From NCBI GenBank assembly GCA_964252035.1, contig OZ176200.1: a stretch of DNA of 64,000 bases. One strand, 5' to 3'. The notes below the pieces were generated by a model. It had not been told where the DNA came from. It ran no database searches and worked only from the letters and a program-made list of their open reading frames with translations. This stretch comes from Podarcis erhardii. Its lineage: Eukaryota. Positions 1 to 64,000 of this stretch are shown here, one piece after another (within the stretch, counting starts at the first letter, position 1; every line of letters starts with the position of its first letter). Position numbers and translations under genes: made by a program.

Positions 1-3000
1 CCCCCACCCCAGTGCTACCTCTCCGGCCTGCCACAAGGTCTGAGGGACAGTGGACGGGCCCACGGCTAAAATAAATGGCTGACCACTGACATAGAGAGAT
101 ATTCACTACCCTGGTAGCCTACAGATGAGCATTCAACAATGTAAATTATAAAGGAAGGAAGGAAGCTTGTAAAATAGATGACAAAATGCAACTAATGACG
201 AGGTTGCAAAATTATCATTCTGTTATTGTTTAAGATTTAAATAGTGCCAACAACCCAGTAGACAGCGGCATGAATTAGAACATACGTAGTTAGAAATTGA
301 ATGAATTTCTTTTTAGTGTTGAATCAGAAAAGACCTATACCTCAGCATCTATTTTTATTATATGTATTGCATTATTCATATTAACAATTGATTCCCATTC
401 ATGAGTAAAAGTAGCATCTTGGGTAAGTTGGCATGCTGCTGCAAACTTTGGACAATGCTTCTTAAATCTTCAGCTCTGTGGATACTTTTGCGGAAGTCAA
501 TTCCATTAAATTGACAGTGTTTGCTGTGCTTTAGACTGCCATGTATAGCTACTGATGTATCAGGTGAGTCTCAAGGCATGGTAGAATTCCATTAGCAATT
601 CTGGGAACCACTGAATTGAGGGCTGAGGCATGTTTTTTTTTTAAATGATATCTCAACACACTCGCATTAGTGCCAGGAACTAAAATGACTTTGCTTAAGT
701 ACAATTAATTGGAAGTAAATTCCATTTAAATTATAATAGAACTTGCTTCCAAATATTTAGAAAATGGTTGTAATGGAAATTCCCTTCAAGGACGAATTAT
801 ATGATTATATTTTTAAAACTATTTAATTCACATTATACTACTATTATAATTTGCTTGGGTGGATTATTACCATTAACTGTGTAGCTTTGTTCTGCAAAAG
901 ACTTGGAGATAAAATGAGCTTAAAGAGTACACTTAAAATGTTCCGAAACTGTCCCACTGACTTCAGTGCCACACTGTTTTCAATAAGATTGCTGATTGTG
1001 TTGACCAACTTACTTAGTCCTCCCTTGAGAAACGGCCTACAAAAGGGATAGTTCATATGATATGACTTTCATGAAGGTTATCAAGAAAACAATGTGCCTC
1101 GATGTACCTAATAGTAGGGCTGGCCCTATGCTTTGGGAGCAGGGGAGGAAATCTGTGCAAACACAAAGCCATACTTTCAAATCTCTTGTGCAATTCTGCA
1201 CTATTTGCAGACAGTGTTCCCCATCTGTTCCCCGTCTGCACCATTTTAGAAAACTACTGTGTGATGTCAGCCAGTAAAGGACTATCAATAAACACAAGGC
1301 TGTAGGCAGTTCAGTTGTGTTAAGCGGTAGCATCTCTGAGGTCAGACTAAACTCTCCAATAAGTATGTGGTGGGAAGGAAGGACCATACACTGAATTCCC
1401 ACGATACACTGTGTGACTGCACTGCTTTGGCTGTTTCCTCACCCACAAAGACTTATGCTGTGATCTGGCTCTATCTGGTTATGCGAGATTAATTAGGGCA
1501 GAATAGAGATGAGGATGCACATTCAGATGTGCATACCAAAAGTAATGCAGGCCAGATGGATGACAGCCACATGTGGATACACATCTGGATCTGGATTTGC
1601 ATCTTAATATTGTCCATCTGTACTGGATTACCTGCAAAGGAATGTGCATGCAGATGCTCTTCCAAATGGATGTCCACATTCACCTCCTGGCCAAAGAAGT
1701 CAGCTGTCTGCAACTGGACTGAGGCAAGAAAGCATCAGCCTGGTTCCCCCAGCATCTGCCTCACTGAAAAACGTTTAGCACAGTTTTACAAAGGGTTATG
1801 AAAAAACGCTCATAAGAGGCTTCCGTTGTGCAAGGAACAAAAATATTTGTGAAATGTGCCCACTCTTTCAGCTCACCTTGTCGGGATTGTATAGTTTGTG
1901 AATCTTAGTTTATAATCATCATAATATTAATCCATAATAAATAACATTATATATAACACCCCCATTTTATTGTTTTATACTTTGATTTTTATTATATATA
2001 GTGATTGCTTACAGCTTTAAGCAACAAATTCGAGTTGATTGACAATCAGTTATTACAAAACCATTTACAGCAAAAACCCAATAGAACAAATAGCTAAAGT
2101 AATCCATTACTTTCATCAATTCATATGAAATATTCTTAATTTTAATTCTTCTAGCATAGCATTTCCAGTCAATAAATTTTAGATGAGCCTTAAGGAGAAA
2201 AGTATACTTATTTGAAATTAAAACTGAGATTTTCAGTAAGTAAAGAGGTAAAACCTAAGGGTCTACTCCCACAAGTTGGCAGGGTTGAATGAAAATGGAT
2301 GGGGGTAGTTTTCATGAACATTATAATTCCTTGTAAAAAGTGCTTGCTCTTTCACTGATGGAGAGGGTTGTAAATTGTTTTAATTGATTTTAATATTGTA
2401 TTTTTTATATTGTTGCAAACTGCCCTAGTGCCTTATGGCGAATGACAAGTAAAAAATCCAATATAATGTTGTTGTCGTTGCTGCTGTTGTTATTAAACAG
2501 GGGCAAAAGTGTTTCAGCACTGTTCCTTCCCTGGCATGCAAGTGAGAGTTGTGCTTTCTGGCTTTCAATTAATGAGCTGTGTGATGTCAGCAACATAGCC
2601 AAACATCATGTTTGCAATGTGATCCCTGAATGGTTGGGATTATATTATCAGGTTGTTGAACCCCCCCCCCCCTCTCCTAAAGGCAGTAGTGAGCAGATCA
2701 GCAAAACAAGGCAGCAGATTGGCAAAACCAACAGCAGCAACTTGGTGTTGAACAAGTGGCAAATAAAGTGATGTAAGGAAGTGGCTTGTGAAGTTTTCCA
2801 TGCCTCACGAAAGACCTCCCTTTACAATAAAATGTTTGCTTGGGAACATTCAGCACAACCATATTATTAGCTTCTGTGTAAAGGTAGAGAAAGATAATGT
2901 TTGCTAAGATTTCACTCACCTCTGTACTCTTTGAAAAGTGCCTCTAGTATAACTTCTGCCTAGATAGCCATCAAATACTGGCTGAATGGATCTCTGTTTA

Positions 3001-3392
3001 ATGTCCTTTCCAAAGTATAGCACTTGTGAAAACATATTTACCCCTAGGCTGAAGTATAAAGACAGTGGAAATCAGCTAAGCTCAGGTAAGGGGATAGAAT
3101 CCACAGTCTTTTAGCCTGTAGGCTAGACTGTCTTCACATTACTTAATCAGACAATACATTTTTGAGCTCTCTGTATTAACTCATGGTGAAAATGATTCAC
3201 TGCCCCCATCAGAGAACAACAACCCTTAACACTTCTTTCCACTGTTAAAGGAACTCAGAGATTTATTCAGCTAATAGCGTAAGGAGATACACTGAGAGGG
3301 AAAGGGTACCATTAAGAGGTACAATTTTTCTCACGTTCCTGACTTCATGAAATCATTCCTCAGGACCTTCTGTATCTATTTCATTGCAGGAG

Positions 3393-3603
3393 CCAAACCA
3401 ATGGATTCAAGTTCCAAGAAAGGAGATTCTGACTAAACATTAGGAAGAACTTTCTGATGGTAAGAGCTATCTGACAGTGGAATGGTCTTCCTTGGAAGGT
3501 GGTGGACTTTCCTTCCTTGGAGGTTTTTTAAGCAGAGGTTGGATGGTCATCTGTCATGGATGTTTTAGTTGAGATTCCTGCATTGCAAATAGTTGGACTA
3601 GAT
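3393..3603 (+). mobile_element. CR1 LINE 3' fragment
   Basis: ccaatggattcaagttccaagaaaggagattctgactaaacattaggaagaactttctga...ccttggaggttttt...gttggactagat is typical CR1 ORF2 end and 3'UTR. Confidence 0.8.
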
Positions 3604-4105
3604 TGTCAGCATTTTCTTTCTCCCATTGCTGGATATGTGATTGTTACATCTCATGTCTGTGTTTACTTTCCAGGCTTGGAAAGTGTGAGAACGGAAGTCA
3701 GTCTTATCTCTTCCACTGTATTGTACTTTTGTACTTTTTACTTTCTCTCTCTCTCTTGGAGAAGATGTGAGAAGACGCCATGAATGCTTTGTCTTGTATA
3801 TATTGCTTAATAAATTACTTAGAATGCCACACCTAAGCGCCACATCGTTTCTGCTATACTCTGCTGATTGAGTGTGCACATATCTCCGGATATGTGTCGC
3901 TGGTGCACACTGCAACTGAAGATTTATGTATGGCAGCCTATGTCGTCAGTGTTGTTTTTGCCAAATTTCCTCAGAAATAGCTTAAAAATGTCCAATTTCT
4001 TTGCAATTTTGCAATTATGTCAACCCTAACCTAGCATTATTTTTTTGTTATATTTTAATCCGGTCTTTCCCTCTCATCGTATTCTCACATAAACTCTGAG
4101 AGTTA

Positions 4106-4364
4106 CGTATTTTTCGCTCTATAAGACGCACCAGACCACAAGATGCACCTAGTTTTTGGAGGGGGAAAACAAGAAAAAAAAAATTCTGAATCTCTGAAGC
4201 CAGAACAGCAAGAGGGATCGCTGCGCAGTGAAAGCAGCAATCCCTCTTGCTGTTCTGGCTTCTGGGATAGCTGCGCAGCCTGCACTCGCTCCATAAGACA
4301 CACACACATTTCCCCTTACTTTTTAGGAGGGAAAAAGTGAGTCTTATAGAGCAAAAAAATACGG
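4106..4364. mobile_element. Tc1/mariner-pogo type MITE
   Basis: TIRs cgtatttttcgctctataagac / gtcttatagagcaaaaaaatacgg, TA on both sides (4104-4105, 4365-4366), internal 29-bp hairpin. Confidence 0.85.
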
Positions 4365-4574
4365 TAATAAGGCTAGGAGACATTGGACTGTATCCAGTGC
4401 TGTAGCTCCACTGATGCAATGAACTTCTGTGCATGCAATGGAGCTTCCACTTCCTCTCCTGCTCCCCCCACCCCATCCCAGCATGCCCTCAAAGCCACCT
4501 CTGAAGAGTTGTGGCTTCCTCTAGAGGGGAGGGAAAGAAACAGAAGTCAGGTTGCATCAGCAGAACTGAGCACA

Positions 4575-4701
4575 TGGAGGATTGGATAAAACCCATTGTC
4601 TGGCTCAAGGTCATCCAGGGAGTTTCATGAAGAGGGATCTGAACCTGGGCTGCCTCCACCAGCCCTAGTTGAACACTCCAAATACTGTAGTATACTGGCT
4701 C
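4575..4701 (-). mobile_element. Degenerate MIR/Squam3-like SINE fragment
   Basis: ggctcaaggtcatccag...gggatctgaacctggg...tagtatactggctc resembles the reverse complement of a tRNA-headed CORE SINE. Confidence 0.45.
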
Positions 4702-7700
4702 ATGACACGCACCCTCCTAGAATGCGTTTGTTCTCTCATTATTTCTCCATGAGAGTAGAGGACACAAAGTGTTTGGTGCTAAATTGAAAAATGAACCGTG
4801 TGGCATGGGAGTATCATGTTTGGCAACACACTTTGTTTCCATGGACTTGGCAGCCCTACAGAAATTGCAATTAGGGGCTATGCTGATCTGTGTCTGGTTT
4901 CTGCTCCATCTTTCTTCTCTGGAGCAGTTGCAAAACTGATGCGCAGCCACTCCAGGGTTGCTCACGGGTATCCTGCCATATTCCATCCCTTAATCTCAGG
5001 AGGACGGTAACCTTCATCCACTTTCGTTTGCTCTCTATTTGTTTTACGAGGCAAGCAGCCAGAGTTGGCCATACATTGAGCTACATAAAATATGGCAAAT
5101 GAGATAGTTCTGAACTTTACCTGATAACATCAGTTTCTATTCATGTAGCTATTCCAGGGTACTTATGACTCATTGCAATTCTACAGAAGCCACGGGAAAA
5201 GGACATAATATTCTAATTTTGAGCACAAAAAGCCTATCCATCACAGAGATATATGAAACCAGAATTTTTGGAGGTCTTGGAGAAGCTGATTTACCAGAGT
5301 TTCATACTCTGGTAAATAACTTTCCTCCTCTTATTGTTTGGCAATTGTCCAGACCACAAGCGTTCTCCTGCTATAGTCACTAGGAGGCAGAATACTGTTT
5401 CTGTGTTGTGTGTGCCGAAAAAGGAGGCAAACTCTGCTGTCTGACTTGCTGCTCAGCCTTTGAGTATGAGCAACTTCAGTTCCAAAGAGCTACCACTGGT
5501 CCATTGCAGTCTCTTTCCATGTGCCTAGGAGTCTCTGGACCCCAAGCTAAGAAGCATCAGGAAACTGATTTATTCTTTTCTTACTCTAGCTGTAGGGATT
5601 AGGGCTGATCTGAAACTAAACTTTAACTTGGTGATGTTGTTTGTTGGTTACAAATCTGCACACCTCCCCCCACTTTGGTTCAGCTGCTAATGGAGAGCAG
5701 AAATTCCCATGTTGTGCTGTCCAAAACCACAATTACTTTCGCTCAGTTTCTTCTGTGGCTTTTTATAGGCACAATGATCACAACTATTTCCCCTTTCCAG
5801 CACTATGCTGAGGAGCTAGAGTGTTGTGTTTAGACCCTCCAGATGTTGCTGCACTCAAAGCCCATTATCTCCTGATCAATTACTATGCTGGCTGGGAATG
5901 ATGGGAGCTGTGATCCAACAACATTGAAAGGGTAAACGTTTGTCCCTGTCCATACACTCCACCAAGTATGCATGTAACCACAGAGGTGTGATATTCAAGA
6001 TCTTTGGACCAGTGTCATGGTGCATCACACAATCACACAGAAGGTGCATTATACTTGGAGGAATTAGGAGGAACCACTGAGTCCCAATCGGGGTTCAAAA
6101 GAAAGTTGCTTGTCACTACAAACACTAATATGGCATTAAAATATAAAATGGTTCCATGCTGTGTCTCAACAAAATGCAAGAAACTTGTTTTTATTGTTAT
6201 AAACATCAAAATGGCATTAAAGAGTTTGAATCACCTGGACACAATGGTTACAGAATAATAACATGGTTATTTCAAGTATGACGTATGCAAGTTTCACAAG
6301 CCCACTTTGCCTGGACCAGCAACTGACACTTGGCTTGTTTCCTTGATAAAGAGAGACAGGGGTGGGGAATCTTACTGTTGCCATATAAGAAATGGTGAAT
6401 GGTGCTAGGGATATGACAGGCTGCCAAGGAGGTGCAGGTGCACCAGGGAAAGCTTGACTGAAAATAGCATGGGTTTGGACCACAGAAGGACAGAAAAGAC
6501 AGCAAAGTTGAATAGACAAGATAGAGAGAAGTTGAAAGATTGAAATGTGAACAGTTTCCTGTTCTGAGCAGTAAAGAATGAGTGTGTTTCCTGAACTTTG
6601 CAGTGACTTAGGAGTCTGAGGTCACGGCTACTTAGTGGAAGCCTTGAAGAGATTAAGGACGAGTCTTTGGATGTAAACCACAACCTACCTTTCAATATTT
6701 GCAGATGGTTCTCTATCCTAACATAAAACTAAAGAATTCCGAGTGGCAACCTCAGTTCCTTTGAAGCCTCCCAATATGCTTCTCCAATGTTTGTTTGTTT
6801 CATGTATATCCTGCACCTCTTTCCAGATTGCTTTGAAGGACAACATATGGCTTCATGTCCCTTTAAAGTTCCGGATAAATTCAAGGAAAAACAACAAACA
6901 TGACAACAAGACCAGGTATTCAAGTAGAGTAGGAAACGATTGGTCCTTGAGGACAAAAGTTTAAAAACTTGTGTTCCTGAGTGGAGGAATTACCTGAGAC
7001 AAAACAATGAACTAGGGTTGGTCAGGTGCTGAAGGAGGGAGGGGTTTGCCATATCCAAGTGGACATGCTAAATAGCCTGAGGTATGATGATACATGTGTT
7101 CTGCCACAGAGCAAAGAGGGTCATCTTAGGGAGAGCCGAGGTGAGGGTTGTGGGCCAATCAAGCAAAGCATCCCTGATCCAAATTGTATTTGGCAAGATA
7201 GCTAGGTGCAAAACACTGGTGGAGGATCCTGTTCTTGAGGAATGCAGTTAGGTTACCAGTGGAGGCAGTGGTCATTGGAAAAGAGGGCTAAATAGAGTTG
7301 TGTGCTTGTGCTGGCAAATAACAAAAAGATTAGGTGCAGAGCCAGGCATTATCATTTATCTGGAGTGTCTGGCCCCTGCCAGTCACTGAGGACAAGTTTG
7401 ATAATGAGGGTAGCTGGTGTATGCCAAGGACTGCTTCCTCTCTACACTTGTCAAAGCATCCCGATTTTTGCAGCCATCTGTAGAACAAAACCAAGGAGCC
7501 AAGGAGTTTGGGGATGAAACCAACCTGGGCAACTGGGTACCAAATCCCCCTAGATGAGCTTTTTACGTAACACCTATCAAGTTGCAAATGGTTGTTTGGA
7601 ACCAGTTTCTCTCTCCACGACTAAAGTCCCCACCCACCCCCAAAATATCTAGAAATGTACAGCACTGTATAAATGATATGACTGATTTATAAGTTCCTCT

Positions 7701-9703
7701 TAATGGGTTCATAATTCTCGCATACTTCAATAAATACAAATGGCGATCTGATTGAAACTAGACTTTTGAAAAAGAAAAAGAAAGAGAGGCTCAAACAGAA
7801 TTGGGTTCTTGAAATTAATTACCTTCTCCTAAATATTGCAATTGGCTTCTCTTGGAGGAACACATTTTCGTCTTTGCAACAGAAGTGATAAATGAAGAAC
7901 CTCATCAATCTACCTCTTTACCCTTGGAATGGAACTTCTCTCTATATGCATACAAATCTTTTTCTCTTCTTCATCTGCTTTTTGCTGCACAGAACAAAAT
8001 ATCATTATCAGGGGTGGGGGGAGGACAGATTTTGTATGGAGTGCAGTCAAAGATCCAGGTGTTGAATGATTTTGGTTAAGGCCTATATAGTAAAATGCTG
8101 TTTCATCAAGCCAGGGATGGGGACCTGAAGTCCTTCAGATATGTTTTTTTTAAAAGAAAGCAGTAGTGACTGAAGAGGGTCTGGTGGGGGAAGGAGGATG
8201 TAAACTAATCGCTCTCCAGCCCTTAAATGTGGATACTATTGTTGTTTGAATTGCTGCTCTATAAAGTTTCCGCAGTGGCAAAATGCAAAGAGAAAGAGAG
8301 GTGCTATACCCTCACTGAGGGAGCGGGATAAACTGTGGCTCCTGAATTTTCCTTGAAGCAATAAGGAGAAGGCTTTGGCGGAATGTTAATATAAAATGTG
8401 CAGATGCCGCTGCTGCTGCTACTGTGCAGTTTATAATATAACAAATGGGTCCCTCCAACAAAATGTTGCAGTGCAGCCCTGGGATTTGTGTTATCTGAGC
8501 CTGTGTAAGGGGACTGAAAAACAAGCTAGTCTCAAAGATGTGGTCTGATGTGAGTCTTAGTTCATGGTATTGTTAGTATTTTCACTGATCACATATAAAA
8601 GTGCAGCCAGTCTGCATGCAAGCCAATGGATCATGTGGCTTCTGCCTGCAGTTGATTGCTTGATCTGACTTGAGAGGAACTTAAGTACATTGACATTTGC
8701 TTCAGCTTGAGAGATATGGAGGACTTTTAACTGGGAATCCAAACTTGCCTCATCCTCACCTTTGACCTGCAATATTAACAGTAAACAACATTGCCCGGCT
8801 CCTGTGTGCTGCTTTCTTACATCGCCTTTGACCTGCAATTGTGGTATATCACTGAAATACATTAAAGGGTTGTGGGGTGCTACTCTGTCAGTTGAATCAG
8901 CAATCTGGGGAAAAAGTAACTGGGCTGTTGCACTCTCTCAACTTCACACCAGCCCTTCATTAGTGTACAGTCTAATATCACTGGACAAAACTGCAGGATT
9001 GTTAAAAGCAGCTCAAAGCCTGGCCAGCATTTTGCAATGTAAACCATGCTGCAAGCTCTGAGTCACAGCCACTTCAAGCATACAGTAAGGAGTAGGAACT
9101 ATGTTTGCTTTGTGCTGCCTGATCCCTTATATACCGGCTCAATCACTGATATCAGCTGTAGATACTTGGTTGGTTGTCCCCAGAGTTAATTCCGCATCAA
9201 CATGAAACTGAGCCTTCAGCCTGAAACTGAGATTCAGCAGGTACCTCCTGTATTGACTTTCAAGTGTTTGCTGAAGAATTTGCTTTGCCACCACTGGTTT
9301 GTACAGATTTTGTTTTTTAACATGTTCCATAATAGTCAGCTGGTAATCTGTTTTATTTTTTTGTATTGTCCTTATTGTGTTTTAATTGTTGCAAACTGCT
9401 TTTATTTAAAATGAAATTGCAAAACAGTATACAGATATCTTGATAAATAAATAAATTCTAAATAATCAGGGTAGGGGTTAACACGCTTTGAAATAAGAAC
9501 CAAGTTATAAACAGCAGAATTCTTGGCTTTGCTGCTACCTATTTGGGGTCTCTTTGGAGAAAGGTAGGAGGTAAGGCATCTCCCACTTCAATCCCTGGAA
9601 ACATTTTAAAAGGGTTTCTTAATGTGAACCAGAAAGTAATCTATTGAGGCAATGAGGTGATTCCTTCAATATTCCCTTAAAAAACAAACAAACAAAACCC
9701 TTC

Positions 9704-10204
9704 TGTGTGTTCCTCCTTCTGCTGTGTTCTGATCCAATGCCATATCCCATGGAGAAGGAAGCAAACCAGCCAGCAAGTTGCAGGACCACGGATAGCTCCG
9801 AGTGAGCAACTTGTTTCAATAAAAGTTGAGAGCTGAGGAAGCCTGAGAGCTCCTGCTCTCAGACAGCCTCTTTCAGTCTCCACCCCCTTGTGACTAGTTC
9901 TAGATGGCCAATCTTTTGGCCTGAAGATGGGCACTCCTCTTCCATTCCCTGCCTGGTGTGTGTGCCCTGAGTCACTGGACTGGTGATGTCCTGGGGGAGG
10001 CATTTGGTTCCTCAGGCGGAAATGCCCATGGGGTTCCAGGGTCTGGCCCTACAGATACAGGAGGGTTTTTTTGTTCCTCAGCCTCAGTTGTCTCCTGAAC
10101 TCCAGCCACAGGCTCAGAGCCCTCTACCTGGGCTGGCTACCTAGCTGGAAAGTTGGCAGCCTCTGATTACCTTTTCATTCCTGCTGGACTCTGGGGTCAT
10201 GACA
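9704..10204. mobile_element. Possible solo LTR
   Basis: GC-richer 501-bp block starting TG (tgtgtg) and ending ggggtcatgaCA; flanks ccttc / ccctc (4 of 5 match); internal aataaa. Confidence 0.35.
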
Positions 10205-13200
10205 CCCTCTTTCTGCCCATTCCAGCCACTAAATTTTGTCCTCCTCTCCCACCCATCTCTCAGTCTCCCCCACCCTGGATCATGGAACATTCCAGGCCAT
10301 TAAGTTCTTATGGGGCTGTTTTCAGACTCCCCCCCCCCCCCAAGTATGTTTGTTTCATACTTGTGCATATCTTGGGTTCTCTTGAGTCTGCAGATACCTT
10401 CCTCTTTCATGTAGATGTCGTGGATAATGATGGGCACTTTTTCCTGAACTTCAGAAACAGAATATAAGATTATATATTATTATTTCTACTTTATCTTAAA
10501 CAATGGCCACTTCAGTTAAGGAGCTCTACAGTATCATCAGTATTTAATTATGGGCTTTTAAAGGGACAGGACTGAACCTTTTCATTCTCTTTGTGGGTTT
10601 AAATTAGGCGTAAGCAGAGTTTAGATAAATAATTCACATTGTTTGTCTGCAGAGGTGTAGAGTTCACCCCTTGGGAAAAGGCAATATGTAGGAATTACAT
10701 TAGCCATATGTCCTGCTCTACTGCAGACTGGTTATGCATGACAATCCCAGTAGTGCAATCACCTACTGAGAAATTTACTGTCATCCTATAACCATTTAAT
10801 ATGCTAATTAGTTATTTGCTTGTCTATGGTCTCCTCTAGCCAGCAAAGTGGTGGTGAGATTGGCTTTCTAAGCACTGCAAAAGTGGAAGTGGTCAAAGCA
10901 GCAGAACTGCACTGGCAACAGCCCCATGTCATCACATGTTCCAGACATGGTACATAGCATTGAATGGTGAGGATGCATCTCATGTATGCAACATTCTACA
11001 GACATATCAGTCATCACTGGACATTGGTCTATATGTACCCGATTTGTGAAATCTAGAGAATGGGCTGTAGGATATGGATCCATCTCTGAAGCTGTTTTGG
11101 GCCCTAATACTCTAAAGAACATTTTTCATATGTGAAGTTTACATTTCTTTTGAGCCCTGTAATTATGTAAGCATTTTATAATTAACGCTGCTGAGAATAC
11201 ACAAAAGACACATTTCTAATGTCAAAGTGTGCTCAGATTAATGTAGGTTTCACATTCACATAAGTCGATTTGAGCTGAGTGGGGCTTAATTCTGAATAGA
11301 CTATCTGATCTACTAGGCAGTTTACTTGAATTTAAGCTGATTTTATCTCTATTGACTTGAACGTGATTTCTGCCCAATCATAATCCCTTTTAATAGCAAG
11401 GTGTGGAAAGGATTGCAGCCCAAAGGGCCATTGAGAAGTGTGAAGTGTCACTGTGCTCAAGAAAGCTTGAAAGTTACAGAAGTAAAGTACAACAACAACA
11501 AAAACAAGCCTAGGAGGTCGAAAAGAGGAAAGAGCATGCTCAGTAGCTACAGAATTTATAGGGACAGTTGGGCAGAGGGATGGAACATGGGGTGGGAAAG
11601 AGGGACAGAGGCATTGCTAGGTTCATGGGGCACTGGCTCAAGACAAAAAAATGCATAAAATATGCATGCTAACATTTATGTATAGATGCCTCTGGGGAAT
11701 GAAGATGGCTGTGTGGGCTTGGATCTTGCCAGTGCTGCAATTTGAAGGTCACCTAGTAAAAAAGAGAGAGAAAAGTAAAGGAGGAAAGGACGGGAGATCT
11801 GGGGCCGACCACAAAAGATCTGGAGGGATGAGTGGAATGCCCTGCCTGTGGGGAATGACGGCCTGAAACCTTAGCTGGGGATACGGTTTGTTGGAACTGT
11901 TTGCACTTGTATCTCACTAGACTCTTTCTCAAATACCATCAATTAATTACTAAAGAGAAATTTGTTATAAACATTTTATTCCCATAGCAAATTGCATTCC
12001 TAATAAGTGCCTTAACAATTGTTCATTCTGAATTAACATTCTGTATATTCTCTTTCCTACGGGCCATTGATTAAAGTGTCAAATAAAACCAAATGTTTCA
12101 CCAAGTCCTGGGGTAATTTGCTATAGACTTCCCAAATCCCTATAGACTTCTCCAATGTAGTATATGTTACTAGCACCTAGAGTTTACAAATATATATCAG
12201 ATCCCATTGCAATATTCATAGCCAAGGCAAAGAGTGTGATTATTTACAGCTGAATACGTTACTAAACTTTAACGCCTAATCCTATGGATTGGTTTAAATT
12301 GCAGAATCTTAATTATGGGAGAGAAATCAGCTCCAAATAGCCTAGACAATATGGGGGATTTGTCCATCCAATGCAAAATTCGCCTGGGTTGTGGCTGGCA
12401 TATTTCATATAAAACTTCTTTGGGTCTAAAAGCTTATTTGGGGCCTGAAAAGGCTCTCTCAAAGCTCAGGGTCGAGGGTAGCATTAGCATTAAAGATAGC
12501 TGCTGTCCTTCCACTGGTAGACTCAAATTCTTGCACCAGAGATGAATAAACTTTTGCAGTGGCATTTGGATTTTTAAGCCGGTTCCTCCAAGCTACTGCC
12601 TCAGCACAGCGGCCATTAGTACCAGCCCATGAATATAATTCACAGTGCAACCCTCAGTGCAATTACTCCGAAGCAAATCCTATTGAGTGGAATGGATGGA
12701 CTCCTAGAAACAGTGTAGGATTGTGACCTTAGTTTCCTTTCTTTGTCTGAAATGCTGACCATTTAGGTATACAGATAGCTAACTTTACAAAGCAATTAGT
12801 ACCACTAATTGGTATTAAAAAATAAAAATAAATGATCTGTTTGTTTTTAGTAATTTATCATGGTTCAACACACAATCTTGCAAGCTATTACAAAAAAATT
12901 AAAATTACAACTGTGTTACTGTGGAATGAGGAAGTCTACTTGTTTAAATAAACCATGCAAACCCTTTTGCTGTTTGCTTGTTCATTTATTGAGACACATG
13001 CATGCACAGAGTTACCTTTCTGTGCGCATACTTTTCCCCACTCTCCTCCCTGCACTGTTTCCTCCCTGAAACAACTCTTTGCCCTCAACTATTCCCATGC
13101 GCAGTATATGGCACTTTTAGAGACAGATACCAGCTTGAGGGGGTTTTCAGCAGGAAATGGCACCAGGAGGAGGGTCAATGCTTCTCCCCACAAATCTGAC

Positions 13201-14687
13201 AGTTTTCTCCCCACATCCTTTAACAGTCAGTCAGCATTCTGCATCCAGCAAGCACACTCATTCCTGATTGGGCTATTTGGGGGATTTCCCCTCCTTAGCA
13301 CACCCTCCCCCTAAAAGTGTTTTGTACTTCTGCAAACTTCACTGTGGACCTGCTAACACCTCTCCCTTCCTTGTACGTGAATGGTGCTGTTTTGTCTACA
13401 TAAGGAGTGACAATTGGATAATTGGTATATAGGATTTATTGCCTGCACGAAGCTTGGACTGTTCCTTTCTATGTAATTGGGTGGAATTACACAGGGTGCC
13501 TTATTGTGAGGTCTCCGACTTGCAGTCTATCTTTGCTTTCATCAGGGGATGGGGGGGGGGGAGTAGGGAAGAAACTCCAGGAAGCAATTCCGCCCCCCCC
13601 CCTAGTCTTCCAGCACCAGCATCTCATTTACTAAAAGTGATGACCCAGGGCGATGCCATTAAACTTACATTTCAAAAATAGCTTTTTTAAACCCTATGAA
13701 CAATGGAGTAAATTTATAGAAAGATAGTCTCAACTGTGGAGATAAAAACAGTGGCCTGGAATCAGATATAATCGATATAGCATATAAAATGCATATGAAT
13801 AAACTGATAGAATATATAGTGAAATGGCTATTATTCAGTCCTTGCAGGGACTAGATTAGGAAATGATTGAGGGCGTGCATATCCTGGAAGTATGTGGAGT
13901 TTAAGCTACTTGTCTGGTATCTCCAAAGCTGCCTTAAATATGTCAAGAGGTCACAGAACTTGCACACAGCCCCACCTTCCATTACGGACCTGAACTATTA
14001 GCTAAACTTTGTGTCACATCTGACTTTAATCGTACTTTATTTATTTTGGGGTGTATATTCCATGTTCGCTGTTTTGAGAGATATATATCCAAATGTATCT
14101 CAGACTTGTTTGGAACTCAAAAGGCTTGAGCTATGTGCCTTCTATATCCCAGCTTCCTAGGTCATTGGCAAGTATCCTAAGAATCTTGAAATACTGTGAA
14201 TCAATGAATAAGGTGGCCCCAAGCATCTTTACTATATGTGGTGTATGCTACCTTTGTGGAATTGTTTGATTTCAAGTGAGATGTGATGCCCCAGTTGATA
14301 TTTACAAAGAGGTCATGAAGAGTGATTTACTTAGTATGAAGCCTCAAATAGATGTATCAACACTTCCTTGCTTAGTTGTTGTTGACTCTTCCTTCCTTGG
14401 TCTCTATTCAGGAGTCAGGAGAAGTCTGGTTCTTTGACTTGACACTGTCTTGCTTACTTTACAGTCCTGAGAAAACCAGCTAAAAATGTTTTGGTGTAGT
14501 AAACCATCTATAATTTGGGGAATTACATGTGGCAAAAGAACATAAAAATATATGCTAATAGCCTAAAGAACAGAAGAGAACAGAACAGAAAAAAGAAAAG
14601 AAAAGAACCAGCTCTGGTCATAGCCTATGAGAAATATATTTAGAACATAAGCATATATTAAAATACAATATAATATAAACAAAGATA

Positions 14688-14815
14688 GTAAAGGTAAAGG
14701 GACCCCTGACCATTAGGTCCAGGCGTGACCGACTCGGGTTGCGGCGCTCATCTCACTTTATTGGCCGAGGGAGCCGGCGTACAGCTTCCGGGTCATGTGG
14801 CCAGCATGACAAAGC
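14688..14815 (-). mobile_element. Sauria SINE, 5'-truncated
   Basis: aaggtaaagggacccctgaccattaggtcc...ggagccggcgtacagcttccgggtcatgtggccagcatgac; same sequence as the 3' part of the copies at 22945 and 63266. Confidence 0.9.
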
Positions 14816-14915
14816 TGGGCAGGCGATACCAACCAATGAACTGGACCCACCCTCTGCCCTGCCCATGCAAATTCTCCACTGGATCCACTCTCTGCCCATG
14901 CAGTGGAGGAGAAGG

Positions 14916-15190
14916 AATTATAGAACTGTAGAGTTGGAACCCTGAGGATCATCTAGTCCAGGCATGGCCAAACTTGACCCTGCAGCTGTTTTGGGACTAC
15001 AACTCCCATCATTCCCTAGCTAACAGGACCAGTGGTCAGGGATGATGGGAACTGTAGTCCCAAAACAGCTGGAGGGCCTGATTCTACTCCAACCACCTGT
15101 GATGCAAGAATATGCAGCTGTCACATATGGGGTTTGAATGTGTGACCTTGCTGTTATTAGCACCACGCTCTAACCAACTGAGCTATCCAG
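14916..15190 (-). mobile_element. tRNA-Ile-derived SINE with CR1-type tail, interrupted by a MITE
   Basis: Minus head ctggatagctcagttggttagagcgtggtgctaataac resembles tRNA-Ile(AAT); tail ggttggagtaga...gatcctcaggg.ttccaactctacagttctataatt. Confidence 0.8.
14959..15080. mobile_element. Palindromic hAT-like MITE nested in the SINE
   Basis: Inverted arms cagctgttttgggactacaactcccatcat / atgatgggaactgtagtcccaaaacagctg; flanks atctagtc / attctactc look like a decayed TSD. Confidence 0.8.
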
Positions 15191-16542
15191 TTGGTCATGA
15201 ACTCAAATACAGGACAAAAGGCATCCCATTTGAAGTCCAAATGGGACAGGGAACACTCACCCCACCCAAAACAGAATAACCCCATTTTTCTACGGTAGGG
15301 ACCGATGTCATCCCTATATTGAATTCTGTGGGGTTTGCTCTCAGGTAAGCATGGTTAAGATTCCAGCCTTAGTCATAGACATTTGACTACTTTTTGTTTT
15401 CCTGTAAAACAATCTGCTGATTCTGTTTAAGGATAATAATATTCTCACATCTAGGATATTCATATACATTCCCAAAGATGTTCTGTCATAAATACCAATA
15501 GGCCTTCACACCTCCAGTGTTTCCCTCAACAACAAAAATGCATTTTTGTATTCCAGTCTAATTAAAACATATGGTGAATGATCAGTTCAGAGGTAAAAAG
15601 CTGAGTAGTTATGTTGGACTTCTATGTGGGAAAATGCGGCAGGAAAGTTGTTGGGCATTTCCAAATCAATTAACCCTCTGTGGGTGATAGCTGCCCCCCA
15701 GAAATAGTCAGTGACATACAAAATGGCTGAACCCTTTTGGGCAGACGTTAGCCACAAGCCTGCATGCCTGTCCCACCCAACTTCCACATGGTTTGAGAAC
15801 ATCAGTTTAAATTACATTTTCAGGAAGAAGGTCACCTGAACCTATTTAATTTCCAGTGCTTGCAGCATTTTTCATCTCACTTATACTTTGGGAATAAAAC
15901 TCTTATTCCAGCTGCAAAATTTTACATTAGCCAGGGGAATAAGCATGAGGTATAAATCTGCTTAGATTCCAATAATTTATCCTCTGAGGCACCCAATGGA
16001 TGGTGAGACTGGCCACCTAGCTTGAGGTAATGTTTAAACAGAACTGTTCCACATATTACACAAACAGTTACAGCTGCAAGTAAGACATAAATTAAAGTCA
16101 TAACCAAAATAACCACAGGACTATTTTCTAAATCAGAGCAATTATGGCAATTTTCTGGAAACTGGTTTCAAGTTAAATAATGTCATCTGCCATGGTTATC
16201 AGATTCTTCTTTCTCATCTAGGCTTCTTGTTGATGTCATTGGTACTATGTAAGTCAGCTAGTTTTTGTCTTCTCAGCCTTCGTATAATAGGTGCACATTT
16301 CTTTTAAACTATAGTATGGAAATAATTTTTCTACTACATTTTGGGCTGTTGAATCTGCAACTTGGTGATGAGGCACATAATCCCATCACCACAAAGTAGA
16401 GCTTTACATTTTGGTCTTAAAAACAAAACAAAACTGGATCGTGGATTAATTTACCCTTTGTTGAAGGGATTGATTTTGATCCAAAATTATCATTGTTTGT
16501 TTTTTTAAATAAAAATTATTTAATTTTGATAAGGGTTTTATG

Positions 16543-16689
16543 CAATGTGTTTTTTTTCTAAATAAAAGGTTTAGGGGTACTCTCATTTTCCTAACCATAT
16601 TGAAATACTGCCCCTCAATGTGGCCAAACTTAGATTCACAAAATGTTTAGGGGTATGTGTACCCCTGCGTCCCCCCAGAAAAAGCACTG
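16543..16689. mobile_element. hAT MITE (same family as 60777-60925, opposite orientation)
   Basis: Ends caatgtgttttttt / aaaaagcactg; perfect 8-bp TSD GTTTTATG at 16535-16542 and 16690-16697. Confidence 0.85.
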
Positions 16690-18847
16690 GTTTTATGTTA
16701 AGAGGTATCTGCTAATTTGTCAGACCACTTTAGTCAGCTCAGGATTGCCTGTGATAAGGTGGTATCTTCAGTGGTGTTGTTGCAGTAAGAAAACAATTAT
16801 GATAGAAGCTCCGCAATTTCATGAATTAGGAGAAAGCCAATAATGGGTGTCAACAATAGAAAGCGTGAAAGGATAATCAGAGAGTTGCTTTGATCCATCA
16901 TGGGAAATTGATATGTGCAACTAATGCAGATGTGCACTAAGAGATGTGAATCTCCCATTGCATCCCAATGCTTATACAGGCCTCTACTGAACTTGATGGA
17001 AACATGATAGTTACACATCCCCATCTAGACACATGAAACATATGCAACAGGCATGACTGCCAGTGAATGGCTAGTCTTTGATTGTGTGCAGAGCACATGC
17101 TACTCAGCCCTAAGGACACTTCTAAACTGTCACTATTTTTACATGAGAATCAGTCACATACTACCAAATTCAGATTGTCCAATTAAAGTTGATTTGACGC
17201 ACTTGCGCAACAAACCCAGTCCTCTACTTTGACTTTTTGCAATAAGGAAAGGAGGATACCAGTTCTGTGATACAGTTTCCCTTCTATCAAATCAGAATGA
17301 ATGCTCAATAAATAGGCAACATCTTCTAACCTCCCTGCAAACTTTCCCCATCCCAATCAGGATGAATATTCAATAAACAAGTTGTCACAAAGGACATCCC
17401 AGGACAGAAACATGTCTAAGTTTCCAGAATTGCACAGATGTGTGTGCACATGTGACATCCCACCCCCCGCAATCTCTCTGTGTATGTGTGTGCACTTTCC
17501 TCTTCCATTTCTCCATCTGTTTTGGCTTTCTCCCATATGTACCCTTCAAATAACACAAATAGGAACCGATTGCTTGCACCTTCTCTCTCCATTGCAGCTC
17601 CAGTCATGTTCATTTCCACCTTCATGCTCTCTCACTAGACCCCAGCCCCACCCTTCGGCTCATTTTATTATTATTCCCCCTTGAGCTTACTATGTAGCAG
17701 CTGATCTCCCTCAAACACACAGCTGAAGTAAAAGTGATTCCCAGAGAGCTGATCTGGAGAACATCAATGAGTCTGCAGTATCTATGAGGCTACAAGTTCT
17801 TCACCACTGTTTGAAAATAAAATATGAACCACAGCTGAAATAGATCAGTTATGACTATTTGAAGATCCTAAAATATGTTTAACATGTAAAAATGTAGGTG
17901 TGTGACACTGGCCTTTTAGTTTTTTAATGTGATTTCACTAGGGTTTTATGATATATGTGGGTGTGGGAGGAAATGAGAAGAGAGACCCTAACCGGCTGGA
18001 AGACTGACAGTGGAAAGAAATGAGAGGCAGAATTCCTTTCTTTGCAGGTCTGCTTTGTTACAGAACATTCTCACTGCTTTTTTTGCAAATCTTGAGAGAG
18101 GTCAGAGAAGAAGAACAAATTTGACCCCTGGAAATAATCTCTTTCATCTGCCTTGCTCGGCAAAGGACACACTTGTCTTGCAAATGGAGCCGTTTGACAA
18201 TCATTGGTCCACGAATCTGGTTAAACTTAATCTTTGGTGCTAACAACAAGTGCACTTTTGACCTCCCTACGGTGCAGTAGAGATACAATGCCAGAAAAAG
18301 GTCAAAGAGAAGTAGCTAACAACCTTTCCCTTTGGCCAACCCCAGAACCTGAAGGTTGGTCATGCAGGAGTTGACTTTTATAAATTAATTCAAGGCAAAG
18401 TATGTAGCACCAGAGAGACTTGTGGCAATCATGTACTACACTGAAGTCTTGTGCCCAATACGAAGTTTTAAAATCTATTTTGCCCATCTCACACAATATC
18501 TTCATTATCATGGATTGTTGTTATTATTATTATTATTATTCTGTTTCTGTCCACCTGATAGTCTTCAGATAGTCTAGACCATAACCCCCCAAACACCTGA
18601 AGTCCACCATGTTGGCAAAGGCTATTTATTATATGTTATTTTCTCACCCCTAATATACCCAACCAATCACTGCAATCTGAAGGAGAGGGTCTTCTGCAAA
18701 TACCATTGCATCAAGAGGCCCATTCCATATTACATAAGAATTGGGTCTTGGAATCTCCCATTGCCCTGGCTATATTTTGGGTTTCTCCTTAAGATCTTTA
18801 TTTTCCAACAAGTCATTGAAGTGGAGATATTTTAAAATCATCACCTT

Positions 18848-18874
18848 CATCATCATCATCATCATCATCATCAT
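18848..18874. repeat. (CAT)9 microsatellite
   Basis: Direct reading. Confidence 0.95.
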
Positions 18875-20502
18875 CTCAGTTTGTACCTCAGTTGGACTTG
18901 AAATTGTTTTAAAGTAGGTTTTTAATTGTTTAACTTTTTATTATTAAATTACTTTTTTAAAACATCACTTCAGGATATTTCATGGGGAGTGATTCACAAA
19001 TGAAATGAAATGAATAATAATATTACCATTAACAAACATTTTATAAGTCTTTGAGCTTATCTGTCTGTGTCTGCAAAAGGCAATGTGCAACACTGAAGAA
19101 ACTGGTAGAAAAATAAATGTATAAATACATGTTCAGCTGCTGCAATTTCTCATACATGCTTTTATGCATATGCTGTGTTCCCTCAAGGGTTTTCCCCATT
19201 CATCTTAATGGAGGAAATAGATTTAGACACACTTTTCCTTTTCACACACAAATATGTCTCCCCATTGACTATAAAGAACCCTAAATTCTGGGTCTGGGCA
19301 ACATTTTGTAGAATAAGCAAAATAAATAAAATGAATATTTTCAGAAGCTACCCAGAAGTGGTAGCCAAATTAATAAACTGAATAATAGGGCTATGCAAAA
19401 TCCTTGACAAGGCACAAATCAATACAAATTGACCAGCATTGGAGGTATTTGGTGTGCTTCAGAATCCAAAGTGGTCCACACATACCTGACCTGTCCTGAA
19501 TATTCAGAACTACCTGCGAAGTCTGAAAGAGGTTTTTAAAAAAGGAATAAACATTTCCTGTCCAATTTAGTGCATTTTTGTACCTCTCTCCATATATGGA
19601 AAACATCAAGGAGAGAGGAGGGAAAGGATGTCATTTTGAAACCGATTCTTCTCGCTTCCAATCAAAGAATGCCTTTACCAAGGCTCTCCTTTTCTTGCTG
19701 CCAATCACGGTTTTGTGGGAGGAGATAAGGGACTGTATCAAAGCTGCTCTTTGCTCTTTGTCTGGCAGAAGCAATGGCAGCACTCTCAGCAGCTCTGTGG
19801 CTCCAAGAGGTGCTCTACCTGCTACTCAGCATGCATGGACGAGTTTTTGCCTCCCACTACAATGTTGTCCTGAGTAAGTGCAGCATTCTATTCATGCTCC
19901 ACAGGATTAAATGGGAGCCCTTGGAGAGTGTGCTCATAGGCAGAGGCTAAATCATTTCCTGCCCTGGTGACATCAGCCATCAAGAAGAATATCTTCTACA
20001 AGTACACCCCATCCTAGGTTCTTTTTCCTGGTCATACTAGAGTATCATGGAATAATGCAAACTATTTTTTTTAAATAATACATATGCTAACTATAGAACA
20101 GATTTGTAGACAGTTTTGCAATTCTAGTGGAACTTAAAAATCTCTGTTGATCTAAACCAAGAATTCTCTCATAATTTGAACATGGAATTAGGTATCTAGA
20201 GATGTATGCAATACTATTTGATGGACTGCTGCTTTTGGGGAGGTGTGTGTCCTAGTGTGAAAGCTTAGCATCATTCAATATCTATACTGAAGCCAACCTC
20301 CACTGGACTTTGCCCTGCAAAAAAAGACAGAAAGAGCTGTGCTTTTATTACTCACCTTGGCAGATTTACTATTTAAGTGACGTAACTGCAATTGGGATAA
20401 TACATTTGTGTCTATTTTAGGATGGGTGACATAATATGCATGCAATTCCCGCTGATGCTGGAACAGCTTTTTTAACTAGAATAACTCTGGAAGAGAATAA
20501 TT

Positions 20503-20580
20503 CATAGGATCATAGAATTGCAGAGTTGGAAGGGATCCATTGGTCTTCTAGTTCAACCCCCTGCAATGCAGAAATCTCAG
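20503..20580 (-). mobile_element. CR1-type SINE/LINE tail fragment
   Basis: cataggatcatagaattgcagagttggaagggatcc...gttcaaccccctgcaatgcag; same tail as the SINE at 14916. Confidence 0.7.
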
Positions 20581-22107
20581 CAGGTGGTTCCCCATCCAAT
20601 TTGAAACCATATCGGACCTTGCTTACCTTTGCAAATGTGCTAGCGGTTTTATTGCTGCACCACTAGGAATATGGCTTGAAGCTGCAGCTACACACCAAAA
20701 GCTCTAGTGAAATACATACATATCACACTTATATACCCCTATTCCTATATGATTTTTAGGCAGCCTGCTTAAAAATCAATAAGGCAAAGTACTTTAATTC
20801 AATTTGCTTTGCGTCCATGTAAATGGAACTTTCTGACATTATAAAGTCCTAAGATGAAATGTACACCGAGAGGAAACAAGATATTTCATCCCTGAGTTTC
20901 TTTGGAATAAGGCTTGAGGGAAAAAATGTGACAACTGTATGAAACAATTGAATAATATTCTTGTCAATCTAGTTTCTATCCTATCTAGGTTGGTGGGAAG
21001 AAGTGCATTCTGTGCTACAACCATGAACTTTGTTGAAATTCAGTGTGAAGAATTATTTAGACAGCAGTTCTGTAGTCCTTGTGGGGCGGGGGGGGGGGGA
21101 ACATCCTGGGGGCCATAGGGCAGGACCAGATCTACCCCTCGAGAGCTCTGTCTCTGCTGATACTGAAGCCTCCTTTTCTGATGCATCCAGTTTCTCTAAT
21201 GCCCTGACCCAATGGATGGAAAAACTCCAGTGTTGCCAGGGCCAAAAGCAGGTTGTGAGGGGTGTTCCGTGAAGTTGCTTGGATCTGAAGGCTCCAGAAT
21301 AATGTATGAAGCAACCCACTGCTGACTGCAATCCCATTCTCTTTGTGAGAGATCAGAAGTCACTTGTTTCCCTGTCCGATATCTCAAATCGAAAAGAACT
21401 GAATATAGCAGAGCTTACAAACACTTCTGTCCTGAGGAGACAATACTGTACTGGGTGAGCTTTAAATCGATTGATTTATGGGTAATAGATAATGCCAAAA
21501 ATGAAGATTAATCACCCATAATTAACTACTGTTTCTGTTCCATCTTTATTTACCCAGTGACAGTATAATCCTATTCACAAAAGTAAGTCCCACTATATTC
21601 AGTAACAGAGCTGGCCCTAACATTAGACAGAGTGAGACAATCCACTCAGGCAGCAGTTGCTGGAAGGAGCAGCATCAGCATCCAGCTGTTGCTCCTGAAC
21701 CTCCTAAGCATTCCCACTGGACCCTTCAACTGGCCTACTGTTTCAGGTGCAATGTGGGGTGCTATCCTGGCACTAGTGCTGAAGTCAGATTCATTTGCCA
21801 GTCCAGATGGCTTCTAGTTGTGGAATGGGGAAGGGGTGTAATCTTGTCCACCTCAGGTGGAAAATGTCTTGGGCAAGCCCTGTTCAATGAAGCTTACTCC
21901 CTCGTAAATGTGTCTAGGATTGCCTCTGATTTCTAAACCTTAATGTCATGGGCACATTTCTTTCAAAACATTTGACATGCATTTAGGAAGCACAAATCTG
22001 GTAAGAATTGTGTTACCAAGCACAATCTTTCTAGTTGTATATTCTACCTCTCATTCAAGCTGGAGCGTTGAAAAGGTTTGCAACAGAAAAATATTGCACA
22101 AGCTAAT

Positions 22108-22467
22108 AAGGTAAAAGTAAAGGACCTCTGGATGTTTAAGTCCAGTCACAGGCGACTATGGGGTTGCAGCGCTCATCTTGCTTTCAGGCTAAGGGAGCCA
22201 CCGTTTGTCCACAGACAGCTTTCCTAGTCATGTGGACAGCATAACTAAACCACTTCTGGTGCAACGGGACATCATGATGGAAACCAGAGCACACAGAAAT
22301 GCCATTTACTTTCCCACTGCAGCAGTACCTATTTATCTACTTGCACTGGTATGCTTTCAAACTGCTAGGTTGGAGGAGCTGGGACAGCAATAGGAGCTCT
22401 CCCCATCGCAGGGATTTGAACCGCCGACCTTTTGATCGGCAAGCCCAAGAGGCTCAGTTGTTTAGAC
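22108..22467 (-). mobile_element. Sauria SINE, older near-full-length copy
   Basis: Collinear with the reverse complement of the 63266 copy, including the B-box region gggatttgaaccgccgacc; more diverged. Confidence 0.88.
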
Positions 22468-22944
22468 TCTAGGGGCTCCAGGTGCTTTCCCGGGGTTTGG
22501 TTTTCTCAGAATGATGGATAGCGGAAACTTTATGAGATCTTTATATGGCTTATTTACATTTATATACAACCTGAGCCTATGATGGAGGGGCTCACAGTGT
22601 TAACACCCTAAGGAGGTCTTGCTTTCCCCATTGACATAGTCTTGGATTCCAGCAGAAATCAATCATGTCTCTCTTTCACAGGCTTCTGGCTGCCGTCTGC
22701 TTCTATCCTTTAGCTCTCACACACAACTCTAGCTTTTTTCCAGTTGAGGGAGGCAGGATCCATTTGTTCTTTGGTACAGAGCTACTTCCTTTTTTACCTT
22801 AATGACCCATGCTTAGGCCATTACCAAGAAGCTGGCCTGGCTATTCCAACAATTGAATGCTTACTAGATCCAGGAATTAGGAGTGGCTAAGGCATACAGC
22901 CTAACTCCCCCAGCTGAAAACTCACAACTATATATATATATATC

Positions 22945-23236
22945 TCGAATCCCCACGACGAGGTGAGCTCCCATTGTTCAGTCCCTGCTCCTGCCAACCT
23001 AGCAGTTCGAAAGCACGTCAAAGTGCAAGTAGATAAATGGGTACCGCTCCAGCGGAAAGGTAAACGGCGTTTCCATGCGCTGCTCTGGTTCGCCAGAAGC
23101 AGCTTAGTCATGCTGGCCACATGATCCGGAAGCTGTACGCCGGCTCCCTCGGCCAATAAAGTGAGATGAGCGCCGTAACCCCAGAGTCGTCCGCAACTGG
23201 ACCTAATGGTCAGGGGTCCCTTTACCCTTTACCTTT
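22945..23236 (+). mobile_element. Sauria SINE, 5'-truncated within the B box, flanked by a 43-bp duplication
   Basis: tcgaatcccc...ggtcaggggtccctttaccctttaccttt with (ACCTTT)-type tail; duplicated flanks 22888-22930 and 23236-23278. Confidence 0.93.
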
Positions 23237-23877
23237 AAGGCATACAGCCTAACTCCCCCAGCTGCAAACTCACAATTACACACACACACACACACACACA
23301 CATACACCGTGTGTATATTGTTGTGAGTTTATATTATATATATATATATATAATATTCAGTACTTGAACAGACCTTTACTCAAAATTCTGCATGAGATAA
23401 GTAACTAATCAAGGCATGTTGACAGATGATGAACTATATCACTAATTGTGCTGCTAAGTAGCAAAACGATCTCTACTCACCTTGTAAGGTACAGTACATA
23501 TCACAATGTTTGGACTGAGATGACATGCTAATAGAGGATAACTGTGATGACTAGATAAAAATTTAAAACAGCACTTTTTCCGTCAATTTCTCAGCTTGAT
23601 GTTTCACATTTGCAGTGCAGATGTAATGATTTATTCCAATAAATCCATAACCTTAAGATTTGCACATTGCCATTTTCAGTCTCATTCTCTTCACATGCTG
23701 GTTCTTCATTAGTGTATGACTTTTAAGAATTTATGTTGATTTAGATTGCTTAGGCATTGCGTGCATCTGAATTTTTAGTATCACAGTACTTCTGGCAAAT
23801 TTTCCCTTTGTCCCTTTGCCATCTATTTTGCTATGTTGTTGCTTTTGAGTAGTTCAGATAATGGTTTAAAGTGAAGT

Positions 23878-23970
23878 ACATAAGAACGTGAAAAGAGCCT
23901 GCTGGATCAGGCCAATGGCCCATCTAGTCCTGTATCCTGTTCTCACAGTAACAGACTGGATGCCTATGGG
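23878..23970 (-). mobile_element. SINE 3' tail fragment (LF-SINE/CR1-type tail)
   Basis: acataagaacgtgaaaagagcctgctggatcaggccaatggcccatctagtcc is a common reptile SINE tail in reverse. Confidence 0.6.
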
Positions 23971-24715
23971 TACCAACAAGTAGCAAGCAAGCAATTGTTT
24001 CTGTGTTGTTCAGCTAAAGACAGAGGTACAACCCCATGAAATTGACTATATTTATTCATTAGTGTTTTCTGATTTGTGGAGGGCACAGACTTCTTCTTCT
24101 TCTTCTTCTTATTTCAGTTTGAGTCACTTCCCATAAAAGTCACAAAATAACTTTAAAAAAATTAAAATCCAATTGGAACATAGGAAATATCTTATATGGA
24201 TTCAGACCACCTAGCTTAGTCAACCCAGCATTGTGAAGAAAATAAATTCCTCCATATTTGTTAATTGACGTTTGGGACAAAGTTGGTTTACATTCTAGAG
24301 AAAGTTAGAATCTCTGAACTCAATGGAGCTTAGATTCTTTGTAAACTCTTCTCATTTGACCCTAAAGAGATTAAGGAGAGCTGTCCTAAACAGCTTCTCT
24401 CAGAGGTCCGCAGTGGTCTGGGCCACTTCCAGCTCTTTAGGCCCCTTAGCTATAATGAAAACATTATTTTAGAACTCTTTAATATGACAGCACCCATATT
24501 AACAAAAAAACAAAAAAAAATTAGACTTCTACTAAATCACATGTCCTATTTGCTCACTCGCGGTGAGGCCAGGAACACCATGTTGTGGAGCAGATTATGG
24601 AGCTGTAGGACTGTAAGCCTCCTCAACCCCTAAAGGTCCCTCTCCACAAAAGGCCCTGTATATATGCCACCCCATAAGATGCTGTACTTCATGCCCTTAA
24701 TGGATTAGGGGATGA

Positions 24716-25230
24716 GAGAAACAGGTGGCCCTGTTTGGAACTGCAGGCAACCAGACTTCAAATTGGTGGTAGTATGATCAACAGTGCCTACCTGCAGGAA
24801 CTCAGGACAGTATATGGAGAGGCTGTCTTTCTCAAAGCTGAGTCCAAGCCATTCAGGGCTATATACATTAATGTCAGCACCCTTGAATACGGCTTGGTGC
24901 AAAACAAGCAGCCAGTGCAGATGTCTCAGAAGTGGTGTTATATGCTTATCGGCAAATGAAAGTCAGAACCCATTCTGCGACACTCTGTCCTGGTTGTAGT
25001 CTCTGCACTGTTTTCAAGGGCAGCCCTACACAGAGCTCATTCCAGTAGTCAAGCTGGGAGGTTACCAAAGCAAGGATTACAGTTCCTTTCTAGGAATGGC
25101 TATAGCTACTGAACCAGCTCGCAGTGAAAGTAGCCACTGGACACCCAGCAACAAATTAGAATCAAGGAGTACCCCAGACTACATACATGAGCCTTCAGGT
25201 GGAGAGCAATCCCATCCTGTACATGCTGCC
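24716..25230 (-). mobile_element. L2 LINE ORF2 C-terminal fragment, degenerate
   Basis: Minus-strand translation gives the L2 motifs GVLLDSNL, LVTSQLDYWNELCVGLPLKTVQRLQ and HITPLLRHLHWLLV...LTLMYIALNGLG, with frameshifts. Confidence 0.78.
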
Positions 25231-25329
25231 TGCCTAATTTATAGACTTAGGTCAATGGGGTTGTGGAATACAGGCTGCAGCAGTTCTACCCTGGCTGGGC
25301 TTGCTGAATGTAAGTCATTATGAAACAAT

Positions 25330-25688
25330 TGTAGTTGTTTAGTCGTTTAGTCATGTCTGACTATTTGTGACCCCATGGACCAGAGCATGCCAGGCACTCC
25401 TGTCTTCCACTGCCTCCCACAGTTTGGTCAAACTCATGCTGGTAGCTTCGAGAACACTGTCCAACCATCTCGTCCTCTGTCATCCCCTTCTCCTAGTGCC
25501 CTCAACTTTCCCAACATCAGGGTCTTTTCCAGGGAGTCTTCTCTTCTCATGAGGTGGCCAAAGTATTGGAGCCTCAGCTTCAGGATCTGTCCTTCCAGTG
25601 AGCACTCAGGGCCGATTTCCTTAAGAATGGATAGGTTTGATCTTCTTGCAGTCCATGGGACTTTCAAGAGTCTCCTCCAGCACCATAA
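25330..25688 (-). mobile_element. Bov-B (RTE) LINE 3' fragment
   Basis: Encodes KVPWTARRSNLSILKEIGPECSLEGQILKLRLQYFGHLMRREDSLEKTLMLGK; 3' end ...gactaaacgactaaacaac; 11-bp TSD TATGAAACAAT at 25319-25329 and 25689-25699. Confidence 0.93.
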
Positions 25689-26040
25689 TATGAAACAATA
25701 GACAGTAGTTATCACCTCAAGAGGAATCCCCCCAGGTCTGTGCAAAACAGAGGTTACCAAGGTGATGGGGAGGGTTGTGAGGTGACAGGAAGGAGGCTTG
25801 GGTTTACTGGTGAAGAAGAAAGCAAGCAGCTAGAACTCCATGGGGGGGGGGGTTGAGCTGAAGGGCATAACCATCTTGGGAGGCTGGGAAAGAGGTATGG
25901 GAAAGGAGTTCAGGATGCCGTGGACTGTGTTGCTGTGGGGAAGAATGTAATGCTGTGAACTCCCTCCCTGCCCATGGAAAACTCTAGGTGCATATAGGTG
26001 CAAAATAAACCATATATCTTAAAACACCATGACTGCTGGC

Positions 26041-26126
26041 CAGGGCTTCTTTTTCTAGAAAAAGAGGTGCCAAAGCTGGAACTCACAAAAGAGGTTCTGG
26101 TGAGTTTTGGCGGAAAAAAAGCCCTG
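26041..26126. mobile_element. Short hAT-like MITE
   Basis: TIRs cagggcttcttttt / aaaaaaagccctg; flanks ctgctggc / cccttggc match only 5 of 8. Confidence 0.5.
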
Positions 26127-26467
26127 CCCTTGGCAGAGATTGGGGTGGCATTACCAGGATGCTAATAACATTTTGTATGGCCTATACCTTTTAAGACTTA
26201 AAGGATGGAAGCAAGGATAGAAGGCAAGGCTAGTCAGCTGAATTTTAAGTATAGCTTACATGTTCATTAAGAGTCTAAAATGCCAAAAATTAAAATGCCA
26301 AACTGTAACATTTCCCTGAGGAAAAAAGTGTATGATTGTATAAAACTTTCCGACTACAATGAAAGTCTAAACGAAATATAATTATTATTGTCGGTTTATC
26401 ACCTCAAACATGTTGTTGTAAATGTCATTATATCAGATGAGTCTGGTAACAGTTTTCCATTTTGTAC

Positions 26468-26473
26468 TTTATT
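26468..26473 (-). terminator. Candidate distal poly(A) signal AATAAA
   Basis: Plus-strand tttatt in a repeat-free, UTR-like block (about 26280-27000); another hexamer at 26965-26970. Motif only. Confidence 0.25.
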
Positions 26474-28206
26474 TGACAAGGTGATTCATTGTCTAGTGCA
26501 GTTTAAGATGTCAGTCCTTCTGGAAGGAAATGAGCGGTGCTGATTCACATGTGACTATTTCTCTATCGAAATATATGATTAAGGAATGCTTATTATTTAG
26601 AAATGGGTCTTACCCAACTGGCCTGAAATATGAGTGTTTTTTCTTTATTGGACTATAATTTATCATAACAGCATCCATAGTAACTGCATACGTTTCCCAT
26701 CCCCTATGGGATTCCTACTTCAGACACCCAAAGTGTCAGAGTAGAGATAATTTTAATACTGCTCCCCCATAGCATGCCAGGTAATTGGAATGATTTGTTT
26801 CTTGCTGATCACATCAGTTCTTCCAACAGCATATAAAAGTACCTAATAGCTTAGTGTTTAGTAACAGAATGGTTGTTCCTTTACACTTCAACCAAACATT
26901 TTACTTTGAAGTGAAGTGTGTTCTATTCTTTTCACCACAATTAACCTATGGGCATTAACTTCATTTTATTTTTTAATTGTTTTTGCAATGTACACATCCA
27001 GAAAATCAACAATAATGTTAGCCTTTATAATGTTGGATGGGTCAGAATATGAACTCTGGAGAAGTTTTTGGGAACTTTGCCTAGAATAGATCTTATACAC
27101 CTGACCTTCCAACATTATCAAGATATGTACATCTCATCCATATCTAGAGGAGCCCATAGCATCTTGAACTCTGAAGTACGAGAATAAAAGTTTGCTTTTG
27201 AACTGAACAAATATTTGATGCCTATTATCATTATAATAATTATTCAGGGCAAGGCTGTGGCACTTTTCTCTCTATGTTCCTGCTCAGAATTGACCCTTTC
27301 TATGTGGCCTTTGTGTGGCCTTAATCCTCATTCCCAACTGTAACAAAGCTGTATGTATGTACATGTATGTACATGTGACTGTGTTTGCCTTTTGCTCATT
27401 CGTTATTTCCCATTCCTCTCTCCTTTCCCTCTTTCCATTGTTTTCCGCATTCTGTTTCATATTGTAAGCTCTTTAGAAGCTTCTAGAGAGCTGTCTCTTT
27501 CTGCCTATATAACTTTGTAAGGGTCCAGGTATGCTAAGGGTGCTGAGAGGGAGAGGGGTGGTGGGGAGGTCAGCATGGTGTGGGCACTGTGGTGGAGCCA
27601 ACCTGCCACAGCAGACTCTGCACCCACACTGTGCCAACCTTCCCCACTGTCTTATCCCCCTCAGTTACCAGCAGTGACCGTCGTATGGGTAAGCCAGTTA
27701 AGTAATGCTGCACCACCTGGTTCCGCCCCACCAGATGCTACTACAGAACAGACAATACTGATCTAAATGGAGAAATAGTCCGACTTTTAACATGACAACC
27801 TCCTTGTTTCCTATATGTGGCCATATTGTTGAGGAAGAGAATTGGTTTCCATTGCCACACATTTGGCTGCTTTCATAGCTCAGCTGCTTATGTAGTTCCA
27901 GCCACAGTCCCACCAGGCTTTCTGATCCTGTCATTTGCCATGGCAGTGAAAACCCACAGATTAATTACATGTCATGGAAAGGACTGCGGTATCTTTGTTC
28001 AAACCTTCTAAATTCACAACTAGTCCATTTCACTGCAGTGGGGCTATGAAAAAGATGGTGAATGACAGATCATCCTTAAGTAACCTTTCATTAATTTCAA
28101 TACTTTTTCATATCTGTCATGTTATGATAGGAAAAAAGGTTCAAACTTATTCCACAAAAGTGTCTCTTTGGAAGATCCCCCACATCCCCATTTTTAAACA
28201 GAAATA

Positions 28207-28432
28207 CAGTGGTACCTTGGGTTAAGTACTTAATTCGTTCCGGAGGTTCGTTCTTAACCTGAAACTGTTCTTAACCTGAAGCACCACTTTAGCTAATGGG
28301 GCCTCCTGCTGCTGCCGTGCCACCAGAGCACGATTTCTATTCTCATCCTGAAGCAAAGTTCTTAACCCGAGGTACTATTTCTGGGTTAGTGGAGTCTGTA
28401 ACCTGAAGCGTATGTAACGCGAGGTACCACTG
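28207..28432. mobile_element. Tc1/mariner (Tigger-like) MITE, 226 bp
   Basis: TIR CAGTGGTACCT / AGGTACCACTG, TA TSD; about 93% identical by hand alignment to 48996-49221. Confidence 0.92.
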
Positions 28433-28712
28433 TAGATCAAATTCTGCAAGCTACCAGTCCAGGGCCTAGTCGAGCACCCTATACTAAAATGAATACCACA
28501 TAAATACAGGCATAAAAATATTTTAAGAATGACTCCAGTAGAGTTCATCTTGCATAGTCAATTTTACACCTTACTCAAATACTTGGCCCTTGTGAGAAAA
28601 TCTGTCATCTTCTTTACTCTCCAGGAGCTTATGCCAAAATCAAAATGCCCATGATACATTTTGCAGTACATTTGTGTAGCTGACATTCAAAGTAGGAGAA
28701 AGAATGATGACT

Positions 28713-29055
28713 GGTAAAAAGGTAAAGGACCCCTGACAGTTAAGTCCAGTCCAGTCGTGGACTCTGGGGTTGCGGCGCTCATACCGCTCTATAGGCCGAT
28801 GGAGCCGGCGTTTGTCCGCAGACGGCGTCTGGGTCATGTGGCCAGCATGACTAAGCTGCTTCTGGAGAAACCAGAGCAGCGCATGGAAACGCCATTTACC
28901 TTCCCGCTGGAGTGGTACCTATTTATCTAATTGCACTTTGACATGCTTTCAAACTGCTAGGTGGACCGAACAACGGGAGCTCACCCCATCGCGGGGATTC
29001 GAACCGCCGACCTTCTGATCAGCAAGCCCTGGGCTTTGTAGTTTAGTGGTTTAGA
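28713..29055 (-). mobile_element. Sauria SINE
   Basis: ggtaaaaaggtaaaggacccctgac...gcggggattcgaaccgccgaccttctgatc; collinear with the other copies. Confidence 0.9.
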
Positions 29056-29494
29056 ATGATGACGGGTATGAACCCAATATCCCACCTCCAGACTTTATCC
29101 CTCCTGTCCCTCAATGTGTGCATGCATCACAGATGGTTTTACATGAAACTCAATAATAGAAAACAGTATCCTTCACATTGGAAAAGTGGAATGAGTAGGA
29201 TAGTTCACTCTTAAGTTAATGAATGATGAGCTTCATTCATATCATTTTTCTATAATGACAACAGCAGCAAATAATGTTCATGTGGAGTGAGTGTAGGGCC
29301 TGCAATTTCCCCCCACAAATGGGACCAACAGCAGGCTCAGCATGTTTGTAATGAAGTCAGGTGAAACAGCACCAGGATTGGGGAGAAAAAGCTAAATGGT
29401 TCCTCCCTCAATGGTGCTATACCAGTTAAGAAAGCACTTCTCCAAACTACTTGAATGAGGGGAATTTGATGACAGATCTCCCTATTGTGTCGAA

Positions 29495-29737
29495 GAGGAT
29501 ATAGTAGAGTTGGAAAAGATTCAGAAAAGGGCAATCAAAATGGTTAGGGGAATGGAGTAACTTCCTTATGAGGAAAGGTTGCCGCGTTTGGGACTTTTTA
29601 GTTTAGAGAAAAGCTGAGCAAGAGGTGACGTGATAGAAGTTTATAAAATTATGTATGGCATGGAAAAAGTGGATAAACATTGTACTCCCTCTCTCGTAAC
29701 ACTAGAGCTCATCCGGTGAAGTTGAGTGTTAGAGGAT
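29495..29737 (+). mobile_element. CR1 LINE ORF2 3' fragment
   Basis: Translates DIVELEKIQKRAIKMVRGME*LPYEERLPRLGLFSLEKS*ARGDVIEVYKIMYG, the CR1 ORF2 C-terminal signature with stops. Confidence 0.88.
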
Positions 29738-31507
29738 TGATTAAGGCTGTTTGGTCCAATATGTCACATATCCTAAGACCCCCTCATCTGCTCCTTCTTA
29801 AATTTGCTTCTGCACAATGGTGCCTGCAAATTGTTATAGCTCTGCATCTACACATGAGATGTCATCTGGGGACTTAAGGGCCAGGTATTGTCTTTGTATA
29901 CAATGGAGGAAAATAAAGCAGAACAAAGTCTAACTGGGGAAGTTGGACTCCCTTTTGGAGGAACAGATTTGTGTTCACTGTTGCATCCAGAGTTGCAAAC
30001 AAGTCAGTGTGCACTACCTGAAGCAAAGTGTACCGTTGTAAACTGTGGTTGCAAAAAAGCTGTTAAAAGTAAAATAAAAATAAATATCAGGGCAGCCTGC
30101 TATTTACTGGCACAGAACGCAGATAAAAATATTCTTTTGTAATCAGATTAGCACATGAAAACAGTCCCTGTGCATAAGGGGAAAACACTTCTAAAAGACT
30201 TCTAGTGAGATATTGCCAAACGCAGTACTAATCAATTGGGACTGGCATGAATGTAAGAACCTAAGGGGACTAAGGGGCATTCTTTGATTCTTGCCACAAT
30301 GTCAGCAGCTGGAAAATGCATCTCTTGTGTCCTGTTTGCCATGTTAAAAAACAATCCACTTTGGATTAAGTGCAATAGTCTCATCATCATAATACAAACA
30401 ATAGTTAGAACACATTTGATAGCACTAATAGGACAATTAGGATGCAAGGATATTTTTGTGATTAATATCCAGTGGTGCCAGTTATTTATCATATGTGCAG
30501 AGAAAATCAACCTGGTGTATATTATTTTCCAAGCATATATAGATGCTTTCTGGATCAAAGCAGCCCCTCTTCAACCACATTTTTAAAATCGCAAGCTTTG
30601 TATTGGTATTTGAAGCCAAATGACATTATTTTCCTCAGGGCTCAATACAAGGCAGGGCTCAATCCACCTTTCTGGGACCTTTTGTAAAAGCCAGGGGCCA
30701 GACTTGGACCATGCCAACTAAACAGCAAAGCTGAAAGGTGATCTGAGGATGCACAAACATATTTTCACTTCACCCTTTTACCACATGATAAACCCTTGCA
30801 AGCTGACAGGTTTCTGTTGGCTGCTTTCATGGACATAAGAAACCTCTGACATTTCTACCATCAACAGTGGCCAAACCTGCATCAGAAATTGCACTTTGGC
30901 ACGAAAGGAGCTGTTCTGTTTTAGCTGAACCCATGAGGGTTGCAACAGTAGGAAACCATTTTGCCGCCTTAGTTTCGAAGTATAAACAAGCAGCAGACTT
31001 GAACCATATTTGAGGTAATGCTGCTAAGGTTTAAAGAAGGGACTGATGTAAGTGGCGAGAGAAGAGAGAAGCAGGCTTTCTAAGACCATCATTTCTGGAG
31101 GGATCTACCTGTTTAAGTTAATTGATCAGCACAGGGGTTAGAACAAAAGAAGTTTCCTAAAGGATTCAGGAGCCCCTACCCTGTTCTCCCACCCTCAAAA
31201 TGTTTTTCAGGATCTTATTTAGTCAGCACTAGTAGAAAGTATCTTCCTCCATGGGGCTGAAAATGCCTCCAAGTGAGTTTGGAAATTTTGGAACAAGGGA
31301 TCAACAAATGGTGATGTTATATAGTATATATATAACTATATATATATACTATATAATATGGTGATGTATATATAGTACATTTTCTACGTTACTGCAACTA
31401 ATAAACATTCCAGCACTGAACATTAACCCTAATGTGATGTACATATTTATATATTCTTCATTTTCTAGCAGCAAGATCTCTGGTATCCATCATATCTGCA
31501 TCTTAAA

Positions 31508-31740
31508 GGCCAGTGGGGTGTAGTAGTTCTAGCTATCCTAGGACCTAGGAGTCCAGGGTTCGGATCCCCACTCAGCCATGACAGGTGACCTTGGGCCAGT
31601 CACATTCTCTCAGCCTAACCTATCTCACAGGGTTGGTGTTGGGATAACCATGAGGAGGAGGAGAATGGGAACCATATATACCACCTTGAGCTGCTTGGAG
31701 GAAAGGCAGGATAGAAATGCAATAACAATAATAAATAAAA
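31508..31740 (+). mobile_element. Squam3/MIR-type SINE
   Basis: tRNA-like head ggccagtggggtgtagtagtt...gggttcggatcccc, CORE ggtgaccttgggccagtcac...cctatctcacagggtt, tail ending aataataaataaa. Confidence 0.75.
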
Positions 31741-31944
31741 CAACTTTTTTTTTAATGCAGTGGCCAAGATGTTTGGGCAAATCATCAGTGTTTGGTCTGT
31801 GCATAGACTTAGGTGTCCTCATTATACATTCTTATATTGCCTACACAGTACTGACCGGGACTGTATAAGTAAATAGATAGTTTTTAGAAACTGTATGCAT
31901 TGCTTGCTTTTAAACAGGATTCAGGTAAATGAGAGCCAATTCCA

Positions 31945-32925
31945 AATTTTCCCCAGTAAACTACATTTATTATGCCAGTTCTAATTATCATGCAATCTAG
32001 TGGTTTTAAGGCTTATGTTTTCCACACCACTGGGCATCACAAACATTAAAGCATTTTATACTGTAATTATACATCAATGTTTACACTTGGTTATACATAT
32101 ATACAGAAATTATTCACACCTTGCTATTTCCTTCCTTCAAACCAACATAATTTTACTATGAAAGCAGCTTTTTAATAAATGTTATAAGAAATACAGCAAG
32201 GCACAATTTTTAAAAATGTGGGTTTTTTTTCTGATTACCACCTCAAGAAGCATTGTAGAAAACCAAAATGTTGTACTTAATTCAGTAGAATGTTAACAGT
32301 TCTTAATATACAACACTGTGTAGTTGTTTCTTGAAGTGTTGCATAGATTAATCTTGTAAAATTAAAATGAAAGGATGCATTTGTATTTCTTTTGTGTAAC
32401 TTCCACTGTGTTGATTCAAGAGCATGAGGGACTTTTCCTTTTGCTGCAATCAAATAAAATTCCCATTCTATAACATAAAATACTTTCAATAAACAATATG
32501 CATTATACACATAAAATATCAAATTTAATACATAAAATAGGAGAATAACTGACATTTACAATTCAGAAATGGTGATCCAGAATAATAATACATTCTGTGG
32601 AACTGCAAAATCATTTAAAAAAACCCCAAAAACTTTGTGGCTGAAAAGTAAATACAGAGACATACACATTCGGAAGGGTAAGTTGTTAAGAGGTAGCTTG
32701 GGAAAGAAATCCACATGAAAGCAAATGGTTTTGTTACAAAGCAAAAGTGAAAATTGAAACAGGACCAGCATATGCATCCTGGTCACAAAACCAGCATGGA
32801 CAAATCACAGTTGGAAGGAAAATTTATCTTGGGAGTCAAGTGTAACAAAAGGCAGTGATACAATGGAATTAGAGGTCATCCCAGAGTTTAGAGGATGAGC
32901 CTGCACTTGAAATGCAGCCAAGTTT
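31945..32925 (-). other. AKAP6: AKAP6 terminal 3'UTR exon, minimal extent (true 3' end uncertain, could reach about 26450)
   Basis: Strong polypyrimidine acceptor followed by AAACTTGGCTGCATTTCAAG...CTCATCCTC...TCACTGCCTTTTGTTACACTTGACTCCCAAGATAAATTTTCCTTCCAA, resembling the recalled start of the human last exon; AU-rich, repeat-free sequence follows. Confidence 0.65.
31966..31971 (-). terminator. Candidate proximal poly(A) signal AATAAA
   Basis: Plus-strand tttatt about 960 nt into the terminal exon. Motif only. Confidence 0.3.
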
Positions 32926-33003
32926 CTAAAAGAAAAGAAAAAGGTAATAGCAGGTTACATGAAGTACATTTTCATTTACAAAACACAAGCCTGTTTCAGA
33001 CCA

Positions 33004-33037
33004 ACCAAAAATAGCTACTCCATGACGTCATACCAAT
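33004..33037. promoter_or_regulatory. Composite MEF2-like site + full CRE + CCAAT
   Basis: ACCAAAAATAGC (33004-33015), TGACGTCA (33023-33030, inside the palindrome ATGACGTCAT), CCAAT (33033-33037). Motif evidence only. Confidence 0.4.
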
Positions 33038-33336
33038 GTACTTATATGCAAAAAAAAAAAAAAAAAAAGAAGAAATGACAGGATACGAGCAACAATTTTT
33101 CACAGCCTGAGGTTTAAGTCACTATCAGAGAGATGTCTTTTTATTGATGTAGAAACTTCATTGATTTTTATAAAACAAGATTTAGTTTCAAAAGGCACAG
33201 GGGAAATAATCAAGCCTGACCTTTTCCCTCCATCCTGTCCTTTCAGGTGCCTGTGAACTTACCTTCTCTGCCTTTTGCAAGTGTACCAATCAATAGGGAT
33301 GCATGACTCAATAAAGGCCAACCAACCAAAATAATC

Positions 33337-33423
33337 TCCAGCCCTAAACCCATTACATGGAAGTAAGTCCCATTAAAATCAGGGGAACTTACTTCCAAGT
33401 AATCTGTTTAGGCTTGGGGTGTA
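33337..33423. mobile_element. Short palindromic MITE (abundant squamate family)
   Basis: Inverted arms attacatggaagtaagtccc / ggaacttacttccaagtaat; related decayed copies near 12650, 15320, 35670, 36530 and 51831. Confidence 0.6.
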
Positions 33424-34355
33424 AGTAGGTTACACAAACTATTTAAGTTATCATTTATAGCTCCCTGAAGAATAAAACAAGTGAGTCAATAAAGTGAGAG
33501 GACTCACGCAAACAGTTTGTAAATATAAGATGCTGCATTAATATATCGTGAGAGCAATGAGTGCTTTTTCATTAGGTAGAACTTTCATGGCCTGGAGTTT
33601 AGGGTTAACCTATGCAACAAAGAGTCAAAGCTTATGATGAGGATTATGAAGAAATAACCATCAGAATACAGCTAAGAGGTACAAAGTACCTCTCTCAAGC
33701 ATTTCCGAGGTGGCACTCCAGGCTTGCATTATATGCCTTCCAAATTAAGTGGAAATAGCTGCTTCTATCCAGGTACCTTCAGCTTTGATCTTATTTGCTG
33801 TAACTGACCTCTCTATTTTTATAGAAAATGGTGTTTGCACAAAATTGTATTAAAAAAAGCAAAGCACAGGCATGTGGTTTGAACTGGAACCTAATGCATC
33901 ATTGGGAAGTTTGTAGCATGCCTGTTCTTAAAACTTGTAGTAGTGGGCTTTCAATTAAAAAAGCCTCACTCTAGGACTCTATGCATTTCAAACATCTAAA
34001 CTTACATCGATATCAGGGAATTAAAAAACAACAACTGGTTGGCTAGTTGTGACTAATATGCATAAATTAACTTCAGTGGGTCTGAGTACAATTCAGTTGG
34101 GTACTAACCAGTATTTCTGCCTGGAATCAGGCATGCCGGAACAAATTTGCTGTGATATGTGATTGTCTGAGGATATATACTGAAATGAAGGATACAGAAA
34201 ACCCCCCACATATGAACCGGAATCAGTCACCCAAGAGGGTGATCTTTGAGTGGGATCTGGCTTATGCAAATGTGTTGCCTCCATAACTGTGCTCCATGTG
34301 TACAAATGGTGGCCAGTTCTAGCACTGTTGCAGGAAGAGAGGGGACTCTACCACA

Positions 34356-34547
34356 GGGAAGGGGAGATGGCTCAGTGGAAGAGCACATTCTTGCATGTAG
34401 AAGGTTCCACCTTCAATCTGTGGCATCTCCAGCTCAAAAGATGAAGTAGCAGGCAATGGGAAAGACTTCTGCCAGAGTCAGAGGAAACCATGCTAGACAA
34501 AGGGAACAAATATTCTGACTTGGTATAAGGCATCTTCCTATGTTCCT
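34356..34547 (+). mobile_element. tRNA-Ala-derived SINE
   Basis: Head gggagatggctcagtggaagagcac...ttgcatgtagaaggtt...ggcatctcca resembles tRNA-Ala(TGC); tail tctgacttggtataaggcatcttcctatgttcc. Confidence 0.72.
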
Positions 34548-37500
34548 TAAAAAATTCTACAGGTGGGGAGGGTCATGGGTCATACTCAACGCAACAGCAG
34601 AAGATTGTGAGATCTCATCTGCTTTGTATATTTATTCTTTGGAAGCTTTCACCTCCATGAGGAAATTAAAAACAACAACAGTAGTGCGGTATTAAACCGC
34701 GCCAGATGACAGGATAGAATTATCACTCCTGATATAGAACTTTTCAAAGCTGCTATTACTTTTGCTTAATGGTCAATTTTATAGCACGGTGCTAAAAGAA
34801 TGAGATTACAACTTAGATACATTCAGTGGCAAAATAGATTTGCTCACAACAGCTTTATTCTGGCTTGCAGCTGGAGCAAAAATCATGTGAAATTAGTTGA
34901 GCTACGTTGGTAAATATGCATACTGTCACCTTTGCGAACTGAGTTTATTTTTAGGGTACACATATACCATAGATAATTTTTTCTCTTAAGTATCACAGCT
35001 CCACATAAAATCACACATTTTAATGAGCTTAGCAGCACAGGTGCTCCAGGAAAAAAAAAATGGTGTTTGCCATTTATCTTTCAAATTAAATAATGTGTTT
35101 TTAAATAGTAACTTTTTTCATAATACACTTATGGGAACAACATTTATCTGTCACATTTTAAGAGATGTATTAGTAATAAATGTAAATTACCTTTGGAAAA
35201 TCAGTAATTAGGCTCATCAAAAAAATAAACAATCTGCCACCAAAAAGATAATCTTTAGCATAGTTAAGTATAATAACTGTTATTTGAATAAGTTAACAAA
35301 TTAGGATAGATTGCTTCTAATTCATTTCCCATAGCATGAGAGATGAAGTTAAAGTATCGACTAAGCTCTTACAGTGGGGGAAAGGGACTTCTAGAATCCA
35401 TTGAAAATACAGATACCAGAGCCTTCGGCAGAGAGTTTCCTTTCACTGTAACATAAACAGTACTCTGACCCAGAGTTCCCCAGCAAAATGCGCCTGGACT
35501 TCCACACATAAAGCCATCTTGAGGCTGCAATCCCACAAACAAGGGCAGTCTTAATGATCTGCAGGTGTTGTTGGATTATGACTCCAAGTATTCCTGAACA
35601 CTGGCAGTGATGGCTTGGGCTGATGAGGTTCTTAGTTCAACAATATCTGGAGGGCAGTATGTTGGCTAACCTTGCTATACAGACTAACCTGGGAGTATGC
35701 CCCATTGAACTCAGTGGGTCTTACTCTGAGTGAACGGGCAGCAGTAGTTCACTTGAATGTTAACGTTATGCTGCTCACGCCTTTGCACAATTCACACAAG
35801 CGGGTGTTTTCAGAGGTTGAGCTGGCCGTAGCAGCGACTGCACTGTCTCTTAATCTCAGGAGTTCACAAGCAGTTGCCGTGTTGGAATTTCTCCAGAATA
35901 AATGGTGCTTGTGTAAAAACTGCAAAACTGTTTTCGCTACACAGAGTGTTGTTAAAATACAGTGTGAATAAATAGTAGTGTTCTGATCACAGATAATGAG
36001 GTGGAAAAATGGGCCCATGGGATGGTACTTTATCAATGTTGGATAGCACAAGAAATGAAATAAGTTCACAGGAGCAGAGGTTGCACTGGAAATACCAATT
36101 TTCTATGGACATGTTCCCCAATCCAGCTCAAATTGCACTTTAAAAGGCATTTATGAAATACTAAATTCAAATGGGGGTGCACATCAGGATGTGTATCCCA
36201 ATGAAAGAAATTTAATGCATATAAAATATCCTCCTTTAGATGTACATGTAGTTTATGCTCAGAGTTCCTGAACCAGCAAGTAATCCACACAGGGAACTCC
36301 AAAGCTGGACTAGGGCATATAACATAGATTTATCATCAAAACACTGTCTATCTTTGCAGAAACAAATGGTAAAAAGAGAAACCTGTATTTGTCTTTGGCA
36401 GGGAAAAAAGAATCACAGAGACCTGTGGCACTTCAAAAATCATTATGTTTATTGTGACATAAGCTTTTGTAGTCCAAGAAATATTAAACCACAATAACAA
36501 TAGAATCAGATTACATATGTCTACTCAAAAAATAAGCCTGTTGAGTTAAATGAGGCTTATTCCCAAACAAGCATGTATAGGATTGTAGCCCAAAGGTACT
36601 AGTCCTTAAACTGCCGCAGACTCTTTCAACACAATCCTTTGCAGAGTTAGGCCAATGAAATTAATATTCCTCTCTGCATTTGATCAGGGCATTACTTGAT
36701 TCCACTGTGGTAGAGTATTATGTATATATCCTGTGTTACAGAAATGGTAAACATTGTAGTTCTGTTGGAACTCTCATGAAATTGCTGTGAGTGCTTCTCC
36801 CTTAGCTGTGTCATCCTCCTGTTGTTTCTACAGCTCAGGACAATGGGGGTGCAGGATCACATCATACTTGGGCACCTGCAAAAGATACCACTATCCTCTT
36901 CCAAGCTGCCCATACAGTACTTCAATAGAGAAGGGTCATTTTTCTATTTCAGTAGGGCAGTTTGCATTCCCATATAGCAATCACCGGAAAGGAATAGCTT
37001 TAGATAGTGCATTTGTTCCTTTCTCCTGTCTTACATGTTTTCTCCAGGCATTTAAGAAACTGGCTAATCTAATGTGTGTGACAGAGCAGAGAACAATAAC
37101 AAGTGTACTTGCTGAGTTGCAGAGTGCTTCCACTTACGTAGGCTTCCTGTGTGATGTGGAAGCCTGCTTTTTACAGTGATCTACATCACACAGAAAGCCT
37201 CCAAGTTACAGGAAGCACTCCAATCTAGACAGCCACAATCCAACTCACAGATGGGGATGGGGATGAGGGTGGGGGCCTAGTGCACTCATTGCTGTCCCCT
37301 GCCCTCCGCAAATGTGTTAAGCCATTTTCCTGAATGCCTACAGAAGGCTGTAGTGAGTTGGGTAACCTAGAACCAAGAGAGCAAGTGGAGATCCTCTCAT
37401 CTTAACTTTCCTTCCCCGTCAACAGAGGCAGGATCAGCTATATTCACCCTCATGGTGTGGACTAGTTTGCTGTCTCTGAGCAGAGTTACCCAGATAGGAA

Positions 37501-38119
37501 GCAAAGGGCTGTCAAGGAAAGCCCAGAATATACTAGGTGTAACACTCAGTTTCTCCCATCTTCCTTTCCCCCAACAGTGGGACAGTATTGCATCTCTTTT
37601 GAATCTGCTTCCACTGATAACTGCTGCATTGCAGAAAGAAGATTGCTACTGATTTCTCTTGGATTCATTGGGTAATTTTGCATAGTACAAATATCTGAGG
37701 AAATGCAACCAAGAAGTCTGAATCACACAAGTTCTAGTTCTTTCTTTCTTTCTTTTTTGAGCACAGATTGAGCCAAAGTACAAAATGAATGCTGTTCACA
37801 TCAGCTGAAAATAGTATTTAACTAGCTGCTTTTCACAGGGAAGGAAATATGTGAAGTGATCAGCTAGGGATCAGCTCCTGCTTTTGTGAATCTTGACAAA
37901 TAAAGGTAGTGATTTGAACGCATATTTGCCATTCTCAGCTGATGCTTGTTTATCTGAGTCTGTATCTGTATCTTAAACATAAAAGAAGTGGCCTGGAATG
38001 GTTTTTAATTCAAGAGACACAATGCTATGATCTACTCGAAAACTCTGAAAGGCCACACATTTCCTGCTTCATTATAGTCATGTCAGCAATAAGCAAAGCT
38101 CGTAGTGTTTAGTACCTAC

Positions 38120-38160
38120 CTCTTTATGAAACAATGTGTGTGTCCATGGAGGAATACATT
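38120..38160 (-). other. AKAP6: 41-nt 3'UTR portion of the large exon, ending at donor GAG|gtaggt
   Basis: After TAG: AATGTATTCC...CATAAAGAG then gtaggtact at 38119. Human AKAP6 is recalled to have a donor about 40 nt after the stop. Confidence 0.78.
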
Positions 38161-41100
38161 CTACCTCTGTGTATTTATGTGCCTTTCTTTGTGAAGATGC
38201 AGGAGGTTTTCTTCACATGTAAGAGTTTTAGTGTCCCGGTGCAAAACACCCTTCTCTTTCAAGTGATCAGGCATTAATTGAATGGCTTCAGCTGAGGCCT
38301 TTATAGAGGAAGCAAAACCTTCTTCAGACCTTGCGATCCCAAGTGGCTCTCCGAGATGATTTTCTTTAGAGTTATTTGGGAAGGAATTCAAGACTGGACA
38401 TTCATTAGGGATGTCTAGACTCAAAGATTCACTAGCATAACTTAAATTATCTGGTATCATCTGGCTAAGAGAGCCAGGCATGCTGATGTCCATTTCCTCA
38501 CTTAAGAAAGAAAAGCCACTACATTCAGCAGATATTTTAGGTTCATCTGTTAAATCCAGGGCTTCGTATTTTACTTCCACTTCACTGTCAGGAAGATATC
38601 CCTGCTGTTCCACTCGTTCATCTTCAGGACAGGCTTCAAAAAAGCATTCAATATTTTCCGCAAAGTCTAGAGGGACTGGAGTGCTGGTCTTTTCTTCAAC
38701 ATATTTAGTTACCTCCCCACAGTCACTGTCATGGGAAGAAAGTGAGAGGTACGAATAAAAATCACCTTTTCTAAGTTGAATGGGCCTGTGAGAATGTTCT
38801 AGAACCTTTTCCCTGATCTGGGCTAATGAATGTGGAACAGCTGGTTCACTTTCAGGCTGAGACTTGTTCTTTAAGGCTGTTGAGGCCATGTCAATTATCT
38901 CCATCACAAAGTTGTGCACTGAACAATCCTCCTCATTTCTTTTATCAAAAGCAGCAGTTTCACAGCTACAACAGGAATCACTACAGCCAGCTGATGCATT
39001 TTCTTCTGCTTCATTTGATTTTAAAGATTCACAGCAATCTCCGCCATGTTCACTAATTCCTGTTCTGCTTTGCTGATCATTTGGCAGCGATTTTGGTAAT
39101 GCCATATCTGAACTTTTCATATCCGAGTCAAATTCTGTAAAAGGTTTTATAATAGAATGGCCTTCAAACTGAATATGTTTTTTATATTCTTTCTGAGAGC
39201 TGGATATTTTTGACAATTGAGCTGGCTCTTTACCATCCATACGTGAATCATCCGAACTATCAGTAAATGCTTCACAGATACAACATTCATTTTCACTTCC
39301 TTTACTAAGTGGGCTAACATTCATGGCAGCAGTTGAAATTTGAATATGTTCTTCCTTTGGACTTTCTTGTGTAATAGTAACATTTCCATTCTCCATGTCA
39401 TCCACAAAGTGATCTTTGGAAACTTGAAAGCCATCATTTTTCATTTGCCTTTTTGTCCCTGACTCATCATGGCTCTCTGATGTGTTCTTACTGTTGCCAT
39501 TATTTTTTGAAAGCTTGCGTATGGAATCATTCAAGAATTTTTCAATGCTCAATGAATCTTTTGCTTTCAAAGTCTCATTACTTCTTAAATTCTTACAGCC
39601 CTGGATTTCATCATCCAGATTGCACTTTCTCTTCTCCTTTGTCAGATTAAATTTTGGTCTGATCCAAGTGTAGAGTTCATTCTTTATGTAGTCAAGTCCT
39701 GAAATTAAATTGCAGTCTTCATAAATATCCTCATCAGTTGCAATACTAGAATCATCATCTTCATCTTTAATGCCTAGCTCTTCCTCAGTCAAGGTGAGAG
39801 TAGAACTTGATAGCAAATCACTATCATCTTCATCATCAGTGCAAGCGGAGGTACAGGAAACATTAACAATCATGCTAACGTTGACATCGCTCTCATCAGC
39901 TACCGACCGACTGAGGTGTTTTCTGAATGATGCATTTGAATCTGGTGCTTTATTTCTGTGCAGTACAATATCTTCAGAGCACAAAGACAGGTCATCGCTG
40001 CTGCTTAGCTCAGTGAGAGAAGCCGGTGAATCTTCATTGATAGAAGACGCAATATCCAATGACAACTGGCCAGCCAAGGACATTCTTTGAGAAGTGCTTT
40101 GGAGTGTGATATCAGAGATGCTACGCTTTATTTTTTGGTCTAAAGGGCTCTGGATATTTTCCAGACGATTCAAAAGGTCTAAGGTCCTTTTGCTAAGTTC
40201 CCCAACTGAATCACTACTTCCACTTAGGTCTCCAGAGCCATTGCAACTAAAAAGATCTTCATTGCTTTTGTAGGGTGTTAGCCAACTCTCCAAGGATGTG
40301 CTACGATGAAGCCCATCTCCACTTCTAAAAACAGTCGAGCCAAACAACTCATTTGTCACCGAAAGGGAGTCTAAAGAAGAGCTATGAGATAAAGTTGGGC
40401 ACAGCTTTGCATTTGTTGGGTCGCTCAGTTTCTTCAAATCCTCCACAAATTCACAGCGTTTGGGGTCTCCATCATCCAAGTTGGTTGAGAAAGCAATCTC
40501 ATCTGTAGATACAAGTGGCTTGAACTCTAAAGGTTGATGTTCCGATTTCAAGGGGACTTTATCAAAATAAAAGCCATGAAGCAAACTACCCTGCTTATGT
40601 GCTTTTTCTGAGTTTGATTGTTTCATTATGATTGGTAGCTTGAATTTGGAACCCTGAAGGTAAGAATAGTCATAAAATGTAAAGACATTGTGTTTTCCTT
40701 GTTGCAACTCTTCTGAACCCTCAGAGCCCTGTTGGGCGATGCTGCCCAGGCTTTTAGCTCTGTCGCTGGACTTTGACTGGGAAGTATTTAAGAAATTAAA
40801 ATGGATCTCCCCATCCGCTTGCTTTAAATTTTGTTTTATCACATCAACTATATTCCCTAACTGGGAATCTGAAATGCTAGTCACAGAATTATCCTGCTTT
40901 CTATCAGTATCATTTTGCAAATGGACATCAGGATTTTGGATAGCTTCTGCCTCACTTCCATTGACTGTTTTATTCTGACTGTCAGAATGCCTACTTACAT
41001 TTCCGCTGTGATACATATAATTCTGTGGGCTTGTCAAAGTGGTCCTGCCCATTAGTTCTGGCAAATGTTTGGTTGGTGACAACAAAGAGTTCTTATCCAC

Positions 41101-41490
41101 ATGCTTCTTTAAAGTGTCCAAGTGTGTAAGTGTGGAGGATTTGGATGTCTTTTTCATTAGAGAGATATTATTTTCCCCTGATAGCTCTACATTGTGAAGG
41201 CTGTACACTTGGTAGACCTGTGGAACTGGAGATGCTGTAATGCTTGGGCTGCTGAGGCAATTTTCATGTACAGTGGGATTTTCCTCCTGTTTGGGACAGT
41301 CATTATTACCACATGCTTCATAGGGAGAGTTCAGTTTTGTGTCATCTTGCTTCAGTTCTTGATCAAGCTCATTGAATTCCTCATTAACGCTAATCAACGT
41401 ATTACTTATATCCATTTCATCCCATTCTAGTGCATCTTCATTTGTACCATTCAGCTCCATTAAGCTTGGATCGATAACATTCAGGGATTC
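38161..41490 (-). CDS. AKAP6: AKAP6 large last coding exon (1109 aa + stop; equivalent to human exon 13)
   Basis: 1099-aa ORF in the track plus 10 upstream codons (ESLNVIDPSL) back to the acceptor tttctctgtttttaacag|GAATCC. Contains AKAP6 signatures EDALEWDEMDISN, YQVYSLHNVEL, FTFYDYSYLQGSK, SKRTLDLLNRLENIQSP, DDEDDSDLLSSSTLTLTEEEL, HRPIQLRKGDFYSYLSLSSHDSDCGEV, KTLTCEENLL. TAG at 38163-38161. Confidence 0.97.
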   Translation of the reverse strand, partial: ESLNVIDPSLMELNGTNEDALEWDEMDISNTLISVNEEFNELDQELKQDDTKLNSPYEACGNNDCPKQEENPTVHENCLSSPSITASPVPQVYQVYSLHNVELSGENNISLMKKTSKSSTLTHLDTLKKHVDKNSLLSPTKHLPELMGRTTLTSPQNYMYHSGNVSRHSDSQNKTVNGSEAEAIQNPDVHLQNDTDRKQDNSVTSISDSQLGNIVDVIKQNLKQADGEIHFNFLNTSQSKSSDRAKSLGSIAQQGSEGSEELQQGKHNVFTFYDYSYLQGSKFKLPIIMKQSNSEKAHKQGSLLHGFYFDKVPLKSEHQPLEFKPLVSTDEIAFSTNLDDGDPKRCEFVEDLKKLSDPTNAKLCPTLSHSSSLDSLSVTNELFGSTVFRSGDGLHRSTSLESWLTPYKSNEDLFSCNGSGDLSGSSDSVGELSKRTLDLLNRLENIQSPLDQKIKRSISDITLQSTSQRMSLAGQLSLDIASSINEDSPASLTELSSSDDLSLCSEDIVLHRNKAPDSNASFRKHLSRSVADESDVNVSMIVNVSCTSACTDDEDDSDLLSSSTLTLTEEELGIKDEDDDSSIATDEDIYEDCNLISGLDYIKNELYTWIRPKFNLTKEKRKCNLDDEIQGCKNLRSNETLKAKDSLSIEKFLNDSIRKLSKNNGNSKNTSESHDESGTKRQMKNDGFQVSKDHFVDDMENGNVTITQESPKEEHIQISTAAMNVSPLSKGSENECCICEAFTDSSDDSRMDGKEPAQLSKISSSQKEYKKHIQFEGHSIIKPFTEFDSDMKSSDMALPKSLPNDQQSRTGISEHGGDCCESLKSNEAEENASAGCSDSCCSCETAAFDKRNEEDCSVHNFVMEIIDMASTALKNKSQPESEPAVPHSLAQIREKVLEHSHRPIQLRKGDFYSYLSLSSHDSDCGEVTKYVEEKTSTPVPLDFAENIECFFEACPEDERVEQQGYLPDSEVEVKYEALDLTDEPKISAECSGFSFLSEEMDISMPGSLSQMIPDNLSYASESLSLDIPNECPVLNSFPNNSKENHLGEPLGIARSEEGFASSIKASAEAIQLMPDHLKEKGVLHRDTKTLTCEENLLHLHKERHINTQR
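38869..38922 (-). other. AKAP6: PKA-RII binding amphipathic helix (SVHNFVMEIIDMASTALK)
   Basis: Hydrophobic residues at helix positions 1,4,5,8,9,12,16 fit the AKAP consensus; matches the recalled mAKAP RII site VHNFVKEIIDMASTALK. Confidence 0.85.
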
Positions 41491-43216
41491 CTGTTAAAAA
41501 CAGAGAAATAGAATAATCAGTTAAATCACAAACAGTACATCCCACCTCCATAACTGAAAGTCAATACATAGTTCCTTACTCCTTGTAAAAAGCCCATTTC
41601 TCATCAGTTTTGCTATGCTGCATAAAACAAGATATAAATTACTGAAATACAATAAATAACAGTAAAGAGCAATAGGTAAAGTTCAGAGTGTGGACATAGA
41701 AAAGCTCATTCAGATTCTATCTTAGCTATGAAGTTCACTGGGCATTGGGCTGCTAAACTAGAAATCTAGCAATAGCGGTAAGTTCAACAGAATCCCTCAT
41801 ACCTGCTTAACCAAGCATTAAAAACAGCAGTTCCTTCTTTCTCTAGAATCTAGGGGTCACCATGCACCATAAACTCCAGCTCGTCTAAGCTTCAGCCTAT
41901 TCTGCCTCGTCCAATTAGTGGCTCCCAAACTCAAGGTTGAGGCTGCTGGTATTGGATCTGGTGAGGTGCCAATCTGCAGTGTATTTCAAGGACTCAACTG
42001 TCTGTCTCCCCACCCATAGCTACAAACAGGATCAGCACCACAAACTCCTCAGGAAACTGGTGCTAGTTTTAGGATGCCTAGGATTATCTGTGTAGAAGAC
42101 AAGATGAGGTAGGGTTTTTTTTGTTTTGTTACAATTGCAGCTGGAGAGCCAAGGTTAAACTTCCCCTACTGCGTGCTGTGGTCCCACTCAATGCCCCTCC
42201 TGCCCACTCCACAACCCAGTATGCTTCAAAGTAATAAATTTAGTGCCATATCTAGTTTGGCTTTTAGAGACAGGGAGTGACTATTCTAACTATAACCATG
42301 TAACAATCTGAGAACGACAGAGGAGACTGTAGAATCCCCTTCATGCTCAGATACTAGGCCAGTACTGAACAGTCAACCCAATGTATAACCTACCGTACAT
42401 GTTTTTGGTTTGTAATACAATATGGTGGTAATAGTATAATGCTTCTCGTGGCAGCCATGATGTCCTGAGCAACACCACACTAAAAGAGGAAGTCTCAGCA
42501 TGATTGCTGATGTCCTGAGATATGTGGCTACCTCTGTCAGTTTAGCCAGGAAGTCTTTCTTAAACAGAAGAATGACCAGTACACCAACAGAATTGCTAGT
42601 ATGCCCCCATTCCCCCAACATAAAATACTAACATTTCAACCTGGCTTTATCAAGGGAATTTCCAATCTGGAGGCCAAATGCTACACAACCCAAACTGGAA
42701 GATAGACTTTGGGTTATGTACAATACACTGAGCATTAGTAACAACAATTATTCAAAAGATTATCTATTATCTGAATGTGAAAGCTTATCTGAATTGTAAA
42801 TGTATGGGAGGCCAAGTGAAAAAGTAATATTTTAAAAGTCTATAGTATTTTAGATAGGGAAAATGCTTATATCCTGACTTTCTGCCTTAATATGAGGTTA
42901 GTCACCGCTATCCATTCCTCCTTGAGGAAGATGCAACAGACCTCTTGACACGTGCAAGAGCTCTACTAGAAGACTCTTTGTAAGTGATGGTGGTGGAAAA
43001 GAAATGGTGTTTTTTTGCAGCCATCACAGTCATGGGGTAGACCCTCCAGCAGCCTTTAGTCAGTGTTCAGTTGGATTAGCTTTGCTATCACACCTAGTGG
43101 ACATCTTGCCATTCATCACCTAAGCTCCACAGAAAACCGTTGAACTTAACCAGCAGGAAAGGACTCTCAGAAGTAATTACAGCAACTGCACAATCTATTT
43201 ACCCATTCCAGAGGTG

Positions 43217-43562
43217 CAGGGGCGGAGGAAGGGGACGGGGCGGGGGTCTGCCCTGGGTGTCACCCCTCAGGGGGTGACAAAATGCTGAGCGGCACTCACC
43301 GCGGGGCCTGCAGCACACCCAAGCCACACATCTCTCCTGGGAGTGACGTGGTGGCTTGGGCACCTGCAGGCTCCATGCTGCCCAAATGGTCTGCCTGCCG
43401 CCTCCCCATCAGCTGTAGGGCAGCTGAGTGGGAGGAGATAGACAGACTCCTTGGAAGCCCCACGAAGCGTCCTGCCCCAGGTTGCCCTGCCCTGCAGGCA
43501 GTTGGTCCTGCCCCTGGGCACGTGCGCCACCCCAGGCACCCAATCGGCTTGCTCCACCATTG
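43217..43562. mobile_element. hAT non-autonomous element, 346 bp
   Basis: Imperfect 15-bp TIRs (11 of 15) CAGGGGCGGAGGAAG / CTTGCTCCACCATTG; perfect 8-bp TSD CAGAGGTG at 43209-43216 and 43563-43570. Confidence 0.9.
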
Positions 43563-43643
43563 CAGAGGTGTCTTCAAGGGATTTGCCAGCCAAGGCACCA
43601 GAAACATCCTGCTAAACTATCAGGAAACCACCTGGAGTTACCT

Positions 43644-43806
43644 TAGCATCTGCTTTGCGTTGCATGTGGAAGTTCTTCAGTTCAACCCCTGGCATTTCTA
43701 GGCTGGGCTAGGAATGTTGTCTGTCTGAAGCCCTGGAGAGCTTCTGCTAGTCAGTGTGGACAGTACTGAGTTAGATGGACTTAGTGTCTGACTCAGAATA
43801 AGCAGG
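43644..43806 (+). mobile_element. tRNA-Ala-derived SINE fragment
   Basis: agcatctgctttg...ttcaacccctggcatttcta...ccctggagag...gacagtactgagttagatggac; same family as 34356. Confidence 0.65.
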
Positions 43807-46094
43807 TCTTTGTGGCTAACGCACCATCATGTTATCTGCCCCTGACAAAGGAACTACACCAGGTTTCTAACACAAAGCACCAAATTCAGAGTGTTCTGTA
43901 TTATGTGGGTGGGGCCAGATATCAACTGAGACAGACTCGTGGTTGTGAGGGAGGCATGAAAATCATAAGCCACTCCCAACAAGGGACCTTAGCGTGGATG
44001 AGATTCCTGGGGACACCCAACCTGGGCGTTAATGTTCATCTGTTATACAAGTTCTTATAACAGCTCCTTTGTATAGAGTATACCCAACTCTGCTGAATTT
44101 TTATTTGAATTTCCATTTGTTTGCTTGCTGATAAAAGCAGTATTAATGACTGGTTAGTATGACTAATGAATGTGAAAGACTTTAGTTGTAAAAGCAATCC
44201 ATCAGTCGTCTAATCAAATACTACATTAATTTCATATATTGCCTGTGCTGACATTGCTCTGGGAAACTGCTGAATAATGAAGCAAGACGGTAGGGGGAAA
44301 ATTGTTGCCTTCCTATGAAATTGTCGGTTTTATGTATACAACATTTAAAGCTAATCTGATGAAGCCTTCCCCTCTTGTTTTTAAGATGTATATTCAACTG
44401 TGAAAGAAAAGAAGAAAGGCATTTCTTGGGGGGGGGGGGGGCTTTTCAAAGGATGTGGTGCAATGCAATAGAAAAGATGGGAAATTGCTCCTATCCAATT
44501 TCCCTATCTGACCTTTTAACTGGACACTTTGCAGTAGATGGGACTGCATGACACATGAGATGTCTTCTAATTCTGGGATACTGGAATTCTATTGTTTAGT
44601 GAAGCAAAGCTCCAAAGGGCTATAAGTTCTTAAACCTTCTACATAAAACTTCCATGCATACAGAGACATCACTGAAGTTTTCTCCATATTTCAAAATGCA
44701 TACCAAGAGTAACTAATGTCTTCTTTAAGATTTGAAGGGACAGGAAACTAGCTACAGACTCCATAATTTTGTGAACCTGCAGAACCCACCCGCTTCTTAA
44801 ATATAAAACGCTTGTCACTTTCTGGCAAGGAAGATAACATTGCTGCTGTAAATCAGCTTTTGCCTGCTTCATTTATTCTGCACATCATGCAGATCCCACA
44901 GCAGAACAGAAACAATGACATAACCTCAACTCATTTATTTTAATTGTGGGATCACTTATTTCAAAACTTACTTTTTGTCACTTAACTTCTCAGAGTTTTA
45001 CATGGGAAATTAATTAATTTCAGTAGATCTACCCTGAGTAAAAATTCATTGAACACCACCCACTGGGTTGTAGATCCCAGGATCTGCTGAAAGAAAGGTT
45101 CTCCTCCTTCTGCAGCCAGCTGAAAATTTTCTCCATAGTGTTGAGCAAAGCAGGGGCTTCCAAAATGGAGTGGCAGGTTGCAGGTGGGACAAGGAATATT
45201 GGAATAGTAATATTCCAATAAAGATGCTTTTATGTCTTGACAGAACAGACCTGTAGCATAAACACCTCATATGCTTTTACAGGACAATTAACAAAGAGTT
45301 TTGGTGGTTGGAGCAACTACCTTTTCTTTTGCTTACACTAGTTGTCAGCTCTGAACGACTGGATAAACCATTGTGGAAATGAAGCAAAATGAATGAAAGA
45401 AGCCATCCCCCACTTCAAAGAATGTATGAACCACAATGAAAAACAAAAATGATTTTGTATTTGAAAAATGCCAGCATGCCAGTTACTTCTTCTGAGGGAA
45501 GTAATCATGTTTACAGTGCCCATTTCACCTCTGCAGCCCTCATGTTTTTGTTCTAAATGGGTCTCCTTGTGTTGCAGCCAAACAGAGAGCTATCCTCTTT
45601 GCACAACACCTACACCTCATCATTAATAAGCAGCAACTGTAAAAGGACATTCACGCTGCAACATTTTTGGGTCCACAAATGTGTATAAATACGGCACTTT
45701 ACTATGGCTCTCTAGAGGCAAGAGCAATTAGATTCATATACTTACTGTAATTAAAGTTAAAGCAGAAGCTAATTAGCAATGTTGTGTTTACTTTTCTTTA
45801 AAGAAAATAAAGATCCTAGAGTCAGACACACAATATATATATTTTTAAATTTAATGATTGCAGGTACCCACAACTATAATTCAGTCCTTATATTAGTTTC
45901 TTCGCTTGTTCATAGCCCTTCCTAGCATTTGTTGGTAGAAAATGTGATGGAAATCACTCTAGCTTTAAAGGGAAGTAGAGGAGTCATTTTTATGCTGTGA
46001 GATACGATGAGGTATATGTTCTACATTTCCCCCCTAAATCAATTTTCTTATTGAAAATAATTAGCCTTTTGAGCTCTTGACAAAGCATGGCTCC

Positions 46095-46252
46095 AACCTT
46101 GTATTGAGCTTTAAGACAGGACAGTGGTCTGTCTAGGTTCAGTGTTGTCTGTACTATACTAGCTGGGTTTCAGACAGGAGTCTTTCCTAGTCCAGGGATT
46201 AAGCTTTGGGCTTCCTTCATCCTAAGTATCTGTTCCACCACCAAACTATACC
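46095..46252 (-). mobile_element. Degenerate tRNA-Ala-type SINE
   Basis: Reverse-complement similarity to the 43644 copy (gtctgtctaggttcagtgttgtct...gagtctttcctag). Confidence 0.45.
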
Positions 46253-46723
46253 CACATCCTTGTGAAAGGTCAATTAAGAATGCTAGAGTCAGATGTCTGT
46301 AAACATGGTTGGATAGCACCATTGACCACAGCAGGGTGTCCACAACCCATGTGGTCTCAGTAAAGGATCTGATTTTGTGCAACTATTAGTGATCCTTCAT
46401 CCATTGCATTGAGGCACATCTTATGATAAGAAACACAAAGATAAAAGGGCATTTGAGCAGCAACTGGGAATGCTGTGATGTTCAATATGCAAGCTCAAGG
46501 AAGAGAAAATCCCATTTCCTTGTCTATTTAGAAAGAATTTGATGAGCCATTAGCTGGGTTCCCTATTGCATTGATTGTCCCTCCCCCACTCCTCAACACC
46601 CCCAATATCCAAAGTTGAAAAAGCAAAGACAGCTTAATTTTCAACTTATATTTATTTCACATGAATCAAGAGAAAACCTGGGACATTAAAACACCATTTA
46701 TAGTATTGTAACCAGTGCTGGTA

Positions 46724-46852
46724 AGGTTACCAGACGTCCCTGTTTCCCAGGGACAGTCCCCGGATTTACAAATCAGTCCCCTGACAAAATCCATCTATTT
46801 AATAGGAAGTTGAAAAGTGTCCCTGGATTCATTGAGAAAAATCTGGTAACCT
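46724..46852. mobile_element. TA-flanked MITE nested in the hAT 5' terminus
   Basis: Perfect TIR AGGTTACCAGA (46724-46734) / TCTGGTAACCT (46842-46852), with TA on both sides. Confidence 0.88.
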
Positions 46853-46938
46853 TAAGGAAGGGGGTGCGGGGTGTGTGGTCTGCCCCGGGTGTCATCACTG
46901 AGGGGGGGGGTGTGACAAAATGACAAAAATATGAGTTT

Positions 46939-46940
<2 letters not shown>

Positions 46941-46986
<46 letters not shown>
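46941..46986. repeat. (AAT)15 microsatellite
   Basis: Direct reading. Confidence 0.95.
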
Positions 46987-46991
<5 letters not shown>

Positions 46992-47076
46992 TTGGGCTCA
47001 TGAAACTTTTTAGTTCAGTCAACAAACGTAATGAAACACGGCTGGCACAAGGTGCCACACTGCGGGGGCCAGCACT

Positions 47077-47218
47077 CTGTGAGGTGAGTGGGGCTGAAAG
47101 ACTTCAGAGAAGTGTGACTAGCCCAAGGTCACCCAGCAGCTGCATGTGGAGGAGCGAGGAAGCGAACCTGGTTCACCAGATTACGAGTCTACCGCTCTTA
47201 ACCACTACACCACACTGG
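47077..47218 (-). mobile_element. Squam3 SINE 5' part nested in the hAT element
   Basis: Minus strand ccagtgtggtgtagtggttaagagcggtagactcgtaatctggtgaaccaggttcg...gggtgaccttgggctagtcac, matching the recalled Squam3 head and CORE. Confidence 0.85.
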
Positions 47219-48487
47219 TGTGGTGGTTTGGGCGCCTGCAGGCTCCGCAGCGTGGGGCTTGTGTCTGCCCACCGCCTCTTTCTCAGCTGCTCTCCAGCTG
47301 AGGGGGAGGCGGCGGAGAGGCTTGATGCAGTGCGCCCTGCCCCCAGCTGCAGGACGCATGTGCCACACTGGCCACCCAAGCGGCTAGGTACACCACTGAT
47401 TGTAACCCCCATTTGGCTAAAATGCAGCAACCCACATTTGGCTAAAATGGAAGAATAGGGAGCTTCCTGTTTGATTACAGAATTTGTTTGATACTGCTGT
47501 AAACTGATTTTTCAGGGGCACATAGAGCTGTATAAGAAAGGTATGGGTAGAAAACCCTCTTTGCATGAAAAGAACTCTGCTCATGCTTCTCTGATTCCAA
47601 CTCGTAATTTCTTGCAAGATACAGTTTGTCACCAGAATGATTCATTCCAGGGCTCCAAGCATAAAGGTCTGCACTGGGAATTATGTGGCGCGATGACAAA
47701 ATCAATTTATCCATCTACTACCCTTTTTGGATCCTAGCCCATGCCAGAGACTCATTTGGTTAACCTTTAAAGCCCCTTGCAAATGTTCAAGGGAAGGAAC
47801 TTTCAAAATTACCTACTGCAGAAAAAACACACACATGGGTGTCCTGTTTAAAATTTTGGTCACTTAAACAATTCAAAGAAAATTTCACAATTTCCACAAA
47901 TTGCGTGGGGCGTACCCATTTAAGTAAGTACTGGGTCTTAAGCACTGTTAACACTCTGACTTCAAAAAAGGAAGGACTGTGGAAAACAGTGGTTACTTTC
48001 TGGTCTATCACATTTTAAATCAATTTAAGTGACAATCACTGGTTTACGTGTCAAATCGTATAGGAAGAGGGGATTTATTTGTGTTGATAACATCTGGAAA
48101 CACAGCACATTTTATTGGAAGTTGCTTTTGCTACTCTATAGTTTGCTTTTCATCTGTCAAGGGGTTACATGACAGGTATGTATGCGTTTGTGTGTTCAAG
48201 CTTCAATGTCATTTTGGTCTCAACATTGCTTCAGGTGCAATATATTCATTCCCCCTTCCAAACAAGTACAATAAAGGATATTCACAGGAAGAAAAAGGAA
48301 CAACGAAAAACAACAACCACCAAACAAGATATCTAGATGTGCCTTAAAAACACATTTATGCATGACCAGTTGTTCAAGAATGTGAAGGGGGTATATCCTA
48401 TTCAAATGTGTATCCTATCAAGAGCAATACAACACGTAAATATCCTCACACTGGGATGGATTCAGATTTTGCTTTCCGTGAACAGGC

Positions 48488-48966
48488 TGTTACTGTTGGA
48501 AGGGAGATGACTTTTGCCAATTCACTCTTCCTCTTTAGCTCCTCAACTCACAGGCAGGATTTGGGGTTGAGGACTGCAGCAGGGGATCAGCAAAAGGACC
48601 GTCCCCTGTCTCTGTGGGCAATATCGTTCACTCAGGCCAGAGCTGTTCCATAGACAGCAGTCTGAAGCGATGAAGAAACTAAAGTATGGACTAAAGAGCA
48701 ATCCAAATTAGAGGGCAAACCAGAAGGCAGAACTGGAGAAAAAAAACCAAGAATCACAACCAAGAAGCAATCCAGGTCAGAGGGAAAACTAGAAGGCAGA
48801 TCCGAGAACAAGTCAAGAGTCAGCACCAACCAGCAATACACACAGGGCTTGTTGTTCAAGCAAAGTTCTGCTGAGGCAGGAAGTCCTCTTATGCAAGAGC
48901 CAATGGCCAACCTGGGTAGTCTGGAAGGTTCATCCCTGAGAAGCTCCAGAGACACTGCTTGCCACA
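48488..48966. mobile_element. Possible Gypsy-type solo LTR
   Basis: Starts tgttac, ends gccaca; internal 34-bp direct repeats at 48698-48731 and 48767-48800 (29 of 34). No TSD found. Confidence 0.35.
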
Positions 48967-48995
48967 TGGGGTAAAAGGGTCAGCAGTTTTATGTA

Positions 48996-49221
48996 CAGTG
49001 GTACCTTGGGTTAAGTACTTAATTCTTTCCAGAGGTCCGTTCTTAACCTGAAACTGTTCTTAACCTGAAGCATCACTTTAGCTAATGGGGCCTCCTGCTG
49101 CTGCCGTGCTGCCGGAGCACGATTTCTGTTCTCATCCTGAAGCAAAGTTCTTAACCTGAAGCACTATTTCTGGGTTAGCAGAGTCTGTAACCTGAAGCGT
49201 ATGTAACCTGAGGTACCACTG
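48996..49221. mobile_element. Tc1/mariner (Tigger-like) MITE, 226 bp
   Basis: TIR CAGTGGTACCT / AGGTACCACTG, TA TSD; near-identical to 28207-28432 and in the same orientation. Confidence 0.92.
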
Positions 49222-51138
49222 TATTTATTTGTTGCACCCACCCTGGGTATTGCAACAAAGGGCAGGATAGAAGTTTGTTTTAGAAAAAAAAAAAATAAAA
49301 AAATCTACAAAGGAGCCTGCTTATGTATCCCAATCTCCTTGGTGGAACAAAAGAGGGTCAGTTGTATGACTAAGATAGTATTCTGAGGCCAGTTATCATA
49401 GTTCTTTCTTTTCCCATGTTATTGTAATTACCTTGTAAGCCTGAAGGCAGAGCCATATTGCTTGTTTCAGGTGCTTGCCGTATTGCTTATAGAAACTGCC
49501 TGTATATATTTTTTTAAATGTTGCCTTCCATCTTGCAATTGCTCTAAGTGTGCTCTAAGTGTGGAACTGCAAAATATAGGGGCCAGGAGCTAACACTACT
49601 TACGAAAGAAAACTGACGAGCAACAAGAGCCTGGGCTTGAATACATCCCTCTGCTTGCAAGCAAGTGATTTTGGTAATAGAAATGACCAAAATCGCACAG
49701 CAGTTCCAGTACTACAACCCCCAATGCTATAATTGTAGCGAAACACACACACACACACACATACGGCCTATGAGGTGCAATATGTCTATAGCAAATGAGG
49801 CACTAACAGCTAATAGCAACAGGGGAGAAAAATATCAGTATTAATGGCACTGATACAATTTCCCATTATCTAAGTGTATCAGGTCTGTGTGTGCACTAAA
49901 TGCGATATATTTTTGTACAATCTGTAGCATTCTGGGGATATGTTCATGGCTCCTAGTTCCATGATGAATTACAGTGTCCCCCCCCCCCAATAGTAATAAT
50001 AACAGTACTACTACTAATAATTTTGAACTGCAAAAATTCAGCATCTTTCAACATTGCTGAGTAAACTGACTGCATAAGCGATGACTCCATAAACTTTAGG
50101 AACTCATTTATTATGTTGCTAGATCAGACACTGCATTTATTCACACAGTGCATCTATAAAACTGAGCTTTCATTAGAGTCATGGGGAGGCCCAAGCCTCT
50201 TTCTCTTCACTTGAGAAGGTGAAGCTCAAGAAGATAATTAAACATGAAACAATGAGGAGGCTTGCTGGGTAAGCAGTAGTGTGAAAACAGTTACTCCTCA
50301 CAAAAGAGGGGAAATTAGCTGGCTGGATAAAAGAGGAAGTGTCAGACTGGAAGACTGGAAGGAGGACTCTGCCAGCATAAGCGGGGAGAGCTCCATGCAT
50401 CATTAATGCCATTTTTTTAACACTTAAGCTCCACAGCTGTCCAAGTCCAAACACATTCAAATGCCACACATTCAGAGAAATGAATATGCTGTGTTGAAAT
50501 TATTTCCCTTAAACTTCCCATGTTCATCTTTCACTCGTTGCAGCCAACTGCCAAATGTAGCAGGCTCTCAGTGGAGCATCTTTGTTTACAGAGTCAGTGC
50601 AAACAGAGCCTTCTAAAGAGATTCAGTGTCGTCATTATATTATAACAAACACATCATTTTTTTACATTGTAAACACCAATATTTCCAGGAACAGAAAGTT
50701 TGGTTTGATTTTGATGCTTTCAAACTGTGCAGTTTCATTTGTGATGTGCTGTTTCCTTTCAGAACTTCCCTTCTCCAGAACAGTGTTCCCTGAAGCAGCC
50801 AGGATTCCCCCCCCCCTTTTTTGGCAGAGGTTCAGGTGCACACAGTGCCAAAAGAAATAGAATAAACAAACACTGCTTAATGCAGCTGGCTAGGTAATTT
50901 ACATATTACTGCACACCAAATATGGAGACCTGAATATGGATTAGAACTCCTGTGATGATACAAATGCTGTATAGATAAAGAAAATGAAAAATTCTACATA
51001 ACCATCAATTTACCTTTCTCGGGAGTGACATTTTACTGTGAAATATATATAGAAACACATAGGAACATTAAAATATATATGGGGAAATAGGTACACTGTA
51101 GATGTTTGTGTATATGCTTATGTCAGTCCATCCATCTA

Positions 51139-51141
<3 letters not shown>

Positions 51142-51179
<38 letters not shown>
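51142..51179. repeat. (AC)19 microsatellite
   Basis: Direct reading. Confidence 0.95.
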
Positions 51180-51181
<2 letters not shown>

Positions 51182-51830
51182 AGGCAACAATACACAATTC
51201 TTATTTAGGCATCCTCTCTCAAAAGTGTATTTTTTCCATAGACAAATGCTAAAGTGCAAAGAAAATAAATATCAAAATAGCTAACATATGCTGGACTGTT
51301 TTGGCATATTATATTGTCACAATAATTCTGAGTGTTTACTTGATGCAAACTTAGCTAGATGCTAAGATGTCCTGCTATACTAGGCAATGGAAGTGAAAAT
51401 ACAGGAACCATTTACTCATGTTTTAGTACACTGGTATCTGCTTTCAGAAGTAAGAGCTTCAAAGTATCCTCAATTTTGTTGTTAATGTTTAAACATACTG
51501 TGAGCATACCCCTTGGCACAGATTAAAATCAAAACTGAAGTTATACAACTGAGATCAATAGAACTCACCCCAAAGCAAGTGTGTGGGAGGGTAGCAGTTT
51601 TTCTAGCAAAATTCAAAATCAGATACATTCAAAACTGTAATTCAAAACAATTAAACTGAAAATTAGAACCTATGACCTTTTATGCAGGTATTGCTATCTA
51701 ACCGACTCTCTCACAGTATTAACAAACAATAGACTACAAAAACAGAGACTCTTACAGTCTAAATAAATGCAGTGAAGTCTCATTTATAGACAAATCATTG
51801 TCAGCATTATAGAGAAATGTCATTGTTATT

Positions 51831-51925
51831 TAGGCTGCAATCCTAAACCCACTTATCTAGGAGTAAATACATTAGAATTCAATAGGACTTAGTTCTGAGT
51901 AGATGTGGTCAGAATTGTGCTGTTA
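51831..51925. mobile_element. Short palindromic MITE (family of 33337)
   Basis: taggctgcaatcctaaacccactta...gaattcaataggacttagttctgagtagatgtggtcagaattgtgctgtta. Confidence 0.6.
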
Positions 51926-52106
51926 ATTTAGTATATGTGTGTATATATAGATATATAAATTGAATCAATTTTATCTTCCTGCTTATTTAAAAATGTAACA
52001 GCCTGTACTGTTTTCTCCATACAAACTGAATGTAACAGGTATACCAATGGGATAATTCAGCATTTTAAATCCAGTTAAGATTAAGAATAATTGGTGAAAC
52101 TGGTAC

Positions 52107-52274
52107 ACCTGCATCAGGACCACTGGACACCTTCATCTGCCCCAGCTGCAACAAAACATCTCTCTCTCATATCGGTCTCTACAGCCATAGCAGGCGCTGT
52201 AACTCTCTAATGGTTTGACTTAGCCACAAAGGTGCACCCTTCCATTGTCTCCCAAGACAGACAGATGCCAACAA
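52107..52274 (+). mobile_element. RTE-clade LINE 3' end
   Basis: Translates TFICPSCNKTSLSHIGLYSHSRRCNSLMV*, the C-terminal zinc-finger-like motif of RTE ORF2, then the tail ccattgtctcccaagacagacagatgccaacaa. Confidence 0.75.
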
Positions 52275-54084
52275 AATAAAATGTGGAATAGTAGTCATTG
52301 TAGTAGCAGCAATAGTCAAAGGCCTAAAACAAGGTCCCAAGAAGGTAAATGAAAAGAATTCAAACATTTTATAGACAAACATTCTGATCCAGAATGATAT
52401 ATAAATTAATAGAAAAAAGTTTCTACTTGTGGATTGACTCTACTGTGGGCAAAACAGGGTTCTGAGGTTAGAAAGAAGTCTCATTTTTAAAGTGTTTTCT
52501 GTGCCCCTCCCTGAAAAAATCCTGTGGACACACATGCTCGTGGAAGGCTTATATCAAGTATCTGGTATTAATGGAACATAAATGGAGCAAGTAATTTCCA
52601 CAGGATGCTGACTGTGTTTTCTTTCCTGATTTTCACACCAGCTTGCAGAATGAGGTCTATAGTAAATTCTTATGCTACTTCTTTTGCCATTTGTTCTTGC
52701 TTCACAAAATAATTATTTAGTTCGCAATTAGGCCATTTCAGATGCCAAGTGGTGTTAGTATTGAGTGGTGATGTGTATCAAAACAGCAACGTGATAACTT
52801 GTGCATCATTCTTCTATAGGTGATTTTTCAACATGTGTAATGAGCATCATGCTATTGATTTTTTTTAAGCATTTCACCAATGGGAAAGGCAGAGAACAAG
52901 GACACTTCATTGAGGGCCAACTTTATGAACAACTGTTTTCTTTCCCTAAAAGTGTCAGGGAAGCACAAAAGAAGAAGTGGATGAGGATATCAGCTTAGCA
53001 GGAATGCAGCATTTTAGCACATTTTTGTTTCCAGGTTTGCTTTCCATTCATTAAAAAGAATCTGGATTTTTTCCCAACCTCCTCTCAAATGGTACTTTCA
53101 GCAACCTCTTTGACTCCTAAGAATAAGCATCCAAGAAAAAGGCTTATGGAAAGCGAATGCTTGGTGTTGTTGTTTTTTAAAGTGAGCTGTCTCACCACCG
53201 CAGATTTTTCCAAGTTCTTACAACTCTAATTAAAATGTGGTAATTGGTTATGTTACCTCAATTACCATGATGCATGGACATTGATGCAGAGTGACACCAA
53301 TTGAATCCCTTGGGTGTTATACCCTAAGGCCATCCCATTTATTGTGGCCTTATTATTTTCAATTATGTGGCTGGATGTACAGCATACTTTCAAAGCCAAT
53401 GCACATGGGAATTGAGCTGGACACATAGTACAGTGTACTTACAGAAGCGTTCGGCAGCAGAGGAAAATTTGCATGATGGAAAGGAAGCATTTCTCAAATC
53501 CACATAAATAATCTAAGTCAGAAATATTGCAGAGAGCAAGGAACAGACTTCAATCAGGCAGGCATCCCAAACCTAAATGATACCAACTCAAAATGTGGCA
53601 ACTAACAGCTTCTTCAGTTGTGTAGGGGGGGAAAATGAACAGTGGCCTCTTATATGTGACAGATTTCAAGGCAAGGACAGTGAAATCACAGATAATGAAT
53701 GGAAAAGAACGACAGTCTCTCTTTTGGAAGAGCTGTTTTGCCTAAACCCTCATTTATAACCCTGGCAATTCTGCTTATATGAGCAGCTTCTACAAGGAGA
53801 AGGTTTTTCCTGGGAAAGGAGTGGGACCAGGGGAAACCGCTCAGACCTGGGTGTAGAAAGCATTGATCAAGTGGAAAACTGCTTGGACCTGAGCTTCCTA
53901 TGTATGGGACAAGCAGCACTGTGGACGAGCTGTCAATCTTTTTGTTGGCAGCTGTGACCATGAGTATATTTTTACTAGCTTAGGTTGGTTAACCAACTGC
54001 TTCTGTTCCTAGGGATGAATACTATGGTTACATCCAAACTGGATGACTATAACAAGCACTAAACAGGGCCGCAGGGACAGAATT

Positions 54085-54311
54085 TGGGTAGAGTCGCTAC
54101 TAGGAGAACATTACACCAAAACCACATCCATGCCATACATTTAAAGCACTATTATACAACTTTCCCGCCATGGCTTTCCCCAATGAATTCTGGGAACTTT
54201 AGTTTGTTTAGAGTGCTGATAGCTGTTAGGCGAGCCCTATTTCCCTCTCTGAGTTACAGTTCCCAGAGTTCCCTGGGAAGAAGGATTGATTGTTAAACTA
54301 CTCCTGGAATT
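54085..54311. mobile_element. Degenerate squamate MITE
   Basis: Contains ccatggctttccccaatgaattctgggaactttagtttg...gagttacagttcccagagttccctgggaag, a common lizard non-autonomous DNA element (recalled). Confidence 0.45.
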
Positions 54312-56199
54312 CCATTTCATAGGCAGGTAGTCTGAATTATTCACAAATCCTTTTCACTTAATCAAATGAATGAACTAAATGAAATAAACTTTATGCAAAT
54401 AGACTTGACACATGACTGGATGGGGAAAGTGCATTGGGGAGTGCTCTAGAATTTTAAGGAAAAACCACAGCAATTCAATGCCAGCTTTCATATTGACATA
54501 CACTGACAATATGAGAAACAAACTGTCTTCTGCTATCAGTCCTAGAGAAACTTTATGTTTTGGGGGAAACTGTGGATATTGTAAAAAGATCTTTTAAAAG
54601 GCAGCAAAAAGTTCTTTTAAAAAGCTACTAATATATATATATATATCTCCAAGCTCTTTACAAATAATTTCAACATAACCCCCGAGCATGAATAATACGT
54701 TGCCATTAGGGACCATGAAAAGGAAAATGGTCAAAGGAAAATGCTGATAGATGTATTAAAAGAACAGAAGAGGGAAGCAACTCCTGAACTTCCGTAACAC
54801 ATCTAATCAACCAGGCCAGCATTTGCACTGTCAGTGACTCTTGCCAACACCGAGTCTGATGCCATCAGAGATGTAAACACATCCCATTTGTTTTCATATA
54901 TTACAGTATATTGTGGACAACCTCAAATAAAAAAACTATATACTTGTTTCCCGGGGATACCATTCATGTGCCAAGACTGGCACACCATCAAGTGCAGAGA
55001 GATAGGCAAAGCAGAGAAAGCAATCTTGGGATCAGCCCAAGAAATGACTACACAGGAACTGAATGAAAGGAAATGTTGTAGCATGCCAGCTTGGAATTGG
55101 GAGACGGCAGGGGAGGGAGAGAAAAAGAATGCAAGAGAGACTAGCTAATTTCAGTTCCAACTACAGCATCCTGATTCTAAGAACTCTTTTTATCATCTAA
55201 GAAAATGGAAGATTTGGAAACTAGCCCTGTTTTCATATGGAATGCATATGTTCGTAGCAAGAGGCCTCCCCAAAACGAAAAATAAAACCTATATGGAGAG
55301 TTCTTAATGGCTGCCATTTCTCACCAGTTGCATTCCCTACCAGGTGAAATGTAATTCAGTCCAGCAAAGAAGTCTAGGTTACCCCAGGCAAAATGGGAAC
55401 AAAGCAGTGTGGAGCTTGTGAAGTTCTCTGGCATCCTGACATCAAGAAAACACACAGTGCTTTTACACTCCCCCTACCTCACCTCCCAATCGATTCCTAT
55501 CCAAATAGAGCCACAAGACTACTTCACTCCTGCTGCAAGAGCAGCACTAGCCTTTAATTAGCACGTAGCAGCTTATTTAGAGGAACTGCAGCTAAACCCA
55601 GCAGCAGCAGCTCGCATGGCAAAGATGAGAGTAGCTCCGGCTGCAGTGGCGCTTTTACACGTGTGTTCAGCAGCCTGCAGAGCTTTTTCACAGTTGCCGC
55701 TTGCCTCTGCTTCAGGCAAAAGAGAACAGTCAGCACCAGAAGGTGAAAAAGTGAGAGCACAACACAACAAAAACAATACAGCTTTTTGCCAACTGCTGCT
55801 ATTTTAAGAGGAATAAAGCTTCTGGATCAGATGGGCAGTCTCTGCACCACTACCCTGTAAAGAAAGGACCAGAGCAAGGTCCTGATTTGGCTCTAATAGA
55901 GGGATGGGGTCCAACAAAGGCACCAACACACAGCTGCCCCTGTGGTGTTCTATTTATGTCATGAGCTCCTTTAGGAATGCTGCTATAAAAGCGAGACACT
56001 TTTCAATCTGTCTGTTGCAAGCAATGTCAGAATTCCACAGGTCTTCAACGAAAGGTTGGACGAGCATGTATTGAGGATGCTTTAAATATTGGATAGCTTG
56101 TCTCAGGACAGGCTGAAGTAGATTACATGTAGAACAATTCCAACCTTAATATTTTGAACCCATACAAAACACTTATTTCCATAATAAAAAAAATCCTTC

Positions 56200-56275
56200 C
56201 AATAGCTCCTTAGAGACCAACTAATTTTGTTATTGGTATGAGCTTTCGTGTGCATGCACACTTCTTCAGGTACCA
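56200..56275 (-). mobile_element. Penelope-like element terminal (pLTR) fragment
   Basis: The hammerhead is followed by aataacaaaattagttggtctctaaggagcta, resembling the recalled reptile PLE end (AATAAA...TTGGTCTCTAAGGTGCTAC). Confidence 0.62.
56234..56275 (-). ncRNA. Minimal type I hammerhead ribozyme motif (Penelope-type)
   Basis: Minus strand TGGTAC-CTGAAGA-A-GTGTG-CATG-CACAC-GAAA-GC-TC-ATACCA: core CUGANGA (56269-56263), 5-bp stem II, GAAA (56247-56244), palindromic AGCU in place of stem III, cleavage triplet CUC, stem I UGGUA/UACCA with one C-A mismatch next to the core. Confidence 0.75.
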
Positions 56276-56794
56276 TTATTTCCATAGTACTTATTCCATG
56301 CTCTCTAACTTTGTTTGGCAATAAGGTTGGAATTGATGGGCTAAAGCACATAGATGCAGACTAGTGCTGGACAAACGGGATGTTCAGAATAAGTCCAGGG
56401 GCTGCTTTATAGAGATCTAGACAAATGATTGAAGTGTATCATATTACAAACAACAATACATGTTTTGGTCTAATTCAGAAAACCATTGACTACCCTTATC
56501 TGCCATTTATTTCAATTCCACAAAATCCATTCAGTGCCTTAAAAGGGTCAGAATCTGTGTGTTTAAAAACAGAACTCGAGTTTGTGCAACGTGTTCATAG
56601 CCCATTAATCAGTTGGTTCCATTGACAGGATCATTATATGTTTGGGGAGAAAGGTTCAGAAGCCTAATTATTTGGCTCGCTGTTGCACCTTCAGTGAAGA
56701 TATCAAGAGGAACAAGGAAGGATTTTAAGGTGCTGGGGAAATGCCCCACGTGAATGCATTTGAAGGGAAGGAACATCAAGCAGGTGTCACTTAC

Positions 56795-57010
56795 GGAATG
56801 CTTTGCCAACTTCTTCTGCAGTCTAGTTTGCCACTGGACAGCTTGCATGACGATGGCTTCCCACCTCCTTTCAAGATTTACAATTATCAGCTGCATTGAC
56901 TGGTGATCTGCGTTCAGGTTACAGGTATCCTGGTCATTAAGGAGGTGCTGGCACAAACGCAAAACTGAGCCCACGCCTCGGCGTCTCTGTTTAATTTCGC
57001 AGCAGAGGGA
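56795..57010 (-). CDS. AKAP6: AKAP6 internal coding exon (end of third spectrin repeat; equivalent to human exon 12), phase 0-0, 72 codons
   Basis: Minus-strand translation SLCCEIKQRRRGVGSVLRLCQHLLNDQDTCNLNADHQSMQLIIVNLERRWEAIVMQAVQWQTRLQKKLAKHS matches AKAP6. Acceptor ctgaccattcttctgtccacag (CAG at 57013-57011); donor TCC|gtaagt (intron starts 56794). Splices in frame to the exon at 41490. Confidence 0.95.
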
Positions 57011-57045
57011 CTGTGGACAGAAGAATGGTCAGTGTCAATGCACTT

Positions 57046-57080
57046 TATAAGTATAAGTATAGGTATAAGTATAAGTATAA
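57046..57080. repeat. (AGTATA)n hexamer repeat just upstream of the exon acceptor at 57011
   Basis: tataagtataagtataggtataagtataagtataa. Confidence 0.85.
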
Positions 57081-57339
57081 TAATTCAGCAGTCACTTGCA
57101 GAGTCCAGTGTTGTTGCTGCTTTAAGAATATTATGCAACACCATACCTTATAGCAGGGGTTCCAAAACTGTGGTCCATGGAGCACCAGTTCATGAACTTC
57201 ATTCAGGTGCTCTGCAGCGCATGAGCATTCAAATTCATATTTGTATTTGTACTGCTTATTTATTATCACCCCTCCTCCCAAAAAGCCCCTCCATGAACAA
57301 ACCAGGTAGGCAGTCAAGAGCCCCAGCACTTCCCCAGTT

Positions 57340-57387
57340 CAACAAACAAACAAACAAACAAACAAACAAACAAACAAACAAACAAAC
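57340..57387. repeat. (AAAC)n microsatellite, about 12 units
   Basis: Direct reading. Confidence 0.95.
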
Positions 57388-57398
57388 AGCATGAGAAC

Positions 57399-57736
57399 TA
57401 AACAGCCTCGGCCCTGTATACCTAAAAGAGCGTCACCACCCCCATTGTCCAGCCCGGACATTGAGATCCAGCACTTCTGGCGGTTCCCTCATTGTGAGAA
57501 GTGAGGTTACAGGGAACCAGGCAGAGGGCCTTCTTGGTAGTGGCGCCCGCCCTGTGGAACGCCCTCCCTTCAGATGTGAAGGAAATAAGTAGCTATCTTA
57601 TCTTTAAAAGACAGCTGAAGGCAGCCCCGTTTAGGAAAGTTTTTAATATTTAATGCTGTATTGTTTTTAACATTTGATTGGAAGCCGCCCAGAGTGGCTG
57701 TGGCTGGGGAAACTCAGCCAGATGGGCGGGGTATAA

Positions 57737-57792
<56 letters not shown>
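57399..57792 (+). mobile_element. L2 LINE 3' end with (AAC)n tail
   Basis: aaacagcctcggccctgtatacctaaaagagcgtc...gggccttcttggtagtggcgcccgccctgtggaacgccctccc...gaagccgcccagagtggc...gatgggcggggtataaataa, then (AAC)n from 57739. Confidence 0.85.
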
Positions 57793-57793
<1 letters not shown>

Positions 57794-57945
57794 AATTCAT
57801 CCCTCTCCTCTCCCAGTTTTCTCACAATGTGCAACAGCCCAGATTTAGCCTTTCCTACAAAGAGAATTTAACACTGCAGCCAATGCTAGAGTAGGAAAAG
57901 ACAGCAAAATCAATGCAACAGCAAATGTATCTTCCTCCACCACTA

Positions 57946-57946
<1 letters not shown>

Positions 57947-57984
<38 letters not shown>
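57947..57984. repeat. (CA)19 microsatellite
   Basis: Direct reading. Confidence 0.95.
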
Positions 57985-57985
<1 letters not shown>

Positions 57986-60776
57986 CTTTCCAGCAGACAG
58001 CAAAGCGAGCCAAGAGGAAGCCCCAGCACTTCTTCCCTTCCCCCTTTCCAAAAGGCAAGTTGTCAAACTTATCGAATGCCATAAATACAAGTGTCCAAAA
58101 ATAAAATAAAATCAGAGGCCCCTTTTGAGCTTGAGGCCCCAGGCCAAATGGTCTTCCCCACCCCTGAGAAGTCCTCTCCATATGAAACACATATAGTACT
58201 GAAATTTAGAAACTACCAGTAGAATTTACCAAGACACCTTTTTAAAAGCAACACTGCAAACATATAGGAATATCGAAACACTGCCATATATAAAAGACAA
58301 AGGCCTGGCAAAACATGGGACATATTAGGATCAACCAAGGTTCACAAGGCAGGGTACCAGCTTTTGAATTACCGGTACATGCAACTCTTCCCTGGTATGA
58401 GTGTTTGTAGGCTCTAATAAAGGTATGATTTCAGCACTTCCACAACTCTTCCACAAAGCAAAACTTTTGAACAGTTCCATATGTTACAGATTTAAATATT
58501 TTGAAGTTGATTGCATCAGAAAGATGTGGGATAACAGAGACATTTCAACTTGTAATTCAACCAAGGAAACATTTTCTTTCTTTCTTACAGTTTTAACACA
58601 CCCGTGTCCCTCTGTTGCAAAAAAAGAACACAAGAAGGGCCCTGCTGGAACAATCCAAAACGCCATCTAGTTCATCATCCGTGTCATGGGCCCTTTGGCT
58701 CCATCAGAATCTGGCATGGTTTGGCAGCTCAAGATGAAGACGGTGGAGAAGCAGGTGGAGGGCTGGAAGTGTGGCAACCGGGGATGGAGGTGGGAGGTCC
58801 TCCCTGCTAACTGTTGGAACATTTTTGTAGCTTCCATTAAAATATGAACCTCTTGGCCTACTCATGTACCTTGGAATCTTGATTTTTGGACCTTGTGCTT
58901 GCTTCTGAGCCTGAATAAAGATCTTTTTCTTACTTGCAAGTTGCATTTTGTTTTTGTTGTGTTTTGGGACCTGAAAATCCTGTTCTTACAGTGACCAGCC
59001 AGATGTTTATGGAAAGTCCAAAAGGAGGACCTTAGTTCAGCAGTGTTTGCCCCACTTGTGACCCCCCCCCCAGCAACAGGTATCCAACAATGGAGGTAGA
59101 ACAAAGCCACCATGACGAGTAGCTAGTTCTCTTTATTCTGATCTGTCTGCTCTATGGCTTCCTTTGTTTCTGTGCTGTTCTGAGCAAATCTGCAGTCAAC
59201 ATTACAGTGTGTTAAGTGCTTTTGAAGAGAGACACCAAGGGGAAAATGCCACCACAAGTGTCTAGGAAGATGTATTCTTCAGCCTAGCCCCCCGCCCCTG
59301 CTCCCACACACTGTGTTTCCTTCACTGAGTTGCTGTGGATCTAGTATCTTCTACCATATTAGAGCACGGAAGACTTCTTCACATTCAGGAGCTTACCAGG
59401 CAATTTAAATTGTGCACCGTGAAAACATCTGTTTCTCTCTGCAGGATGCTACAGATGAAAGTACATAACCCCATGAGAAAAATCTAAGCTATCACCCTAG
59501 CATTTTAGGTTTCCTTTTAGGGAAAATTTGGTAGCAGCGGGGTGGGGGTAGGGAATTACAGTTAATAAGAAAAGCCTTGTGAAAAATATCTGAGCTGTTT
59601 AGAGATGCTGGTAACTGAAAAACATGGACTTCTTTGGGTGCAACCTCCTAACTGACACTGCTGTTTCCAAGAGGAAAAGCTAAATATTGCCATTGTTTAA
59701 AAATAATAGTAAGATTGCACTTAAATACATTTTCTGCATAAGAAAAGTAGCTCTCCCTCTGAAAGTTTTCTGTTTCCTAACCAGTGGAAAGCTGAATTCC
59801 TAAAGCAAAACAATGGTGTTAATGTCTAATATCTATATGTACACATACCTTTTTATGCCTTTGGGTAAAGGGGAAGTTGATTGTTAAACTGAAAGTCTTC
59901 AACAAAAAAATATGATTATATCCATAATATAGCTGGATTGCTTACTAATCAGCTTGCACTTCCACAATTTGAGTGTTCTAGCAGTTAACAGATTGCTTAT
60001 TAATGAACAAGGGTAAACAAGACAATGCAATCTCATTTAAAATGGGTGTTTTAATGCCTAAAAGTATTTGTGTTCAAAATGTTAATCCCAATAAGATGTC
60101 ATTAGAAGATGTCTTAAAATGATTAAGTGCATTTCATTGTAAAGTAACACTGCACAGTTTATCAGCAGGTGGACATTTTACACAGATGTTCTACTTATTA
60201 ATAAAATGCGTCCTATAACTGTTTCAATTGCCTTACTCTTATAATAGCCCAAATCCCATTATTTCTGAAATGAGGGAACACTCTCCCCTTAATATCTCTG
60301 AATTTTAAGTAAGCTGAATGACAAATTTCAAAACCACTATTTATGCCAAAATATACCCACAAGCTTTATTATTCAGTTTATAGCTGGAGTGCATTTTCTA
60401 ATGTTCCTTAAACCTGCTTGTATTTACTTTCCTGAAGTGTATTGCTAAAAATTCTCCAGGAACACAAAGGTAATATCAAAGCTAGAAGTGACTGCAACTT
60501 CCTCATTCACAAACCCTGCCAGCATTTTATATCACAAATTTGCATACTAGCAAATCAAATGTTGCTTCAACCAATGAAACATTGGTGATACTTCCAAGCT
60601 CCCCAATCAACACATGCAAGGCTGTCCCATTCTTCCTAATTTTTCTGCCTTGCACAGGGCTGTGTTCACTTCAGAACTGAAAATGTCGCTAAAGCCTTAC
60701 TGAGACTGGGACCTCCTGACCTGTAACAAAGCTGCTTGAGGGGATTGTGGGCAAGTGGTTCATAAATGGTTCCAAC

Positions 60777-60925
60777 AAGTGATTTTTTTCTGGGGGGATA
60801 CAGGGGTACGCATACCCATAAACATTTCGTGAATCTAAGTTTGGCCTCACTGAGGGGCAGTATTTCAATACGAATAGGAAAATGAGAGTACCCCTAAACA
60901 TTTTTTAAAAAGAATAAAAGCACTG
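60777..60925. mobile_element. hAT MITE (family of 16543)
   Basis: Body is the reverse complement of 16543-16689; perfect 8-bp TSD GTTCCAAC at 60769-60776 and 60926-60933. Confidence 0.88.
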
Positions 60926-61588
60926 GTTCCAACCAACCAATGCTGTCCATCATCAGCTCCTACTGTGAGTCTTTTCAGAATTAGACACTGGAGAGGCAGA
61001 GATACACCTGAGTAAAAAAGTTGCATTCTCACCCGGACATTAGAAGATCAGATATAGAGGTAAATTTGTATTAGACTGCAGCCTAAGGCTGTTTCATAGT
61101 CTCTAATACATTGGTCCCTGTACAAAGTCTAGAAATGATTTCTTAGGAGATTGGACAGTGCAGTTAGAAAACTGGGATGTATAGGTTCCATACTAATTCC
61201 ATGTTCTTTTATGACCAATTATATTGATCACATCTACATCTATAAAATTGACTGTTAATGAAAGCTTTCCATAAGATTCTTGAGCATGTTTCTAATTCTT
61301 CCTGCTAGCTTGGTGAGCCCCATGTATTAAAAATTATTGTAGATGCACTCTGTAAATGATGAAAAAATAAAGTTTTCCATTAGAGACTTGAAAAGAACAA
61401 CTAGCAATAAATTATCTCTCATAATAATAATAATACAATCAAATGTCACATACCAGAAGTGAATGATGGCTTACAATCTTCTAAAGAAAACACTGACAAA
61501 TCTGGCTGTTTTTTTTAACTGATTCTAAACTTAAAAGAAAACGTTGCCTAAAATAATCGCTGAGCTCAGTTTCTGGTGCTGGAACCTA

Positions 61589-61760
61589 NNNNNNNNNNNN
61601 NNNNNNNNNNNNNNNNNNNNNNNNNNNNNNNNNNNNNNNNNNNNNNNNNNNNNNNNNNNNNNNNNNNNNNNNNNNNNNNNNNNNNNNNNNNNNNNNNNNN
61701 NNNNNNNNNNNNNNNNNNNNNNNNNNNNNNNNNNNNNNNNNNNNNNNNNNNNNNNNNNNN
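61589..61760. other. Assembly gap (172 N)
   Basis: Run of N. Confidence 1.
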
Positions 61761-63265
61761 AAATTGGGCACCAATAATAAAATAGATGAGAGTCCTAATA
61801 AGCTCATTTGCGTAACATACATCATACACTACAAAACTATTCTCTCCAAACAGCTTTGCTCATACATTTGTCTCCTGATTGTCATCCATCTTGCCTATAT
61901 TACAAGGGTGTTTTTAAAGGCATACTGCTGCTTTCATGGCCATTCATTGGAAACCCTTTGTACAACTTTCCTGATTAACCTTAGTGAGGATCTTTGATGC
62001 TAATTATGGGTGGGGGGAGTTTGGCTATAATACACTTGCTGTCAGATTTTATTAGGGTGACGGTCGAAGGAAAATCTCAGACGGACATTTTGGAAAGATC
62101 ATCTAATTGCAAGTCAGAAACATAGAATGACAGTTTAAAATAGATTATGAGTTCTTTCAAAATAGGGCACTGGTTCCCTTCATTTAAAAACAATACCTTT
62201 TATACTATTATCCACCCAATTGCTGCAATGAGCATGTCCCTTGCCAATATTCCTTTTTAAGAGTGTGGCATCTCACTGACAAGTTTGGAAATGGCATGTG
62301 ACATTTATTATTAAAAATATCCACACTTCTAATAAATAACTTATTTTCCTTTTCACTCTACTTACATGTGAAAAATACAAGTGCCATCAAACAAATTTCT
62401 TTTAAGTACGTTTCGATTGTTTAGGAAATTCTGCTTGACTCATTGGTATGCAACCTGAGTGACTTTGGCATAACTACTCCTGTCAAATTATGGGCTTTGA
62501 AATATACATACAAATACATTATCTTTAAATTACTTGAAAACAATTAAATTTCTCGCATTGCTAGCCAATGAGTAGCACCTGTATTATTCCAGCTTGACTC
62601 CAGCAGTACAGTATAATAAATAAGTTAAATAATAAGCGCAGAATTTATGCCTCTTTACATGTTTTTTGTCTATAAAGCTATGATTATCTAAGCATGACAT
62701 TTTTTAATTTCTTGGGTTAAGTACTTTAAAAAATGTTTGTTCTTTTAAAAATGTAGTTCAGGGTGCTGCTATTTAATCCCTGTTCCTGTGTAATTAGTAA
62801 TGCATAGTATACTTCTTTTCCTAAATTAAAAACACTATTAAAATTCCAGTCATATAAAACAATATGAAAATTAAGTTATTCTGAAAGGAAATTATAATAG
62901 GTTACAGATTGCTTATATCATTACTGAAATGCTGGCATCTATCACAATGTCTCCCTGGAATAAAAAATGTGGGTTTGGCAATAATCTCTTAAAACATAGC
63001 CATTATTTTAAAGCTTCTGCTATCCCAAGTCGAAACTAGCTGGCAGATACAGGAAGATTTTAGGAGAATGGAAAGTATTGGGATAAGGGATTAAAAAAAC
63101 AACAACTATTTAGATCCATCTTGCTACTTGATAAACAAATTGTATGTATTGTTCTACCAGGTGTAACATTCCAGTTTTCTCCACAGGATTTTTTAAATAA
63201 AATTAATATTTGGTAGTCATTGTACTGTTTCTGATATCTGCAAAAAACCTTTTTTGTTTAAGCAA

Positions 63266-63594
63266 GGTGGGTGGCGCTGTGGGTTAAACCCACAGGTCGG
63301 CAGTTCGAATCCCCGTGACGGGGTGAGCTCCCGTTGCTCGGTCCCTGCTCCTGCCAACCTAGCAGTTCAAAAGCACGTCAAAAAGTGCAAGTAGATAAAT
63401 AGGTACCGCTCCGGCGGGAAGGTAAATGGCGTTTCCGTGTGCTGCTCTGGTTCGCCAGAAGCGGTTTAGTCATGCTGGCCACATGACCCAGAAGCTGTAC
63501 GCGGCTTCCTCGGCCAATAAAGTGAGATGAGCGCCGCAACCCCAGAGTCGGCCACGACTGGACCTAACGGTCAGGGTTCCCTTTACCTTTACCT
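63266..63594 (+). mobile_element. Sauria SINE, near full length with a short deletion between the A and B boxes
   Basis: ggtgggtggcgctgtgggttaaacc...ggtcggcagttcgaatccccg...ggttccctttacctttacct. Confidence 0.93.
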
Positions 63595-64000
63595 ACTCAG
63601 ACATGTAATTTCATTATGTACATTTGCTTTAAAACTGTTGATTTTATCTATTTTTAAATTTGTGTCTTCTTGTTTTTAAATTTTGACTCTAACAGTATGT
63701 TCTTATGGATACCTTTTATTGTTTTATGAGGTTTTTCTGATTAAACAGTCTATAAAACTTGTTAAATAAAAAATAAAAATAAAATTATGTTCCTCTCACC
63801 ACATGACAGGACAATATAGAAAAATGGCTTGCCTAGTGACTAGACTTACTACTTAACAGTCATCTTTAAACCCCTTGGCATTGCACAGTAAGCAATCTCA
63901 CATTGACATAACTGCTATAATAAGTAATTTCAAAATTTGAAATGCTTGAATTTTCTTGATTCAGAGTAAAGTGAATTTTATTTCAAATATTTCTGCATGA

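What the first reader, a model, noticed from the sequence alone, without database searches (positions are those of the whole stretch)
55554..55733. Candidate unannotated alternative last exon giving an AKAP6 isoform without the PKA site
Seen: on the AKAP6 strand there is a branch point CTGAC (A at 55730), the tract TGTTCTCTTTTGCCTG and a tandem AAG/CAG acceptor (exon start 55709 or 55706, same frame). Joined to the phase-0 donor at 56795 it reads RQAATVKKLCRLLNTRVKAPLQPELLSSLPCELLLLGLAAVPLNKLLRAN* (50 aa). The TAA overlaps the poly(A) hexamer ATTAAA (55558-55553), and six CpGs survive in about 140 bp. Established: the upstream exon ends the spectrin repeats used for nuclear-envelope targeting, while the PKA, PDE4D3, calcineurin and PP2A sites map to the large downstream exon. 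Inference: the product would be a targeted but signalling-empty anchor with a hydrophobic tail. If the GAG|GTGAGG donor at 55482 is used instead, it becomes an NMD poison exon (stop about 70 nt before the junction).
Basis: partly seen in the sequence, partly recalled or inferred. Interest (0 to 1): 0.7.

Follow-up and report, generated by a model that had tools for sequence, protein, structure and literature searches.

The report
Probable pseudo-exon in lizard AKAP6 intron
A 150-base stretch inside an intron of a lizard's AKAP6 signalling-scaffold gene carries splice, stop and poly(A) motifs, but equally good look-alikes occur elsewhere in the same gene and no spliced transcript or related protein was found, so it is likely an ordinary unused pseudo-exon.

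Summary
They are not beyond chance. In 187 kb of this gene's introns, 4 loci, this one included, meet the same test: acceptor, CTRAY branch point, in-frame ORF of at least 45 codons and poly(A) hexamer. One lies in the same intron at 50322, with a stronger acceptor and two AATAAA. The patch is GpC/CTG-rich, with three of six frames open, which accounts for the Leu-rich tail. No protein with this tail was found. The one RNA-guess contig on the exon runs unspliced through the proposed acceptor, and a close relative has CCGAC at the branch point. The RNA test was weak, since the laid RNA runs did not cover the constitutive exon either. A strong donor 224-227 nt downstream makes a low-level poison cassette the best rival. 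PKA-less short AKAP6 models are already annotated in mammals and cobra. Verdict: probable pseudo-exon, low interest.

The parts
56795..57010 (-). Constitutive AKAP6 coding exon (11th of 12 coding exons modelled; phase 0 at both ends), donor TCC|GTAAGT
   Evidence: 113 hits, named ones annotated AKAP6, 44-96% identity; gene model without stops
55557..55709 (-). Candidate pseudo-exon ORF: 51 codons from AAG acceptor (55709), 50 from CAG acceptor (55706); GpC/CTG-rich patch, 53% GC
   Evidence: composition; single copy in own genome
55710..55733 (-). Branch-point-like CTGAC (A 55730) and 16-nt pyrimidine tract; reads CCGAC in a close relative
   Evidence: difference at 55732 in DNA-like run X18
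55553..55558 (-). ATTAAA hexamer overlapping the TAA stop (55556-55554); downstream element unremarkable
55477..55485 (-). Strong donor-like GAG|GTGAGG (last exon base 55483); would close a 224/227-nt cassette with the stop 71 nt upstream
   Evidence: score 6.8 against -0.9 to 7.0 for the 11 real donors, matrix recalled
55581..55725 (.). Stretch covered by one 156-nt contig (depth 3.8) of RNA-guess run X2, unspliced across the proposed acceptor
   Evidence: record 17; depth arithmetic
38120..41490 (-). Large AKAP6 exon (1,109 codons to the stop at 38163-38161) carrying the PKA helix; likely donor GAG|GTAGGT near 38120
50110..50342 (-). Internal control: second look-alike in the same intron (CTGAC, CAG acceptor at 50322, 47-codon in-frame ORF with a hydrophobic stretch, two AATAAA)

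Best explanation
The stretch 55709-55483 is likely an unused pseudo-exon: a GpC/CTG-rich patch of an AKAP6 intron with exon-like splice, stop and poly(A) motifs that the spliceosome would normally skip when it joins 56795 to 41490. Shown: the motifs, their frequency in this gene's introns, the compositional bias and the constitutive exon structure. Inferred: that the site is skipped, that the CTG-rich composition produces the open frame and Leu-rich tail, and that any rare mis-spliced product would be removed by NMD (stop 71 nt before the 55483 donor) or, if cleaved at ATTAAA, by hydrophobic-tail quality control.
For: Composite test met by 4 loci in 186,884 intronic bases, among them 50322 in the same intron with acceptor score 6.5 against 3.0-4.1 here. 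556 of 12,577 intronic AGs score at least as well as the CAG acceptor. Three of six frames are open over the 147 nt, and the codon-usage score (-0.009) is below 11 of 12 real exons. 23 GpC and 11 CTG in 153 nt. No homologue: 0 of 78 candidates of 87-2000 aa, none of 26-86 aa, 0 among 1.84 billion representatives, no Pfam match. None of the 113 AKAP6 hits shows this tail in the C-terminal stretch printed. The only RNA-guess contig on the exon includes 16 nt upstream of 55709 with no mismatch, so that molecule is not spliced there; its length and depth fit one duplicated 145-nt fragment, like the intronic pieces at 55900-56142 in X1 and X3. No joint was listed in X1-X3. The branch-point T is changed in close relative X18. 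Pseudo-exons can outnumber exons 10:1 (PMC4318891 passage).
Against: The RNA test had little power (see Tried and rejected). The downstream donor is as strong as the best real AKAP6 donors, and only 3 loci in the gene combine acceptor, CTRAY and such a donor. Codon score, GC and hydrophobicity each lie in the top 5-9% of intron windows. The exon has 0 differences in 153 nt in X18 (P=0.33). A spare TTCAC branch motif at 55744 blunts the branch-point change. Short isoforms can be hidden in clusters with long representatives (cluster 1 mixes 816-2271 aa), and proteins over 2000 aa were not searched. Splice scores rest on recalled matrices, not MaxEntScan or SpliceAI.
Confidence: 0.72

Rival explanations
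1. A real but minor poison cassette exon (55709/55706-55483) that is included in some tissue or state and sends AKAP6 mRNA to NMD, possibly held off by MBNL proteins binding its YGCY cluster.
For: Good exon definition: acceptor 3.0-4.1 within the range of real AKAP6 acceptors and donor 6.8; 224/227 nt; stop 71 nt before the donor. 8 YGCY in 147 nt, reached by 0.3% of 3,794 intron windows. Mbnl2 depletion halves AKAP6-beta mRNA in mouse myoblasts without a 3'UTR mechanism (PMC11853192 passages). That YGCY is the MBNL motif is recalled.
Against: The YGCY count follows from GpC richness (8 of 25 windows with 18 or more GpC reach 8) and was noticed after the fact. No junction seen. No conservation shown to mouse, so the Mbnl2 result may not bear on it. 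67 loci in the gene pass a looser pseudo-exon test.
Confidence: 0.13
2. One reading: a functional alternative last exon giving an AKAP6 of about 1,258 aa that keeps the spectrin repeats, lacks PKA, PDE4D3 and PP2A sites, and would displace full-length AKAP6 from nesprin-1alpha at the nuclear envelope.
For: In-frame join, stop and hexamer all present; only 2 loci in the gene have acceptor, CTRAY and a hexamer on the stop. SR1-3 fragments displace endogenous AKAP6 (PMC7725499 passage). Short AKAP6 models ending after this exon are annotated in other amniotes. Peak hydropathy 1.88 over 19 residues.
Against: No tail homologue. Non-canonical hexamer with ordinary downstream element: U content matched by 42% and GU content by 11% of 322 intronic hexamers. 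A strong donor 70 nt downstream would be expected to suppress cleavage through U1 (recalled). 7% of open intron frames are as hydrophobic, and such tails tend to be degraded (abstract).
Confidence: 0.06
3. The patch is part of an intronic enhancer (muscle or neuronal), and its GC/CpG richness reflects regulatory use; the exon-like motifs are incidental. Compatible with the best explanation.
For: Five E-boxes in 55936-55658 and a MEF2-like CTTAAAATAG at 55808 next to CAGTTG at 55795; GpC richness in the top 0.2% of windows. Motif names are recalled.
Against: Five or more E-boxes occur in 3-5% of 300-nt intron windows, and 8 of 56 MEF2-like sites have an E-box within 25 nt. No chromatin or deep conservation data.
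Confidence: 0.09

Closest known systems
Intronic pseudo-exons / cryptic exons (Sun and Chasin type; cited through PMC4318891 passage)
   Same: Exon-sized intronic segment with consensus acceptor, branch point and donor and no evidence of inclusion.
   Different: Non-inclusion here is inferred, not measured in a tissue shown to express AKAP6.
Annotated short AKAP6 models in mammals (P0068, P0069, P0074, P0122-P0125; 1137-1245 aa)
   Same: They end after the same exon, lack the large exon and so the PKA site, and add a short tail of about 11-50 residues.
   Different: Their tail is alike across cats and New World monkeys, begins alike in one dingo model, and is unrelated to the lizard peptide. 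That it arises by skipping the large exon into the last exon is recalled, not tested; no tblastn match of it was found in the lizard stretch.
Cobra model P0002 (Naja naja, 1253 aa)
   Same: Squamate AKAP6 model truncated in this same intron.
   Different: It reads through the donor into the intron (tail aligns to 56794-56735) and does not use this acceptor; it may be an annotation artefact.
AKAP6-alpha and AKAP6-beta (mAKAP-alpha/beta)
   Same: Same gene; the two isoforms described in the reviews read.
   Different: They differ at the N-terminus (beta = alpha 245-2314, PMC13632692 passage) and both keep the PKA site.

Membership tests
Alternative last exon (intronic polyadenylation, skipped type) | Acceptor, branch point and pyrimidine tract | tested here: met
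   moderate score, within the range of real AKAP6 acceptors
Alternative last exon (intronic polyadenylation, skipped type) | Junction reads from the upstream donor | tested here: inconclusive
   0 joints in 7 RNA or RNA-guess runs laid, but the constitutive exon had no cover either
Alternative last exon (intronic polyadenylation, skipped type) | Used poly(A) site (3' ends 10-30 nt after the hexamer) | tested here: inconclusive
   hexamer present; no reads in two single-cell runs that also lacked the constitutive exon; downstream element ordinary
Functional coding exon | Homologous peptide in other species | tested here: not met
   searches have length limits and lacertid proteomes were not shown to be covered
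Functional coding exon | Frame-specific coding signal | tested here: inconclusive
   three of six frames open; codon score below 11 of 12 real exons but above 91-93% of open intron frames
Functional coding exon | Purifying selection (dN/dS, PhyloCSF) | not testable with these tools
   only one close relative seen, 0 differences in 153 nt, P=0.33
Poison (NMD) cassette exon | In-frame stop more than 50-55 nt upstream of a downstream junction | tested here: met
   71 nt to the 55483 donor
Poison (NMD) cassette exon | Inclusion that rises on NMD block; conserved flanks | not testable with these tools
   no such data or distant genomes available
Structured intronic RNA (snoRNA, miRNA) | Rfam match or stable fold | tested here: not met
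   only a 13-bit chance match; fold z = +0.91
Recent repeat insertion | Other copies in the genome | tested here: not met
   single match by DNA; only E of 0.4 or more by peptide in two frames; old diverged repeats are not excluded

The most novel reading that the evidence does not exclude
A lizard-lineage switch exon in AKAP6: one YGCY-rich segment used either as a poison cassette or as a terminal exon, so that RNA-binding proteins such as MBNL choose between full-length AKAP6, mRNA decay, and a PKA-less, hydrophobic-tailed fragment that still binds nesprin-1alpha, AKAP9 and AC5 and uncouples the nuclear-envelope MTOC from cAMP signalling.
Probability: 0.08. Interest if true: 0.5.

Novelty: not a real feature. 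Interest (0 to 1): 0.12.

Why it matters
If it is a pseudo-exon it matters little, except as a worked case that splice, stop, poly(A) and hydrophobic-tail coincidences turn up about once per 50 kb of vertebrate intron. If it were used, it would give a natural way to separate AKAP6's structural role at the nuclear envelope from its PKA/PDE4D3/PP2A signalosome, or to tune AKAP6 level by NMD. Even then, PKA-less short AKAP6 models are already annotated in other amniotes, so it would be a lineage-specific variant of a known kind of event.

Tried and rejected
RNA runs: 24 were listed, none on record as an RNA holder, and 8 of 24 were laid. Raw RNA runs X21-X24 (6-12% of each read) had no depth on the candidate and none on the constitutive exon; only a repeat at 56183-56275 and a few X22 reads at 57027-57300 were covered, so they say nothing. 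Exact look-ups: 0 of 10 (three of these queries were one residue short) and 0 of 8 (corrected ends) were in the collection, so the lizard's own annotated isoform list could not be reached. The peptide queries also lacked the last residue, which does not affect a similarity search. The metagenome scan for orthologous introns gave one distant locus (L002, 62%), useless for intron comparison. Plus-strand exon reading of the X2 contig: its start follows an AG at 55579-55580, but its other end has no donor and the depth fits a duplicated fragment with overhangs, so rejected as the main reading. Structured RNA and repeat origin were not supported. Literature: 0 papers held both 'AKAP6' and 'intronic polyadenylation'; none of the 20 listed of 4,456 for exon skipping, poison exon, alternative last exon or NMD mentioned AKAP6; 20 of 38 listed for AKAP6 isoforms showed no title on such an isoform. 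Earlier scan notes: none. No structure or complex prediction was run.

Full report
Setting. The window lies on contig C1 of a 1.50-Gb genome. The exon at 57010-56795 (minus strand) hits 113 proteins, the named ones annotated AKAP6, with squamate entries closest. With 170 kb of neighbouring genome I built a 12-exon coding model without internal stops, 2,316 aa. The exon at 56795 ends at residue 1208 in phase 0 and joins the 3.3-kb exon at 41490, which carries the PKA helix near residue 2067 (which helix binds PKA was judged from the numbering 2055-2072 in PMC4307244, passages). The finding lies 1.1 kb into this 15.3-kb intron.

Observation.

Chance. I scored all 12,577 AGs in 186,884 intronic bases of AKAP6 with recalled vertebrate splice-site frequencies. 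The candidate acceptors score 4.1 and 3.0; real AKAP6 acceptors score -1.2 to 10.3; 556 intronic AGs reach 3.0. Adding a CTRAY branch point, an in-frame ORF of at least 45 codons and an AATAAA/ATTAAA within 200 nt of the stop leaves 4 loci, this one included. One, at 50322 in the same intron, has a stronger acceptor (6.5), CTGAC at -20, 47 codons with a hydrophobic stretch and two AATAAA; it lacks the CpGs and a strong donor. Against this reading, tighter combinations are rarer: 2 loci have acceptor, CTRAY and a hexamer on the stop, and 3 have acceptor, CTRAY and a donor of 6.8 or more. The candidate is in the upper tail, but it was picked from a 64-kb window for just these traits.

Composition. 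The 147-nt core is 54% GC (top 5.5% of 3,794 intron windows). Among 371 GC-matched windows 20% have at least 6 CpG and 18% are open in a given frame. Three of six frames are open here. The odd trait is GpC/CTG richness: 23 GpC and 11 CTG in 153 nt, top 0.2%. That bias explains the leucines and the lack of stops. The codon-usage score is below 11 of 12 real exons but above 91-93% of open intron frames; peak hydropathy 1.88 is matched by 7% of them. Hydrophobic C-tails are reported as typical of noncoding translation and as BAG6 substrates (10.1101/2022.07.20.500724, abstract and outline only).

Homologues. The tail has no match among 78 candidates of 87-2000 aa, none at 26-86 aa, none among 1.84 billion representatives and none in Pfam. 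It is single-copy in the genome. Among the 113 AKAP6 hits, the printed stretch after this exon is the large exon, intron read-through, a sequence end or another tail, never this one; for about 15 rows my anchor missed the junction and only another part was printed. The absence is weak, since clusters mix short and long members and proteins above 2000 aa were not searched. Short PKA-less models do exist: a cobra model reading through the donor (P0002) and cat, tiger, New World monkey and dog-family models of 1137-1245 aa, the cat and monkey ones sharing one tail. These are database annotations, not tested isoforms.

Transcripts and a relative. Eight of 24 listed runs were laid. The four raw RNA runs were uninformative. 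In contig run X2 (RNA is a guess) one 156-nt record at depth 3.8 matches 55581-55725 without a mismatch, with 6 and 5 letters left over. It passes through the proposed acceptor into the tract, so it is unspliced pre-mRNA or DNA. One 145-nt fragment sequenced twice with short overhangs would give depth 3.83; this is inference. X1 and X3 hold similar low-depth pieces at 55900-56142, outside the candidate. No joint was listed. X18, which behaves as DNA of a close relative (7 differences in 948 nt), reads CCGAC at the branch point, has no change in the 153-nt exon (P=0.33) and one synonymous change in the real exon. A spare TTCAC at 55744 makes the branch-point change weak evidence.

Mechanism. 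Most likely the spliceosome skips the segment and it has no product (0.72). If it is ever recognised, the strong donor makes a 224/227-nt cassette with a premature stop more likely than a terminal exon (0.13 against 0.06), since a nearby donor would be expected to suppress cleavage at a non-canonical hexamer (recalled). The 8 YGCY motifs, and the report that Mbnl2 loss halves AKAP6-beta mRNA without a 3'UTR mechanism (PMC11853192, passages), make an MBNL-repressed poison exon worth one test, but the motif count follows from GpC richness and no link to mouse is shown. An enhancer reading (0.09) rests on five E-boxes and a MEF2-like site, seen in 3-5% of windows. A truncated protein would not be signalling-empty: AC5 binds 245-340 (PMC5872350, passage) and AKAP9/Pcnt bind SR1; SR1-3 fragments displace endogenous AKAP6 (PMC7725499, passages). 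The rat SR3 construct there spans 1065-1286, into the large exon, so a complete SR3 in the truncated form is likely but was not shown here.

Known and novel. The reviews read in passages (PMC13632692; PMC4307244; PMC5872362) describe only the alpha and beta forms. My searches found no paper on an intronic-polyadenylation or poison isoform of AKAP6; the library lacks most subscription papers and I read no supplements. Pseudo-exons are common (PMC4318891, passage). Verdict: observation confirmed, interpretation not shown; probable pseudo-exon, interest 0.12, with a probability of about 0.19 that it is used at all.

Noticed in passing
window 56183-56275: Short abundant repeat fragment (hundreds of reads in every run, most 90-95% alike), the main covered spot in the raw RNA runs; family not identified.
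   Followed up: partly
window 50342-50110 (-): Second last-exon look-alike in the same intron: CTGAC, strong CAG acceptor at 50322, 47 in-frame codons with a hydrophobic stretch, two AATAAA 40 and 69 nt after the stop.
   Followed up: partly
window 55854 (-): Strongest acceptor-like site listed for the intron (score 10.9, tract ending TTTACAG|G), 145 nt upstream of the candidate, without a consensus branch point or good donor.
   Followed up: no
window 38163-38114 (-): The AKAP6 stop lies about 41 nt before a donor-like GAG|GTAGGT, so the last exon is probably non-coding and further down the window; it was not located.
   Followed up: partly
window 55936-55658: Five E-boxes and a MEF2-like CTTAAAATAG at 55808 beside CAGTTG at 55795.
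   Followed up: partly
L015 (G000:C1:35844071, -): Another strong pseudo-exon in an upstream AKAP6 intron: branch point, acceptor, stop under a poly(A) hexamer and donor score 7.9 at 280 nt.
   Followed up: no
L026 and L027 (G000:C1:35950429 and 35960973, -): Two real AKAP6 exons are modelled with unusual AAG acceptors, one in a tandem GAG/AAG.
   Followed up: no
window 46940-46987, 51142-51179, 57046-57080, 57341-57388, 57740-57792, 57947-57984: Six microsatellites (TAA, AC, TATAAG, AACA, AAC, CA); the TATAAG array is one unit shorter in relative X18.
   Followed up: no

What the first reader, a model, noticed from the sequence alone, without database searches (positions are those of the whole stretch)
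56234..56275. Hammerhead ribozyme motif sense to the AKAP6 pre-mRNA, about 520 nt inside intron 12
Seen: the minus strand reads UGGUAC CUGAAGA A GUGUG CAUG CACAC GAAA GC UC|AUACCA. All core nucleotides are present, stem II is perfect, AGCU replaces stem III, and the predicted cut falls between 56240 and 56239. Stem I has 5 pairs and a C-A mismatch at the core-proximal position. Established: Penelope-like elements carry minimal type I hammerheads that lack a stable stem III and work mainly as dimers through such palindromes, and an extra A between A9 and G10.1 occurs in an active viroid hammerhead (CChMVd). Inference: this 76-bp remnant is little more than the ribozyme and lies in host-sense orientation, so it could cut nascent AKAP6 RNA in cis or in trans with other PLE RNAs. 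It could equally be an inert fossil.
Basis: partly seen in the sequence, partly recalled or inferred. Interest (0 to 1): 0.85.

Follow-up and report, generated by a model that had tools for sequence, protein, structure and literature searches.

The report
Ordinary Penelope-type hammerhead copy in intron
The hammerhead ribozyme motif is real, but it is one 92-base copy of a jumping-gene family repeated many times in this lizard genome. It most likely sits inert in an AKAP6 intron rather than cutting the gene's RNA.

Summary
The minus strand at 56275..56234 reads exactly as described, sense to AKAP6, and begins 519 nt into the 15.3-kb intron that precedes the gene's large exon. It is not chance: my minimal-hammerhead descriptor finds it once in the window and never in 300 shuffles.

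- **Insertion.** It lies in a 92-bp insert (56275..56184) flanked by a perfect 11-bp target-site duplication.
- **Copy number.** Public reads and contigs pile up on this insert alone. Summed word depth is about 1.8 million against about 22 on the flanks.
- **State of the motif.** No letter of the 42-nt motif departs from what the family reads show. The "extra A" and the C-A mismatch are family features, not decay.
- **Family type.** The extra nucleotide, G10.1-C11.1 and the AGCU palindrome are the published hallmarks of Penelope-like-element (PLE) minimal hammerheads. The Anolis Poseidon_Ac element has the same architecture.
- **Rfam.** The hammerhead models do not score it.

Cleavage of AKAP6 RNA is unsupported. 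No RNA read came from this locus. Published monomers of this type are inactive, and Poseidon_Ac needs its own protein. There is no partner copy in 64 kb.

The scan has 110 notes in this genome that hold the words hammerhead, Penelope and ribozyme. Verdict: an ordinary, probably inert, 5'-truncated retroelement copy.

The parts
56184..56275 (-). 92-bp retroelement insert: hammerhead plus about 50 nt of downstream family sequence, ending in a T-run
   Evidence: Read and contig pile-up is confined to about 56183-56275. The insert is bracketed by an 11-bp direct repeat.
56234..56275 (-). Minimal type I hammerhead motif: stem I 5' strand, CUGAAGA, extra A, stem II and loop, GAAA, GC, U, C17, stem I 3' strand
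   Evidence: No alternative letter at 10% or more among family reads (table 3).
56239..56240 (-). Predicted scissile bond, 3' of C17 (56240) and 5' of A1.1 (56239)
   Evidence: Follows from hammerhead numbering applied. No enrichment of molecule ends here (table 6).
56248..56261 (-). Stem II with its loop, GUGUGCAUGCACAC. This is a perfect 14-nt palindrome and contains an ATG (56255-56253) that opens a 24-codon frame to the end of the insert.
   Evidence: The predicted extended-duplex dimer is -36.6 kcal/mol.
56241..56244 (-). AGCU palindrome (A15.1 G15.2 C16.2 U16.1) standing for helix III. It can only pair with a second copy.
   Evidence: Hallmark per PMC4209133.
56276..56286 (-). Upstream copy of the target-site duplication TATGGAAATAA
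   Evidence: Exact 11-mers recurring at 80-130 nt occur at 4.6e-6 per position and distance in this window.
56173..56183 (-). Downstream copy of the target-site duplication TATGGAAATAA
56795..57013 (-). AKAP6 exon upstream of the intron (5' splice site GT at 56794-56793)
41491..56794 (-). 15,304-nt AKAP6 intron that holds the insert. The 3' splice site AG is at 41492-41491.
38161..41490 (-). Large AKAP6 exon, about 1,100 codons, downstream of the intron
   Evidence: It is 76% identical to Phrynosoma AKAP6.

Best explanation
A short, 5'-truncated copy of a very high-copy hammerhead-bearing retroelement of the Penelope-like (PLE) type was inserted by target-primed reverse transcription into an AT-rich site of an AKAP6 intron. 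It left an 11-bp target-site duplication.

In PLEs the hammerhead sits at the junction of the terminal repeat and the ORF, and reverse transcription starts a short way downstream of it. A heavily 5'-truncated copy is therefore expected to be 'little more than the ribozyme'. The template RNA was uncut at this hammerhead when it was copied, since the whole motif is present.

In the element's own life cycle, such motifs are thought to cut multimeric element transcripts as dimers or with help from the element's protein. At this locus the motif is a lone monomer without helix III and without loop-loop contacts. It most likely does nothing to AKAP6 RNA.

Shown here: the motif, the insert limits, the duplication, family membership, identity with the family's letters, gene and strand. 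Inferred: the PLE origin (by architecture and literature), the insertion mechanism, and inertness.
For: - **Motif is real.** Sequence as described. Descriptor gives 1 hit against 0 in 300 shuffles.
- **High-copy family.** In DNA contigs of a related organism (X11), flanks have word depth about 22, while 56229-56261 reaches 1.77 million. 2,900 contigs were laid, all within about 56183-56275. RNA contigs of two organisms and 287 raw RNA reads also land only there.
- **Motif matches the family.** No alternative letter at 10% or more inside 56234-56275. The family differs from this copy at 56202, 56207, 56225 and 56232 (table 3).
- **Insertion signature.** The 11-bp duplication sits exactly at the pile-up limits.
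- **Present in a relative.** Flank-anchored contigs of organism E run into the insert from both sides (56077-56234 and 56245-56780), so the insertion is shared (table 8).
- **Hallmarks met.** All four published hallmarks of PLE minimal hammerheads are met, and published monomers are inactive with dimers only weakly active (PMC4209133).
- **Anolis Poseidon_Ac.** The repeat-ORF junction of its consensus, joined head-to-tail as in a tandem copy, reads CUGAGGA-U-stem II-GAAA-CG-U-C|A, the same architecture. Its hammerhead cleaves only with the element's protein and leaves no RNA-seq ends, and reverse transcription starts about 111-118 nt into the ORF (PMC11167929).
- **No partner.** There is no second copy or family fragment in the 64-kb window.
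- **Energies.** Double-hammerhead dimer is -18.7 kcal/mol against 2 x -9.8 for monomers. Stem I pair probability falls to about 0.13 once 50-300 nt of flank are added.
Against: - The link to an autonomous PLE with an RT/GIY-YIG ORF was not shown. No full-length element is in the window and the genome could not be searched. The source could be a non-autonomous derivative.
- The sequence downstream of the hammerhead does not resemble Poseidon_Ac.
- Inertness is inferred. No RNA read from this locus was seen, so cleavage was not tested.
- Family RNAs are expressed on both strands, so partners for pairing in trans do exist.
- The motif carries 0 of the 4-6 differences from the family, while the other 50 nt carry all of them. 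Fisher one-sided p is 0.08 to 0.02. This is weak and biased by how reads were selected.
- Rfam hammerhead models do not recognise the motif.
Confidence: 0.8

Rival explanations
1. The copy is catalytically used. It cuts nascent AKAP6 pre-mRNA, either paired through AGCU with another family RNA in trans or helped by a PLE protein, and so lowers or modulates AKAP6 expression.
For: - The core is intact and identical to the family's letters.
- The motif is sense to the gene.
- Family RNAs are present in transcriptomes.
- Poseidon_Ac protein activates its own hammerhead in vitro.
- Retrozymes are under-represented in introns in Xenopus, which would fit a cost of genic copies (bioRxiv 10.64898/2026.07.22.740005).
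Against: - No locus-derived RNA reads, and no pile of ends at the cut site even among family reads at depth about 250 (table 6).
- Published monomers are inactive and dimers weak even at high Mg2+. No ends at the cut site were found in Anolis RNA-seq.
- A 4-bp intermolecular helix gives no predicted net gain.
- Stem I is mostly unpaired in context.
- The far more stable dimer is a non-catalytic extended duplex through the 14-nt palindrome.
- With this many copies in the genome, nothing singles out this one.
- From my own knowledge (Dye, Gromak and Proudfoot 2006): cutting an intron by an inserted hammerhead need not stop splicing.
Confidence: 0.05
2. The source was not an autonomous PLE but a short non-autonomous hammerhead element, retrozyme-like or SINE-like, mobilised by PLE machinery. 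The 92 bp are then a large part of a small unit rather than the tip of a 3-kb element.
For: - Copy number looks very high.
- Contigs in other runs show head-to-tail arrays of little more than the hammerhead, with periods of about 41-53 nt (table 5c).
- Vertebrate non-LTR retrozymes are reported as PLE derivatives with short units, mean 176 bp in reptiles, and many occur as monomers.
- Earlier scan notes describe mini-elements with two hammerheads in this genome (unchecked).
Against: - The family continues beyond both ends of this insert. One search, table 7 shows consistent loose-end sequences on both sides in X23, so the unit is longer than 92 bp.
- An ATG in loop II opens a frame, as at the ORF start of Poseidon_Ac.
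- This rival changes the name of the source, not the reading of this locus.
Confidence: 0.12
3. Chance resemblance: the motif is not a hammerhead relative at all.
For: The core boxes alone occur at chance frequency. Rfam models give no hit. The fold is not unusually stable (z = -1.43).
Against: The full descriptor gives 0 hits in 300 shuffles. The motif is the best-conserved part of a massively repeated, TSD-flanked insert. Four features not imposed by the core match the published family.
Confidence: 0.01
4. Exapted host element: a conserved intronic ribozyme or structure kept by selection in AKAP6, like the conserved intronic hammerheads of amniotes.
For: The insertion is shared with at least one related organism, and the motif has no differences from the family.
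Against: The organisms compared differ by only about 1% in the flanks (7 differences in 536 nt). Shared presence and an unchanged 42-mer are therefore expected without selection. There is no helix III, no loop-loop contacts, and no Rfam HH9/HH10 match.
Confidence: 0.02

Closest known systems
Minimal hammerheads of metazoan Penelope-like elements (Cervera and de la Pena 2014, PMC4209133)
   Same: - Type I with an open helix I of 5 pairs.
- Helix II of 5 pairs.
- An unpaired nucleotide between A9 and G10.1.
- A G10.1-C11.1 pair.
- No helix III, only a palindromic 15.2-16.2 (AGCU).
- Mostly dispersed single copies of large families, and reported in reptiles.
   Different: The paper names turtle and snakes, not lacertids. 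The link of this family to an RT/GIY-YIG ORF was not shown here.
Hammerhead of Poseidon_Ac, the Anolis carolinensis PLE (PMC11167929)
   Same: Same architecture at the repeat-ORF junction: core, one extra nucleotide, helix II, GAAA, a 2-nt palindromic pair, U, C, cut. A start codon lies inside helix II or its loop. Insertions go into AT-rich DNA, and reverse transcription starts a short way downstream of the hammerhead.
   Different: - Different sequence: CUGAGGA-U and ACGU against CUGAAGA-A and AGCU.
- Helix II has 6 pairs with wobbles, and stem I is shorter.
- The downstream sequence is unrelated.
- This insert ends in a T-run, about 70 nt after the ATG, not at an AC-rich loop at +111-118.
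Animal non-LTR retrozymes (tandem hammerhead units that give circular RNAs)
   Same: Same kind of type I hammerhead. They are thought to derive from PLE terminal repeats (bioRxiv 10.64898/2026.07.22.740005). The same family forms short tandem arrays elsewhere (table 5c).
   Different: Here there is a single hammerhead and no second copy within 64 kb. No unit can be excised or circularised.
[quoted passage not shown]
   Same: A hammerhead in an intron, sense to the host gene.
   Different: Those have a full helix III and loop-loop contacts, are single-copy and deeply conserved, and match Rfam models. This one has none of these.
CChMVd plus-strand hammerhead with an extra A after A9 (De la Pena and Flores 2001, as cited in PMC4209133)
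   Same: An extra nucleotide between A9 and G10.1.
   Different: That is a viroid ribozyme with three full helices. For this motif the PLE family is the nearer and sufficient precedent.

Membership tests
Metazoan PLE minimal hammerhead | Conserved core C3 U4 G5 A6 N7 G8 A9, G12 A13 A14, A15.1...U16.1, H17 | tested here: met
   CUGAAGA, GAAA, U, C17.
Metazoan PLE minimal hammerhead | [quoted passage not shown] | tested here: met
   A at 56262. Feature as listed in PMC4209133.
Metazoan PLE minimal hammerhead | G10.1-C11.1 pair closing a longer than usual helix II; short open helix I (4-5 bp) | tested here: met
   GUGUG/CACAC gives 5 bp. Helix I has 5 pairs plus one mismatch.
Metazoan PLE minimal hammerhead | No stable helix III; palindromic 15.2-16.2 | tested here: met
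   AGCU at 56244..56241.
Metazoan PLE minimal hammerhead | Member of a large consensus family of copies in the genome | tested here: met
   2,900 DNA contigs and summed word depth of 1.77 million on the motif, against about 22 on the flanks. The same stretch is in RNA contigs of other organisms.
Metazoan PLE minimal hammerhead | Full copies carry the motif in the terminal repeat of an element with an RT/GIY-YIG ORF | not testable with these tools
   There is no full-length element in the window, and no search of this genome or of a repeat library was possible. Only the analogy with Poseidon_Ac is available.
Metazoan PLE minimal hammerhead | Self-cleavage as a dimer or with element protein | not testable with these tools
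   This is a bench test. Nearest-neighbour energies give no gain for the dimer.
Rfam hammerhead families (Hammerhead_1, _3, _II, HH9, HH10) | Score at or above the family's gathering score | tested here: not met
   No hammerhead hit at gathering score, nor at E<=10 on 1.1 kb or 81 nt. This is to be expected if those models require a helix III, which this motif lacks (my inference; the models were not inspected).
Non-LTR retrozyme | Two or more hammerheads in tandem bracketing a unit | tested here: not met
   Only one motif and no other family fragment in 64 kb.
TPRT-type retroelement insertion | Target-site duplication at the limits of the repeat | tested here: met
   An 11-bp perfect duplication at 56286..56276 and 56183..56173, abutting the pile-up limits.

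The most novel reading that the evidence does not exclude
Sense-oriented intronic copies of this hammerhead family, this one among them, are switched on when PLE protein or abundant family RNA is present. This could happen in the germ line or in tissues where the element is active. They would then cut host pre-mRNAs, a retroelement-dependent, genome-wide layer of transcript cleavage that would also explain avoidance of introns.
Probability: 0.03. Interest if true: 0.55.

Novelty: new member of a known kind. Interest (0 to 1): 0.12.

Why it matters
On its own this locus matters little. It is one of a great many copies, and the kind has been described since 2014, including in reptiles and, biochemically, in Anolis.

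Its use is as a clean worked example.
- The TSD-flanked 92-bp copy shows what a maximally 5'-truncated insertion of such an element looks like.
- It shows that the template RNA was not cut at its hammerhead when copied.
- It shows that the 'oddities' of the motif, the extra A and the C-A mismatch, are family traits.

If sense intronic copies were ever shown to cleave host RNA, the question would be a genome-wide one, about orientation bias and end mapping. It would not be about AKAP6 in particular.

Tried and rejected
- **Rfam.** Run at gathering score on the whole window and at E<=10 on 1.1 kb and 81 nt. No hammerhead model scored, only noise hits (SNORD65, FsrA, CrcZ, 5.8S, MIR1222, S808, RMST_1).
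- **Partner copy or other family fragments.** Searched the window with blastn at word size 7 and with two family motifs at up to 3 mismatches. None found.
- **Relatives in public contigs.** The exact 30-nt pattern found nothing in metagenome contigs. A looser gapped pattern gave 52 metagenome and 2 viral loci. None passes the hammerhead descriptor, and the number is about what I estimate chance would give. They were rejected.
- **Naming the host gene.** Pfam and the ESM Atlas gave nothing useful. The protein search settled it.
- **Literature.** Lunse, Weinberg and Breaker 2017 on PLE hammerhead dimers is not held. I used the summary in PMC6765202.
- **Earlier scan notes.** Looked for a full-length PLE with RT in this genome. 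None.
- **RNA ends at the cut site.** Not testable. All 287 reads of X23 that were laid come from other copies, each continuing into sequence unlike this locus, and the unique flanks have depth 0.
- **Selection on the motif.** The 0 of 42 against 4-6 of 50 contrast is too weak, and biased by read selection.

Full report
**The observation.** In hammerhead numbering this gives:
- C3 to A9;
- one extra A;
- a 5-bp helix II closed by G10.1-C11.1 with a CAUG loop;
- G12 A13 A14;
- A15.1 G15.2 C16.2 U16.1 with no loop;
- C17, the scissile bond between 56240 and 56239;
- a helix I of five pairs with a C2.1/A1.1 mismatch next to the core.

The two core boxes alone are not remarkable: 7 matches in the window against 5.2 expected. 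A descriptor that also demands both stems, G10.1-C11.1, a paired 15.2/16.2, U16.1 and H17 finds this site only. It finds nothing in 300 dinucleotide-preserving shuffles.

**The Rfam check.** No hammerhead family scores at gathering threshold on the window, or at E<=10 on 1.1 kb or on 81 nt around the site. I read this as a limit of the models and not as evidence against the motif (my inference; the models were not inspected). Cervera and de la Pena needed a special relaxed descriptor with no helix III to find such motifs (PMC4209133).

**Host gene and strand.**
- The exon just upstream on the minus strand (56795-57013, 5' splice site GT at 56794-56793) translates to a peptide 93% identical to alligator AKAP6 residues 703-771.
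- The 1,099-codon ORF at 38161-41460 on the same strand is AKAP6: 76% identity to the Phrynosoma protein, with more than a hundred AKAP6 hits.
- tblastn shows that the two are consecutive exons.
- The intron runs from 56794 to 41491, 15,304 nt.
- The motif is sense to the gene. It starts 519 nt, and would cut 554 nt, inside the intron.
- The number '12' could not be checked. It is the intron before the large exon.

**What the stretch is.** I laid one raw-read RNA run, two sets of RNA contigs and one set of DNA contigs from related organisms on 55800-56780.
- In the DNA contigs the flanks have a word depth of about 22.
- The four bins from 56163 to 56294 reach 50 thousand, 620 thousand, 1.77 million and 310 thousand. 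2,900 contigs were laid there.
- The RNA sets behave the same way, with zero depth everywhere else.
- Loose ends cluster at 56183-56188 on one side and at 56267-56275 on the other.

The tool warns that summed depth is not a copy number, so I claim only that the family is very abundant. The window itself holds only this copy.

**The insertion.** Exactly at those limits the sequence carries a perfect 11-bp direct repeat, TATGGAAATAA, at 56286..56276 and 56183..56173. It brackets a 92-bp insert, 56275..56184. Exact 11-mers recurring at 80-130 nt are found at 4.6e-6 per position and distance in this window. This is the signature of a target-primed retroelement insertion into AT-rich DNA. The 'remnant' is therefore a complete insertion event of 92 bp, not 76 bp.

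Flank-anchored contigs of organism E enter the insert from both sides (56077-56234 and 56245-56780). The insertion is therefore shared with that relative. Its flanks differ by about 1.3%, 7 differences in 536 nt (tables 3 and 8).

**State of the ribozyme.**
- The table of alternative letters lists every position where at least 10% of the laid reads or contigs differ from the window.
- Inside 56234-56275 there is none.
- Outside it, the family almost unanimously differs from this copy at 56202, 56207, 56225 and 56232, and about half of it differs at 56213 and 56228.
- Hence the extra A, the AGCU and the C-A mismatch are what the family itself carries. This copy's hammerhead is unmutated relative to its relatives.
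- The contrast of 0 of 42 against 4-6 of 50 is suggestive at best, with Fisher p of 0.08-0.02. It is biased, because only reads at least 92% alike were laid.
- I do not read it as selection at this locus.

**Comparison with what is known.** Cervera and de la Pena 2014 list features that were not imposed by their search and that define metazoan PLE minimal hammerheads:
- large consensus families;
- the G10.1-C11.1 pair;
- a palindromic 15.2-16.2.

They also report a longer helix II and a shorter helix I, and motifs in turtle and snakes. All of these are met here.

The Repbase consensus of Poseidon_Ac from Anolis is given as a supplement of PMC11167929. Read across its repeat-ORF junction, with the two ends joined head-to-tail as in a tandem copy, it gives CUGAGGA-U-(6-bp helix II)-GAAA-CG-U-C|A. 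It too has one extra nucleotide and a palindromic ACGU, and its start codon lies at the start of helix II. The present copy has an ATG in loop II that opens a 24-codon frame to the end of the insert. The sequences are otherwise unrelated, so this is another family of the same kind.

That paper also shows that reverse transcription starts inside the RNA, about 111-118 nt into the ORF. A short stretch downstream of the hammerhead is therefore the 3' end of what gets copied. This explains why a heavily 5'-truncated copy is 'little more than the ribozyme'.

In this family the reads continue past the T-run into a stretch containing AGACCAACACGG (table 7). This may be the counterpart of the AC-rich loop. 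This copy ends earlier, in the T-run, which may correspond to the tail-less class of 3' ends. That last point is conjecture.

I could not show the link between this family and an RT/GIY-YIG ORF. No full element is in the window, and neither this genome nor a repeat library could be searched.

**Does it cut AKAP6 RNA?** There is no direct evidence either way.
- All 287 reads of the raw RNA run that were laid continue into sequence unlike this locus.
- The unique flanks have depth 0 in about 1.9 billion letters read.
- Among the family reads, at depth about 250, no position qualifies as a place where many molecules begin or end.
- Twelve reads carry adapter sequence right next to 56239. They contain A1.1 and the ribozyme upstream of it. 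That is not the end expected of either cleavage product, and they come from other copies. I leave this as unexplained.

The indirect evidence is against activity:
- A single minimal motif showed no detectable cleavage, and dimers and trimers cleaved weakly, mostly at unphysiological Mg2+.
- The Poseidon_Ac hammerhead cleaves only when the element's protein is added. No RNA-seq reads begin or end at its cut site.
- This locus has no second copy within 64 kb.
- The nearest-neighbour energy of the double-hammerhead dimer (-18.7 kcal/mol) is no better than two free monomers (2 x -9.8).
- The 14-nt palindrome formed by helix II and its loop gives a non-catalytic extended duplex of -36.6.
- With 50-300 nt of flank on each side, the pair probability of helix I drops to about 0.13, while helix II stays near 0.9.
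- From my own knowledge: minimal hammerheads without loop-loop contacts are slow at cellular Mg2+, and cutting an intron with an inserted hammerhead does not necessarily prevent splicing (Dye, Gromak and Proudfoot 2006).

**Context in the scan.** A word search of the scan's earlier notes returns 110 notes in this genome that hold the words hammerhead, Penelope and ribozyme. The eight shown include copies sense to other genes' introns. They are unchecked first-reader notes. They agree with the read pile-up in saying that such motifs are commonplace here. Nothing sets the AKAP6 copy apart.

**Verdict.** The assignment to PLE-type minimal hammerheads is well supported by architecture and family behaviour, with the ORF link untested. 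This is a new member of a known kind and of low interest by itself.

Noticed in passing
window 56219-56273 as laid, table 5c (contigs of runs X11, X18, X26): Elsewhere the same family forms head-to-tail arrays of little more than the hammerhead. Contigs go back from 56269 to 56234 with 5 letters between, from 56273 to 56239 with 13, and from 56269 to 56219 with 2. That gives periods of about 41-53 nt. Such arrays could form double hammerheads.
   Followed up: no
window 56239 (table 7, run X23): Twelve RNA reads from other copies of the family carry Nextera adapter directly next to 56239, one nucleotide 3' of the predicted cut. This is not the end expected of a cleavage product. It may be a tagmentation hot spot or duplicates.
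   Followed up: partly
window 56248-56261: Helix II plus its loop is a perfect 14-nt palindrome. Two copies are predicted to prefer an extended duplex (-36.6 kcal/mol) over the catalytic double hammerhead (-18.7). This would be a family-wide property.
   Followed up: partly
window 28230-28440 and 48990-49225 (+): Two copies of another interspersed repeat, with internal repeats of GTTCTTAACCTGAAGC. It looks SINE-like and is unrelated to the hammerhead.
   Followed up: no
window 47000-47458 (+): A 152-codon ORF inside the AKAP6 intron, antisense to the gene, with no Pfam match. It is probably not a gene.
   Followed up: partly
window 55554-55733: An earlier scan note (s1-224459) proposes an unannotated alternative last exon of AKAP6 here. 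The RNA runs laid covered only 55800 upward and show no depth in this part of the intron.
   Followed up: no
runs X26-X36: RNA contigs of at least six further coded organisms hold about three of the 18 sampled 31-letter words of 56140-56340. Part of the insert is therefore near-identical in transcriptomes across several species.
   Followed up: partly
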